Shown: positions 1 through 64,000 of the stretch, in pieces
How the letters are laid out: each line of letters starts with the position of its first letter
Position numbering within the stretch: position 1 is the first letter of the stretch
Source of the DNA: Candidatus Heimdallarchaeota archaeon
GTDB taxonomy: Archaea > Asgardarchaeota > Heimdallarchaeia > Heimdallarchaeales > Heimdallarchaeaceae
DNA: 64,000 bases
Assembly (NCBI GenBank): GCA_030603365.1
Contig: JAUVXV010000003.1
Span: forward strand, 64,001-128,000
Direction of reading: 5' to 3'
Position numbers and translations under genes: made by a program
Notes under the pieces: generated by a model
What the model was told of the DNA's origin: nothing
The model's database searches: none
What the model saw: the letters and a program-made list of their open reading frames with translations, nothing else

Positions 1-9270: not shown

Positions 9271-10872
9271 ATGATTCCTTGGAAGAAAAATATTGTTTCA
9301 AACAATTATATAAAATTAGTATCTGTTTTAATAATTCTTAACCTATTAACAATACAAACAATGGGAACAAACGGACATATTTCAATTTCAACCAAAATCC
9401 AAATTACTAATTCTAAAGATGTAAGTTCTTCCAACCGTTTTGAAGGATATAACTTGTTCATACTTGAACAACATAACTCCTCAACTCTTGCGTTTATAAA
9501 TCGTAAAATATTGATTTCTGATTTAGAAGGAAATGTTATTTTTGAAAGAGATGCAAGTACCAGTATTCTACTTGGTGACCAACCCATTGAGTTTATTAAT
9601 TCCACGACTATACTTTATGGAGATTATGGTGGCACCAAATTATGGAATCTAGAAACAGATGTTACTGTGAATCTGTTTTTTGGAGGTCATCACGAGATAG
9701 AAATGGACTATCTCCGGAACACATATTTTACTTTCAGCGCACATCAGATTGAAGTTAATAATACCACGTATCTTTTTGATCTTATCAATGAATATAATTC
9801 CAGTGGTCATCTTATTCGTTCTATAGATACTAGCAATTATGTTGAATTAGAGCATACCTGCCCATTTGAAGACAAATTAAATGGTTCAGTAGATATTTCT
9901 CATGCTAATTCTCTTGTTTTTGATGAAGATGAAGATATGATGTACTTAAACTGTAGAAACCCAAATACATTTTACAAAATAGACCATCAGACCGGGGATT
10001 TAATCTGGAGTTTAGGAGAATATGGTGATTTTACTATGTATGATATTTATGGTAATCAGCAAGATCATCTATTCTTTCATAGCCACAGTCTAGAAAAAAT
10101 CGATAGTAATAGATTTCTACTTTTTGATAATGATTTCCATAATCAAACTGATGCAACTAATGGAAAATCTAGATTGATGGAAATAACTATTGATGAGGAT
10201 AAAATGTATGCAAATGTGACATGGCAATGGATAGGACCAGAAGATTACTGGAGCATTTTCTGGGGTGATTGTGATATTCTTCCTAATAATAACAAATTGG
10301 GAGTATTTGCCTTTACTTCTTCTCTAGAAGGAGCTGAAGGTGCTAAAGCTGTTGAAGTAAATAATGAGGGTAATGTAGTTTGGGAACTCTCATCAACTTT
10401 AGAAGAAGGAGTACTATGTGCAATTTATAGAATGGAAAGGTTTAGATTTTCTCCGATAACATCTGCGCCAGTATATATTGAATTTGAGAATAATCAATGT
10501 TTTGAGTGGGATATATGGTATAATTTTAGATCAAAAACAAATTTTACAGGAGAATATTCCATCTATTTAGATAATGAAATGGTAGAGAATAAGAACATCA
10601 CTTTTCCAAAATTTTGGAAGTCTACCCAAGCTCAATACTATCTAGGAGATATATCTCCAGGAGAACATCAAATATCAATAGTCGTAGCAGATGAAGGAGG
10701 ACACTTGTCTAATGATTCAGTTTTTTATAATAATATAGGTTCTATTAACTTCAAAGTGGATAGAAATATTAAACTCATTCTCGGATTATCTTTAGGACTG
10801 GGGGTCCCAGTTTCTGTAGCTTTAGTTTTTACATGGTTAAAGTATTTCAGAAAAAGAGTTCCACAACGATAA
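9271..10872 (+). CDS. Arylsulfate sulfotransferase (ASST)-like protein (copy 2)
   Basis: Colinear paralog of 7537..9135 at an offset of 1734 nt. Confidence 0.75.
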   Translation: MIPWKKNIVSNNYIKLVSVLIILNLLTIQTMGTNGHISISTKIQITNSKDVSSSNRFEGYNLFILEQHNSSTLAFINRKILISDLEGNVIFERDASTSILLGDQPIEFINSTTILYGDYGGTKLWNLETDVTVNLFFGGHHEIEMDYLRNTYFTFSAHQIEVNNTTYLFDLINEYNSSGHLIRSIDTSNYVELEHTCPFEDKLNGSVDISHANSLVFDEDEDMMYLNCRNPNTFYKIDHQTGDLIWSLGEYGDFTMYDIYGNQQDHLFFHSHSLEKIDSNRFLLFDNDFHNQTDATNGKSRLMEITIDEDKMYANVTWQWIGPEDYWSIFWGDCDILPNNNKLGVFAFTSSLEGAEGAKAVEVNNEGNVVWELSSTLEEGVLCAIYRMERFRFSPITSAPVYIEFENNQCFEWDIWYNFRSKTNFTGEYSIYLDNEMVENKNITFPKFWKSTQAQYYLGDISPGEHQISIVVADEGGHLSNDSVFYNNIGSINFKVDRNIKLILGLSLGLGVPVSVALVFTWLKYFRKRVPQR

Positions 10873-11098
10873 TAGTATAAGTACGATAAATTTATTAATT
10901 CTTAGGCTTGAATCTGTAATACACTGAATGGAGGTGTCATAGACAAAATGAATGTAAAAACTAAAATTAATACAGAGCCATTTATTTGTTTCAAATCTGC
11001 TACTATGACAGCTCTAGTGAGACTATAAAGTCGATCTAATTTTACTTCGCTTAATCAATATTCATACTATAAATGGAATTTTTGTCTTAAGCCTCTCT

Positions 11099-11902
11099 GT
11101 GTATGTGATTAAAGTGTTAAACAAAGAATACCTAGAAAGAAGAGATGGAGAAGGAATAGAAGAAATATCTCCTGATGAAGCATTAGCTGAGGCTATAGAA
11201 AATGGTCTCATCGTCGATGCTCGTCAAATAATTGGTGAAGGAAAAGAAGCCTTTGTCTGCTGGGGTATAGATAATTTAGAAAGACTAGTAGCTGTGAAAA
11301 CCTATAAACTTTACAAAACTACACATAGAGGGGTCATTCATAGTACACATAGAACGAATCCTTATGTAATGATTTCACAGTTTGCGAAATTGGAATACTA
11401 CAAAAATCTAGATTTATTTCAATCAAAATTACCTGTTCCTCAACCCTACAAATATGCAGGATTTAGTTATTCCATGCAATTAATTGGTGATGAAGATGGT
11501 CCTGCTCCCTTACTAAGAGATTTAAATAAAACTTTTTTCAGAAACCCTGCTGATATTCTGGAACAATGTATTGATATTCTATATGAGATGTTTCAAGCAC
11601 ATTATGTTCATGGAGATTTTAGCGAACACAACCTAATTTGGCATGAAGACCAAGTCTTTCTTATTGATTTCCTTCAAGCAAAGAATTTTGCTCTTAAAGA
11701 TGCGGTTACCTATGGATCACCGCTGATACCTATCTCAAGAGCATATAGAATATTAAGAAAGGATTTGAACTCGATTTTACCGTTTTTCAAAAGACAATAC
11801 CGAATTGAGGTTGATTACAACGAAGTATTAGATTATATCTTAGGAGAAATTAAAGAAAAAGTTCATAGAGAGCTCGAACTTAATTTAGAAACAAGTTCGT
11901 AA
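11099..11902 (+). CDS. RIO-family atypical Ser/Thr kinase
   Basis: IGEGKEAFV, VAVK, PVPQP, HGDFSEHN, IDFLQA. Confidence 0.9.
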   Translation: MYVIKVLNKEYLERRDGEGIEEISPDEALAEAIENGLIVDARQIIGEGKEAFVCWGIDNLERLVAVKTYKLYKTTHRGVIHSTHRTNPYVMISQFAKLEYYKNLDLFQSKLPVPQPYKYAGFSYSMQLIGDEDGPAPLLRDLNKTFFRNPADILEQCIDILYEMFQAHYVHGDFSEHNLIWHEDQVFLIDFLQAKNFALKDAVTYGSPLIPISRAYRILRKDLNSILPFFKRQYRIEVDYNEVLDYILGEIKEKVHRELELNLETSS

Positions 11903-11912
11903 TCTCTTTTTT

Positions 11913-12602
11913 TTACATTTCTTTTATCTGTTTAAGTGTTCCTAGTCCGTATTCATCTTCTAGTTTAGTAAGAACTGACTCTATTCGAGCAATTTCTGTA
12001 GAAGCTTCTTCTTTAGAAATTTCCTCTGATTTCAATTGAAATTTAATTTTCATCATGTCCGCCCAAACTGCTAAACTTTCGTTTTGAGGTTCTTCAAGTG
12101 CTAATTTTGATGTTTCTTCTAATGTTTTGATTGATGCTAATACTTCATCTTTGATGAACTCGCTTACTCCAACTAACCATTTAGCCCAGAGCATAGGTAC
12201 CTTATCTCCTATCTCTTTTCGAAGTTCATAATCTCTTACTGCAGCATTGAAACCTGGTTCAATTAGTGTTTCATCAACACCATCATCTGAGTTCGGAAAA
12301 CAAAATGATGCAACATTATGATTTAACATCCCTGCTACAAGTTTTGCATCTTTACCAAGGGCATACTCAATAGCTAGTTTTGAATAAACTAAAATCTCTT
12401 TCATGGTAGTTATTTGCTTTCCAATGGGGGGCCATCCTCCACCCAATTCTTTGATCTGAATCTGTATGTCTATTAGGTTTTTCAGAATTGCTTTATCATC
12501 ATCAAATAAGTTAGAAATGAAAGGTATTATCTCCTTTTCTTTGTTATTTTTATACAATTCAAGGAACTTCTCTGCAATTTCTTTTGATTCCATTTTGTTC
12601 AA
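11913..12602 (-). CDS. Hypothetical all-helical (TPR-like) protein
   Basis: Long ORF with helical amphipathic pattern; no recognised catalytic motif. Confidence 0.55.
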   Translation of the reverse strand: MNKMESKEIAEKFLELYKNNKEKEIIPFISNLFDDDKAILKNLIDIQIQIKELGGGWPPIGKQITTMKEILVYSKLAIEYALGKDAKLVAGMLNHNVASFCFPNSDDGVDETLIEPGFNAAVRDYELRKEIGDKVPMLWAKWLVGVSEFIKDEVLASIKTLEETSKLALEEPQNESLAVWADMMKIKFQLKSEEISKEEASTEIARIESVLTKLEDEYGLGTLKQIKEM

Positions 12603-12653
12603 ATAAAAATTAGCGTAAAATTATATATATATATTCAATTTTAACAGCAAATT

Positions 12654-13472
12654 CTATCCTAGAGTGAAGAAATATATTAAGAAAAGCAAATTTCCTACAA
12701 GAATATTGATAATATAACCGATTAGAAGGAAAACAATTCCAGGTGGTAAAACCTTGACCCATATCTGTTTTCTTTCAGTTTCTTTAATCTTTTCTTCAAC
12801 TTCTCGCTTGAACTCTTCCTCCTCTTCTACTTCCACAACTTGCATAAAGTGCTTAATATTCCATTTCTCACTTTTTTCATCATATTCTTCTGAATAAACA
12901 ATATCATGTCTATTTTTTGCTTTATCCACTGGTATAAGATAACCTGACATCAACATCAAAATTTTACTAGCGAAATTTGCATTGGTATTCTCAAAGAGAT
13001 TCTTTCCCTTGACTTTTATAAACAGATTATAGAATATTAAGGGAAGTGGATAAAAAATAACCATTACCAACAACCAATTGAAAAAAGTGTTGAAAACTGG
13101 AGGAATAATACCATATACAGGTTGTAGTAGAAAGTTGAAACTAAATATGTAAACTGGTGTGTTAAATGAAAGTGCCATTATTGCTTTTGCATCAGCTCCC
13201 CCCATTACACCAGTATAATAGAGTAGTAGACCTAATATGATCCCTACTGCTACGTTGATTCCAAACATTGTTCCTACCTTTCTTGAATCTTCTGCATAAA
13301 TTATTAGAAAAATTGTTGTTAGAATACCAACTACTGTCATAACAATCCAAGGAATATCTGACACTTCTCGTTTTTTTAGATCCATAATCGAACTTATGAC
13401 AAAACACGCAATTACTGTTACTACTTGGATAATAAACATAGTAAGATAAACTGGATATGAGGCTACAACCAT
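12654..13472 (-). CDS. Prepilin/preflagellin peptidase (A24, PibD/FlaK-like)
   Basis: DLKKREVSD and GGADAKA aspartate motifs, multiple TMs, C-terminal IWV..PPGIVF. Confidence 0.88.
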   Translation of the reverse strand: MVVASYPVYLTMFIIQVVTVIACFVISSIMDLKKREVSDIPWIVMTVVGILTTIFLIIYAEDSRKVGTMFGINVAVGIILGLLLYYTGVMGGADAKAIMALSFNTPVYIFSFNFLLQPVYGIIPPVFNTFFNWLLVMVIFYPLPLIFYNLFIKVKGKNLFENTNANFASKILMLMSGYLIPVDKAKNRHDIVYSEEYDEKSEKWNIKHFMQVVEVEEEEEFKREVEEKIKETERKQIWVKVLPPGIVFLLIGYIINILVGNLLFLIYFFTLG

Positions 13473-13597
13473 TTGAATACAATTGTTTTGTTATTATAAC
13501 CTTATATTACTTTTTTTGTGATGGTAGTTGATTGGAAAACTTGAAATAAAGTAGATTTACTATAAAATTAACAGCTGTTAAACCCTGATGAATAGAC

Positions 13598-14380
13598 ATG
13601 ATTGATACAAATTTCGAAGTAATTCCAATTGAATCTTTTTCTTCAATTTCAACTAGATTGAATTCCGTTGTAGGAGAGAAAATGATTTTTCTAGCAGGTA
13701 AATGCTCAGCTGTTTTTGATGGTAGAATAAAGTCCACTTTGGATGAAGGAGACAGAATTGTAATCATTAAGAAAGATCTCTCGATATTGATGCATGGACC
13801 AATAGGAGTCAAACCATTAAATTGGCAGAAACCCCAGGCAGGACCAATTCGATTCAATGCAACAGAAGATTATCTACAAATGTTTACTCAAAGAACAAAA
13901 ACTCAGGAAGTTCTAACAATTAATTTCACAAAACTCTCATTTGTTTCTCTTTGGCATGCTTACGATGTGTCAGAGATAATCATTTATGGTGATGAAAGCG
14001 ATCTGGTGAAATATCTGGTTTCTTTCCCTGAAATAATAGAAACGGGTTTCCAAGTAATCAAAACCGAGTATAACACAGAAGTAGGACCTGTGGATATCAG
14101 AGGAATAGGAAAAAATGGAGAAACAATTATTGAAGTAAAGAAACGTAAAGCTACTCCTGCTGATGCTCATCAACTTAAGAGATACATTGAATATTTCCAA
14201 GATAAAGAGCAGAAAGATGTAATTGGTATTCTAATTGCTCCAGATTTTCCAGATAAAGTACAAAAATACCTTGATGAAAATGGATTGATTGCAAAGAAGA
14301 TTTCTTGGGAAGAAATATTCCCGACAATTAATCGTCCAAGAAGTGCTCTACTTGAGGATTTTTTTGAAGAAAAAAAATAA
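13598..14380 (+). CDS. nucS: Mismatch endonuclease NucS/EndoMS
   Basis: CSAVFDGR, KPLNWQ, GDESDL, EY.TEVGPVDI, IEVK, QLKRY, GILIAP. Confidence 0.92.
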   Translation: MIDTNFEVIPIESFSSISTRLNSVVGEKMIFLAGKCSAVFDGRIKSTLDEGDRIVIIKKDLSILMHGPIGVKPLNWQKPQAGPIRFNATEDYLQMFTQRTKTQEVLTINFTKLSFVSLWHAYDVSEIIIYGDESDLVKYLVSFPEIIETGFQVIKTEYNTEVGPVDIRGIGKNGETIIEVKKRKATPADAHQLKRYIEYFQDKEQKDVIGILIAPDFPDKVQKYLDENGLIAKKISWEEIFPTINRPRSALLEDFFEEKK

Positions 14381-14399
14381 AAAAATTGTTTTAATAACT

Positions 14400-14720
14400 T
14401 TAAGCTAACGGACCACAAGGTTCTTCTGGCATAACAATCCACATAATTATATACGCCCAGAAGGTAGCAGATCCTGTGAACAAGAAACTAAGTAGGGTTA
14501 TAACTCTAACAAGACTGATGTCTAAGTCGAAATACTTAGCTGCTCCAGAACAAACTCCTCCAATTTGTTTGTTATCAGAGCAACGAACAAATTTCTTTGT
14601 TCCAGTTTGAACCACTGGTTGTTGAACCTCGGCTTGGTCAATATTTCTTCCACATTTACCACAGAATACTGCATCATTAGGATTTTCAGTTCCACATTGG
14701 GGGCAAATCATATTACTCAA
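14400..14720 (-). CDS. Zinc-ribbon + PspC-domain membrane protein
   Basis: CPQCG..N...AVFCGKCG, then R..DNKQIGGVCSGAAKYFDLD..LVR...YII.WIVMPEE. Confidence 0.85.
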   Translation of the reverse strand: MSNMICPQCGTENPNDAVFCGKCGRNIDQAEVQQPVVQTGTKKFVRCSDNKQIGGVCSGAAKYFDLDISLVRVITLLSFLFTGSATFWAYIIMWIVMPEEPCGPLA

Positions 14721-14831
14721 CCCTCTTATGTTATTAATATATTTAAAACGTATCTATTCAAAGTGCTTTAATCCCCCCTTGTACTTAATCCAGATTAATT
14801 TTATATACAACTAAACATTTTCAAGAATATT

Positions 14832-15839
14832 ATGAGTAAAGATCCTTTCATAGTTATTAATCCTAATGCTAACACAGGTAAGTTAGGCAAAAAATTGGAT
14901 AAAGCATTAAAGTTAACAAAGGAATACATTGGTGATTTTGATTATGCTTTAACAGAAGGACCTCGTCATGAAGAAGAGTTAGCTCAGAAAGCAATTGATG
15001 AAGGTTATAAAATGTTAGTAGCTCTTGGTGGTGATGGAACAGCAACCAATATGGGTGATGTAATTGTAAATTACCCTGATGTAACACTTGGTCTTTTATC
15101 AGCTGGTTCAATGTGTGATTGGCACAAAACTCATTCTATTCCATATGATTTAGAAGATAGCCTTGCAATATTTGTTGAAGGGCATAGTGAGAAATTTCCT
15201 GCAATGAAATGTAGTGGTGATAGAACTTATTATGCGTTTGATATGACAGATGGTGGATTTACAGGTAAAGCAGCAGCAGCTGCTCATCATGAAATGAAAT
15301 GGATGAAAATTGGTGCAATAAAGTACAATTATCTTGCACTAAAATATGTTTTAAAAACTCCAAATACACCATGTACGGTGACTATTGATGATAAAAACCC
15401 TATAAATGTACCTGGGTTAACAAACTTCTTTGCAGGATTTGGGGATGATATCTCAGGATTTCGTGTTCTTCCAGGAAATCCAGTTTTTAGTAAGAAAAAC
15501 AAAGATTTGGGAATTGGTATATTACATGGAGTGAAAGGCATTAAACGAGTAAGTATGCTTGTAAAATCTATTCCAGGTAACCATTTGGGAATAAAGGGAT
15601 TTTGGTGTACTAGAGGACGAAAATTAATGGTAGAATCCCAAGATATTCCTCTCTGCTGTGAGAGTGAAGGGGAAATATATAATGAAGAAAGTATGAAAGT
15701 GGAAATTGAGCGAATTGATGACGCAATTAACCTCATTGTGCCAAAGGAGAGAGAATATGAAGTGAAATATGACGAATCATATTTCGATGAAGAATTTGAG
15801 GAATCATATACAAAAAGAAAATATGAACAGATAGGTTAG
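14832..15839 (+). CDS. Diacylglycerol/lipid kinase family protein (YegS/DAGK)
   Basis: INPNA, GGDGT, LSAGSMCD, EGE. Confidence 0.82.
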   Translation: MSKDPFIVINPNANTGKLGKKLDKALKLTKEYIGDFDYALTEGPRHEEELAQKAIDEGYKMLVALGGDGTATNMGDVIVNYPDVTLGLLSAGSMCDWHKTHSIPYDLEDSLAIFVEGHSEKFPAMKCSGDRTYYAFDMTDGGFTGKAAAAAHHEMKWMKIGAIKYNYLALKYVLKTPNTPCTVTIDDKNPINVPGLTNFFAGFGDDISGFRVLPGNPVFSKKNKDLGIGILHGVKGIKRVSMLVKSIPGNHLGIKGFWCTRGRKLMVESQDIPLCCESEGEIYNEESMKVEIERIDDAINLIVPKEREYEVKYDESYFDEEFEESYTKRKYEQIG

Positions 15840-15984
15840 ATTTCAATTTCAACTAATCTCCTTTTTTTTTAAAACAATTAAGTATTTTCTAAATTAATAA
15901 ATTCTTATCTATGTTGAAAAAAGATTTAAAAGAGTATTCTCCTAATATACCCTAACCTATATTGAAACATCAAGGAAGATCAAC

Positions 15985-16275
15985 ATGTCTGAAGACAAAA
16001 AAAAGAACGCAGTCTACATTGGCAAGAAAGGTACTATGAATTACTGTTTAGTTGTTGTTACAATCTTCAATAAAGGTGAAGAAGAATGCACTATTAGAGC
16101 CAGGGGAAGATCTATTTCTAAAGCAGTAGATGTCGCAGAAATTACAGTTAGAAAATTCTTACCTGAAATGATTGAAATAGCAGATGTTAATATAGGATCT
16201 GAAGATCTCGAAAGTGAAGGACAAATAAAAACAGTATCTACAATTGATATAACACTAAAACATAAAACATCTTAA
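15985..16275 (+). CDS. albA: DNA/RNA-binding protein Alba
   Basis: VYIGKK..MNY, IRARGRSISKAVDVAE, VSTIDI. Confidence 0.95.
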   Translation: MSEDKKKNAVYIGKKGTMNYCLVVVTIFNKGEEECTIRARGRSISKAVDVAEITVRKFLPEMIEIADVNIGSEDLESEGQIKTVSTIDITLKHKTS

Positions 16276-16343
16276 GAAAATACCTCCACATAATTAGAGT
16301 AGAGATTTTTCCTCTTATTTTACTTTAATCATTCATTGTTTCT

Positions 16344-17084
16344 TTAATGAAATACTCGATCAATCGCTGAATCTAGTTCAGGATCTTTTGTACTACCATC
16401 AAAGGCTATTACTTTGTTAATGCAAATCATTCTACTACAATAAGCTCTTAGAAGTTCAAGATTATGTCCAACATTTACAATAGTAATTCCATGGGTATGA
16501 TTTAGAAAGTCAAGTAGTTCCATGATCTCCTCAGTCATACGAAAATCAAGGGCACTAGTAAATTCATCCAATAAAAGAACCTCAGCTTCAGCTGCTAAAG
16601 CTTGTGCAATCAGTACTCTCTGTTGTTGACCTCCACTGAGATGACCTATAGGACGCTCAGCCATATAATCCATATCAACTAGTTTTAGAGCATCCATTGC
16701 TTTCTGTTTATCTTCAGCTGTTAAAGATTTAACAAGACCTGCTTTGGCATACCTCCCCATTTCTACAACATCTCGGACAAGAGCTGGAAAATTACGGTCT
16801 ATTTCTGTAATCTGAGGTACATAGCCTATTTTGAATCTAATTTCCTTTGGTATTTTATCCCTTATTTCTTGACCAAAAAGAGCAACTTGTCCGGTAAGTG
16901 GTTCAATTAGTCCAATTATAGTTTTTAATAAAGTTGTTTTACCTGATCCATTTGGGCCACAAATTCCTACGAAGTCACCTTTCAAAATATCAATATTTAT
17001 ATCATATAATGCTGCCAAATTACCATAAACAACATTTACGTCTTTAAGACAGGCTATAATCTCTGGCTTTTCCTCTTTGCTCAT
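16344..17084 (-). CDS. znuC: Zn/Mn ABC transporter ATP-binding subunit
   Basis: GPNGSGKT, IGYVPQ, LSGGQQQR, LLLDE. Confidence 0.88.
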   Translation of the reverse strand: MSKEEKPEIIACLKDVNVVYGNLAALYDINIDILKGDFVGICGPNGSGKTTLLKTIIGLIEPLTGQVALFGQEIRDKIPKEIRFKIGYVPQITEIDRNFPALVRDVVEMGRYAKAGLVKSLTAEDKQKAMDALKLVDMDYMAERPIGHLSGGQQQRVLIAQALAAEAEVLLLDEFTSALDFRMTEEIMELLDFLNHTHGITIVNVGHNLELLRAYCSRMICINKVIAFDGSTKDPELDSAIDRVFH

Positions 17085-18110
17085 TTAATCACCCTCCTGC
17101 TCATGATCATGATCATGTTTTGTGGGACTTGTCTTTGAAGGCACATCAGTTCGGTAGATAATTAATCCCTTTTCATCATGTTTATGAGGAATTTCTTTTG
17201 CAACACAGTTTTCCTCAATACAATATTTTCTACCATCAATTGTTTTAGAACAAAAATCACAATCAGCAACAACATGACCAGCTCCAGATTTTCTTCTTTT
17301 TGGTGAAGCAATGAAAGAAATAACAAAGATTATTGTTGCTACACCTACGATTGTTGAACCGGATGGGAAGTTCCAAAGATAGGAGAAGAATACTCCTAAG
17401 AATCCAGATAATACTCCAAAAAGACTTGCTAGAAAGAGCATTTTGTTCAGCTTGAAAGTCCATTGATAAGCCGCTGCTGCAGGTGTAATGATCATAGCAA
17501 AGACAAGGATTGCCCCCACTGCTTGTAGTGAAACATCTATTGTGATTGCCATTAGACCTAGGAATAGATAGTTTAGGAATTTTACTGGTATACCAACAAT
17601 CGATGCCATTTCTCTATTAAATGTAATAAAGTAGAACTCTTTTTTCAAACCAAATATAACCAATAAAACAGTTGCAGCAACAAATCCCAACAGAATTAGA
17701 TTCTCTGTTGAAACAGAGAAAATATTTCCAAAAAGAATTGAAGTAACACTTGTAGAATAAAAAGGCATCAATCCTATGAAAAGAATAGCTAGAGCCATAA
17801 AACTAGTGAAAACAATACCTATAATGACTTCATCTTTCATGACTTTTTTCTCATTTACATAGCCTACTCCTAAAGATGCAAGTAGTCCAAAAGCGATAAT
17901 TGTAATAATTGGCTCAATCCCTAATAAAATCCCCAATGCAGCTCCTGCAAATGCTGAATGAGAAATAGCTTCTCCAAGAAAAACCATTCCTTTGAGTAAA
18001 ACAAATACTCCAATTATTCCTCCCAGTACTCCAATAATCAATGCTGTAGCAAGGGCTTTTACCATAAAACCTTCACCAAGAGCTGAGAAAAAGTCTAGTA
18101 TCGAAACCAT
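17085..18110 (-). CDS. znuB: Zn/Mn ABC transporter permease with Cys/His-rich C-terminal tail
   Basis: EAISHSAFAG, ILFGNI, VGAILV...PAAAA. Confidence 0.88.
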   Translation of the reverse strand: MVSILDFFSALGEGFMVKALATALIIGVLGGIIGVFVLLKGMVFLGEAISHSAFAGAALGILLGIEPIITIIAFGLLASLGVGYVNEKKVMKDEVIIGIVFTSFMALAILFIGLMPFYSTSVTSILFGNIFSVSTENLILLGFVAATVLLVIFGLKKEFYFITFNREMASIVGIPVKFLNYLFLGLMAITIDVSLQAVGAILVFAMIITPAAAAYQWTFKLNKMLFLASLFGVLSGFLGVFFSYLWNFPSGSTIVGVATIIFVISFIASPKRRKSGAGHVVADCDFCSKTIDGRKYCIEENCVAKEIPHKHDEKGLIIYRTDVPSKTSPTKHDHDHEQEGD

Positions 18111-18143
18111 TTGTGAATATAATTTATGAGTAGTACTTTATCT

Positions 18144-18163
18144 TTTTTGTGCATACACAAAAA
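18144..18163. promoter_or_regulatory. Palindromic operator-like site between divergent metal-ABC genes
   Basis: TTTTTGTG-CATA-CACAAAAA; a second perfect palindrome TAAACATGTTTA lies at 18176-18187. Confidence 0.5.
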
Positions 18164-18202
18164 TTAAAATGAAGTTAAACATGTTTATAGTGTTGATGGA
18201 AT

Positions 18203-19207
18203 TTGTCTAAGAAGTATCATAAATCAGTTTTATTCATCTTGATTCTCATATCATCTTTATTCCTTTCAAGAACAGTATCAGCTTTTGAAGAAAACATTGG
18301 AATTAATGCAGAACCTACTGGAGAAATCAAAGTGGTAACTTCTCTCTCTGTGATTGCCGACTGGGCAGCTAACATAGGTGGAGATTTATTCAGTCCTGTA
18401 TCTATCGTTACAGGTGCAGAAGACCCACATACTTTTCAGCTATTAGCGCAAGACCAGCAATTAATTGGTAACTCTGATTTGTTTATTGTTTTTGGTATTG
18501 AAGGTCTGGAACCATGGGTGGATATGGTTCTCCAAGCTGATCCCACAATCAATGTTTTTTACTTGGCTACTGAGGATATAATTGAAATAGACCCCATAAC
18601 GAGCGACCCCAATCCACACATTTGGATGAGCCCTGTTTTAGTTAAAGATTTTGTAATCAATGTTACTGATGAAATTATACTATTAGATTTTGAACATCAA
18701 AGTGAATATGAAATAAACAGGGATAACTATCTACTAGAACTAGATTCTTTAATTTTAAAAATACAAGCAGAGAATCAATTTATCGGATTGAAAGTTGTAG
18801 TTCATCATCCTTCCTATATGTATTTCCTTGATATGTTGGGAGTTATACGAGTTGCAGTAATTGAAGAGCATGAAGGATCAGAACCTTCTGCTCAACATAT
18901 AGGAGAGGTCATAGATACCATGAAAGAAGAAAATGTATCTATAATTATAACGCAACCTCAAATTGAGGAAAAATCTATAATTCAAATTGCTCGAGAAACT
19001 GATGCAAAAGTGGCAAAGCTTACACCTTTACTTGGAATAGATAATGATACTAACACTTACATTAAGATGATGGAATTTAATCTGCTAGCACTAGCGAATC
19101 CTGAGGATGTTTCTGAAGAAGGGTGGATTGTAACAGCAGTCATAGTAGGTTCAGTATTTTTTGGAGTTATTGCTATCGTACTAGCGCTTTTCAGATTCAA
19201 GAAATGA
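18203..19207 (+). CDS. znuA: Zn/Mn ABC transporter substrate-binding protein, C-terminally anchored
   Basis: DPHTF, NPHIWMSP, VHHPSY, EPSAQH; signal peptide and C-terminal TM. Confidence 0.88.
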   Translation: MSKKYHKSVLFILILISSLFLSRTVSAFEENIGINAEPTGEIKVVTSLSVIADWAANIGGDLFSPVSIVTGAEDPHTFQLLAQDQQLIGNSDLFIVFGIEGLEPWVDMVLQADPTINVFYLATEDIIEIDPITSDPNPHIWMSPVLVKDFVINVTDEIILLDFEHQSEYEINRDNYLLELDSLILKIQAENQFIGLKVVVHHPSYMYFLDMLGVIRVAVIEEHEGSEPSAQHIGEVIDTMKEENVSIIITQPQIEEKSIIQIARETDAKVAKLTPLLGIDNDTNTYIKMMEFNLLALANPEDVSEEGWIVTAVIVGSVFFGVIAIVLALFRFKK

Positions 19208-20031
19208 ATAAAAAGAGAGTATATAATTTGACAAGAACTAAAGCTATTATTACAGGAGCTTCAAGCGGAATTGGTGAATCTTTCGCTAAAGAACTAGCTT
19301 CAGAGGGCTATGATTTAATCATTACTGCTAGAAGAGAAGAGATACTAGAAGAATTAGCTAAAAACCTAAAGAAAACCTATCAAATAGATGTCGAAGTTGT
19401 AGTAGCAGACTTGTCGAACATTGATGAAATCGAATCTCTATCAGAGAAAATTGAAAAGCTTGATGATATAGATATTCTTGTTAATAATGCAGGTTTTGGT
19501 CTTCCAGGTAGTTTCATAGAATCAGATAAATCTTTGCAACTGGATATGCTCTATGTTCATAATATTGCCAGTTTTGCTCTAAGTAGAGCTGTTCTGCCAA
19601 GTATGATTGAAAGAGATAAGGGTGCAATCATCAATGTTTCTTCTGTGAGTGGATTGATGAGTAGATTCGGTAATGTTACATACACTGTGACAAAAGCTTT
19701 TCTGGTTGTTCTTTCAGAAGCTCTTCAAGAGGAACTAAATGGTACTAATATCAGAATACAAGCTCTCTGCCCAGGAATGACAAAATCAGGTTTTCATGAC
19801 ACTAAAGAATTAGCTTCTTTTGATAAAACCTCTGTCCCAAAGAATTTTTGGATGACATCTGATGAAGTAGTAAAAAAATCTCTTAAAGCTTTACAGAGGA
19901 AAAAAGCAATTTATGTACCGGGATTTAGAAATAGGTTGATTGTAAAAACCAGTAACAATTTTCTAACAGGTAGAATTATTAGATACTACGCTTCGAAAAG
20001 GCTAAAAAGAGAAAAACAAACTGAAAAGTGA
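19204..20031 (+). CDS. SDR family oxidoreductase
   Basis: TGASSGIG, VNNAG, YTVTK, LCPG; ATG at 19204 overlaps the upstream TGA (ATGA). Confidence 0.9.
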   Translation: MNKKRVYNLTRTKAIITGASSGIGESFAKELASEGYDLIITARREEILEELAKNLKKTYQIDVEVVVADLSNIDEIESLSEKIEKLDDIDILVNNAGFGLPGSFIESDKSLQLDMLYVHNIASFALSRAVLPSMIERDKGAIINVSSVSGLMSRFGNVTYTVTKAFLVVLSEALQEELNGTNIRIQALCPGMTKSGFHDTKELASFDKTSVPKNFWMTSDEVVKKSLKALQRKKAIYVPGFRNRLIVKTSNNFLTGRIIRYYASKRLKREKQTEK

Positions 20032-20039
20032 TTCTTAGT

Positions 20040-20696
20040 TTAGAGAACTTGCACCCATCTAGGTTCAAATTCCTCTTTTGCAAACTTGATTCTTACTAGT
20101 TGTTGGAGACCTTCAGGGTCATCTTTTCTCTGTGTTTCTATGACCATATCCACAATTGCATGGAGAGTATTCTCAATTTGTTGATCAATAACTCCTGAAT
20201 CTAATATGAGCAAAGCTGATTGTTTCCTCTGTCGAATACGAGCTGCAAGGGTTTGTAAGAAATTCAAAACCTGCATTGGTTTGTTATACAACATTAAAAC
20301 AGCAAGCTGATCGAAAACAATTCTTAATTTTTTTGCATTTTGCGATAATTCATTAATATTTACTGATAATGTAAGTAAATCACTTGCATGCTCTAAAAAG
20401 AAAGTGTTTTTTGTTTTTTCTTCAGGAACTGATCTATAAGAAAGAGAATCTATGAAGTGAATTTTACTAGTATCAATGTGTGTTTGCAGACCAGTAATCT
20501 CTGATTTTAACTGCTCGATATAATCAACTGCAGATAGAGCAAAAAGAACTACTAATACTGTTTCTCCATTTTGTATTCCATCTTCAATGTATCTAGCTGA
20601 AAGTACTTCTTTGGATGTTCCAGACTCTCCTGCCATTAATATTAGCGAACTTTCAACACTTTTCACCAACATATCAATTCTTGTATTTACAGACAT
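20040..20696 (-). CDS. Single-domain KaiC/RecA-superfamily protein with degenerate Walker A
   Basis: GESGTSKE, FIDSLS, RIVFDQL, VDMVIE. Confidence 0.7.
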   Translation of the reverse strand: MSVNTRIDMLVKSVESSLILMAGESGTSKEVLSARYIEDGIQNGETVLVVLFALSAVDYIEQLKSEITGLQTHIDTSKIHFIDSLSYRSVPEEKTKNTFFLEHASDLLTLSVNINELSQNAKKLRIVFDQLAVLMLYNKPMQVLNFLQTLAARIRQRKQSALLILDSGVIDQQIENTLHAIVDMVIETQRKDDPEGLQQLVRIKFAKEEFEPRWVQVL

Positions 20697-20711
20697 TAGA
20701 AAACCTCATAA

Positions 20712-21524
20712 CTAGGATAGTTGTTTAACTACATCTTTGCAGAATTTCAAGCCATCTTCTATAAAATTCTCAGTACTAATAGATTTAGCAGCCAATCTTA
20801 AACGGTGACTTGTTTGAATAGGAGTAATGCTAATTTTGTCTCTGTATTTATCTTCAAATAGGATTATAGCCGAACTTCTGTAGAATTCCTTTTCACCGTT
20901 ATAGTATAGATAGGCACATCCACATCCTAAAACAGCATCTACTGTGAGATAGGTTTTATCATAATCATCAACATCTTCAAGAGTGGGGATTTCTATCATT
21001 TGCTCTAGAAACAATTTTGCCATATCTATTGCTGAAGTTTTGATGTCCTCTTCTTTAATTTTAATTTTCTCGAAGGGATTCTTACCAATTAGTGTTTTTC
21101 CATGTTGAGCTACTAAAACTCTTGTCCAAGGATAATCTGTCGCTTCTCCACCTTTAGGTATTTCTTCTTCAGTTAGAACTTCAACATCTAACAAAGAACT
21201 GTACAATGGATCTTCAATGTATCTCAGAACAACTCTACTAATCTTCTCCATGGATTTTTTAAAATTATCCCCTGCTGCTTTTTCCTTTAAAACAATAAGA
21301 AAGTCACAATCAGATTCCCCTGCAATATGTTCTTTTGTAACTACGCTTCCAACCAATAGAAGACTGCTTACTATATCTTTTAAATCCGCTTTAACATCCT
21401 TTACAAACTCATCTATTAAATTCTGATACTCGTCTCTCATAAACATTGGACCTCTAGGCGGACCAGGAGGACGAGCTGGGGGACCAGTGGGAGGACCTGA
21501 AGGTTGTTCACTCATCGTTCTCAC
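20712..21524 (-). CDS. Pol-beta-type nucleotidyltransferase domain protein with Pro-rich N-terminus
   Basis: LVGS-x9-SDCDFLIVL plus a later LDV; helical C-terminal domain. Confidence 0.75.
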   Translation of the reverse strand: MRTMSEQPSGPPTGPPARPPGPPRGPMFMRDEYQNLIDEFVKDVKADLKDIVSSLLLVGSVVTKEHIAGESDCDFLIVLKEKAAGDNFKKSMEKISRVVLRYIEDPLYSSLLDVEVLTEEEIPKGGEATDYPWTRVLVAQHGKTLIGKNPFEKIKIKEEDIKTSAIDMAKLFLEQMIEIPTLEDVDDYDKTYLTVDAVLGCGCAYLYYNGEKEFYRSSAIILFEDKYRDKISITPIQTSHRLRLAAKSISTENFIEDGLKFCKDVVKQLS

Positions 21525-21690
21525 ATTTTATTTTTTTTGAGTAAAAATTATACTCTAGTATCCAATTTGGAATTATTTTATTAAACTTTACCCAAAATAT
21601 AAAGGCTATTGTCAGCTCATATTTTCACAATTAAGATTTTATATGCGATTAGTTAAAGTAGGTAGAAGTTGGATTTTAGGTTGAAATATA

Positions 21691-24660
21691 ATGGGGAAAA
21701 AAACTAAAAAGAACGACTTTGCTGAACAAAAAGAGCTATGCCCTCATAATATGTCATATGAGAAAATTGCAGAGGAGTTAAACACAGACCTAAAATTCGG
21801 ATTAAAGCACGAAGTTGTAGAAGAGAGATTAGAGAAGTTTGGAAAGAATGTTCTCCCAAAAGTCAAAGGGTCTGTCTGGGAGGTTTATATCGCACCACTA
21901 CTTAATTGGTTGATTAATATTTATCTAATTGTCGCAGTTGTAATGGTGATTTTAGGATTAGTTAAAGATTTTGCATTCAGAGGTCAATCAGAGTCTAGTG
22001 TGTGGGGACAAATAGGATTCTGGATGCTAATAATAGGTGTAAATATCATTTTTACAATATTCCAACAAATTAGAGCTCAATTCAAACTTGATGCTCTTCA
22101 TAAGCTATCAGCACCATCTTCAACTGTAATAAGAGATGGTGTTCCAGAGGATATCAGTGCTGAGTTGCTAGTCCCTGGTGATTTGATAGAACTAGACCAA
22201 GGAGACAGGGTTCCAGCTGATTCCCGAATCATTTATTCTAGCAATTGTCTGGTAAACGAAAGTGCTCTCACTGGTGAATCAGTTGCTGTAGAAAAAACAA
22301 ATTCTCCTCAGGTATGCTTAGAGGAAGATACTCCAATTTCACAGCGAATAAACATGCTCTATACTGGAACATTTCTGGAAGCTGGAAGAGCAATCGCAGT
22401 TGTTGCAAGTACAGGGATTTATACTGAATTAGGAAGATTATCAACAGAATTGCAGGAAATTGGTTCAAATGAAATTCCTATACGATCAAAGGTCAATAGA
22501 CTGGCAAAGTGGTTGGGGATAGCAGTAGTTGTATTTATTGTTGTGTCAGTAACTTACAAGATAATTTTCCATTCAGTTGGTGGTACTATAGGACAAATAG
22601 ATTTTGTTGATGATTTAGTTTTAACAGTAACAACATCCATGGCAATTATGCCAATCAGTATACCACTACTAACTACACTAATCTTGCTCACAGGAGTACT
22701 GGCTATGGCAAAAGATAGGGTGATAATAAGAAACTTATCTGCTGTAGAAACATTAGGTAGAAGCTCAATTTTGTGCAGTGATAAAACAGGGACTATTACT
22801 TCTAATCAGATGACAATTCAACGTATCTGGGATGTGGAAAGTTTCTATGGTGTCTCAGGTATAGGCTATAGTAACAAGGGGTCAATCTATCCCCTAGGTG
22901 AAGAATTCCCCGATTCATTTGATGAATATACTCTACCAGATTCCATCAAACCATTTGCAGAAGGATCATCTTTAGAATACTTACTAATTGGAGGAATGTT
23001 AAATAATAATGCTCATTTGATTGTGGAAGAAGTTTTTGAACCTCATCATCAAATTTCATGGAAGACAACAGGAGATCCTACAGATGGAGCATTTCTAGCA
23101 TTGTTTAACAAATCAGGTTTATCAGAAAAGACAGTACAATCTCAATTTGGATATCTATCAGAATTTAATTTTGATTCAGTAGTAAAAAGAATGAGCAAAA
23201 CCTATCAAGATGAAGAAGGATATATTTTGTTTTGTAAAGGAGCAACAGAAACAGTGTTGCCATTGTGCAATAGGTTAGGATATCCAGAATCAAATAGACC
23301 AATTACTGAAGAAGACAAAAAACAAATCATGGAGTATGTAAGTAAGTTTGCAGCTACAGGATATAGAGTAATATCCTTAGGTATAAGACCAATGGATAAA
23401 GATAAGACATTAACACACATCAGAGAGGAAGAAGAAAACAATCTAATATACAATGGGTTTGTGTGTATGCTGGATCCAGCAAGATATGGTGTAAAAGATG
23501 CAGTAGAAGAATGCCGTCAAGCTGGAATAACTCCAATTATGATTACAGGAGATAGTTCCATAACCGCAAAAGCAATAGCGAAAGAAGTAGGAATTGTAAA
23601 AGGGGAAGAACTAGCTGTAGAGGGAAACCAAATAAAAAATCTAACTGAAGAAGAGTTCTTTAAGACCAGAATATTTGCAAGAGTATCACCACAACATAAA
23701 CAAGTAATTGTAGATAGATACCAAAAGAAGGGAAAAATTGTATCGATGACAGGCGACGGGGTTAATGATGCTCTAGCTTTAACAAACGCTGATGTAGGTA
23801 TCTGTATGGGTATTGCTGGTACCGAAGTTGCTAAGCAAGCTTCTGATGTTGTCATTGCTGATGACAGTTTTACTAGTACTGTTCTTGGTATTCGTGAAGG
23901 TCGTGGTCTTTTTGATCGTATCCGTGTTATGATTTTCTTCTACATCACTCTCAATATTGCTGAAGCTATTCTTTATTTTGCTACTTCATTCATACCTAAT
24001 TTTTATATTGTTAATGATTTTCAACGTGTTTACATTTTTTCTACTGCTCACTTGATTCCTCCTTTTGCATTCATTTTCGATAGTATTGCTGATGAAATAA
24101 TGGATTTCCCTCCCCGAGATGATGAGGAAATTTTCAATAAGCGCTACGTTCTAGCTCTTGTTATTCTAGCTCTTTCTCTTGCTTTCTCAGCTGGTCTAGT
24201 CTATTTATTGGGATTTTTTGGTCCTGTAATTCTTTCTGAGTTCACTCATTCCGGTAATGTATCTGGATTGCTAAGTCTAGATAGTAACATCGCTTCTGCT
24301 CCTTTAGGATATGGACAAGCTAAAGCTAGAACAATGTTTGTCACCGTTCTTGTAATCGCAGAAAGTCTTATAGTTCTAAGTCTTAGGAGATTGAATAAGT
24401 CAGTTTTCAAATCTCTCAAAGAGGACTGGAATTGGGTGGTATTTGTACTTGTTATGATTGTACCTATACTTCATATCATTCTCATGTACATCCCTGCCTT
24501 GCAAAATCTTGTTGAATCGATAATGGGTACGGGTTATAGTCCTGGATTACTCCAACTGAATATTCTAGACTGGTTGATTGTTCTTGTAGCGGTAGCTATT
24601 CCACTAGTAACGATGGAAGTTTACAAATACTTCATTAGAAGGAGAAAATCTTATTATTGA
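21691..24660 (+). CDS. P-type ATPase, P2A-like scaffold with atypical transport site
   Basis: TGES, DKTGT, GDPTD, KGA, MITGD, FARVSP, GDGVND; TM4 reads PISIP instead of PEGLP. Confidence 0.9.
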   Translation: MGKKTKKNDFAEQKELCPHNMSYEKIAEELNTDLKFGLKHEVVEERLEKFGKNVLPKVKGSVWEVYIAPLLNWLINIYLIVAVVMVILGLVKDFAFRGQSESSVWGQIGFWMLIIGVNIIFTIFQQIRAQFKLDALHKLSAPSSTVIRDGVPEDISAELLVPGDLIELDQGDRVPADSRIIYSSNCLVNESALTGESVAVEKTNSPQVCLEEDTPISQRINMLYTGTFLEAGRAIAVVASTGIYTELGRLSTELQEIGSNEIPIRSKVNRLAKWLGIAVVVFIVVSVTYKIIFHSVGGTIGQIDFVDDLVLTVTTSMAIMPISIPLLTTLILLTGVLAMAKDRVIIRNLSAVETLGRSSILCSDKTGTITSNQMTIQRIWDVESFYGVSGIGYSNKGSIYPLGEEFPDSFDEYTLPDSIKPFAEGSSLEYLLIGGMLNNNAHLIVEEVFEPHHQISWKTTGDPTDGAFLALFNKSGLSEKTVQSQFGYLSEFNFDSVVKRMSKTYQDEEGYILFCKGATETVLPLCNRLGYPESNRPITEEDKKQIMEYVSKFAATGYRVISLGIRPMDKDKTLTHIREEEENNLIYNGFVCMLDPARYGVKDAVEECRQAGITPIMITGDSSITAKAIAKEVGIVKGEELAVEGNQIKNLTEEEFFKTRIFARVSPQHKQVIVDRYQKKGKIVSMTGDGVNDALALTNADVGICMGIAGTEVAKQASDVVIADDSFTSTVLGIREGRGLFDRIRVMIFFYITLNIAEAILYFATSFIPNFYIVNDFQRVYIFSTAHLIPPFAFIFDSIADEIMDFPPRDDEEIFNKRYVLALVILALSLAFSAGLVYLLGFFGPVILSEFTHSGNVSGLLSLDSNIASAPLGYGQAKARTMFVTVLVIAESLIVLSLRRLNKSVFKSLKEDWNWVVFVLVMIVPILHIILMYIPALQNLVESIMGTGYSPGLLQLNILDWLIVLVAVAIPLVTMEVYKYFIRRRKSYY

Positions 24661-24730
24661 AGAAATCTAAAGTCCAGTCTGAATACTTATAACAGTTATT
24701 GAAAAGTCAGCCTTAGTTTGAGCTGGTGGA

Positions 24731-26839
24731 ATGATGGGATCCGAAGAGCAAAACAGAATCAACAAGCATCCAATTCTGAGTGAAGAAGACTTTGAAATAG
24801 TTCCATTTTCTTTTAATGGTAAACAAGTTTCTGGTAAGAAAGGGGAGATGTTATCTTCAGCTTTAATTGCTAATGGAATCCAAATTTTTGGTCATCACCC
24901 AAAGGATCATGCACCTCAAGGGATTTTCTGTGCTAATGGTCAATGTGCTCAATGCACAGTTATTGTTGATGGTATTGCTGTCAAATCTTGTATGACTCCT
25001 CTTCAAGCAAATGTGAAGGTTGAGAGTGTTGAAGGGTATCCTGCTCTACCTGAAGATGATGAAGAAGTAGTATTTCAAGAAATAGAAACTGTGGAAACAG
25101 ATGTTTTAATCATTGGAGCTGGACCAGCTGGTTTACAAGCAGCTCTTACTTTAGGAAAACTGGGTGCAAAAATTATTCTTGTTGATGATAAAGATAGATT
25201 AGGAGGAAAACTTCTACTCCAAACACACAAGTTCTTTGGATCAGTGACTGATTCCTATGCTGGAACAAGAGGAATAGAAATTGCTAAAATTCTAGAAAAG
25301 GAAGTTCAATTGTACCCCAACATTGACATCTGGTTGAACAGTCCTTGTATAGGTGTGTTTTCAGATCAACTTGTTGGGATTTTGAAAGAAGAGATTTATC
25401 TTCATGTAAAACCTAAGAAACTTCTTGTAGCAACTGGTGCAAGAGAGAAGATGCTCGCTTTTCCGGGGAATACACTACCTGGAGTTTATGGAGCTGGTGC
25501 CTTCCAAACACTAGTCAATAGGGATTTAGTTAAGTCAAGTGAACAGATTTTTATCATTGGAGGAGGGAATGTTGGTATCATTGCAGGATACCATGCTATT
25601 CAAGCAGGAATTGAAGTTGTAGGTCTAGTTGAAGCTCTACCGAAATGTGGTGGATATAAAGTTCATGAGGATAAGCTAAGAAGACTAGGTGTACCTATCT
25701 ATACTAGACATACAGTTGTTGCTGTTCATGGAAAAGATCATGTTGAATCTACTACCATCTCTGAGATTGATGAAAAATTCCAACCAATAAAAGGAACTGA
25801 AAGAACCTTTGAAGTAGATACAGTTCTAATTGCTATAGGTTTAGATCCAGTAAACGAATTCTACCACAAAGCGAAAGAATTCTGTATGGATGTGTGGGCA
25901 GCTGGTGACGCTTATGAAATAGCAGAAGCTTCTTCTGCAATGTTCAGTGGTAAAATAGCTGGGATGAAAATAGCACGATCTTTGGGGTTAACAGAAGCGG
26001 AAGTACCGAAAGAGTGGGAGCTAAAAGTAGAAGTTTTGAAGAGTCATCCTGGTCCTGTAGTCCAAAGAGAAAAACCAATCAAAGAAGAAGGAATCTATCC
26101 AGTCTTTCATTGCAACCAAGAAATACCTTGCGATCCCTGCGCTTCAGTGTGTCCAAAAGAGTTGATAGCAATACCAGATGGAGGGATTTTAGGTTTACCA
26201 GAATTTCAAAACCAAGAGGAAATTGATTGTATAGGTTGCGCTCAGTGTGTTGCAGTATGTCCGGGTTTAGCAGTAACTTTAGTCGATTACAGAGATGACT
26301 CAAATAATCCATTGGTCACAATTCCAACAGAAATATTTATTGGAAAAATAGAGAAAGGAGAAGAATTACTAGTGGTTGGAGAAGATAGTGAGGATTTGGG
26401 TAAACACACTGTTGAGAAAGTTCGCATCCTCAAGAAATACCCAAACACACAGTTGATTACAGTTAGACTTCCTAAAGAGGAAGCATTAGAAGCAACTTCC
26501 TTCAGACTACCTAAAGGTAAGGATATTAAAGAGATTCAGAAATATCAAGATATTATTCCTGACACAGCAATAATCTGCAGATGCGAGAGAATTACAGCTG
26601 GTGAAATTCGAACACTCATCAAACAAGGAATAACTGATGCTAACGAATTAAAAGCAATTACGAAAATAGGGATGGGTGCATGCGGAGCTAAAACTTGTAC
26701 GAAGCTTATTGAAAAATTATTTAGAGAAGAACAAATTCCCTATGAAGAAATGACACCTTTTGTTCAGAGACCTCTATTTGTTGAAATCCCATTAAGGCAT
26801 TTTGCTGGTCTTTCCAAGGAGGAGAAACAAGATGACTAA
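24731..26839 (+). CDS. Sarcosine oxidase / L-proline dehydrogenase alpha-like subunit (2Fe-2S + FAD + 4Fe-4S + BFD-like)
   Basis: FCANGQCAQC, GAGPAG, ATGARE, CDPC..VCP / CIGCAQCVAVCP, ICRCE...GMGACG..C. Confidence 0.85.
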   Translation: MMGSEEQNRINKHPILSEEDFEIVPFSFNGKQVSGKKGEMLSSALIANGIQIFGHHPKDHAPQGIFCANGQCAQCTVIVDGIAVKSCMTPLQANVKVESVEGYPALPEDDEEVVFQEIETVETDVLIIGAGPAGLQAALTLGKLGAKIILVDDKDRLGGKLLLQTHKFFGSVTDSYAGTRGIEIAKILEKEVQLYPNIDIWLNSPCIGVFSDQLVGILKEEIYLHVKPKKLLVATGAREKMLAFPGNTLPGVYGAGAFQTLVNRDLVKSSEQIFIIGGGNVGIIAGYHAIQAGIEVVGLVEALPKCGGYKVHEDKLRRLGVPIYTRHTVVAVHGKDHVESTTISEIDEKFQPIKGTERTFEVDTVLIAIGLDPVNEFYHKAKEFCMDVWAAGDAYEIAEASSAMFSGKIAGMKIARSLGLTEAEVPKEWELKVEVLKSHPGPVVQREKPIKEEGIYPVFHCNQEIPCDPCASVCPKELIAIPDGGILGLPEFQNQEEIDCIGCAQCVAVCPGLAVTLVDYRDDSNNPLVTIPTEIFIGKIEKGEELLVVGEDSEDLGKHTVEKVRILKKYPNTQLITVRLPKEEALEATSFRLPKGKDIKEIQKYQDIIPDTAIICRCERITAGEIRTLIKQGITDANELKAITKIGMGACGAKTCTKLIEKLFREEQIPYEEMTPFVQRPLFVEIPLRHFAGLSKEEKQDD

Positions 26840-27986
26840 GAAGTATGATGTGGTTATCATTGGTGCTGGGAGTGTAGGTGTTCCTGCTGCTTATGCCATG
26901 TCCAGAGAGGGACTGAAAGTAGCAGTGATTGATGAACTCCCTTCAACTGGTCAAGGTCAGAATAAAAAAGCAATAGGGGGAATTCGAGCTACTCACACTA
27001 ATCCATCTAAGATTCTTCTATGTCAAGAATCAATTAATATTGTTGCTAGTTGGGAGAAGAAGTATGGAACAGACATTGAGTGGCATCAAGGTGGATATAC
27101 ATTTGTTGCATATAATGAAGCTCACGAACGACTCATGAAAGAAAATCTAGTAATTCAAAAAGAAGCAGGATTAAACATCAATTGGGTGGCTAGAGATAAA
27201 ATCATAGAACTTGTTCCAGGTATTAGTCAAGAAGGATTGCGAGGTGGAACTTACTCCCCTGAAGATGGTAACTCTTCACCTTTGAAGACTCTTCATGCTA
27301 TACAAAAACAGTCTGTTATTCAAGGAACAGATTACTTCTTCAAAGAATCAGTTGTGGATATTCAGACTGAGAATAATCATGTTAAGAAACTAATGACTAA
27401 CAAAGGGGTATATGAAGCTGATTACATTATCAATGCGGCAGGAGCTTATGCTAAAGAAATAGGGGAGATGGTGGGTGTTAATTTACCTGTATTTCCTGAC
27501 TCTCATGAATCAGGTATAAGTGAACCAGTCAAGAAATTCATTGATCCTCTGGTGGTTGATTTACGACCAGGTAAAGGTACCAAAAACTTCTACTTCTATC
27601 AGAACGAGGAAGGCAAATTTATTCTATGCCTCACACCTGAACCTTTGATTCCAGGAACAAATGAAAATGAAACTTCAGTCTTTCTACCCCAAGTAGCACA
27701 GAGATTAATCAATCTGATTCCTCGAACAAAACATCTCAAAATGAGAAGGACATGGAGAGGACTTTATCCTATGACTCCCGATGGGTCTCCTATCGTTGGG
27801 AAAGTACACAATCTTGAAGGGTATATCAATGCAGTTGGAATGTGCGGACAAGGTTACATGTTAGGTCCAGGATTGGGTGAATTACTAGCAAGATTGATTC
27901 TAGAAAAAACTTCTCCACACGATGAAAGAATGTTAGAAGAGCTATCTTTTTACAGAGATTTTGGAAAGGTTGAAAAACTGAAATAG
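26832..27986 (+). CDS. FAD-dependent amino-acid oxidase beta subunit (DAO/SoxB family)
   Basis: IIGAGSVG, NAAGAY, W.GLYPMTPDG.PIVG, GQGYMLGP; ATG at 26832 overlaps the upstream gene end. Confidence 0.88.
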   Translation: MTKKYDVVIIGAGSVGVPAAYAMSREGLKVAVIDELPSTGQGQNKKAIGGIRATHTNPSKILLCQESINIVASWEKKYGTDIEWHQGGYTFVAYNEAHERLMKENLVIQKEAGLNINWVARDKIIELVPGISQEGLRGGTYSPEDGNSSPLKTLHAIQKQSVIQGTDYFFKESVVDIQTENNHVKKLMTNKGVYEADYIINAAGAYAKEIGEMVGVNLPVFPDSHESGISEPVKKFIDPLVVDLRPGKGTKNFYFYQNEEGKFILCLTPEPLIPGTNENETSVFLPQVAQRLINLIPRTKHLKMRRTWRGLYPMTPDGSPIVGKVHNLEGYINAVGMCGQGYMLGPGLGELLARLILEKTSPHDERMLEELSFYRDFGKVEKLK

Positions 27987-28079
27987 ACTTGTCAGTTACT
28001 CAATTTTGATTTGCATTTACGAATAATCTTATAACCCGAAAAACGATACTTTAAGACAAGCTTTCGAACCATCACTCAG

Positions 28080-28811
28080 TTGTTGTCTATGAAGTCAGAT
28101 ACATCTATTAAACGTCTTATTCGTTGCTATGAATCTGATATAACATGTACTGGAGGAGTGGTTTTTATCGGTGATGGTCATACTGGGAAGACACACTCGG
28201 CTTTAAGTTTATCAAGTTATAGAGAAGGAGCTTTTATTGATGCACAGTGTAGGTCGCTTTCTAAGTCAATAAATTTAGAGTTTGAATATTTTATTGCTCA
28301 TGCAAATATTGAGCAATTCAAAGTAACTGTTAGTTCGCAACTGTTTATCATGCCTGGACAAAAAGGAAAAGCAGAAAAGGGAACAGGTCTAGCATTTGAA
28401 GATGCTTTAGACCTTTATTTTGATATCAGATCAATTGATGAAGTCATTGTGTTGGTTCTAACTTACAGTTTGGTCGATATAACTACTTTTCAGAATCTTG
28501 AATACTGGTTAAATCAAGCAATTGAACATGAGCTTATACAAGATTATACAAGTATAGTTCTATTGGGAACACATCTGGATGCTGAAGATTCAGTTCTTGT
28601 TTCAGATGAAAATGTTCAGCAAGGAATACAGTTCATAGAGCGATATGTTGAGGATAAAATAGGTATTCATATTAGTCCTGAAAGGATTATACCAGTCAAA
28701 ATTTCAAATGTAACTCAAGAAGGTATTAAAGAATTTCAAGAGGCAATAAGTGAAGGTTTTTATCATTCATTTGGAATCAAAGAGATAATAGATGACCAGT
28801 TAAATTGTTAA
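28080..28811 (+). CDS. Divergent Rab/Ras-like small GTPase
   Basis: G1 GDGHTGKT, G3 MPGQ, TFQNLEYW, G4 GTHLD, G5 ISNV; alternative start at ATG 28089. Confidence 0.7.
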   Translation: MLSMKSDTSIKRLIRCYESDITCTGGVVFIGDGHTGKTHSALSLSSYREGAFIDAQCRSLSKSINLEFEYFIAHANIEQFKVTVSSQLFIMPGQKGKAEKGTGLAFEDALDLYFDIRSIDEVIVLVLTYSLVDITTFQNLEYWLNQAIEHELIQDYTSIVLLGTHLDAEDSVLVSDENVQQGIQFIERYVEDKIGIHISPERIIPVKISNVTQEGIKEFQEAISEGFYHSFGIKEIIDDQLNC

Positions 28812-28825
28812 TAAAGGTTGAGTAA

Positions 28826-31800
28826 ATGAAAAGAGTAGAATTAGGTAAAATTACTAGTATATTGTTAATAGCTTTATGTTTCAACTCAGTATTATATTAC
28901 AATATTTCAAATTCAAGAAATGAGGATTTCAATCCATTTTATCCTGGAACTGAGATCATCGATAATTCACCTCCTGATGATTATTTTTATGATGATTATG
29001 ATGATTACAACCCTTTTTCAAATAGAATAAAAACAGAAATATTTGAGGGAGATTATAAGACTCAAGCTTTCTTTAGTTTTAACACTTTTACAACAAATTT
29101 AGATGGTAATGGATCAGGTTATCAGTGGACAGAATATGATGCTATTCCAAGTCACAGTGCTGTTGGAATGGATGCTGAAAGATTTGGTACTGGTGATATA
29201 ACCAATGCGGTTGTACCTTCAGTCAATGATACCTACTACTTAATGGGAGCTGATTATTGGGGTTCTGGTAGATATGCGTTGATGTACAGCCCATTATTGA
29301 CATATGATACCACAATCTCCGATAAGGTTCATTATATCTTTAACATGCATAGAGACTTAAATGATGATCCATTCAATTCTCGATTTAATAATATGGATTC
29401 TACTCTCAAAATAACACTTTGGCATTTTGAAACATCAACTCTGACCTCAACAGAGATTACGTCAGTCGAATATCTTATGCCAAAAATTAATACACCTACT
29501 GATACAGAATATTGGGAATGGTTAGAAACAAATAGTTCATTTTCTTCTTATACAATTCCCGCAGGTGATAGGTTTAAGATCACTTATATGATGAAATATA
29601 ACGATGTGGGGGCAACTGCAGGGCATTATACACTTGATATTATGGCAGATGGACTATATTCAGATACCGGGATTTTAGGTACCAATCTTGATTGGACTAT
29701 AACTGATGGTGTTCATTCAAATAATTATGTTATTACAAGCACTGACGGTATGCTTGGAGTACAACTTTATATGATAGAGGAAAATACTCCTGATATTACA
29801 TTTTACAATGCAATCAATGATACCGTATATTATACTGCACAAGAAATGAATATTGATGTGACCCCTGGTTCAACCAGTTCATACAGATGGGATTATGGAA
29901 GTTGGCAAAGTTTCTCTACTTCAACCACCACCACTTTACCAGCTGTTCATGCTTGGCACTACTTAGAAATAAGAGCAAGTGAAACTGAATATAATAATAC
30001 CCGATATGAGTATTATCAATTTATTTATGATGCTTCAGAAACGAATTTTGAATTACATGCACCGTACACGAATGGTTCGACTATAACTGGAGGTATTTTG
30101 CTTAATTTTACAGTTTATTATGTGGATACGGCAACCTATGAGTGGGACAAAAACGGTACCCAATTTCCTCTAACAGATCCTTATGATATCATTACTCCTG
30201 ACTTTGAATTAGATCACAATATTACCATAAGAACCTCTGATTTCTATATGAATGAAACATTAAGGTATTTCTTCACATTTAATTCAGATCTACCTAGTGT
30301 GACACTTGATAATGTTTTGAATGGTGGAACATATGCACCTCTCAAAACAATAGATGTAGAAATCTTTGATTCAGTAGGAATAAAAGACGTCCAATATCAT
30401 TGGGATAGTGATTCTAATCTCACTTGGACACCAGCTACAGGTAATATCTATCGAACAAATCTCCCTCTTACTGATGGTGTTCATGTTCTGCATATTTATG
30501 CTTTAGACAATTACGATCAAGCGTTCTATACAAATTTTAATTTTATAACTGATAGTAACATTTTCTTAGTTGAATTACAGAATCTTTCTAACGATTCCTA
30601 TGTTCTGGGAGGAGAAACTGTCAAGATAACAATTCAGAAAAGCAATGGAACTGCTTATTTTGTGTGGGATAGTGGAGCGGTTAAAGTGGGGACAATAACA
30701 TCGCAAACAATGACATTAGCGGGAGCAAACAGCTTACCAACATCAGTAGGTTCACACAATCTTACAATAATTGCATTTGATACATTTGACGTTGAATATG
30801 TGTTCTATTTCAAGTTCATAGTTGACATAGAAGCTCCAAATATAGTACCTGACGAAATTTACAGTTTTAGACGCTATGTTTCTTCTGGCACTACAATGTA
30901 CTTTACAATTACGGATAATGAAGTTTTTGGGGAAAATCTTACAGTTCTGATATCAATTGATGGTACAGTAAATGAAACCTTGAGTGCTGGAGCTTATTTC
31001 TACAATTTAGATTATCTGGTTGATGGCACTCATAGTTTTTATCTCTATGCAATTGATCTTGCAGGGAATTCCGACATACTCTATGTCGAATTTACAATAG
31101 ATAACACCCCACCAGAACTTGAATATAAGATTCCAGAATTAGTTCCTCTAGGTAGCGATAATTATGTTCCTGGAAATGCTGAAGTGATAGTTACTGTCAG
31201 TGATGCTTATTCTGGTGTTATAACTTATTATACTTGGGGAGGAGAACAGCATACTTTTAACGAAAGCTTTGTACTGCCTGCCGAAAATGCCTCTGGAACA
31301 TTGATAATTTATGCATACGATGGGTTACACACTTCAACTAATATTACAAGTATAATTATAGATATCGAAGCTCCAAGTGTCACTCTTATCGGGATGACAA
31401 ATACAACAGAAGAAGTAAACTTTTATACAGCATTGTATTTTGAGACAAGTGATGATTTAGGAGACAATACGATAGAATTAGTTCGATATTCGTGGGACAT
31501 TCTCCCTGGTGCTTGGTATACTAGCTCTGAGCATGATTTTAATGTGTCAGTTATACCCTTCTATGAACATGAAGATAATGTTGTTTTCTATGTTTACATG
31601 AAAGATATTGTTGGAAATAATCACATTGAATGGTTCATATTTAAAATAGATGATGAACCACCTAATCTTGATTTAGAGTTTTACGATGCTTCCGAAGAGA
31701 AATGGTTGGATATTGGTGATTCATTCTTTGCTCAAAGCAATCAAACAATAAGATACAATTCTTATGTAAATGAACCGGGAGAATTAATAACCTTTAATTA

Positions 31801-33586
31801 TTATTGGGCTCATAAAGGTCCTGAGGAATACAAAGGTTCCTTGAATGTAACAGAAGAATATCCAACGTTTGAAACACCCGAAACAGATGGTAATTATACT
31901 TTGGTAGTTATATTAATTGATAATGTAAACAATGAAATTAGTTTTAATATCACTTTCTTGATTGATAATATAGTTTTAACTTTTAATAGACCTGATGATT
32001 TTGACGAGAGTACAAATGCGTATGTCAATACTACAAGTTTGATTTATGGTGAGAATGTCAGTTATATTGTAGAAGTCACAGATTCTCTTACTCATTCAGA
32101 GATAGTAGGTCTTAAAATAAATCTTAATAATTCAGCTTTTGATTTCATTGTTAATGTTACAAAACTTGATAGTATTACTTATGAAATTCTAATTGTAGCT
32201 AACAATGTCACTGATAGTATTTTTGCTAAAATAGAAATTCAATTCTATAAATGGGAAGAGAGTAAACAATATATCCAAATCTACTTGAAGGTGGATAAAA
32301 AAGAAGGATCTCTTTTCATTCATCAAAGTAGTGTTGATACAGTTACCTATGGAGAGATTATTCCTGTCATAATATATCTTCAAAATGACTTAGGTTTAAA
32401 TGAGACAATTCTGTCTATAGTAGTTAATGGATTGATTACTGATATCAAAATTTTAGGTGATGGGTTGTATCAATTTAACTTCTCATCCACCGCACTAACT
32501 AGTAAAGGAAATCATACTCTGGACATTCAAGTTCAATCTGAGTTCTTTTATGGTTCGAACAGTGTTTTTACAATTGAGGTTTTACCAATTCAGTCTCAGA
32601 TATCAGTTGAAGTTACGAGTTATGAAGTACTAGAAGAATCACAAGTAGTTATCAGAGGTTTACTAACAGCAGACGATGGAACACCTCTTTCTGACCAAGA
32701 AATACTGGTTTATGTTTATATTGTTGAAGAATCAAATGGAAGACTTGTCTATGCTTTGAATATAGACGATTATGATGATTATAGAATTATTACAGTGTAT
32801 ACAGATGCTGATGGTTACTTTACTGCATCTTTCCAGATGTATGAGGGAATAGAGTATATTGACATAGAAGTATTCTATGATGGTAATAATCATCATGATA
32901 TCTCCTCTTCTGTTCTAGATGCTTCTGTTTATTCAATGAAACCTCCAGGACTTCCATCTTGGTTATTATATACAATTATTGGTGGAAGCGTGCTTTTGGG
33001 TTTGATTGTTTCACTAATTATATACAAGATAGTTAAACCTAAACCATTTGAAGCTTTAATGGAAAAAATAACAGATGAACAAATAGCACTAAATTATTCT
33101 ATTATGTCTCCAGGTGTTGTTCTTTCCATTTTTGATCAAAGAAAAGGACCTGTACCTCTAGTAATGGATCATAGTTTAGAGCTAGGACAGTATGTAGGAC
33201 GACTAAGAATGGGGACAGAGAATTTCATACTTAAAATCTCTGACCAGGCATACAGCTCGCTTGGTTTCGAAGAACATGATACAGGTCGTAGAGTTGGTTC
33301 TATTGTTCTACCAGGAGAAAAAATGGTGGGATGGGTACATGGAATACAACTACCAAATGAAACCGCAAGAGGGGGATTTGAAAATCTTTCATTAATCGTT
33401 CTAGCAGATTCAGAATATAGTAATTTACTATTAAATTATCAAGATTACTTATACGATGAAGCAGACAAGTTAGTTGAAGTTCTAAAGGCAAAAAACCAGC
33501 TCGATAATATTAAAATCATTATAGAGGGAATAAGGAAGAAATCAGTAATAATAATGCTAGCAGCGCAAGGGATAGAAGAGAAATAA
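28826..33586 (+). CDS. Giant single-pass surface protein: signal peptide, Ig-like repeats, TM, cytoplasmic uDENN/longin-like domain (paralog A)
   Basis: Repeating YxWD...GxHxLxIxAxD...D..P units; TM WLLYTIIGG...IIY; tail with IFDQRKGP and LPNETARGG. Confidence 0.75.
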   Translation: MKRVELGKITSILLIALCFNSVLYYNISNSRNEDFNPFYPGTEIIDNSPPDDYFYDDYDDYNPFSNRIKTEIFEGDYKTQAFFSFNTFTTNLDGNGSGYQWTEYDAIPSHSAVGMDAERFGTGDITNAVVPSVNDTYYLMGADYWGSGRYALMYSPLLTYDTTISDKVHYIFNMHRDLNDDPFNSRFNNMDSTLKITLWHFETSTLTSTEITSVEYLMPKINTPTDTEYWEWLETNSSFSSYTIPAGDRFKITYMMKYNDVGATAGHYTLDIMADGLYSDTGILGTNLDWTITDGVHSNNYVITSTDGMLGVQLYMIEENTPDITFYNAINDTVYYTAQEMNIDVTPGSTSSYRWDYGSWQSFSTSTTTTLPAVHAWHYLEIRASETEYNNTRYEYYQFIYDASETNFELHAPYTNGSTITGGILLNFTVYYVDTATYEWDKNGTQFPLTDPYDIITPDFELDHNITIRTSDFYMNETLRYFFTFNSDLPSVTLDNVLNGGTYAPLKTIDVEIFDSVGIKDVQYHWDSDSNLTWTPATGNIYRTNLPLTDGVHVLHIYALDNYDQAFYTNFNFITDSNIFLVELQNLSNDSYVLGGETVKITIQKSNGTAYFVWDSGAVKVGTITSQTMTLAGANSLPTSVGSHNLTIIAFDTFDVEYVFYFKFIVDIEAPNIVPDEIYSFRRYVSSGTTMYFTITDNEVFGENLTVLISIDGTVNETLSAGAYFYNLDYLVDGTHSFYLYAIDLAGNSDILYVEFTIDNTPPELEYKIPELVPLGSDNYVPGNAEVIVTVSDAYSGVITYYTWGGEQHTFNESFVLPAENASGTLIIYAYDGLHTSTNITSIIIDIEAPSVTLIGMTNTTEEVNFYTALYFETSDDLGDNTIELVRYSWDILPGAWYTSSEHDFNVSVIPFYEHEDNVVFYVYMKDIVGNNHIEWFIFKIDDEPPNLDLEFYDASEEKWLDIGDSFFAQSNQTIRYNSYVNEPGELITFNYYWAHKGPEEYKGSLNVTEEYPTFETPETDGNYTLVVILIDNVNNEISFNITFLIDNIVLTFNRPDDFDESTNAYVNTTSLIYGENVSYIVEVTDSLTHSEIVGLKINLNNSAFDFIVNVTKLDSITYEILIVANNVTDSIFAKIEIQFYKWEESKQYIQIYLKVDKKEGSLFIHQSSVDTVTYGEIIPVIIYLQNDLGLNETILSIVVNGLITDIKILGDGLYQFNFSSTALTSKGNHTLDIQVQSEFFYGSNSVFTIEVLPIQSQISVEVTSYEVLEESQVVIRGLLTADDGTPLSDQEILVYVYIVEESNGRLVYALNIDDYDDYRIITVYTDADGYFTASFQMYEGIEYIDIEVFYDGNNHHDISSSVLDASVYSMKPPGLPSWLLYTIIGGSVLLGLIVSLIIYKIVKPKPFEALMEKITDEQIALNYSIMSPGVVLSIFDQRKGPVPLVMDHSLELGQYVGRLRMGTENFILKISDQAYSSLGFEEHDTGRRVGSIVLPGEKMVGWVHGIQLPNETARGGFENLSLIVLADSEYSNLLLNYQDYLYDEADKLVEVLKAKNQLDNIKIIIEGIRKKSVIIMLAAQGIEEK

Positions 33587-33600
33587 GAAGGAGGATTAAA

Positions 33601-36600
33601 ATGACTAGAAATAACAACAAGATTTTTGGACTAATACTTATAATTTTATGTTTTAATACAGTGACCCATCAAGAGATTCTAAACACAGAATCAACTAACT
33701 CTGATGTTGAAAACCTATTGAATGATCCTCCTTATACTCCAAGTTTTCCAGGCTATGTAGACAAAGCTGAAAATCCTGATGATAGTTCACTTATAACAAA
33801 TACCGAAATCGAGGGAGAGTTTCAAACTTTAGCATTTTTCCCTGGTGGAACAGGTAAAATTTATGGGGAATCTCGAGTAGGTGAGACCCTGATCAATGAT
33901 CCAGCAGGTGAGGATCCATATGATAGAAGAAATATTTTTGAATGGGTTACCTACGACGATATCAAAGATGATGGAACATTAAATAAAGAGATGTACTGGA
34001 GAGCTCTGAGTGATGAACCTCTTACTTGGCCGAATTCTACAGATTGGTTCTACATGAGAGAGAGAAATTCTCCACATGAACCTTCCAAAATTTATAGTCC
34101 AGTTTTCACAGAGGACTATGAAATCACAGGAAGAGTCTACTGGTTATCTTGGTTTGAATCAAATGACGATCCTCCTTTTTCAGAAGCAATAAACATTGGT
34201 TATCGTCAGAGTCTTTACCTCTTCAACCCAGCAGATCCTTCCAATCCCACTTTACTTGCTAGTATACAGAGTATATATTATGAACCTAACATCTGGGCAG
34301 GTCAAAGAACACACTTTGCAGATTTAGTTGGAACTACACTAATTCCTGCTGGTTATAGATTAAGATGGGATATTGAAATACGGTTCAGTTTAGTTCCTTC
34401 AGCAGGATCTTTTCTCCAGTATACTGGTTACCTACATACTGGTGGTGGTTCAACAACATGGACAATCGATGATCCTGATCCAATTTATGATAGCACATAT
34501 ACAATTAATAATGTGACAAGGATGTCAGGAATTCAACTTAGAATGCGTTCTAAAGGATATCCTACCATAAATGTGTTAGGAGCGACTGACAATGCTGTTT
34601 ATCAGGTTCTTCAGAATATGACTATCGATGTGACTGATGGTTCGATAAGTTCATATCAGTGGAATGGTGGAAGTTGGACTTCTTTTAGTGATTTAACGAC
34701 CACTTCTCTTCCTGATAATCATGGTTGGAATGAACTTGAAATAAAAGCAAGTGATCCAGTTTTTAACAACACAAAGATTGTTACTTATATCTTTGGATAT
34801 GATAAGTCCTTGATTAATGTTGTACTTAATAGTCCTCTTACGAATGGGTCGACTATAACGGGTGGAACTACCATTGATTTGGATGTTTTCAGTGTAAACC
34901 TAACAGAATACATGTGGGATAATAATGGAACGTGGGTTCTTTTAGAGAGTCCATATAACATAAGCGCTCCAGATTTTGATGGAGAACACATACTAACAGT
35001 TCGAACATCTGATTTCTACACTATTGAATCTGTTGTCTATATTTTTGTTTTCGATTCTACTAATCCAATAATTCAGTTATATAATGTAGTCAATGATACA
35101 ACGCATGCCCCCAACAAAGTAATTGAGTTCAATATTACAGATAATTCTGCTATTCAAACTGCTTACTATAATTGGGATTCAGGAACTGATCAATTATGGA
35201 CACCTGCACAAGGAACCATTTATCAAACTAGCCTACCAATAGGTATTGGATATCATGAACTAGTTACAAAAGCAAATGATACATTCGGTCATTATACTGA
35301 ACAATTCTATCGGTTTTATACAGATGATCAGTTGTTCTTATTAGAACTTGCTGAATTACGTAATGATTCTTATTATCTAGGTGGAGATGATGTTGTTATT
35401 AACGTTCAAAAAAGTAATGGAACCATTAAATATGTCTGGGATAGTGGTACTATCAAAGACGGGAGTATCATTGCATCTCAAATGACACTAACAGGTGTAG
35501 ATGCTATGCCTACTACAGCAGGTCCCCATAATTTAACAATTATAACTTTTGATCTTATAGGGACAATGTATGTTTTTTACTTTAACTTCATTGTAGACCT
35601 TGAAGCTCCAATCATAGATGGTTCAATAGTTTCTCTCTATAACGACACAAGATTTACGACTGATAACACAATGGAATTTATTATAACTGATAATTATACC
35701 CGAACAAACCAACTTATTATCTATATATCAATTGATGGTAAAGCTAACCAAACCCTTAACTCTCCTTTTGAATTACATCTCTATACATTTAACGATGCTA
35801 CTCACTATTTCACAATATATGTCTATGATTTAGCAGGTAATTACGCTATTCAGACCATCTTCTTCCATATTGATACTCTTGCACCTATAATTGAAATAGA
35901 TATCCCAAGTATGATTGTTTTTCAAGAAACGAATTATGTTACAACAGGGGCAGAAGTTATAGTTACTGTAGATGATTTAGATCCTCTTGTTGATACATTT
36001 TACTCTTGGTCAGGAGCTGCTAATTCAAGCTTCTCAGGAAGTATAACTTTAAGTTATGGAGATAGTACAGGTGATCTTCTAATATTCGCAAATGATTCGT
36101 TGGGACATCTTGATTATTATACTATTATTCTAATTATAGACAATACAGCCCCACAATTATTCCTTTCCTCCCCAAATGTGCTTGATGAAATTAATAGATT
36201 TACTGACCTCGAATTCGATATCAATGAAGAGAATATCCAAACAGTTAACTCTATTGGATATTATTGGGATAAATTGCCTTTTTATTATTTCAATACAACA
36301 TACGATAGTTACGATAGCTTTGCACTAAGAATTCCTTCCCTTTTCTTCGATGGACCAGGTGCATATGTAACAGGAAATACTGCAACTCTTGTAATAGAAC
36401 TTTATGACATCCTAGGACATTCTGTATTTGGTAGTTTCGATTTTATTATAGACAGAGATGCTCCTATTCCTGGTTTATACCTGAATGAAAGTGGTGTAAT
36501 AACGCAATTGGAAGAAGGAATCATTTATACAAGTTTAGGCGAAACACCTCTTCTGTATAAGAATGATACAAATGATGACATAGCGGATTTATACTGGATT

Positions 36601-38427
36601 TGGGATGATGACGATGCAACAGGTGATTCATTAGAATTTGGTGGTATTTTAACTGGTGGATATTTGCTAGTAGATATTGTGCCACCAGAAGATGGCCGTC
36701 ATTATCTAAGAGTAGTTTTAACAGATAATACGATAAGTAGTCAACCAAATTTTATAGAATATATTTTCAACATTACTGTAAATGATATTAATATTGATAT
36801 TACTGAACCTAATCCTGAAATGTGGGTTGAGGAAGCAGATTTCTTGTCTTACCATCATAGAATGAACTATACTGATTCATTTAGTTTTACTGTTAATATC
36901 ACAGATACAGTAGATGGTTTAGAAATTCCAGATTTGCAAAATAGAACTATTTCAAGAGTATATAATCTCTTAGCAAGCATTGTTCAACTTGACAATACTA
37001 TCTATGAATGTACTATTGTAGCTACTAATGTTACAAATGGTCTTGAAACACATATAGATTTTGAATTTTACTTAATCGACGGTGGTTCTCAGAAGCTAAG
37101 GTTTTACTTGATTGTAGATAAAAAACTTGGTAGTCTGGAAATACTTGATAAAACAGAACTTACAGTTCAATACGATGAGGATATCGATGTTTACATTGGG
37201 TTAAAAGATCATCTTAGTCAAAATCTTTCAATTATTTATGTTGAAGTCAACTCTCTGATTACTAGTTTTTACAATATAGAAAATACTACAGAATTCTGGT
37301 TCAGATATTCAACACATGGGTTAGAAGAAGGAGAGCATGCAATTACCATTTATGCAGAGAGTACATTTTATTATGCAAAATTGGAAGGTAATTTGACTTT
37401 CGAATTTACAGTCACTCCACTACCCATTTTCATAGATATACAAGTCTCCAATTCTACTGTTTTAGAAGGAACAGAATTTACAATAACTGCAGCATTAACC
37501 TTCCAAAATGGAACAGGATTTGCTGGACAACTTTTACACTTCTTTGTATACTCATATTCGTATGAAACAACAACAGGAGAAGTTTCAGCAGCAATCCCAA
37601 CAAATTATACAACTTATATTATATCAAACAGAACAACCAACATCAATGGTATAGCAACCATAATATTTACTATGTCAACTGAAATTGATTATGTCCTTAT
37701 TGCAGTTACTTATGATGGTGGTGATTTTGTTGACACTTCATACTCTGAATTTGATGAGAAGGTAGTTAAAATTTTTCTACCTGGTTTTCCAAGTTGGTTA
37801 CTTTATACTTTGATTGGTGGAAGTCTATTTGTAATTTTAATAATCTCCCTCATTGTTTATCGAGTAACACGAGGTAAACCATTCGAAGAAGTAATGGAAA
37901 TCGTAACAATTGATGAGATAAAAGAACGATATGAGACTTTATCACCTGGCGTGATTCTAACAATATTTGATCAGAAAAAAGGACCAATACCTCTTATTGC
38001 ATCTCATTCTCTAGACACAACTAGATATCTTGGTCGTATGCAGATTGGTGTTGAAAATTTTATGCTTAAAATAGCTGATCAAGCTTATAGCTCTCTAGGT
38101 TTTGAGGAGCATGATGTTGGAAGAAGAGTAGGTTCGATAATTCTTCCTACAGAGAAGATGATAGGATTTGTTCATGGTGTTCAACTCCCTAATAAGATGG
38201 CTCGAGGTGGTTTTGAAAATCTATCATTAATTGTTCTTGCAGATTCGGAATTTGGTAACTTATTACTAAATTATCAAGAATATATTTATGATGAAATTGA
38301 TGTTATTATTGAAGCTTTGAAGACTAAGAAGCATTTGAAACAAGTTGAAGAATTACTGCGAATAGTTAGACATAAATCAGTTAAGGTCATGCTTACCGCA
38401 GAAAAAGTTGAACAAAAGAAAGGATAA
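33601..38427 (+). CDS. Giant single-pass surface protein with cytoplasmic uDENN/longin-like domain (paralog B)
   Basis: Same architecture; tail with IFDQKKGP and LPNKMARGG; GGAGG before the ATG. Confidence 0.75.
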   Translation: MTRNNNKIFGLILIILCFNTVTHQEILNTESTNSDVENLLNDPPYTPSFPGYVDKAENPDDSSLITNTEIEGEFQTLAFFPGGTGKIYGESRVGETLINDPAGEDPYDRRNIFEWVTYDDIKDDGTLNKEMYWRALSDEPLTWPNSTDWFYMRERNSPHEPSKIYSPVFTEDYEITGRVYWLSWFESNDDPPFSEAINIGYRQSLYLFNPADPSNPTLLASIQSIYYEPNIWAGQRTHFADLVGTTLIPAGYRLRWDIEIRFSLVPSAGSFLQYTGYLHTGGGSTTWTIDDPDPIYDSTYTINNVTRMSGIQLRMRSKGYPTINVLGATDNAVYQVLQNMTIDVTDGSISSYQWNGGSWTSFSDLTTTSLPDNHGWNELEIKASDPVFNNTKIVTYIFGYDKSLINVVLNSPLTNGSTITGGTTIDLDVFSVNLTEYMWDNNGTWVLLESPYNISAPDFDGEHILTVRTSDFYTIESVVYIFVFDSTNPIIQLYNVVNDTTHAPNKVIEFNITDNSAIQTAYYNWDSGTDQLWTPAQGTIYQTSLPIGIGYHELVTKANDTFGHYTEQFYRFYTDDQLFLLELAELRNDSYYLGGDDVVINVQKSNGTIKYVWDSGTIKDGSIIASQMTLTGVDAMPTTAGPHNLTIITFDLIGTMYVFYFNFIVDLEAPIIDGSIVSLYNDTRFTTDNTMEFIITDNYTRTNQLIIYISIDGKANQTLNSPFELHLYTFNDATHYFTIYVYDLAGNYAIQTIFFHIDTLAPIIEIDIPSMIVFQETNYVTTGAEVIVTVDDLDPLVDTFYSWSGAANSSFSGSITLSYGDSTGDLLIFANDSLGHLDYYTIILIIDNTAPQLFLSSPNVLDEINRFTDLEFDINEENIQTVNSIGYYWDKLPFYYFNTTYDSYDSFALRIPSLFFDGPGAYVTGNTATLVIELYDILGHSVFGSFDFIIDRDAPIPGLYLNESGVITQLEEGIIYTSLGETPLLYKNDTNDDIADLYWIWDDDDATGDSLEFGGILTGGYLLVDIVPPEDGRHYLRVVLTDNTISSQPNFIEYIFNITVNDINIDITEPNPEMWVEEADFLSYHHRMNYTDSFSFTVNITDTVDGLEIPDLQNRTISRVYNLLASIVQLDNTIYECTIVATNVTNGLETHIDFEFYLIDGGSQKLRFYLIVDKKLGSLEILDKTELTVQYDEDIDVYIGLKDHLSQNLSIIYVEVNSLITSFYNIENTTEFWFRYSTHGLEEGEHAITIYAESTFYYAKLEGNLTFEFTVTPLPIFIDIQVSNSTVLEGTEFTITAALTFQNGTGFAGQLLHFFVYSYSYETTTGEVSAAIPTNYTTYIISNRTTNINGIATIIFTMSTEIDYVLIAVTYDGGDFVDTSYSEFDEKVVKIFLPGFPSWLLYTLIGGSLFVILIISLIVYRVTRGKPFEEVMEIVTIDEIKERYETLSPGVILTIFDQKKGPIPLIASHSLDTTRYLGRMQIGVENFMLKIADQAYSSLGFEEHDVGRRVGSIILPTEKMIGFVHGVQLPNKMARGGFENLSLIVLADSEFGNLLLNYQEYIYDEIDVIIEALKTKKHLKQVEELLRIVRHKSVKVMLTAEKVEQKKG

Positions 38428-38525
38428 TTCTTCTTCTTTTTACCGCCTTTATCGATATATTATTATTGTATTTTCCGACAATTATCATAAAGGTTATATT
38501 AACACTAGTAATTAGAGGCTCAATT

Positions 38526-40421
38526 ATGTCCTATCTCTTCGATGAACTATCAGGAAAAGAAGACAGCAAAGCTACAGTTGAAGATAAGATTCTTCTTATG
38601 GGTCTTCAAGCTGCAGGAAAAACTGCTATCAAAGACGTTGTCTTCTTCAACAAACAACCTGAAGAAGTTAACGATTATATGGCTACAGTACACTATCAAA
38701 GACAGTTCATTGATGAAGAACAAAAAAGTATGATTATAGACTCTGGTGGACAAGAAAGTTATTGGAATGAAGCTGTTACTCATTTTAGACATCTTGTTTT
38801 TTCCAATGTTAAGTTGTTAGTATGGATTGTAGATGTTACAAAACCAGAATTATTCGAAGAATCAGAAAGACGATTCAGTTTTACAATACGACAATATAAA
38901 AAAGAGAATCCAGATGGAAGCATCACTGTTTTATGCCACAAAGTTGATTTAGTTACTCCAGAAAAAATGATTGTAATTCATCAACATGTTAGAGATATGT
39001 TCAGTGATCCTCGTTTTGAAGTTGATTTCGAAAATACTAGTATCTACTACTCTGACAGTCTCAAAGAATTATTATTTACTATAATGGATGAAGCTGGTAT
39101 TAACACTAAACGATTCGAACTTATCTCTAATCTTGGTCAGAAAGTTGAAGAGAGTGATGAATTCCAGAGTTATGTTATGGAACATCAGGAAGATCCAAGA
39201 GTCCAACAGTTACGTGATTATTTAAATCCTGAACCTGAAGCTCTACTTCCTTCTTTTGGAAAATTAACTTTGCAATTCGATCTGAAAGAGTATGACATTG
39301 TTGAAATAGTACTTATTGAAAAAGAAACGAATTCTCCCATAGTTGGAGCTTCATCTCAAGCTAATGTAACTGCTGAAAATTCCATGGAATATCTTATTGG
39401 TCTTCATGATTTTAAGAATAAGTTAAAAGAAAATGGAGAAAGTATAGACCCAACAGGGACAGTGTTTACATCATCTACAGGAAAAGTACATGCATTGGTG
39501 TTCAGTCTTGATGTTAATTATCTCCTTATTACTTCTTTCGATCCAATAACTGACGAGAGGAAAGAATTACTTTTTGAGCTAATCCTTAGATTCGCTCAAT
39601 CAACAACTGCAGCTGCAGAAGCTCCTCCTCCTCCTAGTGCTCCAGCTGTTATTGAAGAACCAGTTGCTCAACCCGATCCAATCGCTGAACAACCTGTTGC
39701 ACAACCAGAACCAGTTAAAGCAGCTGAAGAAGTGGCAGTTGCTCAAGAAACAATTGAGGTTCAAGAAGAAATTCCAGTTGAAGTAGCGGCTCCATTAGAA
39801 GTTGAAACTGCTGTCCCGGAAGCAAAACCAATTAAAATTGAAGAGATATTAACTGCTGAAGAAAAAGATGCAGGATTTTTCGAACCAGCTATAGTTGGGG
39901 ATGAATTTCTAGGTAAGGAAGAGCCTGTTACAGTAGTTGAATCTGAACCAATTCCTGCCACAACGGAAGAAGTTACAAAAATCTCTCAACCTGAGGTACA
40001 AGAGAAAGTTGCTGAAGCTGTTTCTGGAGAAAGAGAAGTTAAAATTGAAGACCCAGTTCCAGTTGTAACACCTCCAACACCTCAACCTGCTAAAGTTGTT
40101 GAAGAAGGTGTTCCTGAACCTCCCAAAGTTGAACTTGAACCTGAACCAACTCCTATTACTGAGGAACCTAAGGTAGAACTAATTCCTGTTCTAGCTGAAG
40201 TAGGAACACCCAAACAAGATCCAGTTGAAGCTACAGGAGATGGATTAACGATTAATTTTTCAGCTGATGATATCAAAAACTTTGCAAACTTCTTAGTTCA
40301 GAAAAAAGAAATAATTCTAGATGAATCTATAAATATCGAAGATATTAAAGGACTGTCCAATTTCTTATTTAAAGGGATAACAGAAGATAAAGAAGAACAA
40401 AAAGAAGAAGAATCAGACTAA
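38526..40421 (+). CDS. Rag/Gtr-like GTPase + roadblock domain + long acidic Pro/Glu/Val-rich tail
   Basis: KILLMGLQAAGKT, ATV, DSGGQ, VFSNV, HKVD, TSIY; first ATG at 38526. Confidence 0.82.
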   Translation: MSYLFDELSGKEDSKATVEDKILLMGLQAAGKTAIKDVVFFNKQPEEVNDYMATVHYQRQFIDEEQKSMIIDSGGQESYWNEAVTHFRHLVFSNVKLLVWIVDVTKPELFEESERRFSFTIRQYKKENPDGSITVLCHKVDLVTPEKMIVIHQHVRDMFSDPRFEVDFENTSIYYSDSLKELLFTIMDEAGINTKRFELISNLGQKVEESDEFQSYVMEHQEDPRVQQLRDYLNPEPEALLPSFGKLTLQFDLKEYDIVEIVLIEKETNSPIVGASSQANVTAENSMEYLIGLHDFKNKLKENGESIDPTGTVFTSSTGKVHALVFSLDVNYLLITSFDPITDERKELLFELILRFAQSTTAAAEAPPPPSAPAVIEEPVAQPDPIAEQPVAQPEPVKAAEEVAVAQETIEVQEEIPVEVAAPLEVETAVPEAKPIKIEEILTAEEKDAGFFEPAIVGDEFLGKEEPVTVVESEPIPATTEEVTKISQPEVQEKVAEAVSGEREVKIEDPVPVVTPPTPQPAKVVEEGVPEPPKVELEPEPTPITEEPKVELIPVLAEVGTPKQDPVEATGDGLTINFSADDIKNFANFLVQKKEIILDESINIEDIKGLSNFLFKGITEDKEEQKEEESD

Positions 40422-40423
40422 GT

Positions 40424-41653
40424 TTAAACTGGTCTGCTGTCATCATATCTTCTATATTCTAAATCTCCATCAAGAAAGATTGGTATTTCTCTTATACCTT
40501 CTACACATTCATGTAATGGGAACATCTCAACTGATGTTGCACCAAATCCTTTTTGGACTTTAATACCTCTTTCAAGATTTTCAGAATTTTCTACTGCAAC
40601 ATCGATTATAGATTTCTGAAGATTACGACCACAAATATCACATTTAAATGAGATTGACTGTTCTACTCTTCTTTCAATTGTTTCACCTTTCTCAAGACCT
40701 TTTTTGAGTAGGTAATCTACTAAAGTGCCTTTCATCTTTATTCTTGCTCTTCCTATTAGTTCATCTGCTTGGAAAAGCTCTTTCATCTCAGCGGCAAGAT
40801 TCATGAAGTATTCTATCTCTTCATCTACTGAATGCTGAGGAGGAAAGACAGTTGTTAGAATAAGATCTTGATCTACTTCTCTCATATATACTCTGTTTTC
40901 ATCAAATGAGAATGTCACATAATCTAATTGTAATGTTGGTGAAAACATCTTGGCAAGATCATTTTTTAGTTTAACAAAATTGAATCCTGTATATCTCTCT
41001 GGTTGAGAATAGAGCATTAGACCTTGAGCAGTTGATAATGAAAGAAAAACCAAATCTTGTTTGCTAAAAGCTTCCTTAATTTTAACAGACTTTGTATCAT
41101 CTTTTGGAAAGACATATGCAATCACTTGTTGCATTGCGTCCCAGATTGTATCTTCAAAGATTGAAGTTGCAAATAGATCAGCATTCGTAAATTTGTCAAT
41201 CTCAAAAATATCTTTTATTGATTGTAAAACAGGTTCTCTTTTATTTGGTGGAACAACATCCATTTTATGTGCAAAAACATAAATTCTTGCTCCCTCTGAT
41301 AGTTGTTTAGCGTTTTCCATTGTCAGATCAAAATAATACTTAGATCTCATAATGTTTGAAGCATCAGAAATATCGATAACGAAAATGAATGCTTTTACAT
41401 CACTGAAGGTTCTTTCTTTGTATTGTTCAAATACTTCATTCAAGTAATTGGATTGCCCTCCAACATCAAATAGGTTAATGGCACTTCCTGCAAGATTGAA
41501 CAGTTTTCTGTTAATACGAACAGTCGCAGGGTTCATTGATGTTGCTTCTGGAGCAAAGCCTTCGAAAACTACTTGACGTATAGAAGTTTTACCAGACTGA
41601 GATAAGCCAAGAACGACAATTTTGGATTCTAATTCATTTCCACCAGTGTACAT
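40424..41653 (-). CDS. Rag/Gtr-like GTPase + roadblock domain + C-terminal Zn-binding domain
   Basis: GLSQSGKT, PATV, FDVGGQ, HKMD, TSIFED; CDIC...HEC at the C-terminus. Confidence 0.85.
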   Translation of the reverse strand: MYTGGNELESKIVVLGLSQSGKTSIRQVVFEGFAPEATSMNPATVRINRKLFNLAGSAINLFDVGGQSNYLNEVFEQYKERTFSDVKAFIFVIDISDASNIMRSKYYFDLTMENAKQLSEGARIYVFAHKMDVVPPNKREPVLQSIKDIFEIDKFTNADLFATSIFEDTIWDAMQQVIAYVFPKDDTKSVKIKEAFSKQDLVFLSLSTAQGLMLYSQPERYTGFNFVKLKNDLAKMFSPTLQLDYVTFSFDENRVYMREVDQDLILTTVFPPQHSVDEEIEYFMNLAAEMKELFQADELIGRARIKMKGTLVDYLLKKGLEKGETIERRVEQSISFKCDICGRNLQKSIIDVAVENSENLERGIKVQKGFGATSVEMFPLHECVEGIREIPIFLDGDLEYRRYDDSRPV

Positions 41654-42054
41654 GTACCTTCATGTCTAAACCTATTATTTCCTTATAAAATGTTTATGTT
41701 ACTCCTAAATTATAAGTAGATGGTTTCAAACTTTATTAGAACGAATTTCATGATTTTGTTCTAGATAGTTTGTCTGAAGGTCTCCTTCTTGTAAGATGGG
41801 GTTTCGAATCATGAACTCTTACTGGCTAACACGACCACCTTCTTGAATAGGGCACCTTTTTGAAAGGTATCAGTCTTTACAGCAAAATGCAACAAGAATT
41901 ATAAGTGTGATAGTATGATGGGGATTGAGTAATATGAACAGAAGAATGATCAAGTTAGTTTTTCCAGTATTTCTCTTTTCTCTTACACTTTGCGTTGTCT
42001 CAGTATAGAGAAAATATGCAAAAAGATAATAACATCTTTCTTCACATTTTAGTT

Positions 42055-43497
42055 ATGGCCTACGATGTGATTGTAATAGGTTCAGGTTTGGGTGGATTGG
42101 TGGCAGCCGCGAAACTTGCTAAAGAGGGGAAGAAAGTTCTTGTTGTTGAACAGCATTCCAGTATAGGAGGATATGCAACCTGCTTTACAAAGAAAAATTT
42201 CACTGTCGATGTAGGTTTCCATTCTATGGATGGGCTCTATGTTCAAGATCCCAAAATAAAAGTTTTCGAAGATTTAGATGTTTATATTAATATCGAGTTC
42301 ATTAAAATCCCAACAGGTTATTTCAGATTTACTAATGAGAGAGTTGATTTTACTTTACCTGATACAGTTGATGAAGCTATTACCGAACTTAAACAACAAT
42401 TTCCAGAAGAAGAAAAGGGTATTCGTACTTTCTTTAAAACCATTGAAAACATATCAACATCAAAGTGGAGTAATAAATCAGTAGGAGAAATGTTAGATTC
42501 ATTATTTCGAAATGATGATATTAAATTAGTCTTAACAGGGGCAATGTTATATTATGGTGATGATCCTTATACTACTTCAGCTAAAGCATTCTCAACTGCA
42601 GTTTCAAGGATATTCAAAGGAGGAAATCATTACATAAAGGGAGGTTCGTTGAAACTTACAGATTATTTTGCAAATTTTATTAAAGAACATGGGGGTACTA
42701 TTACTTTAAATAAAAAAGTTACAAAAATTCTTACTGACTCTCTTGGTTTAATTACAGGAGTTGAATATGAGTCAACTTCTAATGATGATACTGTGAAAAC
42801 TCAAGTTGATGCTAACTTTGTTATTCTAAATGCTTCAGTACCTCAAGTAGCAAATGTTTTGTTACCTGAAAATGAGACTACCTCTCTATTAAGAGAAGCA
42901 GTTAAACAAATGAAATTAGGCCATTCTGTTCTGAATGTCTATTTAGGGTTTGATACTCCCCTTGATAAATTAGGTCACAAAGATTATCTTACCGTTGTAA
43001 ACGACCAAAGTGTTTTCAAGCTTAGTGATGTATTTGGGAACAATAATACAGGTTATTCAAAAAGGAATTTTCTCTTTGTAGATTACAGTCAAATTGATAG
43101 TGGGATGGCCCCATATGGGAAAAGTACGGGTGTTATTAGTACAATTGATTATATAGAAAATTGGTCTAAGTTGGATGAAGACAATTATAAGTCAAAGAAA
43201 AAGCAAGTTGAAACAGAATTCATTGAAAGATTAGACAAACTCATTCCAGGTGTTAAAGATCACATAGAGTTCGTTAGTGTTGCAACACCAAAAACAATGA
43301 AAAGATATACACTCAATCCAAAAGGATCAATCATTGGATTTGCTCGAACACCAATCCAAGTGGAAATGTACCCTCTAAAATCACCAATAAAGAACTTGTA
43401 TTTCTCATCTACTTGGTCAATTCCAGATGGAGGGTTTACTTCAATAATAGAAGCTGGATGGAATAGTGCTGTTTCAATATTAAGAAAAAGAAGATAG
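42055..43497 (+). CDS. Phytoene desaturase (CrtI)-family FAD-dependent oxidoreductase
   Basis: IGSGLGG, EQH..IGGY, GGS..L, ATPKT..RYT.NP.GSI.G, NLYF..W..P.GG. Confidence 0.85.
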   Translation: MAYDVIVIGSGLGGLVAAAKLAKEGKKVLVVEQHSSIGGYATCFTKKNFTVDVGFHSMDGLYVQDPKIKVFEDLDVYINIEFIKIPTGYFRFTNERVDFTLPDTVDEAITELKQQFPEEEKGIRTFFKTIENISTSKWSNKSVGEMLDSLFRNDDIKLVLTGAMLYYGDDPYTTSAKAFSTAVSRIFKGGNHYIKGGSLKLTDYFANFIKEHGGTITLNKKVTKILTDSLGLITGVEYESTSNDDTVKTQVDANFVILNASVPQVANVLLPENETTSLLREAVKQMKLGHSVLNVYLGFDTPLDKLGHKDYLTVVNDQSVFKLSDVFGNNNTGYSKRNFLFVDYSQIDSGMAPYGKSTGVISTIDYIENWSKLDEDNYKSKKKQVETEFIERLDKLIPGVKDHIEFVSVATPKTMKRYTLNPKGSIIGFARTPIQVEMYPLKSPIKNLYFSSTWSIPDGGFTSIIEAGWNSAVSILRKRR

Positions 43498-43516
43498 TTT
43501 GGATCTTAACTCCTTA

Positions 43517-44512
43517 CTATCTGAATTCAAGTTTGTTTATTTTCAGGAATTCTTCATGAACTAAATGACTCAGTGCAAAAAGAAACTGAGGATAACTCTG
43601 ATTAGGATTCATTTCCTTGTAAGTATCAAGTATAGATTTTTCATGATTAGTCAGATAGAATACTATAAGTTCCTTACAGAGAATTTTGATGTTGGGACTC
43701 AGTTCTTGGAAAATAGTGGCTTGCTCAGTATTAAATCTTCGTAGACCTTCAGAAGATGACTTTGGAAAAGCGATTGTGGAATTAACAAGGAGATCTAACT
43801 CGACAAGATTTCTTTCTGTAGGTTCTTCAACGATATTATCATCTATGAATTCAGCAATTAATTTCAAAACCACTTCATCTAGATATACTAGTGATTCAAG
43901 AGTATCTGCTATATGTTGTATCCATTTTCTAGCTTCAGTAAATGGAAAAGATTTTTGTCCTTGTTTTGAAGCTGTTTTTAGTTGATGTTTCCACTCCTTA
44001 TAGATCCGATCTACTATTTTGGCAGAAATAAAAACTTGTATCTCAATAAACCCTAGAGTTGACTTTATTGTAATTCTTTTTCCTTCTTCTTTTTTGTCAA
44101 AAGTATATTTGCTGTTTCGGATTTTGTCAGTTATCTCCAAACCTGTGATATTTATCCTTTCGAAAGTTTTAGTGTCAAAGACCTTTTCTACCATTGCAAT
44201 TTTTTGGGGAGTAGGAATTCCAAGTGATTTAAAAATATCTTGTTCATCTTCTCCTGTTGAAAAATCTCTATCAGTTTCATAACCATAGTGAGTCGATTTA
44301 ATGTGAACCTGAGATCTTACTGTAAGAAAATTATCAATAAAACACTTTATTGCAGAGAGATTGTTCTGAGCACAGTTATGGACATCAACAAATTCTAGAA
44401 TTGTTGAAAGAGTATCAGATTTCAGTAGCTTAGATGGAATGTTTAGATTCCGTTGCTTTTGACATTTATTGCATTGATATTCTACCTTTTTTATTCCATT
44501 CTGACTACTCAC
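43517..44512 (-). CDS. Hypothetical protein with N-terminal CxxC...HxC Zn-binding domain
   Basis: CNKC...VHNC...FIDNFLTVR; possible C-terminal winged helix. Confidence 0.6.
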   Translation of the reverse strand: MSSQNGIKKVEYQCNKCQKQRNLNIPSKLLKSDTLSTILEFVDVHNCAQNNLSAIKCFIDNFLTVRSQVHIKSTHYGYETDRDFSTGEDEQDIFKSLGIPTPQKIAMVEKVFDTKTFERINITGLEITDKIRNSKYTFDKKEEGKRITIKSTLGFIEIQVFISAKIVDRIYKEWKHQLKTASKQGQKSFPFTEARKWIQHIADTLESLVYLDEVVLKLIAEFIDDNIVEEPTERNLVELDLLVNSTIAFPKSSSEGLRRFNTEQATIFQELSPNIKILCKELIVFYLTNHEKSILDTYKEMNPNQSYPQFLFALSHLVHEEFLKINKLEFR

Positions 44513-44670
44513 CTGATACCCCCTAGATGTATATGAACTAATTTGCTTATTTTCTTATATATTCTTTTAGATAATTCTAACGAAATTTTACAGCAGATTT
44601 TTTCTTATTTTTTTCATCCGATACTTTAAAAACAACCTTATTTTATTGGGGGTAACAAGGTGTAATTAAT

Positions 44671-45795
44671 TTGACTAAAGCTGTTGAAAAATCAATGGAA
44701 CCCTATGAAAAATTAACTAAGACACTCAACACCATACCTAATGGTTTTCCAACTATAGAGGATGGTACTCACCTTCGTCTTCTAGAATGGATCTATGAAC
44801 CTGAAGAAGCAGAATTAGCTAGTAAACTAAAACTTTCTGCTGAAACAGTCAAGAAAATGTCCAGACGTTTGAAGATTCCTGAAGATGAACTTACTAAAAA
44901 GTTAGAGATTATGGAATCAAAAGGACAGTTGCGTATAACCAGGTCACGAGGTCGATTCCCTAGAAGAAAATCAAAAGGTCAAATTAAATATGGTCTATTA
45001 CCTTTTGTTGTAGGAGTTTATGAAGAGCAAATTCACAGAATGGATGCTGAATTTGCTTCCTTGTTTGAAGAATATGTTCAGAAAACTAAAGGAGCAATTA
45101 TTTTTTCGACTAAACCAGCAATTCAGAGAGTTGTTCCGGTTAAAAGCGTAATTAAGACAGAACTTGAAATCCATCCCTATAATCAGGTAGAACAAATGAT
45201 ACTTAATGCTAAAAGCTGGGGTATAAGAGATTGTATTTGTAAAAAACAACAGGAGCTTATTGGTGATCCCTGCAAATACGATGATAGGGTTTGTTTAGTA
45301 TTCTCAGGTAGAGAAAATAAATATGAAGAAAGTCATCAAACCACAACAATAACCATGGAAGAATCACTTCAAATTCTTAAGGAAACTGAAGAAGCTGGAC
45401 TAGTCCATACTTCTATGAATATTGAAGATGGTCATAGTTACATCTGTAACTGTTGTACCTGCTGCTGTGGTGTTCTCAGAGGTTTTGTGGAATGGGGTCA
45501 ACCACAAGCATTCGTTAAATCTGATTATGTTATCGATATAGATGAAGAAACATGTATTGGCTGTGGAAAATGTATTGATAGGTGTCAGTTCAATGCACTT
45601 TCGATAGTTGATAAAAAATGTGTTTCTAATGATAATTGTGTAGGTTGTGGAGTATGTGCCTTAGTTTGTCCTACAGATGCCTTAAGCTTAATTGATAGAA
45701 ACCCCAAAGAAACAAAGAAACCTCCAAAGAATATTTTAATGTGGATGCTTAAACGCGCATTCTCCAGAAAGGTTAATCTCCTCAAAATCATCTAA
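44671..45795 (+). CDS. 4Fe-4S dicluster ferredoxin-domain protein with N-terminal HTH-like region
   Basis: CICK, ICNCCTCCC, CIGCGKCIDRC, CVGCGVCALVCP. Confidence 0.85.
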   Translation: MTKAVEKSMEPYEKLTKTLNTIPNGFPTIEDGTHLRLLEWIYEPEEAELASKLKLSAETVKKMSRRLKIPEDELTKKLEIMESKGQLRITRSRGRFPRRKSKGQIKYGLLPFVVGVYEEQIHRMDAEFASLFEEYVQKTKGAIIFSTKPAIQRVVPVKSVIKTELEIHPYNQVEQMILNAKSWGIRDCICKKQQELIGDPCKYDDRVCLVFSGRENKYEESHQTTTITMEESLQILKETEEAGLVHTSMNIEDGHSYICNCCTCCCGVLRGFVEWGQPQAFVKSDYVIDIDEETCIGCGKCIDRCQFNALSIVDKKCVSNDNCVGCGVCALVCPTDALSLIDRNPKETKKPPKNILMWMLKRAFSRKVNLLKII

Positions 45796-45858
45796 TAGAA
45801 TATGATTCTTCATTAAGTACTAAATGCTTAAAAATCTTCAAAAGAATTAGTCTATAGT

Positions 45859-46476
45859 ATGGTGTTGGTTTCAGATCTCTCCAACTATTTTTTTATTACA
45901 TATCTATGTGTCTATGTTATATTTCATGTTCCATTTGATATTTACATGCTGATAAGAAAAGGAAAAGCATCCTACCCAACACCTAAATTCAGATCCACAT
46001 TAGAAGGATTATCAGTAGTTTTATCCTCCTTTATATTTTGGTTCTATATGATTTTAAGTCCAATTATTGTCTTTTCATCAGGCAAGAATATTTTTGTTCT
46101 TGAAGATATCCCAGAAGAAATAAAACTTCCTATAACTATAGTTGGAATTGTCATAATGTCTATAGGGTTGATTGTAGGCTGTTTAGGTAGGATTGGTAGA
46201 GGAGTGTATCTAGCAAGAAATGAAGCAAAGCTTGCTACAAATTGGGGGCATGCACTAGTTAGGCATCCATCATACTTTCTTTACATAACTGGTTTTATTG
46301 GTATCCCGTTTGTTGCTATCTCACCTTATTTGTTTATTCTTTTATTGGGGATTCCTGGTTATATGATAACTTCAAGACTAGAAGAGGGTGTTTTAATTGA
46401 GACTTTTGGAGATGAATACAAAGATTATCAAGAAAAAGTTGGGAGATTTGTTTTCAAAATCAGAAAGAAAAAGTAG
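45859..46476 (+). CDS. ICMT/PEMT-family integral membrane methyltransferase
   Basis: VRHPSY, EE..L...FGDEY..YQ..V.RF. Confidence 0.85.
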   Translation: MVLVSDLSNYFFITYLCVYVIFHVPFDIYMLIRKGKASYPTPKFRSTLEGLSVVLSSFIFWFYMILSPIIVFSSGKNIFVLEDIPEEIKLPITIVGIVIMSIGLIVGCLGRIGRGVYLARNEAKLATNWGHALVRHPSYFLYITGFIGIPFVAISPYLFILLLGIPGYMITSRLEEGVLIETFGDEYKDYQEKVGRFVFKIRKKK

Positions 46477-46478
46477 GC

Positions 46479-47837
46479 TCATTTGAAAGGCCATTTTTCT
46501 AACAATCTCAGATTATCTTCCAATTTCGCGTCTTGAAGTATTTTGATTATTTCTGCTTCTTTCAATCTCTTAGGCATCTCCTTCATTTTACTGAAAGCAT
46601 CTATAAAAACAAAAGCAAAAGCAGTTGAAATCTTTGCATCAAGTCTTGATATTTTATCAAATGTGTCAGCTGATGTGTGACCATATCCTCTCCCTACTCT
46701 TGGATCAGGTTTTTCTCCAAAAATACATACGTTAGGAATCCCCTTTAAGAAATATGGATAATTATCACTAGCTGAAATAATGTTATTGGTAATTTTTGGA
46801 TCATAGAGAAGCTCATTCTTTAGTTCTTTTACTTTCACTAATAACTCTTCTATGCCACTGCAAGTAATATGTTTTGGAATATGCCCGATTAAACCGTCAA
46901 GGTTTATCATACCAACAATATCTGCGACATCAGAATCATTAACGTATATTGTAGACCCTACTACTCCAAATTCCTCAACACCAAATGCAACAAATCTCAG
47001 CGTTCTTTCAGGTATATAGTTTACTTCTTTCATCAATCTGGAAATCTCTAAAATCGCAGCGATTGATGCGGCATTATCTGTAGCTCCTTGAGCAATATCA
47101 TGACCATCATAATGACCTCCAATCACAATAACTTCATCCTTATTTTTGCCTGGAATTTCCCAAATGATATGTTTTGATGTTAATTTTGGAATTTCGTTTG
47201 AAACGAATATTTTGCATGTTAGAACATCTTCTTTTCGTAAAATTTCTTTGATGTGCTCATAAGATTCTTTAGATATCCCTATTGCAGGAATTTCTCCTAT
47301 TCTGTTTGATCTTACAGAACCTGTCGGAAATAGTTGTCCCGGATTATGATTTGCAAAAACAAATACTTTTGCACCGTACTCATAAGCATTAGCATATTTT
47401 ATCCTTCGATGTAACCAGCCTTCCTCTGTATCTCCTGAATGAATCATTACAGCTTTTCCTGGAGTAGAATTCTTAATCCGTTTTAGTTCTGTTTCTGATC
47501 CACCAAACCCATCAATAATGTTTGTTTCTATAGTTTCACCATTTGTTGAAGGAGCTAAAACTAGTGATATTGCTGGAAAAGAGTATTCTTTCGTTTTACT
47601 TACAATGCTAAATTTACATTCTCCTCTTATCCAACCTTGATATTCAAAATCATAATTAATAACAGGAATTCCAATATCCTTGAGATACTTGTTCATATAT
47701 TCCTGAGCAATTTTTTCACTTTCTGTTCCTGAAAATCTACTCCCCATTAAGCAAAGATCTTTTATTGTTTCAAAAATCGAATCTTTGGAAAAAATCTTTC
47801 CTAATATTCTTTCCTTAAGATCCACTTCTTCATTCAT
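46479..47837 (-). CDS. M28 metallo-aminopeptidase with PA domain
   Basis: GGHYD, GATDNA, EEFG..GS, NLD, SDN.P, HT.ADT. Confidence 0.9.
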   Translation of the reverse strand: MNEEVDLKERILGKIFSKDSIFETIKDLCLMGSRFSGTESEKIAQEYMNKYLKDIGIPVINYDFEYQGWIRGECKFSIVSKTKEYSFPAISLVLAPSTNGETIETNIIDGFGGSETELKRIKNSTPGKAVMIHSGDTEEGWLHRRIKYANAYEYGAKVFVFANHNPGQLFPTGSVRSNRIGEIPAIGISKESYEHIKEILRKEDVLTCKIFVSNEIPKLTSKHIIWEIPGKNKDEVIVIGGHYDGHDIAQGATDNAASIAAILEISRLMKEVNYIPERTLRFVAFGVEEFGVVGSTIYVNDSDVADIVGMINLDGLIGHIPKHITCSGIEELLVKVKELKNELLYDPKITNNIISASDNYPYFLKGIPNVCIFGEKPDPRVGRGYGHTSADTFDKISRLDAKISTAFAFVFIDAFSKMKEMPKRLKEAEIIKILQDAKLEDNLRLLEKWPFK

Positions 47838-47868
47838 GTCTAAATATTTGGATTATGGACTTTTAAAA

Positions 47869-48132
47869 CTAACTCCCCAACGTTAGAAAGAAATCTAGTT
47901 GTTCTCTGATAAATGCTTCATCAGCACTACCAATAATGCGTTGATTGTTAGGAAGAACTATTGTAGGTATTGCAACTATCTGATACTCTTCTGCTTTTGC
48001 TATATCCTTGGAAACATCAATTATTTCAAGCTCTAGATGATCTGAATCTGCAATAATGTGTCTTAAAACACCTTCCAAATAAGGACACCAACTACAGGAT
48101 GGACTCTTGAATAGTATTATTTTAAGACTCAT
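47869..48132 (-). CDS. Thioredoxin-fold protein (KaiB-like C-terminal half)
   Basis: CSWC motif; IDV.K....AEEY.I.AIPT....RIIG. Confidence 0.8.
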   Translation of the reverse strand: MSLKIILFKSPSCSWCPYLEGVLRHIIADSDHLELEIIDVSKDIAKAEEYQIVAIPTIVLPNNQRIIGSADEAFIREQLDFFLTLGS

Positions 48133-48140
48133 TATAACAC

Positions 48141-49547
48141 CTAATCGACAATTTCTATTAATGGTATTTTCTCCTTATATTTCACTACTTTGGGTAGGAA
48201 GGTCGCTCCTGTTGAACTTTTTATACACTCAATATATGTTGTATAATCTTCTCTAGAAAATCTGATTATAATATCTGCAGTTGTTCGCAATCTTGCTAAC
48301 ATTTCTCTACTAATAGCATTGAAGTTTATGAATGAATGAGCTACAGCTCTCTTCTCCTTAATATTGAAGGATTGGAGTGCGAAATAACGCAAGAATTCAG
48401 ATTCAGAAAGAATATTAGCATCATCTGTAAGATCTCCATAAACGACTACTTTCTGATTCGATTTTTGAAATGCTTCCATCAATTCAACAGTTACAGAAAT
48501 CATATCATCTGTTGTCATTAGTTGACTCATTTCTCTAGCTTCTATTGCAGTTACTGAACGATTATACTTGTCAATGAATACGATATTTCCTTTATTCATA
48601 AAAGGTTCAATGTCACAATCAGCTTTTTTGAAGTCTTCAATAATCCTAGATGAATACATATGTACATTAGAATGAATAATTATTCCCTTGTCCTTTTCAA
48701 GATTGTAACATAAAGTACTCAAAAATAATGGAAAATAATTTGTTTCGCCATCAACTTCTATCAATACAACACTCCCAGAAGGAATACCTCCTCCAAGCAA
48801 ATTATCTAGTTTTTCTATACCTGATGATTCTTCATGTATTATAGATACTGGAGGTTGTTCTGACCTTAGGATGGATATGCCATCTCTATTGATAATGAAC
48901 CTGTTCTCAGAATTAATTGGTTTTGCTGACCTTAGTTTTGGAATTGAGATTCGTTTAATGAGTTGATTGTTTTTTAATTCAGTTCGAATCTTAATTACAC
49001 CATCAACAAGAAACTCCTCTATGGTGGAATATTCCTCGTTCATCCGGGATTCAGCAGTTAGAACTAGCACTGCATCTTCATTAGTGATTTCCCGTATGAA
49101 ATCCATGAAATTGCTTCTAGCAGTTTTTTCATATTTGAACTCAGCAAAGAAAGCTGAAATTGAATCAAAAATTATCATTTTTGCATTGATAGTTTGCATT
49201 CTATTTTTGGTTCGAGCAATAATAGCTGATAAATCAAACCTATCTGTCTGAACTAGATTTGTTCCCATGGGTTTTAGAGACATCTTTTCTAGAAGTAATA
49301 ATCCTTTTTCTACATATGAATCCAGATCCATATTAAATGATTTACCATAAATCATCAATTTCTCAATATCCACTTCTGTTGAGATAAACAAGACCGGAAT
49401 GCCTGCTTTTAGAGCTCCAAGAGTCATAAAGAGTGAGAGAACTGTCTTCCCTGATCCGGCAGTTCCTTTAATTGCATAGCAGAAGCTTGTCCTCAAACCT
49501 CCGTCCATCATTTTATCAAGTTCTTCTATGCCAGTAGAAATAATCAT
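48141..49547 (-). CDS. Double-domain KaiC-like ATPase
   Basis: ISTGI.ELD.M..GG, GTAGSGKT, FDSIS, EEFLVDGVI, PKLR; second domain SSGI..LD.LLGGGIP with degenerate P-loop. Confidence 0.85.
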   Translation of the reverse strand: MIISTGIEELDKMMDGGLRTSFCYAIKGTAGSGKTVLSLFMTLGALKAGIPVLFISTEVDIEKLMIYGKSFNMDLDSYVEKGLLLLEKMSLKPMGTNLVQTDRFDLSAIIARTKNRMQTINAKMIIFDSISAFFAEFKYEKTARSNFMDFIREITNEDAVLVLTAESRMNEEYSTIEEFLVDGVIKIRTELKNNQLIKRISIPKLRSAKPINSENRFIINRDGISILRSEQPPVSIIHEESSGIEKLDNLLGGGIPSGSVVLIEVDGETNYFPLFLSTLCYNLEKDKGIIIHSNVHMYSSRIIEDFKKADCDIEPFMNKGNIVFIDKYNRSVTAIEAREMSQLMTTDDMISVTVELMEAFQKSNQKVVVYGDLTDDANILSESEFLRYFALQSFNIKEKRAVAHSFINFNAISREMLARLRTTADIIIRFSREDYTTYIECIKSSTGATFLPKVVKYKEKIPLIEIVD

Positions 49548-49655
49548 CTTTTTTCAATTATGAAGATATTCAAACTTGTATAAAATTATATCTAAAGTTG
49601 TAGAAGGGTGTTAGTTTGATTTCTAAAAGAACTCAACTTATTTATATTATTAGAA

Positions 49656-50222
49656 ATGTTTCAGCTTATTATGGTTCCTAAATATTCGGCTCAAATGGTT
49701 GGTAGACGAATAATAGTTTGGAGCATCGAACAAGGAATGGAACTATATTCAAGTGGATTTTATGGTAAACCCATAGGTGTAAGAAAACCACAGTTGGGGG
49801 ATGAATTCAGAGATCCTTCTGAAATTTCACCATTTGAAACTATGTATCTTCTTAATCAAAAACTGATTACACTGACAGATGAACAGAATAAAACAATAAC
49901 AAAAAAAATCTTCTTAGAAAAATGTATTCAAAACTTTCTAAGCTTTGAGAGTAAAATGAGAGTTTATAGTCACTTAAGAGACTTAGGGTATATCGTTAGA
50001 CCAGGTTTAAAGTTCGGTGTTGATTTCGCAGTTTATATTAAAGGTCCTGGACTTGAACATAGTCCATATATGGTCCAAATAATTGAAAAAGATGGAAAAA
50101 TAGACCCAATAGAATTAGTCAAAGCAGGCAGATTAGCAACAACTGTACGAAAAAATTTTGTGATTGCTTCTACAATAAAAAACAAATTACATTTCTTCAT
50201 TTTTGGTAGGTTTAAACCATAA
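49656..50222 (+). CDS. endA: tRNA-intron (splicing) endonuclease catalytic subunit
   Basis: VY.HLR.LGYIVRPGLKFG.DFAVY..GP..EHS, R.A..VRK (Y-H-K triad); start may be 49671. Confidence 0.92.
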   Translation: MFQLIMVPKYSAQMVGRRIIVWSIEQGMELYSSGFYGKPIGVRKPQLGDEFRDPSEISPFETMYLLNQKLITLTDEQNKTITKKIFLEKCIQNFLSFESKMRVYSHLRDLGYIVRPGLKFGVDFAVYIKGPGLEHSPYMVQIIEKDGKIDPIELVKAGRLATTVRKNFVIASTIKNKLHFFIFGRFKP

Positions 50223-50307
50223 TAACAATATAACTAAAATCCCCAATAGAAAATATTTTTCCTTTTTACTACCATAAAAGATTAAAAGAATTAAAATTAT
50301 CCTTTTA

Positions 50308-51498
50308 ATGTTTATGAGTTCTTCAACAGATTGGCAAGTGGATGTTCTCGAATTTGCTCAGAAATGCATTTATTGTGGTTATTGTTCACTATGTCCAACA
50401 TATAAAGAACTCAAATGGGAGACTTATCATCCTCGTGGAATTCTTGAACAGATAAAGTTATATTTCACAGAAGGAACAAAAGAAGAAGTCAAATTAGACA
50501 CTTCGAAATCACTTTTTGAAGCGATTTTTGCTTGTACAATGTGTAAAATGTGCGAGAATATTTGTCTTGCTGATATTCCTTTGCTGAAAATCTGGGAGCA
50601 AATCCGTCAAGAATCTTTCAAGAAAGGCAGATGGAACCCTTCAATGCTTTCTCTTTATAATAAAGTTAAGGACACCTACAATATCTATGGTTTACCTTCT
50701 GAAGATAGACTTACTTGGGCAAAGATGAGTGGTTTAGTGATGACTAGACGAACCAAGAAGAAAGCCCCATTAGCTTATTTCATTGGATGTCAAGCTGCGT
50801 ATTCTGGAAAGATGGGACAGGTAGCTCCTAGCGTTGTCAAAATCCTAAGAAAAACGAAAACTAATTTCACAATTCTTGGAACTGATGAATGGTGCTGTGG
50901 TTCTCCTGTCTTCTTAGCAGGAGGTTACTCTGTAGGTAAGAGTTTTGCTAAACATAATTTGGATGAATTAAAGAAATTGGGTGTAAAGAGACTTGTTACA
51001 GCTTGTTCAGGTTGCTATCGAACTTTCAAAATAGTTTATCCAAGAGTTCTAGGAGATAGCTGGGATATTGAAGTCCTTCACATTTCTGAATTAGCAAATG
51101 AGTTAATCAAAGCAGGTAAATTGAAACTAAAGCATAAATTCAAAGAAAAAATTACCTTCAAAGATCCTTGTGAGTTGGTTAGACACTGTGAATTAATAGA
51201 AGCACCCAGAGATGTGATAAATAGCATTCCAAATGTTCGATTTGAAGAATTACCTTCCAATCGAAATGAAGCATTATGTTGTGGAGGAGGAGGATTATTG
51301 AAACTCAATGATTCTGAGTTAGTTGGCAAAGTTAATTCCAAATTGATATCAGAGATTGAGTATTCTGAAGCTGATATAGTTGCAAATGGTTGTCCTACTT
51401 GTTTAGATACAATAATGACTGGAGTTAAGAATAAAGGTTTAGATGTCGAAGTTATAGATATTGCAGAACTCATCTTAAGAGCAATGGGGGATAAATAA
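50308..51498 (+). CDS. (Fe-S)-binding oxidoreductase with CCG domains (GlcF/GlpC/HdrD-like)
   Basis: CIYCGYC..CP, CTMCKMC..IC, WCCG, CSGC, DPC, LCCGGGG, CPTC. Confidence 0.88.
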   Translation: MFMSSSTDWQVDVLEFAQKCIYCGYCSLCPTYKELKWETYHPRGILEQIKLYFTEGTKEEVKLDTSKSLFEAIFACTMCKMCENICLADIPLLKIWEQIRQESFKKGRWNPSMLSLYNKVKDTYNIYGLPSEDRLTWAKMSGLVMTRRTKKKAPLAYFIGCQAAYSGKMGQVAPSVVKILRKTKTNFTILGTDEWCCGSPVFLAGGYSVGKSFAKHNLDELKKLGVKRLVTACSGCYRTFKIVYPRVLGDSWDIEVLHISELANELIKAGKLKLKHKFKEKITFKDPCELVRHCELIEAPRDVINSIPNVRFEELPSNRNEALCCGGGGLLKLNDSELVGKVNSKLISEIEYSEADIVANGCPTCLDTIMTGVKNKGLDVEVIDIAELILRAMGDK

Positions 51499-52910
51499 TG
51501 ACATTAAAGAAGAAAGCAAGATCAAGATTTGTTCGATTTCTTGGTAAACAACTTCGTGAAGATAGAACAACTCTTCAAATTTATTCTAGAGATATGGCAG
51601 ATTTACCTTCTTTAGTTAGCATATTTTTCCAAAATATTCCTGATGGTGTTATCCTTGCTTCTTCAGTAAAAGACATCCAAACTATATATTCGGTGGCCAA
51701 TGAAACAAAAACACCAATTACTCAAAGAGCAGCTGGAACAGCTGGTTTAGGAGGAAGTATTACTTACAAAAAAGGATTAGTTATAGATACTAAAGGATTT
51801 GAACAACATTACTTGGTTAATCCATTAGATCAAACTGTAGTTGTCAGTCCTTCGTATGTTTTCTCTGATTTACAGAGGAAGCTAAAATTAGAGGGTTTCT
51901 CATTATGCTCTTATCCTTCAAGTTATCATTCTGCAACAATTGGCGGATGGATAGCGCATGGGGGACATGGGATTGGTAGTGCTCAATATGGAGGAGTATT
52001 AGAACAGATAGTAGAAATTGAGGTAGTTCTGCCAACAGGTCACTTAGTAAAATATACAGAAAGAGATCATATTTCACTATTTGTAGGCTCACATGGGACA
52101 TTAGGGACAATTACAGAAGTTACATTGCGAGTCAAATTTGATATCCCGTTAAAACACCAAGGTTGTACCTTTGATTCTCCAAAAGAGTTAATTCAAGGAC
52201 TAGAAGAAATAGTAAGGATTTTTCCATATTCTGTTTGGTTTCTAAATCCAGAACATGTTGCTCTTTTCAATGAAACATTTGGTTATAATCTACCCATTAG
52301 ATATGTGGCAATAATCTCAAAAGAAGTTAATTTCGAGGAAGAAGAACTAGAATTCAGTAGGCTATTTAATAACGCCGTTCGTAATGCTGGGGGTCAAATT
52401 CTCGATCGTAGGTATACAGAGGATATTTGGCAATTCAGATTTAAATCATTTTCAATGCTAAAGCAGTGTAAAGATTTTGTTGTTTCTGAAGTGATATTGC
52501 CAATAGAAGCTAGTGACAAATATATAAGAAAATTAGTGTCCAAATTTAAAGGAAACATTCACTTAGAAGGAGAGGTAATCTCACCAACTCATTATGCTTT
52601 AATGATGTATCTATTATATGATGAAAAATTATCATCTTTAAAGAAAACTCTATTGAATCTGAAACTGTTCAATTTAACAATAGGAAGTAAAAAAGTAAAA
52701 GGCACACCATACTCAACTGGACTATGGTTCTCAGGATACTATGGGAAGATATATGGTAAAGATGAATTGCGACGATATAAAGAATTTAAGAAAAGCGTTG
52801 ATCCGAAGAACATTAGCAATCCAGGAAAAGTATTATCTCCAAAATTAAGATTCCTTCCAATAGTGAGTTTGAAATTTGCCGTAAGATTAGCAAGTAGGTT
52901 AATACTATGA
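51498..52910 (+). CDS. FAD-binding oxidoreductase (VAO/GlcD-like)
   Basis: RAAGTAGLGG, ATIGGWIA, YG, VGSHGTLG.ITE, DP.NI.NPGK. Confidence 0.85.
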   Translation: MTLKKKARSRFVRFLGKQLREDRTTLQIYSRDMADLPSLVSIFFQNIPDGVILASSVKDIQTIYSVANETKTPITQRAAGTAGLGGSITYKKGLVIDTKGFEQHYLVNPLDQTVVVSPSYVFSDLQRKLKLEGFSLCSYPSSYHSATIGGWIAHGGHGIGSAQYGGVLEQIVEIEVVLPTGHLVKYTERDHISLFVGSHGTLGTITEVTLRVKFDIPLKHQGCTFDSPKELIQGLEEIVRIFPYSVWFLNPEHVALFNETFGYNLPIRYVAIISKEVNFEEEELEFSRLFNNAVRNAGGQILDRRYTEDIWQFRFKSFSMLKQCKDFVVSEVILPIEASDKYIRKLVSKFKGNIHLEGEVISPTHYALMMYLLYDEKLSSLKKTLLNLKLFNLTIGSKKVKGTPYSTGLWFSGYYGKIYGKDELRRYKEFKKSVDPKNISNPGKVLSPKLRFLPIVSLKFAVRLASRLIL

Positions 52911-53344
52911 AAATACAAGAATATGAATTTCCAGATGATTTACTATATGTGACGGGGGAACCAGGTCATTTTTGGCTAGAGAAAATATCCGAAAATAAAC
53001 TGAAAATTGGCATTGATCATTATGCATCATCAAGAGCAGGAACTATTGAATTCGTTATGACAATGAAATTAGATAAACGTATCAAGAAAGATGATACAAT
53101 TGGTACAATTGAAAGCGGTAAATGGGTTGGTCACATCAAATCACCTATTGACGGAATAATCATTGAGAAAAACGATAATTTGAGAAAAAATCCTGAATTC
53201 ATTAATGAAGATCCCTATGGGAAAGGCTGGGTTCTTATTCTTGAAGGAAAGGAAATAGAAACACAGCTTGAAGAGCACGAACTCATAGTTTCAGCTGGAG
53301 AAAAATTAGAAGAATACATACTTTGGCGAATAAGTGAAGAATAG
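52907..53344 (+). CDS. GcvH-like lipoyl-carrier protein
   Basis: IGID.YA, TIESGKWVG (lipoyl Lys), SPIDG, INEDPYG.GW. Confidence 0.88.
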   Translation: MKIQEYEFPDDLLYVTGEPGHFWLEKISENKLKIGIDHYASSRAGTIEFVMTMKLDKRIKKDDTIGTIESGKWVGHIKSPIDGIIIEKNDNLRKNPEFINEDPYGKGWVLILEGKEIETQLEEHELIVSAGEKLEEYILWRISEE

Positions 53345-53396
53345 CATATCTTCTGAAAGATAGATTTTTATTTTACTTTACTCATTTTGTTTCATT

Positions 53397-54269
53397 ATGT
53401 TCAGCTGGTTCATACTTCTCTTTGCTCTCTTACAAGGAATTTTAGAGTGGTTACCGGTTAGTTCTCAAGGTCAAACAGTATCATTGCTTATCGCATTAGT
53501 TAATCTAGATGAGAACCTAGCATTTCAAATAGCATTGTGGCTTCATCTTGGTACTTTAATAGCTGTCATAATAAAATATCGACGGGAACTGTTTCTCTAC
53601 TTGAATCTGAAGAATAAAGAACCAGAAATTGTTCAGTGGAGAAGATTCTTGATTTTTAGTACTTTAGGGACTATAGTAACTGGTGTTCCCTGTTTTTTAC
53701 TTGTAAAATATCTTATTAAAGACAATTCAGTCTTTGGAGAATACATTATGCTTGTCATTGGTGTAGCTCTAATCATAACAGCTGCTTTACTCTTCTATTC
53801 TGATCGGAAGAAAAATAGAATAGGTACTCAACCAGAAGAAATATCTGAAGAGAACAAGTTAGTAAAACAAGCATCCATCGAAGATTTATCTAAACTGAAA
53901 ATGATAACCAGTGGTCTTTTTCAAGGATTTTCAATTATACCAGGAATAAGTCGTTCTGGAATAACAATGAGTGGGTTGTTGTTCATGTCAACGAAAAAGG
54001 AAGATGCAATTAAAGGCAGTTTTCTGATGAGTATACCTGCTGTCATTGGAGGTTTCATTCTAGATGTTACTTTTACAGCTGTTGAAGGAGGAGCTATATT
54101 CCCTATAGAATGGTGGCAGTTACTAATTGCAATTCTATTAACAGCAATTATTGGTTATTTAACTATAGAGCTTTTCCTTTTCATTGCTAGAAAATACAAT
54201 TTTGCTTTAATTTGTTTAATTCTAGGAATACTTACTTTAGTGTTATTTGCCATTCGGTTTGCTGGATAA
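53397..54269 (+). CDS. uppP: Undecaprenyl/polyprenyl-diphosphate phosphatase (BacA family)
   Basis: QGILEWLPVSS, HLGT, PGISRSG, SFLMSIP. Confidence 0.9.
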   Translation: MFSWFILLFALLQGILEWLPVSSQGQTVSLLIALVNLDENLAFQIALWLHLGTLIAVIIKYRRELFLYLNLKNKEPEIVQWRRFLIFSTLGTIVTGVPCFLLVKYLIKDNSVFGEYIMLVIGVALIITAALLFYSDRKKNRIGTQPEEISEENKLVKQASIEDLSKLKMITSGLFQGFSIIPGISRSGITMSGLLFMSTKKEDAIKGSFLMSIPAVIGGFILDVTFTAVEGGAIFPIEWWQLLIAILLTAIIGYLTIELFLFIARKYNFALICLILGILTLVLFAIRFAG

Positions 54270-54443
54270 AAAACAATGACAATTGAAACCTTCAAAATCA
54301 TTTTATATAATGAAGTTAAAACTAATCAATAGACATAATAAATTGTATTACAGTTAACGAAAACGTTAAATTAACTAGAATTACTATATGATTGTTTATA
54401 CTAGCAGTAATACCAGCTCAGTTAGGTAAAAATAGGTGAATGA

Positions 54444-55454
54444 ATGTCTTTCTACGAGTTTCGAAAACGTATTCTAGAAGAGAAGCAAAAAAGAGAAAAG
54501 CAACAAGGTAGACAAGGTGGAACAAATGACTCAAAACAAGAAACTATCATTGGTAAGAATAAGTTCAGTGTAGCATTATTGGGTTTAGAAAGAGCTGGTA
54601 AGACTTCCTTAGTAAAGAAATTATTAAAACAGGAAGATATAGTGGTCAGACCAACTTATGGAGTTAATCTAGAAAATTATCAATATAGGGATCTAAACTT
54701 TACTTGTTTTGATCTTGGAGGTCATCAGCCATTTCGATTAAGTCTGTGGAAAAAATTCATTGAAAGAGCAGACGGGGTGATGTATCTTGTTGATTCAGCT
54801 GACCATGCAAGGTTTGAAGAATCAAAACAAACCTTCTGGCATTATATTAACTTTGCAAAACAAAACAGTCCAGTTTTATTTTTAGCTAATAAGAGCGATT
54901 TACCAAATTCTAAAGAGCTTTCAGAAATCAATGGACATTTCGAATTAGATAAATTTCTAAGAAATCTAAGACCATTTAATATCAAGAAATGTTCAGCCTT
55001 AACTGGACAAGGAGTATACGAAGCTTGGGACTGGATGGTTGATGTGCTCTGCGGTGCACAACAATGGAAAGTTAAGATAGGAGCCGCTGTACTTGCAGAT
55101 GTTGAAGGTAATATCGTATCCGAAGCTATCTTCGGAAAACCTAGTGAACAAGCAGTAATAGCTAACGATTTCAAAAAACTCAAAGAATTGACTCGTCTTT
55201 TTGCCATTGAGTCCAAGGAGAGCATTCAATCTATTAAACTTGAAAGTCTCTTCAAAAAACATGTAAGTCATGTTAAAAGAGGTGCTTATTGCCTCTCAGT
55301 TATGATTGATCCAATCGATCCAGTTACTAGAGCTCAGCAAATTCAATTACGAATTCTAGAGAATTTTAGCAGAAATCCTGTTGAAGTTCAGAAAAATCTA
55401 AATGAAGTATTTGAAAGCAAGTTTCCATTAGAAGTAGAAGGAGGACGTCGTTAA
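54444..55454 (+). CDS. Arf/Sar-family GTPase with C-terminal longin/roadblock-like domain
   Basis: GLERAGKT, PTYG.N, FDLGGH, W, VDSAD..RF.ES, NKSD, CSALTGQG..E..DW. Confidence 0.88.
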   Translation: MSFYEFRKRILEEKQKREKQQGRQGGTNDSKQETIIGKNKFSVALLGLERAGKTSLVKKLLKQEDIVVRPTYGVNLENYQYRDLNFTCFDLGGHQPFRLSLWKKFIERADGVMYLVDSADHARFEESKQTFWHYINFAKQNSPVLFLANKSDLPNSKELSEINGHFELDKFLRNLRPFNIKKCSALTGQGVYEAWDWMVDVLCGAQQWKVKIGAAVLADVEGNIVSEAIFGKPSEQAVIANDFKKLKELTRLFAIESKESIQSIKLESLFKKHVSHVKRGAYCLSVMIDPIDPVTRAQQIQLRILENFSRNPVEVQKNLNEVFESKFPLEVEGGRR

Positions 55455-56450
55455 TTGAGTAGCTACTTGTCCTTCATCCGAGATAAACTTATTTCTTCAC
55501 AAGAGAGGAAAATTCCTCAATGTGCAATTTTAGGTTTAGAAGGATCAGGTAAATCAAGTGTAGTAAGTCGTCTACTTTATGGAACTGTTTCAGAAGATCA
55601 ACCAGACCAATCAACATGTTATATCAATATAACTTATGGAAAATCAACAATTACAATTCTTGAAGCCGATGAAGAAACTTCCCGAGAGAGTCCTTATTTC
55701 CAAGATATTCTTAGCAAAATTGATGGGATAGTTTTCGTAATTGATACTCAATCAATAAGACATGTAGAGGCTTCTTTTGAATATATATTCAGTTTATTTG
55801 ATAAGATACCTCAAACAACTTCAATATTATTCTTAGCAAATAAAATTGATATGCCAGATGCTGTGCCTTTTCCAGATTTATTACAGGATCCAGCTTTTCA
55901 AGTAATCATGGATGATATCAACAGATCTGTGTCAATCTATCCCGTTAGTATAAAAACTGGTGAGAACTTTTACACTGCATTTGATTGGGTTATCTCAAGA
56001 ATGACTGGCAGAACCCCCTTACGTGAAGAAGTTACTCCTAAACGAGTTATTATACTTCAGGAAGGTGGAGTTCCTGCTTTTGACCATACTTTTGATGCTT
56101 CAATTGCGGAGCATGACAGTACTTTGTTGGGAGGGTTAATTAGCGCATTAAATATCATGGCTTCCACCATATTTGAATCACAATCAGTAATGGACGTGGT
56201 AAAACTTGGTGGATATAAAATGGTAATTAGAAAAATGGAAGGATGGAGTATCGTACTATTTGTTGATCGTGATGATAGTGAATCAAAGGCTCAATCTCTA
56301 GCCGAAGAGATTCTGAATGCTTTCCAAGAAGAAAGACAGCGTGATCCATCTAAAGACTTGCCAAAGCAGATTAAGTATGAATTTTTAACCAAAATTCCAG
56401 AAATTGCTATCTTATTAGATCAACAACCAATAAGCGAAGATGAATATTAA
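55455..56450 (+). CDS. Degenerate Arf-like GTPase with C-terminal longin-like domain
   Basis: GLEGSGKS, NKID and SIKTG present; G3 replaced by LEADEE; tail with GGVP.F and LLGGLISAL. Confidence 0.75.
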   Translation: MSSYLSFIRDKLISSQERKIPQCAILGLEGSGKSSVVSRLLYGTVSEDQPDQSTCYINITYGKSTITILEADEETSRESPYFQDILSKIDGIVFVIDTQSIRHVEASFEYIFSLFDKIPQTTSILFLANKIDMPDAVPFPDLLQDPAFQVIMDDINRSVSIYPVSIKTGENFYTAFDWVISRMTGRTPLREEVTPKRVIILQEGGVPAFDHTFDASIAEHDSTLLGGLISALNIMASTIFESQSVMDVVKLGGYKMVIRKMEGWSIVLFVDRDDSESKAQSLAEEILNAFQEERQRDPSKDLPKQIKYEFLTKIPEIAILLDQQPISEDEY

Positions 56451-56461
56451 GGAGAAAACAA

Positions 56462-57232
56462 ATGATAAATCCAAATATATCAAAAGAACCATCATTGGTG
56501 TTCAGTGTCTTTAAGGATTATGGACCTGAAATTCTATTCAATAATTCTACTTTAGATGAGAATACTGCATTAACTTTAGTCATGAGTGGTATGACTCTTG
56601 TTGAAATGGATAAAACTTCCATTGGCAGAGTAGATGGTTCAAAAAATCCAAAAATGCTTGGACCTATCCCTGTTCCAGAAAATGAACACTTAAAAGCAAT
56701 AGCAATTCCTTTTGAGACAGAAATAACTTCCTCCTCAGATGAAAGGATAGCAGCTGCAGGACATCGTTTATGTGTCGCATATTTCCTTTTTGAAGGTATT
56801 GCAGTAAGAGATGTTCTAGATAGTTATGGCTTAATAGAACCATACTTTACCTTGATAGGAAGGAGCATGCAGAAAGAGTCAAATATTAATCCTACTTCAA
56901 TTAAACAGCTTTATACTCGTATGATTGACATGTTTTCTGGTAAAATTCCAAGAATCTTTGCTATAAATGCTGATAATTCACTAAAAGAAATGATTGGTAA
57001 AAGATTGGAATATGCTGATACTTACTTACTTTGTGATTTAGATAAAAATGAAATGTATGTCCTTTTATATAATCCATCGATAGATGTATGGAGAAGAAGA
57101 GACATCTACAAAGTAGCTTCAGAGTTAAATTCAAGTATGTTCAGAAGTGCTATGAGAATTAAAACCATTGAAGATATTAAAGAAATGGTTCGAATTCTTG
57201 GAATACTTAACATTGAAATTGCACCAGTTTAG
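56462..57232 (+). CDS. uDENN/longin-like + gelsolin-like domain protein
   Basis: N-terminal FSVFKDYGP...DER; C-terminal PRIFAI...L...DTYLLCD...EMYV...A.EL; AAGGAG upstream. Confidence 0.5.
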   Translation: MINPNISKEPSLVFSVFKDYGPEILFNNSTLDENTALTLVMSGMTLVEMDKTSIGRVDGSKNPKMLGPIPVPENEHLKAIAIPFETEITSSSDERIAAAGHRLCVAYFLFEGIAVRDVLDSYGLIEPYFTLIGRSMQKESNINPTSIKQLYTRMIDMFSGKIPRIFAINADNSLKEMIGKRLEYADTYLLCDLDKNEMYVLLYNPSIDVWRRRDIYKVASELNSSMFRSAMRIKTIEDIKEMVRILGILNIEIAPV

Positions 57233-57282
57233 AAACGAGCATTTTCTTTTTTCAATACCTTTAGGAAAGATATAGCTTCCGT

Positions 57283-57705
57283 CTATTTATTTTCAGGCAC
57301 ATAACTCATCATGATTAAATCATCGCGAGTGTGCCATCCCACCTTCTTGTAAAACTCTTTTACTCCTTCAGTATCAACTTCGATAAAGAGATGAACTTTT
57401 TTTACATCTTTATTACTAAATCTTCTATGTAACTCATCCATCATCATTCTTCCATATCCGTGTTTTTGATATTTTGGATCAATAGCAAGATGATGTACAT
57501 ACCCTCTTCTTCCATCAAAAGCTCCTAAGACTACAGCAACAACTTTTTTCTCTAATATCCCAACGAGAAACAAATCCTTACTATATTCAAGAGATCTCTT
57601 TATCTGTTCTTTTGTATCTGAAGCTCCTAGTGATAATCCTGTTTCTGTCCAAATTCTAAGAACTTCTTCATACATTCCCATTTCAAACTGAATGATATGC
57701 ATCAT
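57283..57705 (-). CDS. GNAT acetyltransferase (YpeA-like)
   Basis: DGRRGYVHHLAIDP.YQ.HGYG, FYKKVG. Confidence 0.9.
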   Translation of the reverse strand: MMHIIQFEMGMYEEVLRIWTETGLSLGASDTKEQIKRSLEYSKDLFLVGILEKKVVAVVLGAFDGRRGYVHHLAIDPKYQKHGYGRMMMDELHRRFSNKDVKKVHLFIEVDTEGVKEFYKKVGWHTRDDLIMMSYVPENK

Positions 57706-57781
57706 TAATTGTTTGAACTCTAGGATTAATGAATTTTTTTGTATCCAAACATTCTAAAACTGAGAAAAAAGAGTTACATTA

Positions 57782-58414
57782 ATGATTAACAACAAAGTAA
57801 TCCTTCTATTAAGTGGGGGATTTGATAGTGGGCTTGCAGGTTACCTACTCGAAAAAGTAGGGTATTCAATTATCCCTCTTCATCTGTCAAATGTTGATTT
57901 CGCAGGGGAAGAATCTATAGAAAAAAGCATACAACTATCACGTAAGTTCAATTGGGATAAACTTTATGTCATTGATATCGCTGATGCCTTAGAATCTTTA
58001 GTTGACAAGTGTAAGCATTCATACTACTTTGTTCTTATGAAGCGATTTATGCTAAAACTCGCGAGTGCTGTAGCTAAAATAGATGAAGCACAATTTATTG
58101 CTACAGGAGAAAGCTTAGGTCAGGTTTCAAGTCAAACACTTGCTAATATCTCAGCTATTGAACAAGCTACAGAATTTCGTGTTCTGAAACCTTTGATTAC
58201 TTTTGATAAGGAAAAAATTGTCTCAATGACACGAGAAATTGAGACATTTGACATTTCTTCAGGACCAGAAGTTTGCGACCTCTTAGGACCAAAACATCCG
58301 GTAGTGAATGCAAGTCTAGGAAATACCTTAAATGAAGAGAAGAAAATACTAGATCTTGATTTAGTTACATCTTCCGTTAAGAAGTTACAGATTATAGATC
58401 TAGAGAAAATTTAA
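57782..58414 (+). CDS. ThiI-like PP-loop adenylation domain only (no THUMP)
   Basis: LLSGGFDS, TGESLGQVSSQT, PL..FDKE.I, PEVC. Confidence 0.8.
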   Translation: MINNKVILLLSGGFDSGLAGYLLEKVGYSIIPLHLSNVDFAGEESIEKSIQLSRKFNWDKLYVIDIADALESLVDKCKHSYYFVLMKRFMLKLASAVAKIDEAQFIATGESLGQVSSQTLANISAIEQATEFRVLKPLITFDKEKIVSMTREIETFDISSGPEVCDLLGPKHPVVNASLGNTLNEEKKILDLDLVTSSVKKLQIIDLEKI

Positions 58415-59319
58415 CTAAGTTTTACAGAGGTTTCAAGGATTCTTTCTGCAACTTCTTCATAGTTTTTTGAAGGTAAATCTTGTATTTTTTCATGCTCAAC
58501 CTTCTCAGCTGCTAAAGCCATGCCGTAAGCAATAGAAAAGCTAACATCTTTAGTCTTATTATATTTAGACAATAAAGCTGTCATAAGAACATCTCCAGCA
58601 CCTGTAGGATCTTTTTCCTTTCTTCTTGGAGCTGTAAGTCTATACACAGAACCTTTATCTGAATAAATTAGTCCTTTTTCTCCCATTGTAACTAATTGCA
58701 CATTATTTTTAGGAAAAAAATCCATTATTTCTTCTATCGTATTTTTACCTGAAAATTGTTTTATTTCATGAAGAGAGCACTTTACAAAATCAACTGTTTC
58801 TATCAACCAGTCAATTTCTTCTTTATCGTATTTCCAAATTATTTGGTTATTTTGATCTACAGATCTGATGAAACCCTGTATATCTAAACTAGTAACATCA
58901 TGATTTTCTTTAGCCCAAAGAACAGATGTTTTTGATATTTCACGGAAAACAGGAGAAAGTAGGCATGCTTTTGCTCCTTTTTGGGTCTGAATAAATTCAT
59001 CAAGATTTTCTGCCTGAGATAGCAATCTAAGAACCCTGTATTTGGGGAAAATATCATGATGGAATCGAGTTGTTGATTCACATATTAAAGTTTCAATTTC
59101 TAGATTTTGGATAGAGGAAAGATAATGAATGAAAGCTTCTGGGAAATCTTTTCCAATTGCAGTTAGAATTCTTGTTTTGGAATCTATAATTGGTACAACC
59201 ATGGTTGAATAAGCAGCAGGTCCTCCTAATTCAGAATAAGTCTCTTTATCAGGACCCATTGAATGGAATCTCTTGTCGTCCAGAACTAAATGACTTATTA
59301 TGTTAAGATCTGCTTTCAC
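58411..59319 (-). CDS. PfkB-family carbohydrate kinase
   Basis: LGGPAAY, DIQG..R, VTMGEKG, DPTGAGD. Confidence 0.9.
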   Translation of the reverse strand: MKADLNIISHLVLDDKRFHSMGPDKETYSELGGPAAYSTMVVPIIDSKTRILTAIGKDFPEAFIHYLSSIQNLEIETLICESTTRFHHDIFPKYRVLRLLSQAENLDEFIQTQKGAKACLLSPVFREISKTSVLWAKENHDVTSLDIQGFIRSVDQNNQIIWKYDKEEIDWLIETVDFVKCSLHEIKQFSGKNTIEEIMDFFPKNNVQLVTMGEKGLIYSDKGSVYRLTAPRRKEKDPTGAGDVLMTALLSKYNKTKDVSFSIAYGMALAAEKVEHEKIQDLPSKNYEEVAERILETSVKLS

Positions 59320-59410
59320 ATTTTCAAAAACTTAGGATTGTACTTAAAGTTTCTCACTTATCTTGGAAAATAGAAAAACATTTTTGAAGGAGGAAAAGGA
59401 ATATTTAGAC

Positions 59411-60889
59411 ATGACTACAGAAGAAAAGAAAGTAAGAGATTTCGGTTTAGTCTTTTACTTTTGGTTTTTACTTGTTTTAGCTGCATATGCATTTGGAGTC
59501 TTTTCAATTGTGCAGCTTGCAGATGCTAATCAAGGATTGGTTCAGTGGATAACAGAGAAATTTGGTGATGCTACGGCTATTCTTGGTGATTATATCTGGT
59601 GGGCTGTTGGTATAGCAGGTGTACTCTTCTTAATTGGAATCATCTTTGCTTATCTTCAAGTTTGGCTAATGAGCTACATTGGTGCTGAAATTGTAAATAC
59701 TGTTATTTTCGGTATCCCAGTAGTTTTAACTGGAGCTGGAATATACGCTTTTATCGCTTTCGAGGAAGTGTGGATTGGAATTGTTCTAATTGCTCCTGCA
59801 GCATTCTTACTAATAATTGCTATACTTGTAGGTAAACGAGTGGTTCTAGGATCAAAAATCTTTGAAATGAGTAACGAAGCAGTAAATGAAGAGAAAGAAA
59901 CACTTTTACCAGTGCTATTTTTTTCATTTATGTCTATCATCACTATTGTTACTGGTGTATCTTCAGCTGCTTATGCAGGTGCTAATATTGATAAATATAT
60001 TACCTCCAACTGGCTAGAATATCTAGTGTTTTTCATTCTTATCTATGTCTACCTAGTAATTCATTGGACCATGCTCTACTTTGCTGATGCAATCAATATC
60101 TGTATATTCAAAAGATGGAACAACTACAAAGAATCTTCTATTAAATATGCTATGAAAGATGTTTGGAAAATTAAAGGTAGTATTGTTATGTTTGGAATGT
60201 TTATGGCTTTCTTTGATGCAATTATAAAAACAATACAATTCTTTGCAAATAGAAAATTCTACAAGAACTGGAAAAATAACAAAGTATGGTCAACAACTAT
60301 GAAAGTTTTGAAAATTATCTTTTTCATTTTCATCTTTATACTAAAAGGATTGTTCAAGATATTGAAGTTCTTGAACTATTATACATTGACCATTATAGTT
60401 GTTGAGAAACAAGGTTTTATTAGAAGCATGATGAGATCTGCTGATTTATCATTAGATTCAGCTGCTGACATAATTGTTGGAAAAACTGGAGTAAATATAG
60501 CTAAAGGATTATTCACAATAATGACATTTGGAGTATTTTCAGCAGGAGGATTTTTCCTAGGCTATTACTGGTTAGCAGGTTGGATTGGAATTACAGCTGG
60601 TTCATATGCAGGTCTTAGCTATACAATTTGGTTCTCTTTAGCTGTAGCAGCTGCATTCTTCTTCTTTGGATATCTTCCAACTACAGCAATTCTTAGACCA
60701 ATATCAACAGCTTATAAGACAATCCTCTTCTTCTACATAGCAGATCCATTTAGAGGACATCCGGGTAGAAGAACAAGAATAACAGGTGACATTCAAGAAA
60801 GTCTTGATAAGATTAAGGACGATGTAATGGAAACCTATGATAAAGAAGAGCGTCCAACTTGGAACAAACCAGAAGAAGCAAAAGTATAG
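59411..60889 (+). CDS. Multi-pass membrane protein, choline-transporter-like (CTL/SLC44/Pns1) family candidate
   Basis: About 10 TMs; GSIVMFG, LKFLNYY.L..I......F..S, TAYKTILFFY.AD; start at 59411 or 59363. Confidence 0.6.
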   Translation: MTTEEKKVRDFGLVFYFWFLLVLAAYAFGVFSIVQLADANQGLVQWITEKFGDATAILGDYIWWAVGIAGVLFLIGIIFAYLQVWLMSYIGAEIVNTVIFGIPVVLTGAGIYAFIAFEEVWIGIVLIAPAAFLLIIAILVGKRVVLGSKIFEMSNEAVNEEKETLLPVLFFSFMSIITIVTGVSSAAYAGANIDKYITSNWLEYLVFFILIYVYLVIHWTMLYFADAINICIFKRWNNYKESSIKYAMKDVWKIKGSIVMFGMFMAFFDAIIKTIQFFANRKFYKNWKNNKVWSTTMKVLKIIFFIFIFILKGLFKILKFLNYYTLTIIVVEKQGFIRSMMRSADLSLDSAADIIVGKTGVNIAKGLFTIMTFGVFSAGGFFLGYYWLAGWIGITAGSYAGLSYTIWFSLAVAAAFFFFGYLPTTAILRPISTAYKTILFFYIADPFRGHPGRRTRITGDIQESLDKIKDDVMETYDKEERPTWNKPEEAKV

Positions 60890-60975
60890 CTTCTCTAATC
60901 CTTTTTTTCTTTTTTCTTCTTTTCCTATAAGTAAATTTATTAATTGATGAAAGTATTTTCTTATTTGGAGATAAT

Positions 60976-62346
60976 ATGCGTTCACCTCGTCGAAGTATAA
61001 TCGGGAGTTATCGTTATAGTGTAGTCATAAAGCCTACAAAGGCAGAATATAGTGATTCTATGTCTGGAGTATTGGAACTTTATGACGGAAAACATGTTAT
61101 AGAGACTCATAAATTTGATACTTTTGATCAATTAGCTTCAACTATAATCAATTACTGGGAGAAAAAACTTGGTTCAGATGTTAATGTTCATAGATTTTCT
61201 AACTGGTTATCTGAATATTTCTCTGATATAGGAATAACTAACATTAATTTTTACCAGATGCTAGAAACAGTAATAGGTTTAGGTCAAGGAGTTGCTCTGC
61301 AATCTTCGGGAGTAGCAATTCGAGAGGCTAAAGTAATTCAAGAATACTTAGGGTCAACAGATGATGAGGTAGAAAAAGCGGTTAAACTACAAGCAGTAGG
61401 AACATTTGTGGATGTTCGTGGAGAAGGTATGGAACCTGTACCCGAGAAGTTGAGACCAGAAGAACCTCCAACAGATACTGTTCTCAAACCTAGCGAGATT
61501 TTCAAGACAGCTGAAACCATTTCTCCAGTTGTAACTCATTTACCAACTGTAAAGGAGGAAGAAAAAGAAAAACCAGCCCCACCAACAAATACTTTACTTA
61601 AACCTAGTGAAGTTTTGAAAGAAAGAGATTCGGTGGTTTTTGCTGAAGAACCTTCTAAAGCTCCTACTCAAGTTTCAGGTGATCCAGTTATTACGGCACC
61701 TACAGAAAAAACTACTCGAGATACTCCTCCTACCGATTCATTACTTAAGCCTAGTGAGTATCTCAAGAAAAGAGAAACCATTGAGGTCATATTTGAAATT
61801 GATATAAAACCTAGTACTATTCCAGAAGAAAAAAAAATTAAATCTGTGATAGGAGAATCAAAGACAATTTTAACACATCAAAAGCTGAAACCACCTTCAG
61901 AGATTTTGTTGAAACCAAGTGAATCGATTACAGAAATAGAAGAAAGATCACTAAAACCACCTATTAGAATAGATCCTGAAGTAAAGAAAATCCCCTCTCC
62001 CCCTTTATCTGAGAAAGTTGAATCTGATGAAGATGAAATCAAATCAGAAATAGATGAATCTGGAAAAGAAGTTATTGATTTTGAGATAGAAGTTAAAGCA
62101 GAAAAAGAACCTTTAGAGGTAACATTCAGAGAAATTAAAACCATTGATAAATTAAGGGTAACAGATATAATGGGTGTAGGTGATAAAATTGCAATGTTGC
62201 TTAAAGAAGGGGGATTTGATAGTATCCAAAAAATAATGGAAACTACACCTGAAAAACTTAGCAAACTTAGAGGTATTGGAGTAACTACTGCAAAGAAATT
62301 AATTTACGGAGCGAAAGCTTTGGTGAAAAGGGAAGTAGAAGAATAA
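60976..62346 (+). CDS. Protein with repetitive acidic/Pro-rich linker and C-terminal helix-hairpin-helix domain
   Basis: IMGVGDKIA..L...G.....L..LRGIGVTTA..L; repeated LKPSE motifs. Confidence 0.7.
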   Translation: MRSPRRSIIGSYRYSVVIKPTKAEYSDSMSGVLELYDGKHVIETHKFDTFDQLASTIINYWEKKLGSDVNVHRFSNWLSEYFSDIGITNINFYQMLETVIGLGQGVALQSSGVAIREAKVIQEYLGSTDDEVEKAVKLQAVGTFVDVRGEGMEPVPEKLRPEEPPTDTVLKPSEIFKTAETISPVVTHLPTVKEEEKEKPAPPTNTLLKPSEVLKERDSVVFAEEPSKAPTQVSGDPVITAPTEKTTRDTPPTDSLLKPSEYLKKRETIEVIFEIDIKPSTIPEEKKIKSVIGESKTILTHQKLKPPSEILLKPSESITEIEERSLKPPIRIDPEVKKIPSPPLSEKVESDEDEIKSEIDESGKEVIDFEIEVKAEKEPLEVTFREIKTIDKLRVTDIMGVGDKIAMLLKEGGFDSIQKIMETTPEKLSKLRGIGVTTAKKLIYGAKALVKREVEE

Positions 62347-62435
62347 TTGCTATTTCCCATTTTTTTATTATCAAATCTTTCTATTTTTCAAGGAAAATGT
62401 TATTTATGGTATAAAGAACTGCTATTTGTAGATTA

Positions 62436-62966
62436 ATGAGCTTACCTTACATTATTCAAGTAATTGGATATTCGCAATCTGGAAAAACAACTTTGATTAC
62501 AGAATTAGTTAAGTTGCTTAAGAAAGAAAATATTTCATCTTTAACAATAAAATCTGCAAGATCTCATCCTTATGAATATTCTACCAAAGATTCAGATAAA
62601 TTCTTAGAATCTGGAGCCCAAACCTCTGTGGTAATCTTCAGTAATGTTACTCAAATATCATCTAATCAACAATTGAATGTTGAAGTTGTCATAGAAGCAT
62701 CTGAAAAGTTATCAGATTTCGATATTGTTCTTATTGAAGGTTTTAAAGAATTGAAATATCCTAAAATACTTGTTTTTAGCGAAAAAATTCCTGACACAAC
62801 TGAAATAGATTTTATGACCATTAGATATTTATATTCACCAGAAGAAAAGGAATTTGATAAATCTACAATAGTAAATGATTTGATAAAACAAAGTAATGTG
62901 TTTTTAGCTTTCAGTATAGAAGAATTAACTTCCAAGATCATTTTCGATTTGGAGAGTAGAGGATAA
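62436..62966 (+). CDS. mobB: Molybdopterin-guanine dinucleotide biosynthesis protein B
   Basis: GYSQSGKTT, IK, KDS.KF..SGA, DIVLIEGFK...PKI. Confidence 0.85.
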   Translation: MSLPYIIQVIGYSQSGKTTLITELVKLLKKENISSLTIKSARSHPYEYSTKDSDKFLESGAQTSVVIFSNVTQISSNQQLNVEVVIEASEKLSDFDIVLIEGFKELKYPKILVFSEKIPDTTEIDFMTIRYLYSPEEKEFDKSTIVNDLIKQSNVFLAFSIEELTSKIIFDLESRG

Positions 62967-62969
62967 TCT

Positions 62970-64000
62970 ATGCACAATTCAATTCGTAATCTCCTAGAAG
63001 AAGTTGGTAGGAATACATCTAAGCATAAAAAGGCAGAAGAACACATAACAGGTTTAATCTGTGGTTTTAATAAGGAGCATCAGGATAAGGAAACATTCCT
63101 TACATATCAAATGCGTTTTATTAGAAAATACGTTAAAGAATTAATAGTTTCACTTCCAAAGAATTATGAAATACAAGACTTAAGTTTAAAGAATGAGATT
63201 AAGGATTCCAATGTAAAAATTGTTGAAAGAGAAGAAAAAGAGACTCCTTACTCATCCTCAGCATTTGATTGTCTTGTTCAGAAGAGTTTAAACAATCGAA
63301 TACTATTTTTGCCATTTGATTTCGAAATTTCAAACATTAAGATTGAAAATCTTATTTCTCAAAATTATCCTCTTATCACATATCTAGGTGTACTTGGGAA
63401 TTTTTTCCCTTATTTAGGTGCCATAGACAAATGGAATAATCGTTTTAATTTACAGTTGATTCGTTTCTGCAAAAAAGAAAACCTTGATGATTTCTATAGA
63501 ATTAGTTCAAATGTAACATTTTTCAAACTTATCAAGCAAGATAAAATATTAAGAAAAAGCTTAGTTTCGAATGACTTGTTGAGTACACTAAGGAGCCAAG
63601 AGATAGATTCTTTCTTTCCTTTTAAAATTCAATATCCTCTTGATGAACAAGCGATGGTTAAACTAATAGCCTTGATGCATATTCTACAGAAAGAAATTAC
63701 TGAAAAACAAGAAATATCTTCTTCATTTAAAGTTCAACAATTACTTACTTTGAGTCATCGTTTTGCTAGTTTTGGACATAATTTTCTAGCTTACCAGGCT
63801 TTTCTGTTTCTGATAAAAAGATCAGAATATAATATTAAATTTCCATTAGACTGGTCTATGGAAAAGGTGCTTGAACAATCAAGAAGGTTACTTCTTGAGG
63901 AATCAAGAATATTTGCTGAAAGGGGATTAGAACGATTAAGATTTATATGTTTAAATGATTTAATTTCTTTGGATTTAGTGAAAAATCAGGACAGGGAGTG
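62970..64000 (+). CDS. Hypothetical protein, runs off the window (possibly a degenerate MobA-like fold)
   Basis: ATG at 62970 and frame open to the window end; ILFLPFD resembles the MobA 'vlpcD' strand; adjacent to mobB. Confidence 0.55.
   Translation, partial: MHNSIRNLLEEVGRNTSKHKKAEEHITGLICGFNKEHQDKETFLTYQMRFIRKYVKELIVSLPKNYEIQDLSLKNEIKDSNVKIVEREEKETPYSSSAFDCLVQKSLNNRILFLPFDFEISNIKIENLISQNYPLITYLGVLGNFFPYLGAIDKWNNRFNLQLIRFCKKENLDDFYRISSNVTFFKLIKQDKILRKSLVSNDLLSTLRSQEIDSFFPFKIQYPLDEQAMVKLIALMHILQKEITEKQEISSSFKVQQLLTLSHRFASFGHNFLAYQAFLFLIKRSEYNIKFPLDWSMEKVLEQSRRLLLEESRIFAERGLERLRFICLNDLISLDLVKNQDRE

What the first reader, a model, noticed from the sequence alone, without database searches (positions are those of the whole stretch)
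21691..24660. P2A-type ATPase with a flippase-like TM4 (PISIP) and a dismantled Ca2+ site
Seen: TM4 reads P321-I-S-I-P (nt 22651-22665) where SERCA-type pumps have PEGLP. TM6 QRVYIFSTAHLIP aligns with SERCA QLLWVNLVTDGLP, giving N796F, T799A and D800H plus an extra Arg. The TM5 N/E and TM8 E are retained, and cytoplasmic motifs (TGES, GDGVND) stay P2-type. Known: PISL in TM4 is the hallmark of P4 lipid flippases, regarded as eukaryote-specific. Inference: a non-Ca2+ pump, possibly a lipid translocator, either related to the origin of P4 or convergent on it.
Basis: partly seen in the sequence, partly recalled or inferred. Interest (0 to 1): 0.8.

Follow-up and report, generated by a model that had tools for sequence, protein, structure and literature searches.

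The report
Archaeal P-type pump, rebuilt ion site
This gene encodes an intact ATP-driven membrane pump from a large, apparently undescribed archaeal offshoot of the calcium-pump family whose calcium ligands are replaced around a glutamate-histidine pair, so it probably moves a small ion other than calcium; its flippase-like "PIS" motif is a late local variant of the family's "PIN" and no test run here links it to eukaryotic lipid flippases.

Summary
ORF 21691-24660 (+) encodes a 989-aa P-type ATPase with TM4 PISIP at nt 22651-22665. TM6 has Phe, Ala and His where SERCA has N796, T799 and D800. TGES, DKTGT, GDGVND, TM5 Asn/Glu and TM8 Glu are retained.

It is not a singleton. At least 139 homologues share TM4 P-hydrophobic-Asn-x-Pro, TM5 N..E and a TM6 His (138/139). 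A profile of this family matched 286 of 301 Asgard genomes sampled, and relatives occur in Bathyarchaeia, Nitrososphaeria, Korarchaeota, Methanomethylicus and Dehalogenimonas.

"PIS" is derived. Ten successive sister groups carry Asn, and sister genera read PITIP, PIAIP or PIMIP.

Domains, fold, HMM scores and trees place the family with prokaryotic PEGLP (P2A-like) pumps. The P4 model scores no better on it than on ordinary calcium pumps. The A domain is TGES, not DGET. The host genome also has a canonical Ca2+ pump. dN/dS is about 0.1.

Verdict: an orphan small-cation pump, not a Ca2+ pump of the usual kind, with unknown substrate. My guess is H+ or another monovalent ion, or a transition metal. 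The lipid-flippase or proto-P4 reading is not supported. The scan has reported this family on other genomes more than ten times, with the same verdict.

The parts
21691..24660 (+). Complete gene for a 989-aa P-type ATPase (P0001) with 10 predicted TM helices and A, N and P domains
   Evidence: ORF list and translation. Pfam Cation_ATPase_N, E1-E2_ATPase, Cation_ATPase, Hydrolase and Cation_ATPase_C all exceed their cut-offs. AlphaFold model: mean pLDDT 83.8, pTM 0.76.
22270..22281 (+). A-domain dephosphorylation motif TGES (aa 194-197)
   Evidence: Position. At least 95% conserved in 139 homologues. P4 flippases have DGET here (PMC4937031).
22651..22665 (+). TM4 motif P321-I-S-I-P at the unwound part of TM4. 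It takes the place of PEGLP in Ca2+ pumps; the family consensus is PINIP.
   Evidence: The model breaks the helix at 320-323.
22780..22794 (+). Phosphorylation motif DKTGT (D364)
23752..23769 (+). P-domain hinge motif GDGVND (aa 688-693)
23953..23964 (+). TM5 N755 and E758, equivalent to SERCA N768 and E771. E758 is invariant; N755 is present in 134 of 139.
24022..24060 (+). TM6 Q778-R-V-Y-I-F783-S-T-A786-H787-L-I-P790. F783, A786 and H787 stand at SERCA N796, T799 and D800. His is present in 138 of 139 homologues.
24361..24363 (+). TM8 E891, equivalent to SERCA E908. It is Glu in 115 of 139 homologues and Ile in 22 of 139.

Best explanation
The gene encodes a working P-type (Post-Albers cycle) pump. 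It belongs to a distinct, old, mainly archaeal family derived from the P2A-like calcium-pump stock. The motor is intact: ATP binding, Asp364 phosphorylation and TGES-catalysed dephosphorylation. The transport site has been rebuilt. SERCA site II is erased (Glu309->Ile, Asn796->Phe, Asp800->His). What remains is one pocket corresponding to site I, lined by E758 and N755 (TM5), H787 and Q778 (TM6), usually E891 (TM8), the backbone of the unwound TM4 and, in most members, Asn323 (Ser in this clade). I infer that it moves one small cation per cycle that is not Ca2+ bound in the usual way.

My split of the odds on the substrate:
- H+ or another monovalent cation, with the Glu-His pair as acceptor or built-in counter-charge: about 35%.
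- A divalent transition metal or Mg2+ held by Glu, His and Asn: about 30%.
- Ca2+ after all: about 10%.
- Something else: the rest.

Shown: the intact motor, the rebuilt and conserved site, the family's extent, purifying selection, P2 affinity, and a canonical Ca2+ pump paralogue. Inferred: that the conserved residues line one pocket (by homology to SERCA, not measured on the model), the direction of transport, and the substrate.
For: - Architecture and motifs.
- Site substitutions aligned to LMCA1 and SERCA.
- Family-wide conservation of P321, I322 (130/139), N323 (110/139), N755, E758, Q778, H787 (138/139) and P790.
- Sharp boundary to PEGLP pumps at about 480-500 bits among 50%-identity representatives.
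- Family profile matched (E <= 1e-100) in 286 of 301 Asgard genomes, 68 of 70 genera and 89 of 90 high-quality genomes, most at over 1200 bits; the weakest of these may be canonical pumps.
- Relatives in TACK archaea and Dehalogenimonas.
- Monophyly, and grouping with PEGLP pumps rather than with Asgard P3A.
- All named NCBIfam subfamily models fall below their cut-offs, and only the general P-type model passes.
- The top 50 fold matches are all P2 pumps.
- The same genome has a canonical PEGLP/NFDE/NLLTD pump plus CopA-like and ZntA-like pumps.
- dN/dS is 0.09-0.12.
- For a low-charge substrate: E758 is the only acidic membrane residue kept in all members, since E891 is Ile in 22 of 139.
- Precedents for a built-in charge or a single carboxylate in P1A and P3A pumps: PMC10654040.
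Against: - There is no biochemical or expression evidence of any kind.
- I could not read the model's coordinates, so the geometry of the pocket is inferred from homology only.
- No conserved gene neighbour points to a substrate.
- Against H+ export specifically: true P3A proton pumps coexist with this family in five of the genomes sampled.
- Against a divalent metal: only one universally conserved carboxylate.
- The trees lack P2B-D, P3B, P4, P5 and P6 references, and the backbone among PEGLP pumps is poorly supported, so 'derived from P2A-like stock' rests on limited sampling.
Confidence: 0.75

Rival explanations
1. It is still a Ca2+ (or Ca2+/Mn2+) pump that uses only the site-I-like pocket (N755, E758, E891 plus His) with altered affinity or direction, as proposed for other divergent pumps such as the P6 pump CtpE.
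For: - The best overall similarity is to Ca2+ pumps: LMCA1 at 1.5e-109, and PMR1 and SERCA models at 400-408 bits.
- Three of the five SERCA site-I side chains are kept.
- CtpE is a precedent for a Ca2+ transporter that lacks the TM6 Asp (PMC10654040).
Against: - D800, shared by both SERCA sites, is His in 138 of 139 members, and T799 is Ala.
- E891 is dispensable (Ile in 22 of 139).
- Every curated Ca2+-pump model is far below its cut-off (408 against 798, 400 against 703).
- The same genome, and most Asgard genomes sampled, carry a second match beside it; in this genome it is a canonical Ca2+ pump.
Confidence: 0.1
2. It is a lipid translocator: a prokaryotic flippase either ancestral to eukaryotic P4-ATPases or convergent on them. 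The TM4 Ile would act as a hydrophobic gate as in PISL.
For: - TM4 reads P-I-S-I, three of four residues identical to the P4 motif PISL, with Ile at the Glu309 position (PMC4937031).
- The host is a Heimdall-group Asgard archaeon.
- P4 pumps have no known prokaryotic relatives (PMC10654040).
Against: - Ser is derived from a family-wide Asn, and is replaced by Thr, Ala or Met in sister genera.
- The motif is TGES, not DGET.
- The Pfam terminal domains are Cation_ATPase_N/C, with no PhoLip_ATPase match listed.
- TIGR01652 scores 85 bits (cut-off 431), no higher than on canonical Ca2+ pumps.
- There is no P4 structure among the top 50 fold matches.
- The trees put the family with PEGLP pumps.
- True P3A proton pumps of Asgard archaea also have a hydrophobic residue plus x-x-Pro (PVALP).
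- The membrane core keeps E758 in all members and His787 in 138 of 139.
Confidence: 0.03
3. It no longer transports anything. It would be a P-type ATPase kept as a sensor, scaffold or regulator whose ion site has decayed.
For: The canonical ligands are lost. Scaffold roles have been discussed for some P4 pumps (PMC10654040).
Against: - The replaced positions are themselves strongly conserved: His 138/139, Glu 139/139 and Asn 134/139.
- All catalytic motifs are invariant.
- dN/dS is about 0.1.
- The family profile matches nearly all Asgard genomes sampled.
Decay would not give a fixed new residue set.
Confidence: 0.03

Closest known systems
P2A Ca2+-ATPases (Listeria LMCA1, PDB 6zhf/9euq; SERCA1/2; SPCA1/PMR1) and prokaryotic PEGLP pumps
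   Same: - Same domain order and Pfam set, with TGES, DKTGT and GDGVND.
- TM5 N..E and the TM8 Glu are kept.
- Best sequence matches, best HMM matches and best fold matches.
- Grouped together in trees that include P3A and P1B pumps.
   Different: - TM4 is PISIP (family consensus PINIP) instead of PEGLP.
- TM6 has Phe and His instead of Asn and Asp.
- Scores are about half of the curated cut-offs.
- The C-terminal membrane part alone is barely recognisable against SERCA (E = 0.64).
- The family forms its own clade (SH-aLRT 83-100).
P3A plasma-membrane H+-ATPases (AHA2, Pma1; Asgard members found here)
   Same: - A hydrophobic residue replaces the TM4 Glu and is followed by x-x-Pro: Asgard P3A reads PVALP, and Ile or Val at this position in P3 pumps is stated in PMC4937031.
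- TGES and GDGVND are shared.
- Few acidic residues lie in the membrane.
   Different: - P3A pumps have an Asp in TM6 (LND) where this family has His.
- TIGR01647 scores 299 bits against a cut-off of 615.
- P3A pumps fall outside the clade of this family plus PEGLP pumps (branch support 99).
- True P3A pumps coexist with the family in some genomes.
P4 lipid flippases (ATP8A1/2, Drs2, Neo1)
   Same: Ile at the position of the TM4 Glu, and P-I-S in this Heimdall clade only.
   Different: - DGET in P4 against TGES here.
- PhoLip_ATPase_N/C domains in P4 against Cation_ATPase_N/C here.
- The P4 HMM scores 85 bits against a cut-off of 431.
- There is no excess similarity over ordinary Ca2+ pumps.
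- No CDC50 was found (the test is uninformative).
- The family consensus is PIN, not PIS.
P6 ATPases (mycobacterial CtpE), as described in PMC10654040
   Same: A prokaryotic pump on a P2-like scaffold in which the TM6 Asp is replaced, and which has been proposed as a separate family. It is a precedent for treating such a clade as a family of its own.
   Different: CtpE keeps PEGL in TM4 and has Ile, not His, in TM6. No sequence comparison was made here.

Membership tests
P-type ATPase superfamily (HAD-IC, TIGR01494) | DKTGT phosphorylation site, TGES-type A-domain motif, GDGxND hinge, and a score above the family model's cut-off | tested here: met
   Motifs at aa 364, 194 and 688. TIGR01494 scores 265 bits against a cut-off of 62.3.
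P2A Ca2+-ATPase (SERCA, PMR1, LMCA1 type) | Score above the curated equivalog cut-offs (TIGR01116, TIGR01522) | tested here: not met
   400 bits against 703.4, and 408.6 bits against 798.3. Other family members behave the same way.
P2A Ca2+-ATPase (SERCA, PMR1, LMCA1 type) | TM4 PEGL with the gating and liganding Glu (SERCA E309) | tested here: not met
   PISIP aligns to PEALS of LMCA1, so Ile stands at the Glu position.
P2A Ca2+-ATPase (SERCA, PMR1, LMCA1 type) | TM6 Asn and Asp ligands (SERCA N796, D800) | tested here: not met
   F783 and H787 stand at these positions. His is present in 138 of 139 homologues.
P2A Ca2+-ATPase (SERCA, PMR1, LMCA1 type) | TM5 Asn and Glu and TM8 Glu (site I) | tested here: met
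   N755, E758 and E891 align to N768, E771 and E908. E891 is not universal in the family.
P4 lipid flippase | TM4 PISL conserved across the family | tested here: not met
   PISI occurs only in the close Heimdall clade. The family has PIN (110 of 139), and Ser is derived.
P4 lipid flippase | A-domain DGET in place of TGES | tested here: not met
   TGES at aa 194-197, at least 95% conserved. The DGET criterion comes from PMC4937031.
P4 lipid flippase | Match to the P4 model TIGR01652 or to the PhoLip_ATPase_N/C Pfam domains | tested here: not met
   85 bits against a cut-off of 431. This is no higher than for canonical Ca2+ pumps. Pfam gives Cation_ATPase_N/C instead.
P4 lipid flippase | CDC50 beta subunit (P4A and P4C only) | tested here: inconclusive
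   No PF03381 match in the own genome, which is 89% complete. The control search rang in no genome, so the test is uninformative.
P4 lipid flippase | Lipid-stimulated dephosphorylation and lipid transport | not testable with these tools
   This needs biochemistry.
P3A H+-ATPase | Score above the TIGR01647 cut-off, and a TM6 Asp as proton acceptor | tested here: not met
   299 bits against 615.5. His stands where Asgard P3A pumps have LND. P3A pumps fall outside the clade of this family plus PEGLP pumps.
Undescribed 'PINIP/His' archaeal P2-like family (defined here and in earlier reports of this scan) | TM4 P-hydrophobic-(N/S/T/A)-x-P, TM5 N..E, TM6 Q-x8-H-x2-P, and monophyly apart from PEGLP pumps | tested here: met

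The most novel reading that the evidence does not exclude
The PINIP/His pumps are a P-type ATPase subfamily of their own, comparable in rank to P2A-D or the recently proposed P6. A profile of the family matches nearly all Asgard genomes sampled, and relatives occur in TACK archaea. Their Glu-His site would carry a substrate that no characterised P2 or P3 pump handles in this way: for example a transition metal on a 10-helix P2 scaffold, protons through a histidine relay, or an organic cation. The extreme version, an archaeal lipid or head-group translocator, is not strictly excluded, but I give it 3% or less.
Probability: 0.4. Interest if true: 0.65.

Novelty: new variant of a known kind. Interest (0 to 1): 0.45.

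Why it matters
P-type ATPase families are defined by substrate, and reviews expect further prokaryotic families to turn up (PMC10654040). This is a large, strongly conserved pump family that databases label 'Ca2+-transporting ATPase' although it lacks the calcium ligands. It matters for three reasons:
- A profile of the family matches almost every Asgard genome sampled, usually beside a second, lower-scoring P-type match (in this genome a canonical Ca2+ pump), so it is probably part of the basic ion housekeeping of the closest archaeal relatives of eukaryotes.
- Current annotation would mislead reconstructions of Asgard 'calcium signalling'.
- The near-invariant histidine at the central TM6 position is, as far as I know, unlike any characterised P2 or P3 pump, and is directly testable by expression and mutagenesis.

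It does not open a route to the origin of P4 flippases.

Tried and rejected
I studied neighbourhoods instead on 18 loci cut from genomes plus the window. Nothing was conserved beyond synteny among close relatives.
- A ZIP gene and a CDF gene lie near the pump in two further loci only. That is too sporadic to count as evidence for a metal substrate.
- Sequencing runs: no RNA holder was listed, and read laying was not used.
- A literature search for 'PINIP' returned only unrelated words.
- Searches for Asgard, P4 and FUPA papers found no description of this family. Chan et al. 2010, which defined the FUPA families, is not in the library, so I cannot rule out that TCDB already lists the family under a number.
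- The C-terminal 250 aa alone against the PDB gave nothing at 1e-8 and only SERCA at E = 0.64.
- A search among longer proteins found no fused forms of the family.
- The CDC50 search was uninformative because the control rang nowhere.
- The sigma-70 promoter and terminator scan does not apply to an archaeon and was at background level.
- I did not use complex prediction, because no partner protein is proposed.
- A full P-type phylogeny with P2B-D, P3B, P4, P5 and P6 references could not be built, because no reference sequences could be fetched by reference.
Full report
**Observation.** The window holds one long open frame at 21691-24660 on the + strand, encoding 989 aa (P0001).
- Translating nt 22639-22680 gives MAIMPISIPLLTTL, so PISIP lies at 22651-22665.
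- Translating nt 24022-24060 gives QRVYIFSTAHLIP.
- Pfam finds the full P2/P3-type set: Cation_ATPase_N, E1-E2_ATPase, Cation_ATPase, Hydrolase and Cation_ATPase_C.
- TGES (194), DKTGT (364) and GDGVND (688) are present.
- The best solved relatives are Listeria LMCA1 (1.5e-109), SERCA, SPCA1 and Na,K-ATPase.
- In the printed alignment PISIP lies on the calcium pump's PEALS, and F783 and H787 lie on its TM6 Asn and Asp.
- Against SERCA1, N755/E758 fall on N768/E771 and E891 on E908 (a weak alignment when the C-terminal part is taken alone).

**Not a singleton, and 'PIS' is not the family motif.**
- A word-indexed search returned 119 close-to-moderate relatives (41-88% identity), named where named at all as Heimdall-, Hod-, Thor-, Odin- and Promethearchaeota and Dehalogenimonas proteins.
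- An exhaustive HMMER search of 1.8 billion cluster representatives added about 45 deeper clusters, some from Korarchaeota and Helarchaeota.
- All of them share TM4 P-(I/V/L/F/W)-N-(I/L/F)-(P/V/I), TM5 N..E and TM6 Q-x8-H-x2-P. Below about 480-500 bits the hits switch abruptly to PEGLP / N..E / N..D pumps.
- In 139 full-length members, E758 is invariant, H787 is His in 138, N755 is Asn in 134, position 322 is Ile in 130, and position 323 is Asn in 110, Ser in 24, Thr in 2, Ala in 2 and Met in 1. E891 is Glu in 115 but Ile in 22.
- On a tree rooted with the genome's own P1B pumps, ten successive sister groups on the path from the family root to the window's protein carry Asn at position 323. 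Ser appears only in the terminal Heimdall clade, beside Met, Ala and Thr variants.
- Same-genus orthologues read PISIP. Two other genera of the same family read PITIP.

The resemblance to PISL is thus a late and locally variable state of one position.

**Distribution.**
- A profile of the family (A1) matched 286 of 301 sampled genomes of the window's phylum at E <= 1e-100: 68 of 70 genera and 89 of 90 high-quality genomes. Most matches scored above 1200 bits and some lie in tandem pairs. The weakest matches near the threshold may be canonical PEGLP pumps, so the count is an upper bound.
- A scan of species-representative genomes with the Dehalogenimonas member found relatives in Bathyarchaeia, Nitrososphaeria, Methanomethylicus and Atabeyarchaeia as well as Asgard genomes.
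- The family is therefore broadly archaeal (Asgard plus TACK), with at least one bacterial holder.

**Affinity.**
- NCBIfam places P0001 nearest the P2 models: PMR1 408, SERCA 400, ENA 394, PMCA 388 and Na,K 341 bits. P3 follows at about 300-310 bits, P5 at 233 and P4 last at 85. All are far below their curated cut-offs, and only the general P-type model passes.
- The P4 model scores 85-114 bits on three family members and 103-105 bits on two canonical PEGLP pumps. There is no special similarity to flippases.
- The AlphaFold model (pLDDT 83.8, pTM 0.76) shows TM4 unwound at 320-323. All of its top 50 Foldseek matches are SERCA, SPCA1, LMCA1, Na,K-ATPase or H,K-ATPase.
- FastTree and IQ-TREE recover the family as one clade (SH-like 82, SH-aLRT 83-100).
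- I added four true Asgard P3A proton pumps, found in 9 of 61 genomes at 700-1077 bits. The P3A pumps then fell outside a 99-supported group holding the PEGLP pumps and this family.
- Those P3A pumps read PVALP in TM4, and the two whose TM6 my motif search located read LND there. A hydrophobic residue at the Glu position followed by x-x-Pro is therefore not specific to flippases, as PMC4937031 also states for P3 pumps.

**Context.**
- The host genome (3.65 Mb, 89% complete) encodes four P-type pumps: a CopA-like pump, a ZntA-like pump, a canonical PEGLP / NFDE / NLLTD pump, and this one. The gene is thus a paralogue with its own role, not the cell's calcium pump.
- Neighbours in the window are a nucleotidyltransferase-like gene and a KaiC-like gene upstream, and a two-gene FAD / 2Fe-2S oxidoreductase downstream.
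- Across 19 loci from diverse Asgard genomes no neighbour is conserved. A ZIP gene and a CDF gene sit nearby in two other loci only.
- No fused forms were found.
- dN/dS against four same-genus orthologues is 0.09-0.12, with dS near saturation.

**Mechanism.**
- What is shown: an intact P-type motor, an erased site II, and a new, fixed set of polar residues at positions that line site I in SERCA.
- By homology I infer a single pocket formed by E758, N755, H787, Q778, usually E891, and the TM4 backbone with Asn323 (Ser here).
- Only one carboxylate is universal, which fits a low-charge substrate.
- The near-invariant His suggests one of three roles: a proton relay, a built-in counter-charge (compare the Lys of KdpB and the Arg of P3A pumps in PMC10654040), or a ligand for a borderline metal.
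- Co-occurrence with true P3A pumps in five genomes argues mildly against a plain proton exporter. The single carboxylate argues mildly against a divalent metal.
- My odds: about 35% monovalent cation or H+, about 30% transition metal or Mg2+, about 10% Ca2+, and 3% or less lipid.

**Comparison and novelty.**
- The family works like, and descends from the stock of, P2A-type pumps. It fails the defining tests for P2A (ligands, curated cut-offs), for P3A (TM6 Asp, cut-off, tree) and for P4 (DGET, P4 domains, HMM, family-wide motif).
- I found no paper describing it. The 2023 review lists CtpE as a new P6 family and expects further prokaryotic families.
- I rate it a new variant of a known kind.
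- Earlier reports of this scan reached the same verdict on more than ten other genomes. That is agreement, not independent evidence.
  1. the TACK and Dehalogenimonas members;
  2. the Ile variant of the TM8 Glu;
  3. the explicit polarity of N to S at position 323;
  4. the Asgard P3A comparison;
  5. the selection estimate.

Noticed in passing
G000 contig C9:167226-170798 (L002), C12 (L001), C1 (L003): The same genome encodes a canonical P2A-type pump (VPEGLP, NFDE, NLLTDALP), a CopA-like pump with an HMA domain and CPC motif, and a second CPC (ZntA-like) pump. That makes four P-type ATPases in all.
   Followed up: partly
L040-L043 (G041, G058, G034, G060) and five further genomes: True P3A plasma-membrane-type H+-ATPases (700-1077 bits against a cut-off of 615) occur in 9 of 61 sampled Asgard genomes. 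Their TM4 reads PVALP, and TM6 reads LND in the two where my motif search located it. They coexist with the PINIP family in at least five genomes. The own genome has none.
   Followed up: partly
window 24731-27986 (+): Two overlapping genes. The first encodes a 702-aa protein with an N-terminal 2Fe-2S domain, a pyridine-nucleotide-disulphide oxidoreductase domain, a 4Fe-4S domain and a BFD-like 2Fe-2S domain. The second encodes a 394-aa DAO-type FAD oxidoreductase. Together they resemble the alpha/beta pair of sarcosine-oxidase or proline-dehydrogenase-type complexes.
   Followed up: no
window 20040-21524 (-): A KaiC-like ATPase (218 aa) and a nucleotidyltransferase-domain protein with a Pro-rich N-terminus (270 aa) lie as a pair upstream of the pump. 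The same pair recurs beside the pump in two related genomes (L006, L019, clusters 5 and 6).
   Followed up: no
proteins P0164, P0198, P0200, P0221, P0269: A second non-canonical group sits among the PEGLP pumps. TM5 reads SSNAGL (Leu in place of the SERCA E771 Glu) and TM6 reads VTNGLP (Asn in place of D800). This may be another pump group with an altered ion site.
   Followed up: no
L023 (Dehalogenimonas sp. chromosome CP139473.1) against L024 (Candidatus Asgardarchaeum abyssi): The bacterial Dehalogenimonas copy is 49-54% identical to most of the archaeal members found (41% to one Heimdall copy) and was the only bacterial holder found. This suggests horizontal transfer from archaea into Chloroflexota.
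   Followed up: no
G025:C86:1220-7492 and G141:C50:1812-8517: Some Asgard genomes carry two family members in tandem.
   Followed up: no
L024:2249-3022 and L029:1355-2245: A ZIP-family and a CDF-family metal transporter gene lie 1-2 kb upstream of the pump in one Asgard MAG and one Nitrososphaeria MAG. They are not conserved in related loci.
   Followed up: partly

Follow-up and report, generated by a model that had tools for sequence, protein, structure and literature searches.

Giant Heimdallarchaeial surface proteins with predicted folliculin/SMCR8-type longin tails, encoded beside Rag/Gtr-family GTPases

On balance, we favor the view that the locus described here is a conserved Heimdallarchaeial module in which one or two giant surface proteins, predicted to be glycosylated, put a longin domain under the membrane, where it acts on the adjoining Rag/Gtr GTPases. 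Heimdallarchaeia are archaea counted among the closest relatives of eukaryotes, and we regard the locus as a candidate precursor, in archaea and open to testing, of the switch by which Rag GTPases sense nutrients. The view is carried directly by the gene layout, a membrane topology deduced from sequence, the predicted longin fold, invariant motifs, the identification of two of the GTPases as Rags, their conserved and repeated linkage to the giants, and longin-GTPase fusions found in other lineages. Tail pairing, direct binding, GAP chemistry, heterodimerization of the Rags, and coupling to outside events are steps that we infer. A first-pass annotation had proposed that the tail is a GAP-like module through which an outside contact or ligand could set the nucleotide state of a Rag-like pair; this reading is now partly supported. 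Of the three results that it named as refuting, two were looked for (tails without a longin fold, a neighborhood that is not conserved), and neither was obtained.

The sequence is that of Candidatus Heimdallarchaeota archaeon (GCA_030603365.1, contig JAUVXV010000003.1, forward-strand positions 64,001-128,000). The window, that is, the whole stretch of DNA analyzed, is 64,000 nt long, and the locus under study spans window positions 28080-41653. Its five ORFs lie at 28080-28811, 28826-33586, 33601-38427, and 38466-40421 on the + strand and at 40424-41653 on the - strand. Gaps of 14 nt separate genes 1/2 and 2/3, and the stop codons of the convergent pair are 2 nt apart. The arrangement first reported, a co-oriented GTPase-giant-giant-Rag run met head-on by a second Rag, is exactly what these coordinates give. 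Translation of the first gene probably begins at ATG 28089, whose methionine (M4) is invariant, and that of the fourth most likely at ATG 38526, in line with its orthologues. The upstream TTG 38466 was considered for the fourth gene and rejected, as it would add a spurious hydrophobic leader and the orthologues begin at the equivalent of the ATG. The features are as follows.

28080-28811, +: atypical small GTPase P0001, 243 aa; likely start ATG 28089
28826-33586, +: giant A (P0002), 1586 aa; signal-like N-terminus, variable head, candidate Ig-like repeats, stalk, TM, predicted longin tail
29786-31969, +: giant A, eight tandem ~90-aa repeats, aa 321-1048 (iterated HMM)
32957-33034, +: giant A, single TM segment, aa 1378-1403 (Kyte-Doolittle)
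33095-33583, +: giant A, predicted cytoplasmic FLCN/SMCR8-type longin, aa 1424-1586 (alignments)
33146-33151, +: giant A, tail GP motif (alignments)
33368-33370, +: giant A, codon of invariant Arg1515 (alignments)
33601-38427, +: giant B (P0003), 1608 aa; architecture as giant A
34558-36783, +: giant B, eight tandem ~90-aa repeats, aa 320-1061 (iterated HMM)
37786-37869, +: giant B, single TM segment, aa 1396-1423 (Kyte-Doolittle; helix in the AF2 model)
37930-38424, +: giant B, predicted cytoplasmic FLCN/SMCR8-type longin, aa 1444-1608 (AF2, fold matches, invariant residues)
37981-37986, +: giant B, tail GP motif (alignments)
38203-38205, +: giant B, codon of invariant Arg1535 (alignments)
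38526-40421, +: long Rag/Gtr-like GTPase P0004, 631 aa from ATG 38526 (Pfam Gtr1_RagA)
~38586-39059, +: P0004 G domain, then a conserved middle domain
~39651-40235, +: P0004 Pro/Glu/Val-rich linker, then a short conserved C-terminus
40424-41653, -: Rag/Gtr-like GTPase P0005, 409 aa (Pfam Gtr1_RagA)
41111-41653, -: P0005 G domain (AF2 model, Pfam)
40772-41098, -: P0005 roadblock C-terminal domain (AF2 model, Foldseek)
40472-40654, -: P0005 CCHC zinc-ribbon-like end (invariant C338, C341, H381, C383)

Both giants begin with a K/R-rich segment followed by a hydrophobic segment. Each has exactly one strong hydrophobic stretch, with K/R residues after it, and this was called as the TM (19-mer with a Kyte-Doolittle mean of at least 1.8). 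The ectodomains carry 8-9 tandem repeats of ~90 aa, found with an HMM iterated from a segment matching Pfam Big_13, a bacterial Ig-like family (domain E 4e-22 to 5e-11 in giant A); the ninth repeat is weak (aa 1215-1241 in giant A, aa 1208-1271 in giant B). Big_13 itself remains below its threshold of 27 bits in the giants (22.7 and 16.4 bits; in giant B at aa 684-759, E 0.013), where the match overlaps the fifth repeat, and it is recorded for many of their orthologues. N-x-S/T sequons number 2.4-2.5 per 100 aa in the ectodomains and 0-0.5 in the three GTPases. Giants A and B are 39% identical overall. The cytoplasmic tails, of ~183-185 aa, are the best-conserved part: the two paralogues share 74% identity there versus 22-24% in the heads, and orthologues share 52-77% in the tail and 27-50% in the ectodomain. 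Of the topology first described (signal peptide, beta-rich ectodomain, one TM, conserved tail of ~180 aa), we recover a signal-like N-terminus, an ectodomain of tandem repeats, the single TM, and the tail.

These ectodomains, repeat-rich, predicted to be glycosylated, and fast-evolving like adhesins and surface-layer proteins, invite an inside-out reading. Here, the GTPases would take hold of giant adhesins by the tail in order to position or cluster them, for example on protrusions, or to control their traffic and turnover. The tail would serve as an effector or cargo tag and not as a regulator, with no sensing of an external ligand. Searches that included Pfam recognized no ligand-binding domain in the heads, and the tail is a general ending of giant repeat proteins, including adhesin-like ORFs of up to ~10,000 aa in family f5. 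We nevertheless hold this reading to be decidedly unlikely, as it leaves unexplained both the invariant Arg and GP motifs of catalytic type and the longin-GTPase fusions of lineages that have no giants. It is also compatible with the module that we favor, so that the two are not exclusive.

The tails are FLCN/SMCR8-type longin domains by predicted fold. An AF2 model of the giant B tail (pLDDT 91.4, pTM 0.83) has the longin topology bb-a-bbb-a-a, with elements E51-58, E62-70, H85-100, E110-116, E121-131, E139-149, H160-175, and H180-208. Longin domains fill the lists of the fold searches. With VIA-align 2, the best solved match is a Loki longin (8yqg, Z 12.9), followed by C9orf72/SMCR8 (7o2w, Z 11.9), FLCN (6nzd_H, Z 11.6; rmsd 2.8 over 136 residues), and Lst4 (Z 11.5); SMCR8/C9orf72, GATOR1, and FNIP2 chains lie below. 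The GAP-class chains thus give Z values of 11.9, 11.6, 11.5, 10.2, and 9.7, and adaptor, SNARE, and TRAPP longins score lower (AP-5, the best adaptor-complex subunit, Z 9.2; SNARE and TRAPP at most 8.7). Similarly, the Foldseek matches include FLCN as it stands in the active GAP complex 8dhb (21% identity), and an ESM Atlas shape search returned SMCR8, C9orf72, and uDENN FLCN/SMCR8 clusters. The longin fold first predicted is borne out by the model and by both Foldseek and VIA-align 2, with FLCN, SMCR8/C9orf72, Lst4, NPRL, and FNIP2 as the nearest named structures and not SNARE, TRAPP, or adaptor longins.

Sequence similarity is fainter. The tails fall short of the gathering score of Pfam Folliculin (PF11704), at 15.4-18.9 bits versus 23.3 (E 0.017 for giant A; E 0.0014, 18.9 bits, for giant B), and these sub-threshold matches hit one common region of the profile in four divergent proteins. 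When tail profiles were compared with PDB sequences, 8yqg was the only match (E 0.0017) and no FLCN, SMCR8, or NPRL2 chain was found. The giants have no DENN domain, since each protein ends ~25 residues past longin helix 3; a DENN domain is present only in a soluble relative, L028. The label "folliculin-like" given to the tails in the first-pass annotation is consequently right for the longin half and wrong for the DENN half.

Certain residues of the tails do not change. Across 24 aligned tails, drawn from two subfamilies that share only 22-31% identity, G51, F57, Q59, G62, P65, R136, G137, E140, and N141 are invariant. Two of them are the Gly and the second Pro of FDQ..GP.P, a motif on strands 1-2 whose GP pair lies in the loop and at the start of strand 2 (residue 62 in the model); P63, the Pro of that pair, is nearly invariant (Ala in 3 of 24). 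Two more are the Arg-Gly of an ARGG loop placed by the model between strands 4 and 5. With soluble and GTPase-fused Asgard longins included, the F, the G, the second Pro of GP.P, the R, and the G still stand, and the Pro of the GP pair is Ala in a few tails. In eukaryotic longin GAPs, the arginine fingers are FLCN R164, SMCR8 R147, and NPRL2 R78, and the tail loop, which resembles the "ARG" loop of FLCN, may correspond to it. The invariant tail Arg may be an arginine finger, with Arg1535 of giant B as the putative equivalent of FLCN Arg164. It is important to remember that 8yqg, the best fold match, has the GP motif and lacks the Arg at the ARGG position, so that fold alone does not imply GAP chemistry. 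In addition, both tails of this locus keep the Arg (Arg1515 in A, Arg1535 in B), and to our knowledge the eukaryotic longin GAPs are all asymmetric heterodimers with one Arg finger.

That symmetry is one reason to consider another role for the tail, as membrane anchor or GEF-type platform in the style of Ragulator, TRAPP, or Mon1-Ccz1, with its Arg and GP serving binding or folding and the Rag-like GTPases being recruited to the membrane or helped to exchange nucleotide. Platforms built of longin or roadblock domains mostly act as GEFs or scaffolds (PMC10933270). The model puts the longin immediately under the membrane, and none of the three GTPases has a lipid-anchor motif or TM segment (P0004 being read from ATG 38526), so that they would need a tether. 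We judge this alternative unlikely. The GP motif is reported to be specific to GAP-type longins, marking FLCN, NPRL2, SMCR8, and C9orf72 and being absent in FNIP2, NPRL3, and non-GAP longins; some Asgard longins carry it together with an arginine finger (PMC12290439). An invariant Arg-Gly-Gly in an exposed loop, kept across subfamilies 22% identical and in GTPase fusions, is typical of a catalytic finger, GAP longins are the nearest folds, and the short Rag partners described below have no roadblock domain for a Ragulator-type contact.

P0004 and P0005 are Rag/Gtr-family GTPases, as had been claimed at the outset. Both exceed the Pfam Gtr1_RagA cut-off of 22 bits (P0005, 123.8 bits, E 9e-36; P0004, 91.7 bits, E 6e-26), both have DxGGQ, and their G4 motifs are HKMD in P0005 and HKVD in P0004 (HKxD). 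The best PDB sequence match of P0005 is RagA (2e-22), and those of P0004 are Gtr1/RagA (6e-13). A division of the pair into one RagA-like and one RagC-like member is not supported, as both score better against RagA/Gtr1 than against RagC/Gtr2. The AF2 model of P0005 consists of the G domain and an a-bb-a-bbb-a unit, that is, a C-terminal roadblock domain, and in Foldseek it matches RagA and Gtr1 best, across ~300 columns (TM by target 0.8). Across 25 P0005 orthologues, C338, C341, H381, and C383 are invariant. For P0004, profile comparison and PDB search detected no roadblock domain; only language-model features point to one, lying nearest Rag/Gtr clusters of 309-416 aa (score 0.97).

The neighborhood is conserved across families of the class, and it recurs at two paralogous loci in this genome. 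All four genes of the core occur together in 10 more loci, from other genomes. Seven of these belong to families f1 and f7 of the class (7/7, one rearranged with all four members kept); at L001, L003, and L004 the module is complete with differing flanks. At 10 of 12 same-family loci, the tail gene is followed at once by a Rag G domain, and a giant of family f32 has Rag-like genes on both sides. Within this genome, two other tailed giants each lie beside a short Rag-like GTPase that has no roadblock domain, and 4 of the 5 best Gtr1_RagA genes adjoin a tail-bearing giant (by a rough estimate, chance < 1e-5). In other Asgard families, a longin of the same type is fused to a Rag G domain (L026) or to a Ras/Rab-like GTPase (L027). 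The soluble longin+DENN protein L028 bears SIFD..GP.P and ARGG motifs.

Could the tail simply dimerize or stabilize the giants, the GTPase genes being neighbors by descent? Related genomes are non-independent samples, and in the class-mate family f5 the tailed giants have no GTPase within ~10 kb, though their tails hold the same invariant residues. Yet the linkage occurs at three separate loci in one genome, survives rearrangement (L040 and L029), and is mirrored by the gene fusions elsewhere, and we consider the absence of any direct functional link highly improbable.

In the module that we favor, one or two single-pass giants would hold the longin at the cell membrane. On the inner face of that membrane, the tails would associate to form a longin platform, heterodimeric where there are two giants and homodimeric where there is one, and this platform would dock the G domain of a Rag-like GTPase. 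The ARGG-loop Arg, beside the GP motif, would then stimulate GTP hydrolysis, which is the role of FLCN, NPRL2, and SMCR8 in eukaryotes. P0005 and the long P0004 probably pair through roadblock domains, like RagA/RagC.

The closest eukaryotic parallel is FLCN-FNIP (yeast Lst7-Lst4), the longin-DENN GAP for RagC/D (Gtr2). Shared with it are the longin fold (FLCN and Lst4 are among the top matches), the GP motif at strand 2, an Arg in a putative ARG-type loop, and a genetic association with Rag-family GTPases. Unlike it, the giants lack DENN, place the longin as the C-terminal tail of a single-pass protein of ~1600 aa rather than in a soluble complex, keep the Arg in both paired tails, reach only sub-threshold Pfam similarity, and belong to the cell membrane, not the lysosome. 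GATOR1 (NPRL2-NPRL3) and C9orf72-SMCR8 have the same longin class with GP and an arginine finger, to which the tail Arg may correspond (matches 7o2w, 6lt0, 8fw5, 8adl), but they are large soluble multi-domain eukaryotic complexes acting on RagA/B or Arf; no counterpart of DEPDC5 (GATOR1) or WDR41 (C9orf72-SMCR8) was seen at the locus. Plexins, which are animal proteins, are receptors that cross the membrane once and carry a GAP domain for Rap GTPases on the cytoplasmic side. The giants resemble them in outline, with a large extracellular part, one TM, and a predicted cytoplasmic GTPase regulator that may depend on dimerization, but the plexin GAP fold is RasGAP-like and theirs is longin. MglA is a bacterial Ras-like GTPase and the roadblock dimer MglB its GAP; with Ragulator, they are precedents for roadblock/longin dimers as small-GTPase platforms at membranes. 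MglB, however, has neither GP nor Arg finger and matches the tail at Z 6.7 only, and Ragulator contacts Rags through their roadblock domains; the short Rag partners here have none.

FLCN-type longins in Asgard archaea are already published. "Folliculin/SMCR8 longin domain-containing" proteins that have the GP motif and an arginine finger have been described (PMC12290439), as have Heimdall FLCN-like longin+DENN proteins and a DENN/LAMTOR1-like/Rab-like operon (bioRxiv 10.1101/2020.10.19.343400). The tails share longin class, motifs, and phylum with these, and L028 is such a protein. The published ones are soluble, and the papers either name no GTPase partner for them or report an operon GTPase from outside the Rag family, whereas the giants fuse the longin to a surface protein and are linked to Rag/Gtr GTPases. 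Asgard longin-GTPase and roadblock-GTPase fusions are also known (PMC10933270), and L026 and L027 are comparable in joining a tail-type longin to GTPases. Those fusions hold both partners in one chain; here the genes are separate and the longin is anchored through a giant ectodomain. The Loki longin 8yqg, the best structural match, comes from a Roadblock-Longin protein. We found no published description of the receptor-longin fusion or of its link to Rag genes, in agreement with the first-pass annotation.

The first gene remains. It had been labeled Rab-like, which must be softened to remotely Ras/Rab-like. Its motifs are G1 GDGxTGKT, G3 I[ML]PGQKG followed by an insert, and G4 GTHLD; the G3 lacks the Walker-B Asp of DxxG. 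The Pfam Ras match is partial (residues 122-181 only, E 2.4e-6), and a PDB profile search gave only Rab21/Sec4 (E 0.006-0.02). We accordingly rejected its assignment as a Rab GTPase, for which canonical G1-G5 motifs and a Rab-profile match were sought. The motifs are kept in orthologues at 47-56% identity, and P0001 would be the constant fourth member of the module: all 10 of the complete modules found elsewhere include an orthologue.

At the core of nutrient sensing in eukaryotes are Rag GTPases and their longin GAPs (FLCN-FNIP and GATOR1), a pairing whose origin is an open question. The module described here, a P0001-like gene, one or more giant proteins with a longin tail, a long Rag-like gene, and a Rag-like gene of 407-409 aa, is a real, conserved feature. 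The GAP-type longins and the Rag GTPases as a pairing are the known part of it; the architecture and the Rag linkage found here are the new part. In the window, ORF listing and translation bore out the five-gene run that the first-pass annotation had placed here:

28080-28811, +, P0001, an atypical small GTPase
28826-33586, +, giant A (P0002), 1586 aa
33601-38427, +, giant B (P0003), 1608 aa
38466-40421, +, P0004, the long Rag-like GTPase
40424-41653, -, P0005, the 409-aa Rag-like GTPase

Each gap among P0001, giant A, and giant B is 14 nt, and P0004 and P0005 are convergent with 2 nt between their stop codons. Judging from orthologues, the most likely starts are ATG 28089 for P0001 and ATG 38526 for P0004.

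The giants had been described as membrane proteins with a signal peptide, a single transmembrane segment, and a cytoplasmic tail, and their sequences agree. Both N-termini are short and basic, then hydrophobic; each protein has one strong hydrophobic segment (aa 1378-1403 in A, aa 1396-1423 in B) with Lys/Arg right after it; and N-x-S/T sequons before that segment number 2.4-2.5 per 100 aa, versus 0-0.5 in the GTPases. This fits a secreted, glycosylated ectodomain and a cytoplasmic C-terminus. A repeat HMM, seeded from a segment weakly matching Pfam Big_13 and then iterated, finds eight tandem repeats of ~90 aa spanning roughly aa 320-1060 and, more weakly, a ninth. They follow a distinct head, the first ~320 residues of each giant. 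Giants A and B are 39% identical overall, 22-24% in the heads, and 74% in the tails, and in every comparison with 17 relatives no part is as well conserved as the longin tail (52-77%, versus 27-50% for the ectodomain). The heads of the relatives are of two types, A-type and B-type, and their order is the same in L004, the single other two-giant locus compared. An ESM Atlas feature search with the giant B head gave scores of ≤0.86 and no usable lead.

The tail itself was modelled with AlphaFold2 from an alignment of 24 tails (pLDDT 91.4, pTM 0.83). The model runs from the TM helix through two short helices to b-b-a-b-b-b-a-a, which is longin topology. Invariant in the alignment are G51, F57, Q59, G62, P65, D94, S98, F102, R136, G137, E140, N141, and R191, a set that includes the motifs FDQ..GP.P (of which the first Pro is only nearly invariant) and ARGG.EN; strand 2 begins at the GP motif, and the Arg sits in the strand 4-5 loop. 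In an exhaustive structural comparison the top matches are the Loki longin 8yqg (Z 12.9), C9orf72/SMCR8 (11.9), FLCN (11.6), and Lst4 (11.5), followed by more SMCR8/C9orf72 chains, GATOR1, and FNIP2. The best adaptor-complex subunit (AP-5) ranks lower, at Z 9.2, as do SNARE and TRAPP longins at ≤8.7, and the Foldseek and ESM Atlas shape searches concur. Among longins, the GAP type is the one marked by the GP motif, which in some from Asgard archaea goes with an arginine finger (PMC12290439). It is this structural ranking, with the GP motif, that places the tails in the GAP-type longin class, to which they belong by modelled structure and motif.

The "folliculin-like" label of the first-pass annotation thus stands for the longin fold, the FLCN-class structural matches, and the GP motif, but unlike FLCN/SMCR8-type proteins the tails have no DENN domain, and both match Pfam Folliculin, on the same region of the profile, only below threshold. 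Searched as sequence profiles against PDB sequences, they find no FLCN, SMCR8, or NPRL2 chain, the sole match being 8yqg at E 0.0017. Among 1.84 billion representative proteins, the tail has 54 matches, none of them eukaryotic and all of them C-termini of large proteins or fragments thereof, which split into a close and a distant subfamily; in a survey of 400 genomes from the phylum, strong matches are almost confined to Heimdallarchaeia, the class of this genome. The ESM Atlas feature search of the tail (scores ≤0.86) returned small Asgard proteins only, including a cluster in which 19% of the members carry NPR2, which we treat as a lead only. Elsewhere in this genome, a 189-aa ORF belonging to no Pfam family (G000:C14:102343-102651; L042 5197-5766, +) matches a broadened longin profile weakly (E 1e-4) and may encode a soluble member of the tails' longin class.

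Because the Arg is invariant and the GP motif is present, we rank a GAP role for the tails as most likely; a role as anchor or GEF is a serious alternative. A single uncontrolled complex prediction, in which the tails of both giants were combined with GTP and the P0005 G domain, scored 0.04 against a mark of 0.32; it gives no verdict and is evidence neither way.

The two Rag-like assignments proved sound: P0004 and P0005 clearly pass the Gtr1_RagA threshold, and RagA/Gtr1 is the best solved-protein match of each. In the P0005 model the G domain is followed by a roadblock domain and then by a small beta-rich end, in which the CCHC residues are invariant; its matches are to entire RagA and Gtr1 chains. 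That C-terminus (40472-40654, -), in which C338, C341, H381, and C383 are invariant and the EYRRY..SRP end is conserved across 25 orthologues, is modelled as a small zinc-ribbon-like domain, an end that eukaryotic Rags lack. Sharing of this zinc module with a 331-aa ORF at 43517-44512 (-) is not supported by BLASTP (E 0.38, in an unrelated stretch). P0004 has a conserved middle domain, in which no roadblock was detected by match to the P0005 profile or to the PDB, and a long Pro/Glu-rich linker. The linker (39651-40235, +) is ~195 aa of Pro/Glu/Val/Ala-rich low complexity before a short conserved C-terminus, and its length differs between orthologues, which are proteins of 490-631 aa. P0001 had been called Rab-like; it is indeed a conserved GTPase-like protein, but it lacks the DxxG aspartate, carries an insert after switch II, has THLD as G4, and is only marginally similar to Rab proteins.

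The neighborhood is conserved. The complete module is present in three genomes with differing flanks (L001, L003, and L004) and in 7/7 additional loci, which come from two families of the class; one of these loci is rearranged but has kept all four members. In 10 of 12 same-family loci, a Rag G domain begins immediately downstream of the tail gene; of the two exceptions, one is in a three-giant tandem, where the next gene is another giant. Family f32 has a 2321-aa giant with a Rag-like gene on either side. On another contig of this genome are two further tailed giants, each adjoining a short Rag-like GTPase, so that four of the genome's five best Rag-family genes adjoin a tailed giant; the fifth stands alone. 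The genome's one strong short Rag-like GTPase away from tailed giants (G000:C9:81714-82202; L041 9640-10224, +) has as neighbors an Nre protein, a NosD beta-helix protein, and a DJ-1-like protein that matches Big_13 weakly. In other Asgard families, a longin with the same motifs (SIFD..GP.P and ARGG) is fused to a Rag G domain, a Ras/Rab-like GTPase, or DENN:

L026 6476-7906, -, longin + Rag G domain + C-terminal domain, 476 aa
L027 1787-2854, -, longin + Ras/Rab-like GTPase, 355 aa
L028 5465-6634, -, longin + DENN-like domain, 389 aa

Counting against the linkage is family f5 of the same class, whose genomes hold up to seven tailed giants each, some of ~10,000 aa, in tandem cassettes that lack GTPase neighbors. 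Such f5 loci are G075:C193:39637-40224, G070:C10:124834-125418, L007, L032, and L033, and their longest tailed ORF has 10,431 aa. Three genes make up a cassette in f5: they encode one very large giant, one giant of ~1550 aa, and a protein of ~900-1025 aa, the last of which matches the tail weakly in two of three cassettes inspected.

On the most parsimonious reading, the tails would build a platform of longins attached to the membrane, which would dock the adjacent Rag-like GTPases and regulate them. Control could also run inside-out, from the GTPases to the giants, and we regard this as a serious alternative. A bolder version of the platform reading makes the giants outside-in receptors, in which a contact or ligand at the head would alter tail pairing and hence GAP activity on a Rag-like heterodimer; the lysosomal Rag-FLCN/GATOR1 switch would then descend from a module at the plasma membrane that archaeal relatives of eukaryotes already had. 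We consider this bolder version rather unlikely. The biochemical hypothesis of GAP-type tails acting on Rag-like GTPases is directly testable, and the cytoplasmic parts are compact enough for biochemical and structural study.

FLCN-like longin+DENN proteins are known in Heimdallarchaeia, with a DENN operon whose GTPase falls outside the Rag family (Liu et al., bioRxiv 10.1101/2020.10.19.343400). A study covering 15 Asgard longins left as a question which GTPase family partners the GP-motif ones (PMC12290439); longin-GTPase fusions have been described in Asgard, and the genome layout of a cultured Loki strain gives no operon link matching GTPases to regulators (PMC10933270). For Heimdallarchaeia, the module supplies such a longin-GTPase match, one that holds across families, recurs at paralogous loci, and takes the form of gene fusions in other lineages. 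In literature that was incompletely covered, we found no description of a longin fused to giant surface proteins or of a conserved Rag-gene link, in line with the first-pass annotation, nor of a small-GTPase regulator domain that a giant extracellular protein carries as its tail and tethers to the cell membrane.

The source genome is Heimdallarchaeial, with a G+C of ~33%, and relatives of its proteins carry the names Heimdallarchaeota or Heimdallarchaeaceae in public databases. The sequencing runs listed include no RNA; the DNA runs are metagenomes of cold seeps and marine sediment, with small shares, and are silent on expression and habitat. The flanking genes (P-type ATPase, 2Fe-2S/FAD oxidoreductases, and amine oxidase) do not stay with the module in other genera and were excluded from it. 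The P-type cation ATPase upstream (21691-24660, +) lies directly 5' of the module in L004 and is absent from the flank in other genera. A flavin amine-oxidase gene adjoins the module in the window (41995-43497, +) and in L004 (24255-24758), and another, in L028 of a distant Asgard family (3975-5441), adjoins the soluble FLCN-like longin+DENN gene. These adjacencies may be coincidence; the amine oxidase has a weak N-terminal match to the GDI family, spanning the dinucleotide-binding motif only.

What the first reader, a model, noticed from the sequence alone, without database searches (positions are those of the whole stretch)
38526..41653. Convergent Rag-like pair with RagA-like and RagC-like roadblock domains
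Seen: two GTPases with the Rag-type G4 (HKVD, HKMD) and TSI(Y/F) G5, whose stop codons are 2 nt apart. From recalled sequences, the 38526 protein's EIVLIEKETNSPI...LHDFKNK resembles RagA EVLLFERATFLVI...IKQFKLS, and the 40424 protein's VYMREVDQDLILTTV resembles RagC LYLKEVTKFLALVCI. Inference: an obligate asymmetric heterodimer analogous to RagA/RagC. The abutting 3' ends imply overlapping antisense transcripts.
Basis: partly seen in the sequence, partly recalled or inferred. Interest (0 to 1): 0.72.

Follow-up and report, generated by a model that had tools for sequence, protein, structure and literature searches.

The report
Conserved asymmetric Rag-like GTPase pair
Two tail-to-tail genes of a Heimdall-group Asgard archaeon encode different relatives of the eukaryotic nutrient-signalling Rag GTPases; they are inherited together beside a giant surface protein with a folliculin-like inner tail, so they probably act as a pair, but they are not one-to-one counterparts of RagA and RagC.

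Summary
Gene A (38526-40421 +, 631 aa) and gene B (40424-41653 -, 409 aa) both pass Pfam Gtr1_RagA. Both have invariant HKxD and (T/S)SI motifs, and each has a roadblock-type domain after the G domain. Their stop codons are 2 nt apart.

The pair is tail-to-tail (0-72 nt gaps in the ten loci fetched) in 22 genomes of two Heimdallarchaeia families. It lies in a four-gene module: a divergent small GTPase, one or two giant single-pass surface proteins whose cytoplasmic tail carries a GP motif, then A and B.

The RagA/RagC labelling fails. In an Asgard-only tree A and B are old, separate paralogues; B's nearest kin are roadblock-less GTPases that sit beside other such giants.

The tails differ. A has a ~215-aa disordered tether ending in two helices. 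B ends in an invariant CxxC...HxC module that has no Pfam family.

Heterodimer prediction gave only weak support (0.55; best control 0.00). Homodimers, a tree including eukaryotes, and RNA overlap could not be tested.

The scan has met this same pair before on other genomes. Asgard Rag-like pairs are also published (Tran 2024). I class it as a new variant of a known kind.

The parts
38526..40421 (+). Gene A: 631-aa divergent Rag-family GTPase
   Evidence: ORF; PF04670 5.3e-26; 120+ orthologues, N-terminus MSYL invariant
38577..39095 (+). A, G domain (aa 18-190). P-loop GLQAAGKT, DSGGQ, HKVD, TSIY; invariant helix FEESERRFSFTIRQ
39108..39275 (+). A, three-helix insert between the G domain and the roadblock domain (aa 195-250); RFEL conserved
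39282..39611 (+). A, roadblock-type C-terminal domain (aa 253-362)
   Evidence: Strand/helix order in the AF2 model, pLDDT 70-89. The model aligns over 20-363 with full Rag chains
39612..40253 (+). A, disordered P/E/V/A-rich tether (aa 363-576). Its length and sequence vary among orthologues
   Evidence: pLDDT 29-40; gappy columns in A2
40263..40373 (+). A, two C-terminal helices (aa 580-616) carrying a repeated DIKxFxNFL-type motif
40422..40423 (.). Two-base spacer between the convergent stop codons
   Evidence: the gap is 0-72 nt in nine orthologous loci
40424..41653 (-). Gene B: 409-aa RagA/Gtr1-like GTPase with an added C-terminal module
   Evidence: ORF; PF04670 9.4e-36; orthologues nearly all 406-416 aa
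41099..41632 (-). B, G domain (aa 8-185). P-loop GLSQSGKT, DVGGQ, HKMD, TSIF
40772..41098 (-). B, roadblock domain (aa 186-294; helix-2 strands-helix-3 strands-helix)
   Evidence: Z 22-23.7 over 272-281 residues to Gtr1/RagA; TM-score 0.68-0.70 normalised by target length
40427..40654 (-). B, C-terminal beta-rich CxxC...HxC module (C338, C341, H381, C383 invariant; ends LEYRRYxxSRP). No Pfam family
33601..38427 (+). Context: giant single-pass surface protein 2 (1608 aa). Its cytoplasmic tail (37825-38424) has FDQKKGP and ARGGFENL motifs
28826..33586 (+). Context: giant surface protein 1 (1586 aa) with the same tail (32984-33583)
28080..28811 (+). Context: 243-aa divergent Ras-superfamily GTPase at the head of the conserved module

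Best explanation
A and B are two anciently diverged Rag-family GTPases. Each has a nucleotide-competent G domain followed by a roadblock domain. They are kept together as one unit of a four-gene module in Heimdallarchaeia.

Most likely they pair through their roadblock domains into an asymmetric Rag-style dimer (inferred). Each subunit would bring a different appendage. A brings a long flexible tether ending in short helices, possibly a docking or membrane-binding peptide. B brings a probable zinc-binding module, possibly an output or anchoring domain.

The dimer probably acts below the adjacent giant surface protein. That protein's cytoplasmic tail carries the GP motif and conserved arginines typical of GAP-type (folliculin/SMCR8/NPRL2) longins, so it could switch one of the GTPases off (inferred).

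The pair is an archaeal parallel of RagA/B-RagC/D. It is not a one-to-one orthologue pair of them.
For: Family and fold:
- Pfam Gtr1_RagA for both proteins.
- All G motifs are intact and invariant.
- B matches full-length Gtr1/RagA at Z 22-23.7 (rmsd 4.1-4.7 A, 272-281 residues aligned), against Z 17-19 for chains with a G domain only.
- A aligns with Rag chains over both domains.

Joint function:
- The tail-to-tail pair is found in 22 genomes of two families, with gaps of 0-72 nt in the ten loci fetched.
- Of 43 genomes, 26 have both genes, 10 have neither and 7 have one; in at least 5 of those 7 the lone gene lies within about 1 kb of a contig start.
- In G014 the order is rearranged, yet all four genes stay clustered.
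- The A and B subtrees have the same branching order.

Heterodimer:
- ipSAE was 0.55 with a best control of 0.00, graded 'weak support'.
- The tool's mark was reached by 58 of 80 solved complexes and 2 of 110 mismatched pairs. At 0.60 or under it was reached by only 7 of those 80 and by both mismatches.
- The runs agree in at least 56% of their contacts, and the partner's pLDDT is at least 79.
- Rag dimers are solved, so this pass may come from the model's memory.

Link to the giant's tail:
- The module is conserved.
- The tail keeps G53-P54 and R127-G128-G129.
- All four proteins with this tail in this genome lie next to a small GTPase gene; for the two on contig C11 that gene is a B-like Rag-type GTPase.
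- A giant with the same tail in another Asgard family is also flanked by Rag-likes.
- PMC12290439 describes GP-motif longins in Heimdallarchaeia and asks which GTPase they serve.

Not RagA/RagC orthologues.
Against: - No binding or activity has been measured.
- The complex score is in the band that the tool calls more often wrong than right unless the pairing was likely beforehand. A:A and B:B homodimers could not be run.
- Solved Asgard Rag-likes are a homotetramer (8yl2) and a monomer (8zla, 9m28), so heterodimers are not the rule in Asgards.
- The folliculin likeness of the tail rests here on Pfam hits below threshold (E 0.0015 and 0.02) and on motifs. A tail profile found nothing in PDB sequences.
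- The GTPase directly upstream of the giants, the 243-aa protein, could be the tail's client instead of A or B.
- A's CTD model has only moderate confidence, and its domain orientation differs from solved Rags (rmsd 13 A over both domains).
Confidence: 0.55

Rival explanations
1. The two work in one pathway but form no heterodimer. A and B act in the same receptor-linked module, but each works as a monomer or homo-oligomer, for instance as successive switches or as clients of different regulators. The conserved adjacency then reflects co-regulation only.
For: Solved Asgard Rag-likes are homotetrameric (8yl2) or monomeric (8zla, 9m28). The heterodimer score is only 'weak support'. The roadblock domains of A and B show no detectable sequence similarity. 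B's nearest relatives lack a roadblock domain yet also sit beside tail-bearing giants, so a B-type G domain can work without a dimerising domain.
Against: Both proteins keep a roadblock domain, the known Rag dimerisation device, across two families. The pair is co-present or co-absent in 36 of 43 genomes. The unrelated-protein controls in the complex test scored 0.00.
Confidence: 0.3
2. One reading: the A/B split is the same duplication that gave RagA/B and RagC/D, so the heterodimer predates eukaryotes, with one gene on each side.
For: The G4 motifs are HKMD in B and HKVD in A. From my own recall, not a tool result, these mirror RagA and RagC. RagA's HKMD is visible. The tails are asymmetric and the G domains are only 31% identical.
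Against: Both profiles score higher to RagA/Gtr1 than to RagC/D/Gtr2, and so do two other Asgard Rag-likes. Structure matches for A tie between RagA and RagC. In the Asgard-only tree B groups with roadblock-less paralogues, and A sits on a long branch among other Asgard Rag-likes. An earlier follow-up on the orthologous pair in another genome (e1-5394719) reports trees placing both in one archaeal branch; I did not reproduce this.
Confidence: 0.07
3. The adjacency is incidental: two unrelated paralogues that happen to abut, with no shared function.
For: The genome holds 24 matches to PF04670, so GTPase genes are common in it.
Against: The same orthologous pair keeps the same orientation in 22 genomes, down to 51% identity for A and 56% for B. 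Flanking genes outside the four-gene module differ between families.
Confidence: 0.02

Closest known systems
Eukaryotic Rag heterodimers: RagA/B-RagC/D (human) and Gtr1-Gtr2 (yeast); PDB 6s6a, 3r7w, 4arz, 6u62
   Same: A G domain with HKxD and TSI motifs, followed by a roadblock C-terminal domain. There are two unlike paralogues. B superposes on full-length Gtr1/RagA at Z 22-23.7.
   Different: There is no one-to-one orthology; both proteins lean towards RagA. B adds about 115 residues with a CxxC...HxC module. A adds a three-helix insert, a ~215-aa disordered tether and terminal helices. I did not look for Ragulator or TORC1 components. The dimer itself is not shown.
Asgard Rag-like GTPase-roadblock proteins (Tran et al. 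2024, PMC10933270), including the operonic MK-D1 pair with an AF2-predicted Gtr1/Gtr2-like heterodimer
   Same: An archaeal G-domain-plus-roadblock architecture, with adjacent paralogues predicted to pair through their roadblock domains.
   Different: The pair is convergent rather than operonic. It is limited to two Heimdallarchaeia families. Both members carry extra, unlike C-terminal parts. It is embedded in a module with a giant surface protein.
LokiRagO (PDB 8yl2, homotetramer) and LokiRagM (8zla, 9m28, monomer)
   Same: Solved Asgard Rag-like GTPases with the same two-domain fold (B versus 8yl2: Z 20.9).
   Different: These are homo-oligomeric or monomeric. They match B's profile at only 61-73 bits. 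No paper on them was found in the library.
Folliculin/SMCR8/NPRL2-type GAP longins and their Heimdallarchaeial look-alikes (PMC12290439)
   Same: The neighbouring giants' tails keep a GP motif in a strand-loop-strand setting, plus conserved arginines. In eukaryotes such longins are GAPs for Rags.
   Different: Here the domain is the cytoplasmic tail of a ~1600-aa single-pass surface protein. Pfam Folliculin hits are below threshold. Activity and the client GTPase are unknown.

Membership tests
Rag/Gtr GTPase family (Pfam PF04670 Gtr1_RagA) | G domain scores above the family's gathering threshold | tested here: met
   A 91.9 bits and B 123.8 bits, against a cut-off of 22
Rag/Gtr GTPase family (Pfam PF04670 Gtr1_RagA) | Rag-type G4 HKxD (His in place of Asn) and G5 TSI, with intact P-loop and DxxGQ | tested here: met
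   Read directly from the sequence and invariant in 36+36 orthologues. RagA and Gtr1 show HKMD and TSIW in the alignments
Rag/Gtr GTPase family (Pfam PF04670 Gtr1_RagA) | C-terminal roadblock domain directly after the G domain | tested here: met
   B. A: with lower confidence and a 55-aa helical insert before the domain
Rag/Gtr GTPase family (Pfam PF04670 Gtr1_RagA) | Heterodimer of two unlike paralogues through the roadblock domains | tested here: inconclusive
   ipSAE 0.55 versus best control 0.00, graded 'weak support'; homodimers not run
Rag/Gtr GTPase family (Pfam PF04670 Gtr1_RagA) | Docking on a Ragulator/EGO scaffold and signalling to TORC1 | not tested
   I did not search the genome for LAMTOR-like partners of this pair
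RagA/B versus RagC/D orthologous groups | One member specifically nearer RagA/Gtr1 and the other specifically nearer RagC/Gtr2 | tested here: not met
   B: 104 versus 62-64 bits. A: 52-59 versus 43-45 bits. Z values for A are tied. A eukaryote-inclusive tree could not be built here
Asgard G-domain-plus-roadblock Rag-like proteins (Tran et al. 2024) | Asgard origin, Rag-like G domain followed by a roadblock domain | tested here: met
   Source names of the orthologues are Heimdallarchaeota or Heimdallarchaeaceae; for the architecture see the rows above
GAP-type (FLCN/SMCR8/NPRL2) longin, for the neighbouring giants' tails | Longin fold with a GP motif before strand 2 and a catalytic arginine | tested here: inconclusive
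   G53-P54 and R127 are conserved. Pfam Folliculin hits are E 0.0015 and 0.02, below the cut-off. I made no structure of the tail. The PDB profile search found nothing

The most novel reading that the evidence does not exclude
The four-gene module is a complete archaeal signalling chain from surface receptor to GAP-type longin to Rag dimer. The giant protein senses something outside the cell. Its GP-motif longin tail sets the nucleotide state of an asymmetric A:B Rag dimer. That dimer is held at the membrane or at its target by A's tethered helix and B's zinc module, doing the job that Ragulator does in eukaryotes. On this reading the folliculin/GATOR-Rag partnership predates eukaryotes and began at the cell surface rather than on a lysosome.
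Probability: 0.3. Interest if true: 0.85.

Novelty: new variant of a known kind. Interest (0 to 1): 0.6.

Why it matters
Rag GTPases and their longin GAPs (folliculin, GATOR1) are the core of eukaryotic amino-acid sensing. A 2025 survey found GP-motif, arginine-finger longins in Heimdallarchaeia and asked which archaeal GTPase they serve (PMC12290439). This locus offers a concrete and cloneable answer to test: two unlike Rag-family GTPases, always inherited together, next to a membrane protein that carries such a longin-like tail. It also shows that Rag-style asymmetry can arise without being the RagA/RagC split, which cautions against reading HKMD/HKVD motifs as orthology. B's C-terminal CxxC...HxC module is a rare domain with no Pfam family and may be of interest in itself.

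Tried and rejected
- Upstream TTG start at 38466 for A: rejected, because MSYL at 38526 is invariant.
- Lead e1-5504186 (B's zinc module shared with the N-terminus of the 331-aa protein at 43517-44512): rejected. A module HMM finds only B in the whole genome, and BLASTP finds no alignment of the two regions. That gene is near the pair only within the genus.
- Tail-of-giant profile against PDB sequences: no match at E up to 10.
- ESM Atlas for B residues 296-409: no usable hit.
- Pfam and NCBIfam for B's C-terminus and A's tail: nothing.
- Eukaryote-inclusive phylogeny: not possible. The word-indexed search returned no eukaryotic Rag. No session sequence shares three or more test 5-mers with Rag motifs.
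Synteny was obtained from the genome search and the fetch from genomes instead.
- Rfam and tRNA scans: nothing in 38-42 kb.
- Literature searches for 8yl2/8zla/9m28 and LokiRagO/LokiRagM found no paper.
Full report
WHAT IS THERE. The window is G000:C13:64001-128000 of a 3.65-Mb, 17-contig, about 89% complete genome with roughly 33% G+C in the window. Public sources label its closest protein relatives Candidatus Heimdallarchaeota or Heimdallarchaeaceae. Gene A runs 38526-40421 on the + strand (631 aa). Gene B runs 40424-41653 on the - strand (409 aa). Both stops are TAA and two bases separate them. A's start at 38526 is confirmed by an invariant MSYL N-terminus in 36 orthologues.

FAMILY. Both proteins pass Pfam Gtr1_RagA (A 5.3e-26, B 9.4e-36). 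Their best solved relatives by sequence are RagA and Gtr1. Every G motif is intact and invariant across orthologues:
- A: GLQAAGKT, T54, DSGGQ, HKVD, TSIY.
- B: GLSQSGKT, T44, DVGGQ, HKMD, TSIF.
Both should therefore bind and hydrolyse GTP. The two G domains are 31% identical, and the C-terminal domains show no BLASTP similarity.

FOLD. The AF2 model of B has mean pLDDT 75. After the G domain it shows helix, two strands, helix, three strands, helix (residues 186-294), which is the roadblock order. Residues 6-297 superpose on full-length Gtr1/RagA at Z 22-23.7 (rmsd 4.1-4.7 A, 272-281 residues) and on RagC at Z 20-21.3. Chains with only a G domain reach Z 17-19. Foldseek gives E 6e-19 and a TM-score of 0.68-0.70 normalised by target length. 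The model of A is confident only in its folded parts. It has a G domain, a three-helix insert (195-250), then two strands, helix, three strands, helix (253-362). It aligns with Rag chains from residue 20 to 363. RagA, RagC and Gtr chains tie at Z 12-14, and the rmsd is large because the domain orientation differs. Both C-terminal domains are therefore roadblock-type, more securely for B.

THE UNLIKE TAILS. A continues with about 215 disordered residues rich in P, E, V and A. Their length and sequence vary freely among orthologues. A then ends in two short helices (580-616) carrying a repeated, conserved DIKxFxNFL-type motif. B continues with two helices and a beta-rich module. In that module C338, C341, H381 and C383 and the ending LEYRRYxxSRP are invariant.

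A profile of B's module was searched against 1.84 billion representative proteins. It found only 30 clusters at E up to 0.001. Besides B orthologues, these are three kinds of protein:
- proteins of about 205-230 aa with hydrophobic, multi-helix N-terminal halves; one is labelled Kariarchaeaceae;
- proteins of about 270 aa; one is labelled Leptolinea, a bacterium;
- a few stand-alone copies.
The ten clusters scanned against Pfam gave no credible family. Within this genome the module occurs only in B. The proposed likeness to the 331-aa neighbour at 43517-44512 is not supported.

CONSERVATION AS A PAIR. Full-length B orthologues occur in two families of the class, coded f1 (the window's own) and f7. 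A orthologues occur in exactly the same two families. Of 43 genomes, 26 have both genes, 10 have neither, 3 have only B and 4 have only A. In at least five of those seven the lone gene lies within about 1 kb of the start of its contig. In 22 genomes the two genes lie tail to tail on one contig; the gap between them is 0-72 nt in the ten loci fetched. In G014 the order is rearranged: B follows the giant gene on one strand and A is divergent, but the cluster is kept. The A and B subtrees branch in the same order.

THE MODULE AROUND IT. In nine of the ten loci fetched from other genomes (the tenth ends at a contig end), the same genes recur. The order is the same except in G014 (described above): a protein of about 240-260 aa (window 28080-28811), one or two giants of 1440-1610 aa (28826-33586 and 33601-38427), A, then B. 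Genes outside this block differ between families.

The 243-aa protein is a divergent Ras-superfamily GTPase. It has a P-loop GDGHTGKT, MPGQ in place of DxxGQ, and THLD as G4. The giants have one membrane span followed by about 200 cytoplasmic residues. That tail is by far their best conserved part. It contains FDQ(K/R)KGPxPL in a strand-loop-strand setting and an invariant RGG in ARGGFENL. Pfam Folliculin matches both tails, but below threshold (E 0.0015 and 0.02). A tail profile finds nothing among PDB sequences.

PMC12290439 describes exactly such GP-motif, arginine-finger longins in Heimdallarchaeia and leaves their client GTPase open. Earlier follow-ups of this scan report a folliculin-like fold for these tails (e1-5504183, e1-5504171). 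I did not fold them.

Two further observations tie the tail to Rag-type GTPases. First, this genome has four proteins with this tail, and the two on contig C11 each sit beside a roughly 200-aa, roadblock-less Rag-type GTPase. Second, those short GTPases are B's nearest relatives in the tree (support 100/98). A 2321-aa giant in another Asgard family carries the same tail (E 4e-19) and is flanked by Rag-like genes.

RagA OR RagC? Profiles of the two orthologue sets were scored against all PDB sequences. B gives 104 bits to RagA/Gtr1 against 62-64 to RagC/D and 47-60 to Gtr2. A gives 52-59 against 43-45 and 22-42. Two other Asgard Rag-likes also lean towards RagA. The resemblance is thus that of any Rag roadblock domain.

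In a tree of 46 Asgard sequences, A (100/100) and B (100/96) are separate clades within one well-supported Rag-like group (100/97). A sits on a long stem. I could not obtain eukaryotic sequences by reference, so the decisive tree is still missing. An earlier follow-up on the orthologous pair elsewhere (e1-5394719) reports that such trees put both in one archaeal branch.

DO THEY BIND? One complex job was run with A 1-375 and B 1-409, each supplied with its own alignment. It scored 0.55 in three runs against 0.00 for three controls. The tool grades this 'weak support': the mark was reached by 58 of 80 solved complexes and 2 of 110 mismatches, but at 0.60 or under it was reached by only 7 of those 80 and by both mismatches. 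The runs agree in at least 56% of contacts, and the partner's pLDDT is at least 79. Because Rag dimers are solved, the pass may come from memory. No homodimer comparison was possible. Solved Asgard Rag-likes are a homotetramer and a monomer, so the rival of separate action remains serious.

3' ENDS. With 0-72 nt between the stops, each 3' untranslated region must enter the partner gene. In the window the first run of five or more T lies 21 nt beyond B's stop, inside A's Lys/Glu-rich last codons, and 129 nt beyond A's stop, inside B. Overlap is therefore likely by geometry.

VERDICT. This is a real, conserved, asymmetric pair of Rag-family GTPases in a receptor-linked module. The heterodimer and GAP coupling are plausible but only inferred. 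The RagA/RagC labelling is wrong as stated. Asgard Rag-like GTPases and an operonic, predicted-heterodimer pair are already published (PMC10933270), and this scan has met the same pair in other genomes. The new elements are the unlike appendages, the strict convergent pairing, and the link to giants with GP-motif tails.

Noticed in passing
window 40427-40768 (-); proteins P0195-P0221: B's CxxC...HxC...REIPxxxDxxLEYR module is a rare domain with no Pfam family: 30 clusters among 1.84 billion representatives. It also occurs at the C-terminus of proteins of about 205-230 aa with hydrophobic N-terminal halves (one labelled Kariarchaeaceae), in proteins of about 270 aa (one labelled Leptolinea, a bacterium), and as stand-alone copies.
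   Followed up: partly
G000 C11:140198-145509 and C11:60154-65286 (loci L004, L003): This genome has two more giants (1560 and 1459 aa) with the same cytoplasmic tail. Each lies next to a roughly 180-200-aa Rag-type GTPase without a roadblock domain. These short GTPases are B's nearest relatives in the tree.
   Followed up: partly
L026 (G397:C4) 2950-18135: In another Asgard family, a 2321-aa DUF2341/Laminin_G protein with the same tail (E 4e-19) is flanked by Rag-like genes of 319 and 369 aa. About 5 kb further on lies a co-directional pair of Rag-like genes of 520 and 302 aa.
   Followed up: partly
L027 3784-7952 and L028 3966-8872: In a third family (f20), a ~400-aa Rag-like gene overlaps by 4 nt the end of an upstream gene for a 991- or 1236-aa Ig/Laminin_G protein. 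In L027 the Rag-like gene has an N-terminal extension, a G domain and a Pfam Robl_LC7 hit. My tail profile did not match these large proteins.
   Followed up: partly
proteins P0065, P0067, P0068 (B orthologues at about 40% identity): This distant B subclade has lost the DxxGQ motif (IINAR or NVGEE in its place) but keeps the P-loop, HKxD and the zinc module. It may be a GTPase-dead variant of B.
   Followed up: no
window 28080-28811 (+): The 243-aa GTPase at the head of the module has MPGQ instead of DxxGQ and THLD as G4. Its only paralogue in the genome is at C1:441288-441968 (28% identity).
   Followed up: partly
window 41995-43497 (+): A flavin amine-oxidase-like protein next to B gives a Pfam GDI hit (E 1e-6). 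The hit covers only residues 22-66, the stretch that also matches many FAD/NAD(P)-binding families. The gene is near the pair only within the genus, so it is probably unrelated to the GTPases.
   Followed up: partly
window 7399-7475 (+): ARAGORN calls an odd tRNA with a four-base anticodon (attt), overlapping the start of the ORF at 7420-9135. Rfam does not report it.
   Followed up: no

Follow-up and report, generated by a model that had tools for sequence, protein, structure and literature searches.

An Operon-Like Unit of Heimdallarchaeaceae Encoding an Arf-Related GTPase, Its Pseudo-GTPase Paralogue, and a Longin–Gelsolin Protein as a Candidate GAP

Organization of the Locus

The three genes considered here lie in a 64,000-nucleotide stretch of DNA (the window) from a genome that is 89% complete. 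The source organism is an Asgard archaeon of the Heimdallarchaeaceae, the name under which the homologues are recorded. Gene 1 (positions 54444–55454 of the window, plus strand) encodes a protein of 336 aa, gene 2 (55455–56450, plus strand) a protein of 331 aa that starts with a TTG codon where the orthologues have Met, and gene 3 (56462–57232, plus strand) a protein of 256 aa. Three co-oriented reading frames separated by gaps of 0 and 11 nt had been reported in a preliminary description of this DNA; the recomputed coordinates agree, and the motifs quoted there are confirmed. An SD-like motif, GGTGA, is located 5′ of gene 1 (54433–54443, plus strand), the corresponding sequences being GGAGG for gene 2 and AAGGAG for gene 3. 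On its 3′ side, gene 3 is followed by a T-rich tract (57240–57255, plus strand), probably terminator-like, which precedes a convergent gene.

Gene 1: An Intact Arf-Related GTPase

The G domain of gene 1 (aa 40–203) retains all motifs G1–G5, with His94 after G3, and is recognized by the Pfam Arf family (3.5e-39, 134.5 bits), while its score for Gtr1_RagA (PF04670, 21.5 bits) stays under the cut-off in the Pfam search. In the tree, gene 1 is placed outside the RagGtr clade, and the Rag and RasL clades are separate from it. Its best matches, both in the PDB sequence search and in Foldseek, are HodArfR1 and Arf1, with HodArfR1 holding the first Foldseek rank. Over the switch region, the scores are 55 bits for HodArfR1, 49 for Arf1, and 42 for Sar1; by shape, Sar1 comes close behind (Z 20.2 vs. 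21.7). The Arf-type G1–G5 set (Leu in G1, DxGG, NKxD, SA) is invariant in 26 orthologues, and the third G1 position is Glu here and Asp in a second order bearing the unit (see below).

In Sar1 and SR-beta, His replaces the catalytic Gln of Arf, and the FDLGGH sequence of gene 1 had led to its being called Sar1-like. The motif itself is correct (D90, H94), and the His is found in 26/26 orthologues. However, as a specific relationship the Sar1 label does not hold, since HodArfR1 and Arf1 are closer and two Sar1 hallmarks are missing: in an alignment with fungal Sar1 (P0265), PTYGVN stands in gene 1 where Sar1 has PTxHPT in switch I, and the 7 residues inserted before β6 in Sar1 are missing. Moreover, His after DxxG recurs in four of the eight intact ArfR-fusion paralogues of the genome (gene 1 and three others), and among the second-order relatives the solo sibling of gene 1 has Gln while the operonic copy has His. 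Taken together, the missing hallmarks, the His in other ArfR fusions, and the Gln of the solo sibling argue that gene 1 encodes an intact Arf-related (ArfR) GTPase of the Asgard kind, with a Sar1-like residue, and not specifically Sar1. A tree with a single Sar1 does not recover a clade of gene 1 with Sar1, nor is this clade rejected (p-AU 0.3), and the trees likewise give no resolution for a clade of genes 1 and 2. Similarly, the ArfR paper did not resolve the ArfR source of each eukaryotic subfamily.

The G domain is flanked by an N-terminal helix (aa 3–21, predicted model), whose hydrophobic moment is no higher than that of shuffled sequences, and by a C-terminal longin-like domain (aa ~210–330). 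The secondary structure of the model has the strand and helix order of longins in this C-domain. Because the G domain filled the fold searches with gene 1, the fold of the tail rests on this secondary structure and on homology to the tail of gene 2. Among the known Asgard ArfR/AArf proteins, of which multidomain AArfs have been described (bioRxiv 10.1101/2024.02.28.582541; PMC11914678), HodArfR1 and GerdArfR1 are nearest to the G domain of gene 1, which differs from them in having His for Gln, a C-terminal longin, a pseudo-GTPase partner, and no clear amphipathic helix.

Gene 2: A Maintained Pseudo-GTPase

Gene 2 is homologous to gene 1 across both domains (hhalign, 99.9%). Its G domain still matches Pfam Arf (6.6e-16) and keeps G1 and G4. 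The absence of DxxG noted earlier is real, E-A-D-E standing at residues 70–73, and the G2 Thr is missing as well. Across 22 orthologues, neither G1 nor the NK of G4 varies, whereas none of the 22 retains the G2 Thr or the G3 Gly, and there is no indel. The dN/dS ratio is 0.03–0.06 for gene 2 and 0.04–0.06 for its G domain; in the switch region it is 0.07–0.21, with dS near saturation. Pseudogene decay was considered and rejected, since dN/dS is far under 1. Judged by its sequence, gene 2 is a full-length pseudo-GTPase paralogue maintained under purifying selection, and it probably retains nucleotide binding.

The C-terminal domain of gene 2 (aa ~193–315) is a member of a domain family, about 30 strong in the genome, whose profile matches Bet5 (1.4e-5) and Mon1 (8e-5); Fuz_longin_1 is matched by 12 of 27 members. 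Longins of the Bet5/Mon1/Fuz type are dimer-forming. The earlier observation that both GTPase genes end in longin/roadblock-like domains thus holds, as longin, for gene 2 by a family profile test and for gene 1 by homology and secondary structure. There is no profile similarity between the tail of gene 2 and the longin of gene 3.

Gene 3: A Longin Related to GAP Subunits

Gene 3 has no Pfam or NCBIfam match, PF11704 included, and ESM Atlas features gave no usable match; PF06218 matched almost nothing in Asgard genomes. The AF2 model (pLDDT 84.5) consists of two domains. The first of them (56462–56941, plus strand; aa 1–160) is a longin of the FLCN/SMCR8/NPRL2 type, so that the longin N-half proposed earlier is upheld by the AF2 model, VIA, and Foldseek. 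For residues 8–160, the highest VIA Z-scores are those of a Lokiarchaeal longin (11.4), Lst4 (11.0), and FLCN (10.5); entries of C9orf72–SMCR8 (9.8) and GATOR1 (8.7) come next, and the adaptin and TRAPP longins are lower. FLCN superimposes on the domain with an rmsd of 2.9 over 131 aligned residues (u-DENN-type longin fold), and the top Foldseek matches are GATOR1 entries.

Two motifs mark this longin, G21-P22 and D93-x-R95, the latter within the β4–β5 loop. In 118 homologous longins, G21, P22, G67, D93, and R95 are each kept in at least 90% (G21 in 117, P22 in 113, R95 in 114). According to PMC12290439, the GP motif is specific to GAP-type longins, and Asgard longins with GP and an arginine exist; NPRL2-like longins in Asgard are described in bioRxiv 10.1101/2020.10.19.343400. 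In Avl9-type GAPs, the catalytic Arg lies between β4 and β5 (Avl9 preprint).

The closest longin fold to that of gene 3 is found in the longin GAPs, namely FLCN–FNIP (RagC), NPRL2–NPRL3/GATOR1 (RagA), SMCR8–C9orf72 (Arf1), and the monomeric Arf GAPs Avl9/DENND6. Like gene 3, they have the GP motif between β1 and β2, an Arg in the β4–β5 loop, and a link to Arf- or Rag-class GTPases. In contrast to them, gene 3 lacks a DENN or NPRL2-type module and bears a gelsolin-like C-half instead, its D-x-R loop is 5–6 residues longer than that with D-x-x-A-R-G, and its operon holds no second GAP-type longin; gene 3 is a candidate GAP only. It belongs to the same superfamily as the Asgard GP/arginine longins, here in Heimdallarchaeia, as a DxR subtype; neither a longin–gelsolin fusion nor an operon with an ArfR pair appears in the accessible parts of PMC12290439 and bioRxiv 10.1101/2020.10.19.343400.

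The Register of Arg95

Direct profile alignment to FLCN and NPRL2 in the PDB was unsuccessful, and for this reason the canonical Arg (R164 of FLCN, R147 of SMCR8) was mapped onto gene 3 through Asgard FLCN-like proteins. In this transitive alignment, it falls on Ala97, and R95 is about two residues off. R95 thus lies in the same loop as the FLCN finger, but their equivalence is putative. The exact FLCN/SMCR8 motif, D-x-x-A-R-G, is borne by separate Heimdallarchaeia longins, including two giant membrane proteins encoded in the window at 28826–38427, and canonical FLCN-type longins were detected in the source genome with a custom profile. The preliminary description had likened the N-half of gene 3 to the tails of these membrane proteins, which it regarded as receptors; the tails are indeed related GP-longins (E ~2e-4 in a genome-sized search), but they carry canonical ARGG and not the DER of gene 3.

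DxR longins are also fused to receiver and PAS domains. Of the eight in the genome, two adjoin a GTPase (the background being 3%) and six are far from any. In a second cluster of the genome, a DxR longin is flanked on either side by an ArfR fusion.

The Gelsolin-Like Domain of Gene 3

The C-domain of gene 3 (56942–57232, plus strand; aa 161–256) is a single gelsolin-like domain resembling ProGel. Residues 162–252 superimpose on ProGel 7C2F with a VIA Z of 10.6 (rmsd 2.5, 86 aligned), and the C-domain profile matches ProGel with E 1.3e-5. The gelsolin-like C-half with WRRR, as first described, is therefore confirmed; WRRR occupies residues 210–213 at the start of a long helix. The W-x-G (DWG) motif, which marks gelsolins that bind actin, is absent from the domain, the aligned position having neither Trp nor Gly.

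The preliminary description had pointed out that Sec23/24 contain gelsolin-like domains and that Sec23 is the Sar1 GAP, and had suggested a tie of the module to actin or proto-coat function. Sec23/24 are among the gelsolin-fold matches (Z 7.4 and 6.6). A Sec23-type GAP or a proto-coat finds no support, however. The Zn-finger, trunk, β-barrel, and helical domains of Sec23/24 are missing from gene 3, whose 256 residues are all longin and gelsolin. A search of the genome for Sec23_trunk gave no match, but as it gave none anywhere, it is no sign of absence. The Sec23 finger site, which we take to correspond to residues 243–245 (from Sec23 numbering and the VIA aligned range, to about one residue), has Arg in 1, 13, and 0 of 36 orthologues, respectively, the 13 being R244. 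R213 of WRRR is present in 33/36 closer orthologues but is lost in wider homologues, and its helix differs from that of the Sec23 finger, whose Arg comes from the gelsolin-like domain (PMC11914678). The conserved candidate catalytic surface is instead on the longin, which is also its place in FLCN, SMCR8, and NPRL2. Membership of gene 3 in the Sec23 family was rejected on the lack of any other Sec23 domain and on the finger-site Arg in only 13/36.

Gene 3 shares with the Thorarchaeal ProGel/1DGelX (PMC7444086) a single gelsolin fold, ProGel being its best match; it differs from ProGel and from the gelsolin-like domain of Sec23 by fusion behind a longin, by the loss of W-x-G, and by having no other Sec23 domain. 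ProGel binds actin weakly, with a Kd of ~337 µM (PMC7444086). The genome encodes three actins, as well as other gelsolins, and an actin link of gene 3 is possible, given the ProGel homology and the three actins.

Conservation of the Unit

Ca. Heimdallarchaeum endolithica and aukensis, for which complete genomes exist, both carry the unit. Orthologues of gene 2 were found in 27/30 other Heimdallarchaeaceae genomes and in 11/12 genomes of one family in another order, which includes WGS prefix JABLTI01, presumably the GTDB name of Gerdarchaeales. All three genes stand in order at 35 of 43 loci, five others being cut by contig ends and three representing the solo Gln sibling of gene 1. The operon order is kept in two orders at 25–46% domain identity; between them, the gelsolin domain is 45% and the longin 38% identical. 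With the same order at 35 loci and a dN/dS of 0.01–0.06 per domain, the unit is not a chance arrangement. In the second order, a Ras-like fourth gene accompanies it at 10/10 loci; a fourth GTPase is absent from every Heimdallarchaeaceae locus examined, two complete genomes included.

The longin–gelsolin family matched all Heimdallarchaeial genomes sampled and few others. Its members are also found apart from the unit: orthologues of gene 3 without genes 1 and 2 occur at 13 loci in two sister families, and there are solo paralogues. In Hodarchaeales, a four-gene unit consists of an intact RagGtr, a degenerate RagGtr, a longin–gelsolin gene, and another RagGtr; the degenerate RagGtr is found in 21/22 genomes, and all four genes stand together at 19/21 loci. 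The ArfR-linked and Rag-linked longin–gelsolin copies form separate clades (100/99 each). In both settings, the longin–gelsolin fusion thus comes after one intact and one dead GTPase, which are ArfRs in the one and Rags in the other. As kin are not independent, this linkage counts as two observations and not as dozens.

Predicted Complex

In a predicted trimer with GTP, gene 3 scored 0.51. Three controls were run, including one with gene 1 replaced, and none of them exceeded 0.00. The contacts agree between runs to at least 58%, and the partner pLDDT is at least 74. The score mark is reached by 58/80 solved complexes and 2/110 mismatches, and passes at or below 0.60 comprise 7/80 solved complexes and both mismatches. 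The prediction lends weak support to binding of gene 3, and the pass may reflect memory, since the SMCR8–Arf1 and FLCN–RagC complexes have already been solved.

A Candidate GTPase Switch and Its Alternatives

The architecture of genes 1 and 2 fits C-terminal heterodimerization as in Rag/Gtr. As in the Rag/Gtr heterodimer and in the operonic “Rag-like” GTPase–roadblock pair of Prometheoarchaeum MK-D1 (PMC10933270), two adjacent paralogues each combine a G domain with a C-terminal domain of a dimerization type. Here, however, the G domains belong to ArfR instead of RagGtr, one of the two subunits is dead, the tail is a longin of the Bet5/Mon1 type, and a candidate regulator is encoded alongside.

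The anatomy of the unit, its folds, the conserved motifs, and the linkage of the genes are matters of observation. Starting from these, we tentatively favor, at somewhat under an even chance, a Rag-like ArfR/pseudo-ArfR heterodimer in which gene 3, acting as a longin GAP via R95, turns off the active subunit. Genes 1 and 2 would dimerize via their C-terminal longins. Gene 1 would cycle between GTP and GDP and, because His stands where Arf has its catalytic Gln, would require an external GAP. Gene 2 would bind nucleotide yet be unable to switch, serving as a fixed scaffold. The GP loop and the β4–β5 loop of gene 3 would dock on the G domain of gene 1, where Arg95 would speed hydrolysis. The gelsolin-like domain might localize the GAP, possibly on actin filaments; this is the weakest step and, taken alone, a rather doubtful one. 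Of the compact GTPase/pseudo-GTPase/GAP module first imagined, the GTPase, the pseudo-GTPase, a candidate GAP, and both folds of gene 3 are retained, but the proto-coat is not.

The longin-GAP reading draws on the GAP-type longins as best match, the GP motif, and the near-invariant Arg in the finger loop. It is also consistent with the operon order in two orders, the parallel Rag linkage in Hodarchaeales, the second cluster of a DxR longin with ArfRs, the His of operonic gene 1 vs. the Gln of its solo sibling, and the weak trimer pass. Against it are the position of R95 outside the D-x-x-A-R-G register, the separate existence of canonical ARG longins, and the 13 loci at which orthologues lack genes 1 and 2. 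Moreover, because DxR is kept in longins far from any GTPase, it may be structural.

In the main alternative, gene 3 would bind the GTPase pair without catalysis, as an adaptor or effector, or else as a GEF: its longin would read the nucleotide state of gene 1, the gelsolin-like domain would relay it to actin or another target, and D93–R95 would be structural. We consider this somewhat less likely than the GAP reading. It explains the register shift and the many DxR longins not beside GTPases, and it suits a gelsolin domain conserved as well as the longin, a genome with three actins, and the fact that longins mostly serve as platforms or GEFs (PMC10933270). It accounts poorly for a GP motif reported as specific to GAP-type longins (PMC12290439), for a near-invariant Arg exactly in the finger loop, and for GAP subunits as the best fold matches.

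A further possibility, which we regard as improbable, is that genes 1 and 2 use their longin tails to build a TRAPP/Mon1–Ccz1-like platform for another GTPase, on which gene 3 acts; in the second order this GTPase would be the Ras-like fourth gene, and in Hodarchaeales the downstream RagGtr. The Bet5 and Mon1 matches of the gene 2 tail family point this way, as does a further GTPase after the longin–gelsolin gene at all ten second-order loci and in Hodarchaeales. Yet the Heimdallarchaeaceae loci examined, those of two complete genomes among them, have no fourth GTPase, and the complex score fell to zero once gene 1 was replaced, which is weak counterevidence. Mere co-regulation, with gene 3 working apart from genes 1 and 2, would agree with its unlinked orthologues in two sister families and its solo paralogues, but it is very unlikely in view of the linkage in two orders, the weak pass of the complex prediction, and the parallel linkage of a separate clade to Rag pairs. 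Least probable of all is a Sar1-like GTPase turned off, as in Sec23, by a gelsolin-domain arginine in a proto-coat: His94, the Sec23/24 fold matches, R213 in the closer orthologues, and the unrejected clade with Sar1 are outweighed by the missing Sec23 domains, the sparse R244, the displaced and less widely kept R213, Sar1 scores under those of ArfR and Arf1 (in the switch region too), and N-terminal helices no more amphipathic than shuffles.

Novelty and Significance

The kinds of components are all known, that is, Asgard ArfRs, the MK-D1 GTPase–roadblock pair, GP-longins, and ProGel. In the literature, no description was found of the longin–gelsolin fusion, of the dead partner, or of the ArfR and Rag operons, nor was a native GAP found identified for any Asgard Arf-related GTPase. 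PMC12290439 asks whether the partners of Asgard GP-longins are ArfR or Rag GTPases. With regard to this question, the operon offers a concrete candidate set of three soluble proteins with single-residue handles, R95 and H94, and the Hodarchaeales operon provides the matching Rag set.

Returning to the longin-GAP reading, its broadest form would be that one Heimdallarchaeial longin–gelsolin family serves as an actin-anchored arginine-finger GAP for active/dead heterodimers of both ArfR (in two orders) and RagGtr (in Hodarchaeales). This is a long shot, but if true, the dual Arf/Rag specificity of the eukaryotic longin GAPs (SMCR8 vs. FLCN/NPRL2) would predate eukaryotes and would have begun as cytoskeleton-linked signaling. 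Should the GAP activity of gene 3 be confirmed, longin-GAP control of Arf- and Rag-type switches would already be present in the archaeal relatives of eukaryotes, and the active/dead GTPase heterodimer would likewise be placed there.

Relatives of the Operon in Other Genomes

In the second Heimdallarchaeial order with the same three-gene arrangement, the ArfR operon is continued by a Ras-like GTPase of 173–175 aa (loci L194–L203). In one relative, gene 1, the ArfR GTPase, is broken in two (L038:4055-5064), probably by an assembly frameshift.

In Hodarchaeales, the longin-gelsolin gene belongs to a Rag-linked unit in the order intact RagGtr, degenerate RagGtr, longin-gelsolin, and RagGtr (L065:4593-8323; also L143–L163), and the four-gene set is complete in 19 of 21 loci. 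One relative has its longin-gelsolin gene split in two (L161:2487-3290), which again is probably an assembly frameshift.

Other Longins and ArfR Fusions

Asgard proteins of 410–450 aa (loci L127–L141) exceed the Pfam Folliculin cut-off and bear the canonical D-x-x-A-R-G loop; several of their genes are convergent with a response-regulator-like gene. In the genome of the window, longins of the gene 3 subtype (DxR) lie C-terminal to a putative receiver or PAS domain, judged by eye, in two proteins (contigs C15:347788-348639 and C2:74375-75271). These apparent fusions agree with reports that tie NPRL2-like longins to two-component systems. On contig C4 of this genome, two ArfR fusions lie on either side of a 438-aa protein with a C-terminal DxR longin (2151-5374), and a tandem ArfR-fusion pair with one His-type member is located at 17793-19650.

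Membrane Proteins with Longin Tails and Other Genes in the Window

Further genes of the window include a putative KaiC-like ATPase with an adjoining small thioredoxin-like CxxC protein (47869-49547, minus strand), as read from sequence, and a 456-aa protein (60976-62346, plus strand) with LLKPSE-type repeats in a low-complexity central region and, at its C-terminus, a helix-hairpin-helix domain.

Two single-pass membrane proteins, a 1586/1608-aa pair encoded on the plus strand (28826-33586 and 33601-38427), have GP-longins as cytoplasmic tails, with the canonical FLCN/SMCR8 ARGG motif. They are directly followed by a convergent gene pair for RagGtr-family GTPases, both of which are extended at length beyond the G domain at the C-terminus (38466-40421, plus strand, PF04670 at 5e-26; 40424-41653, minus strand, PF04670 at 9e-36). 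The membrane proteins make a better textbook candidate for a receptor-coupled longin GAP.
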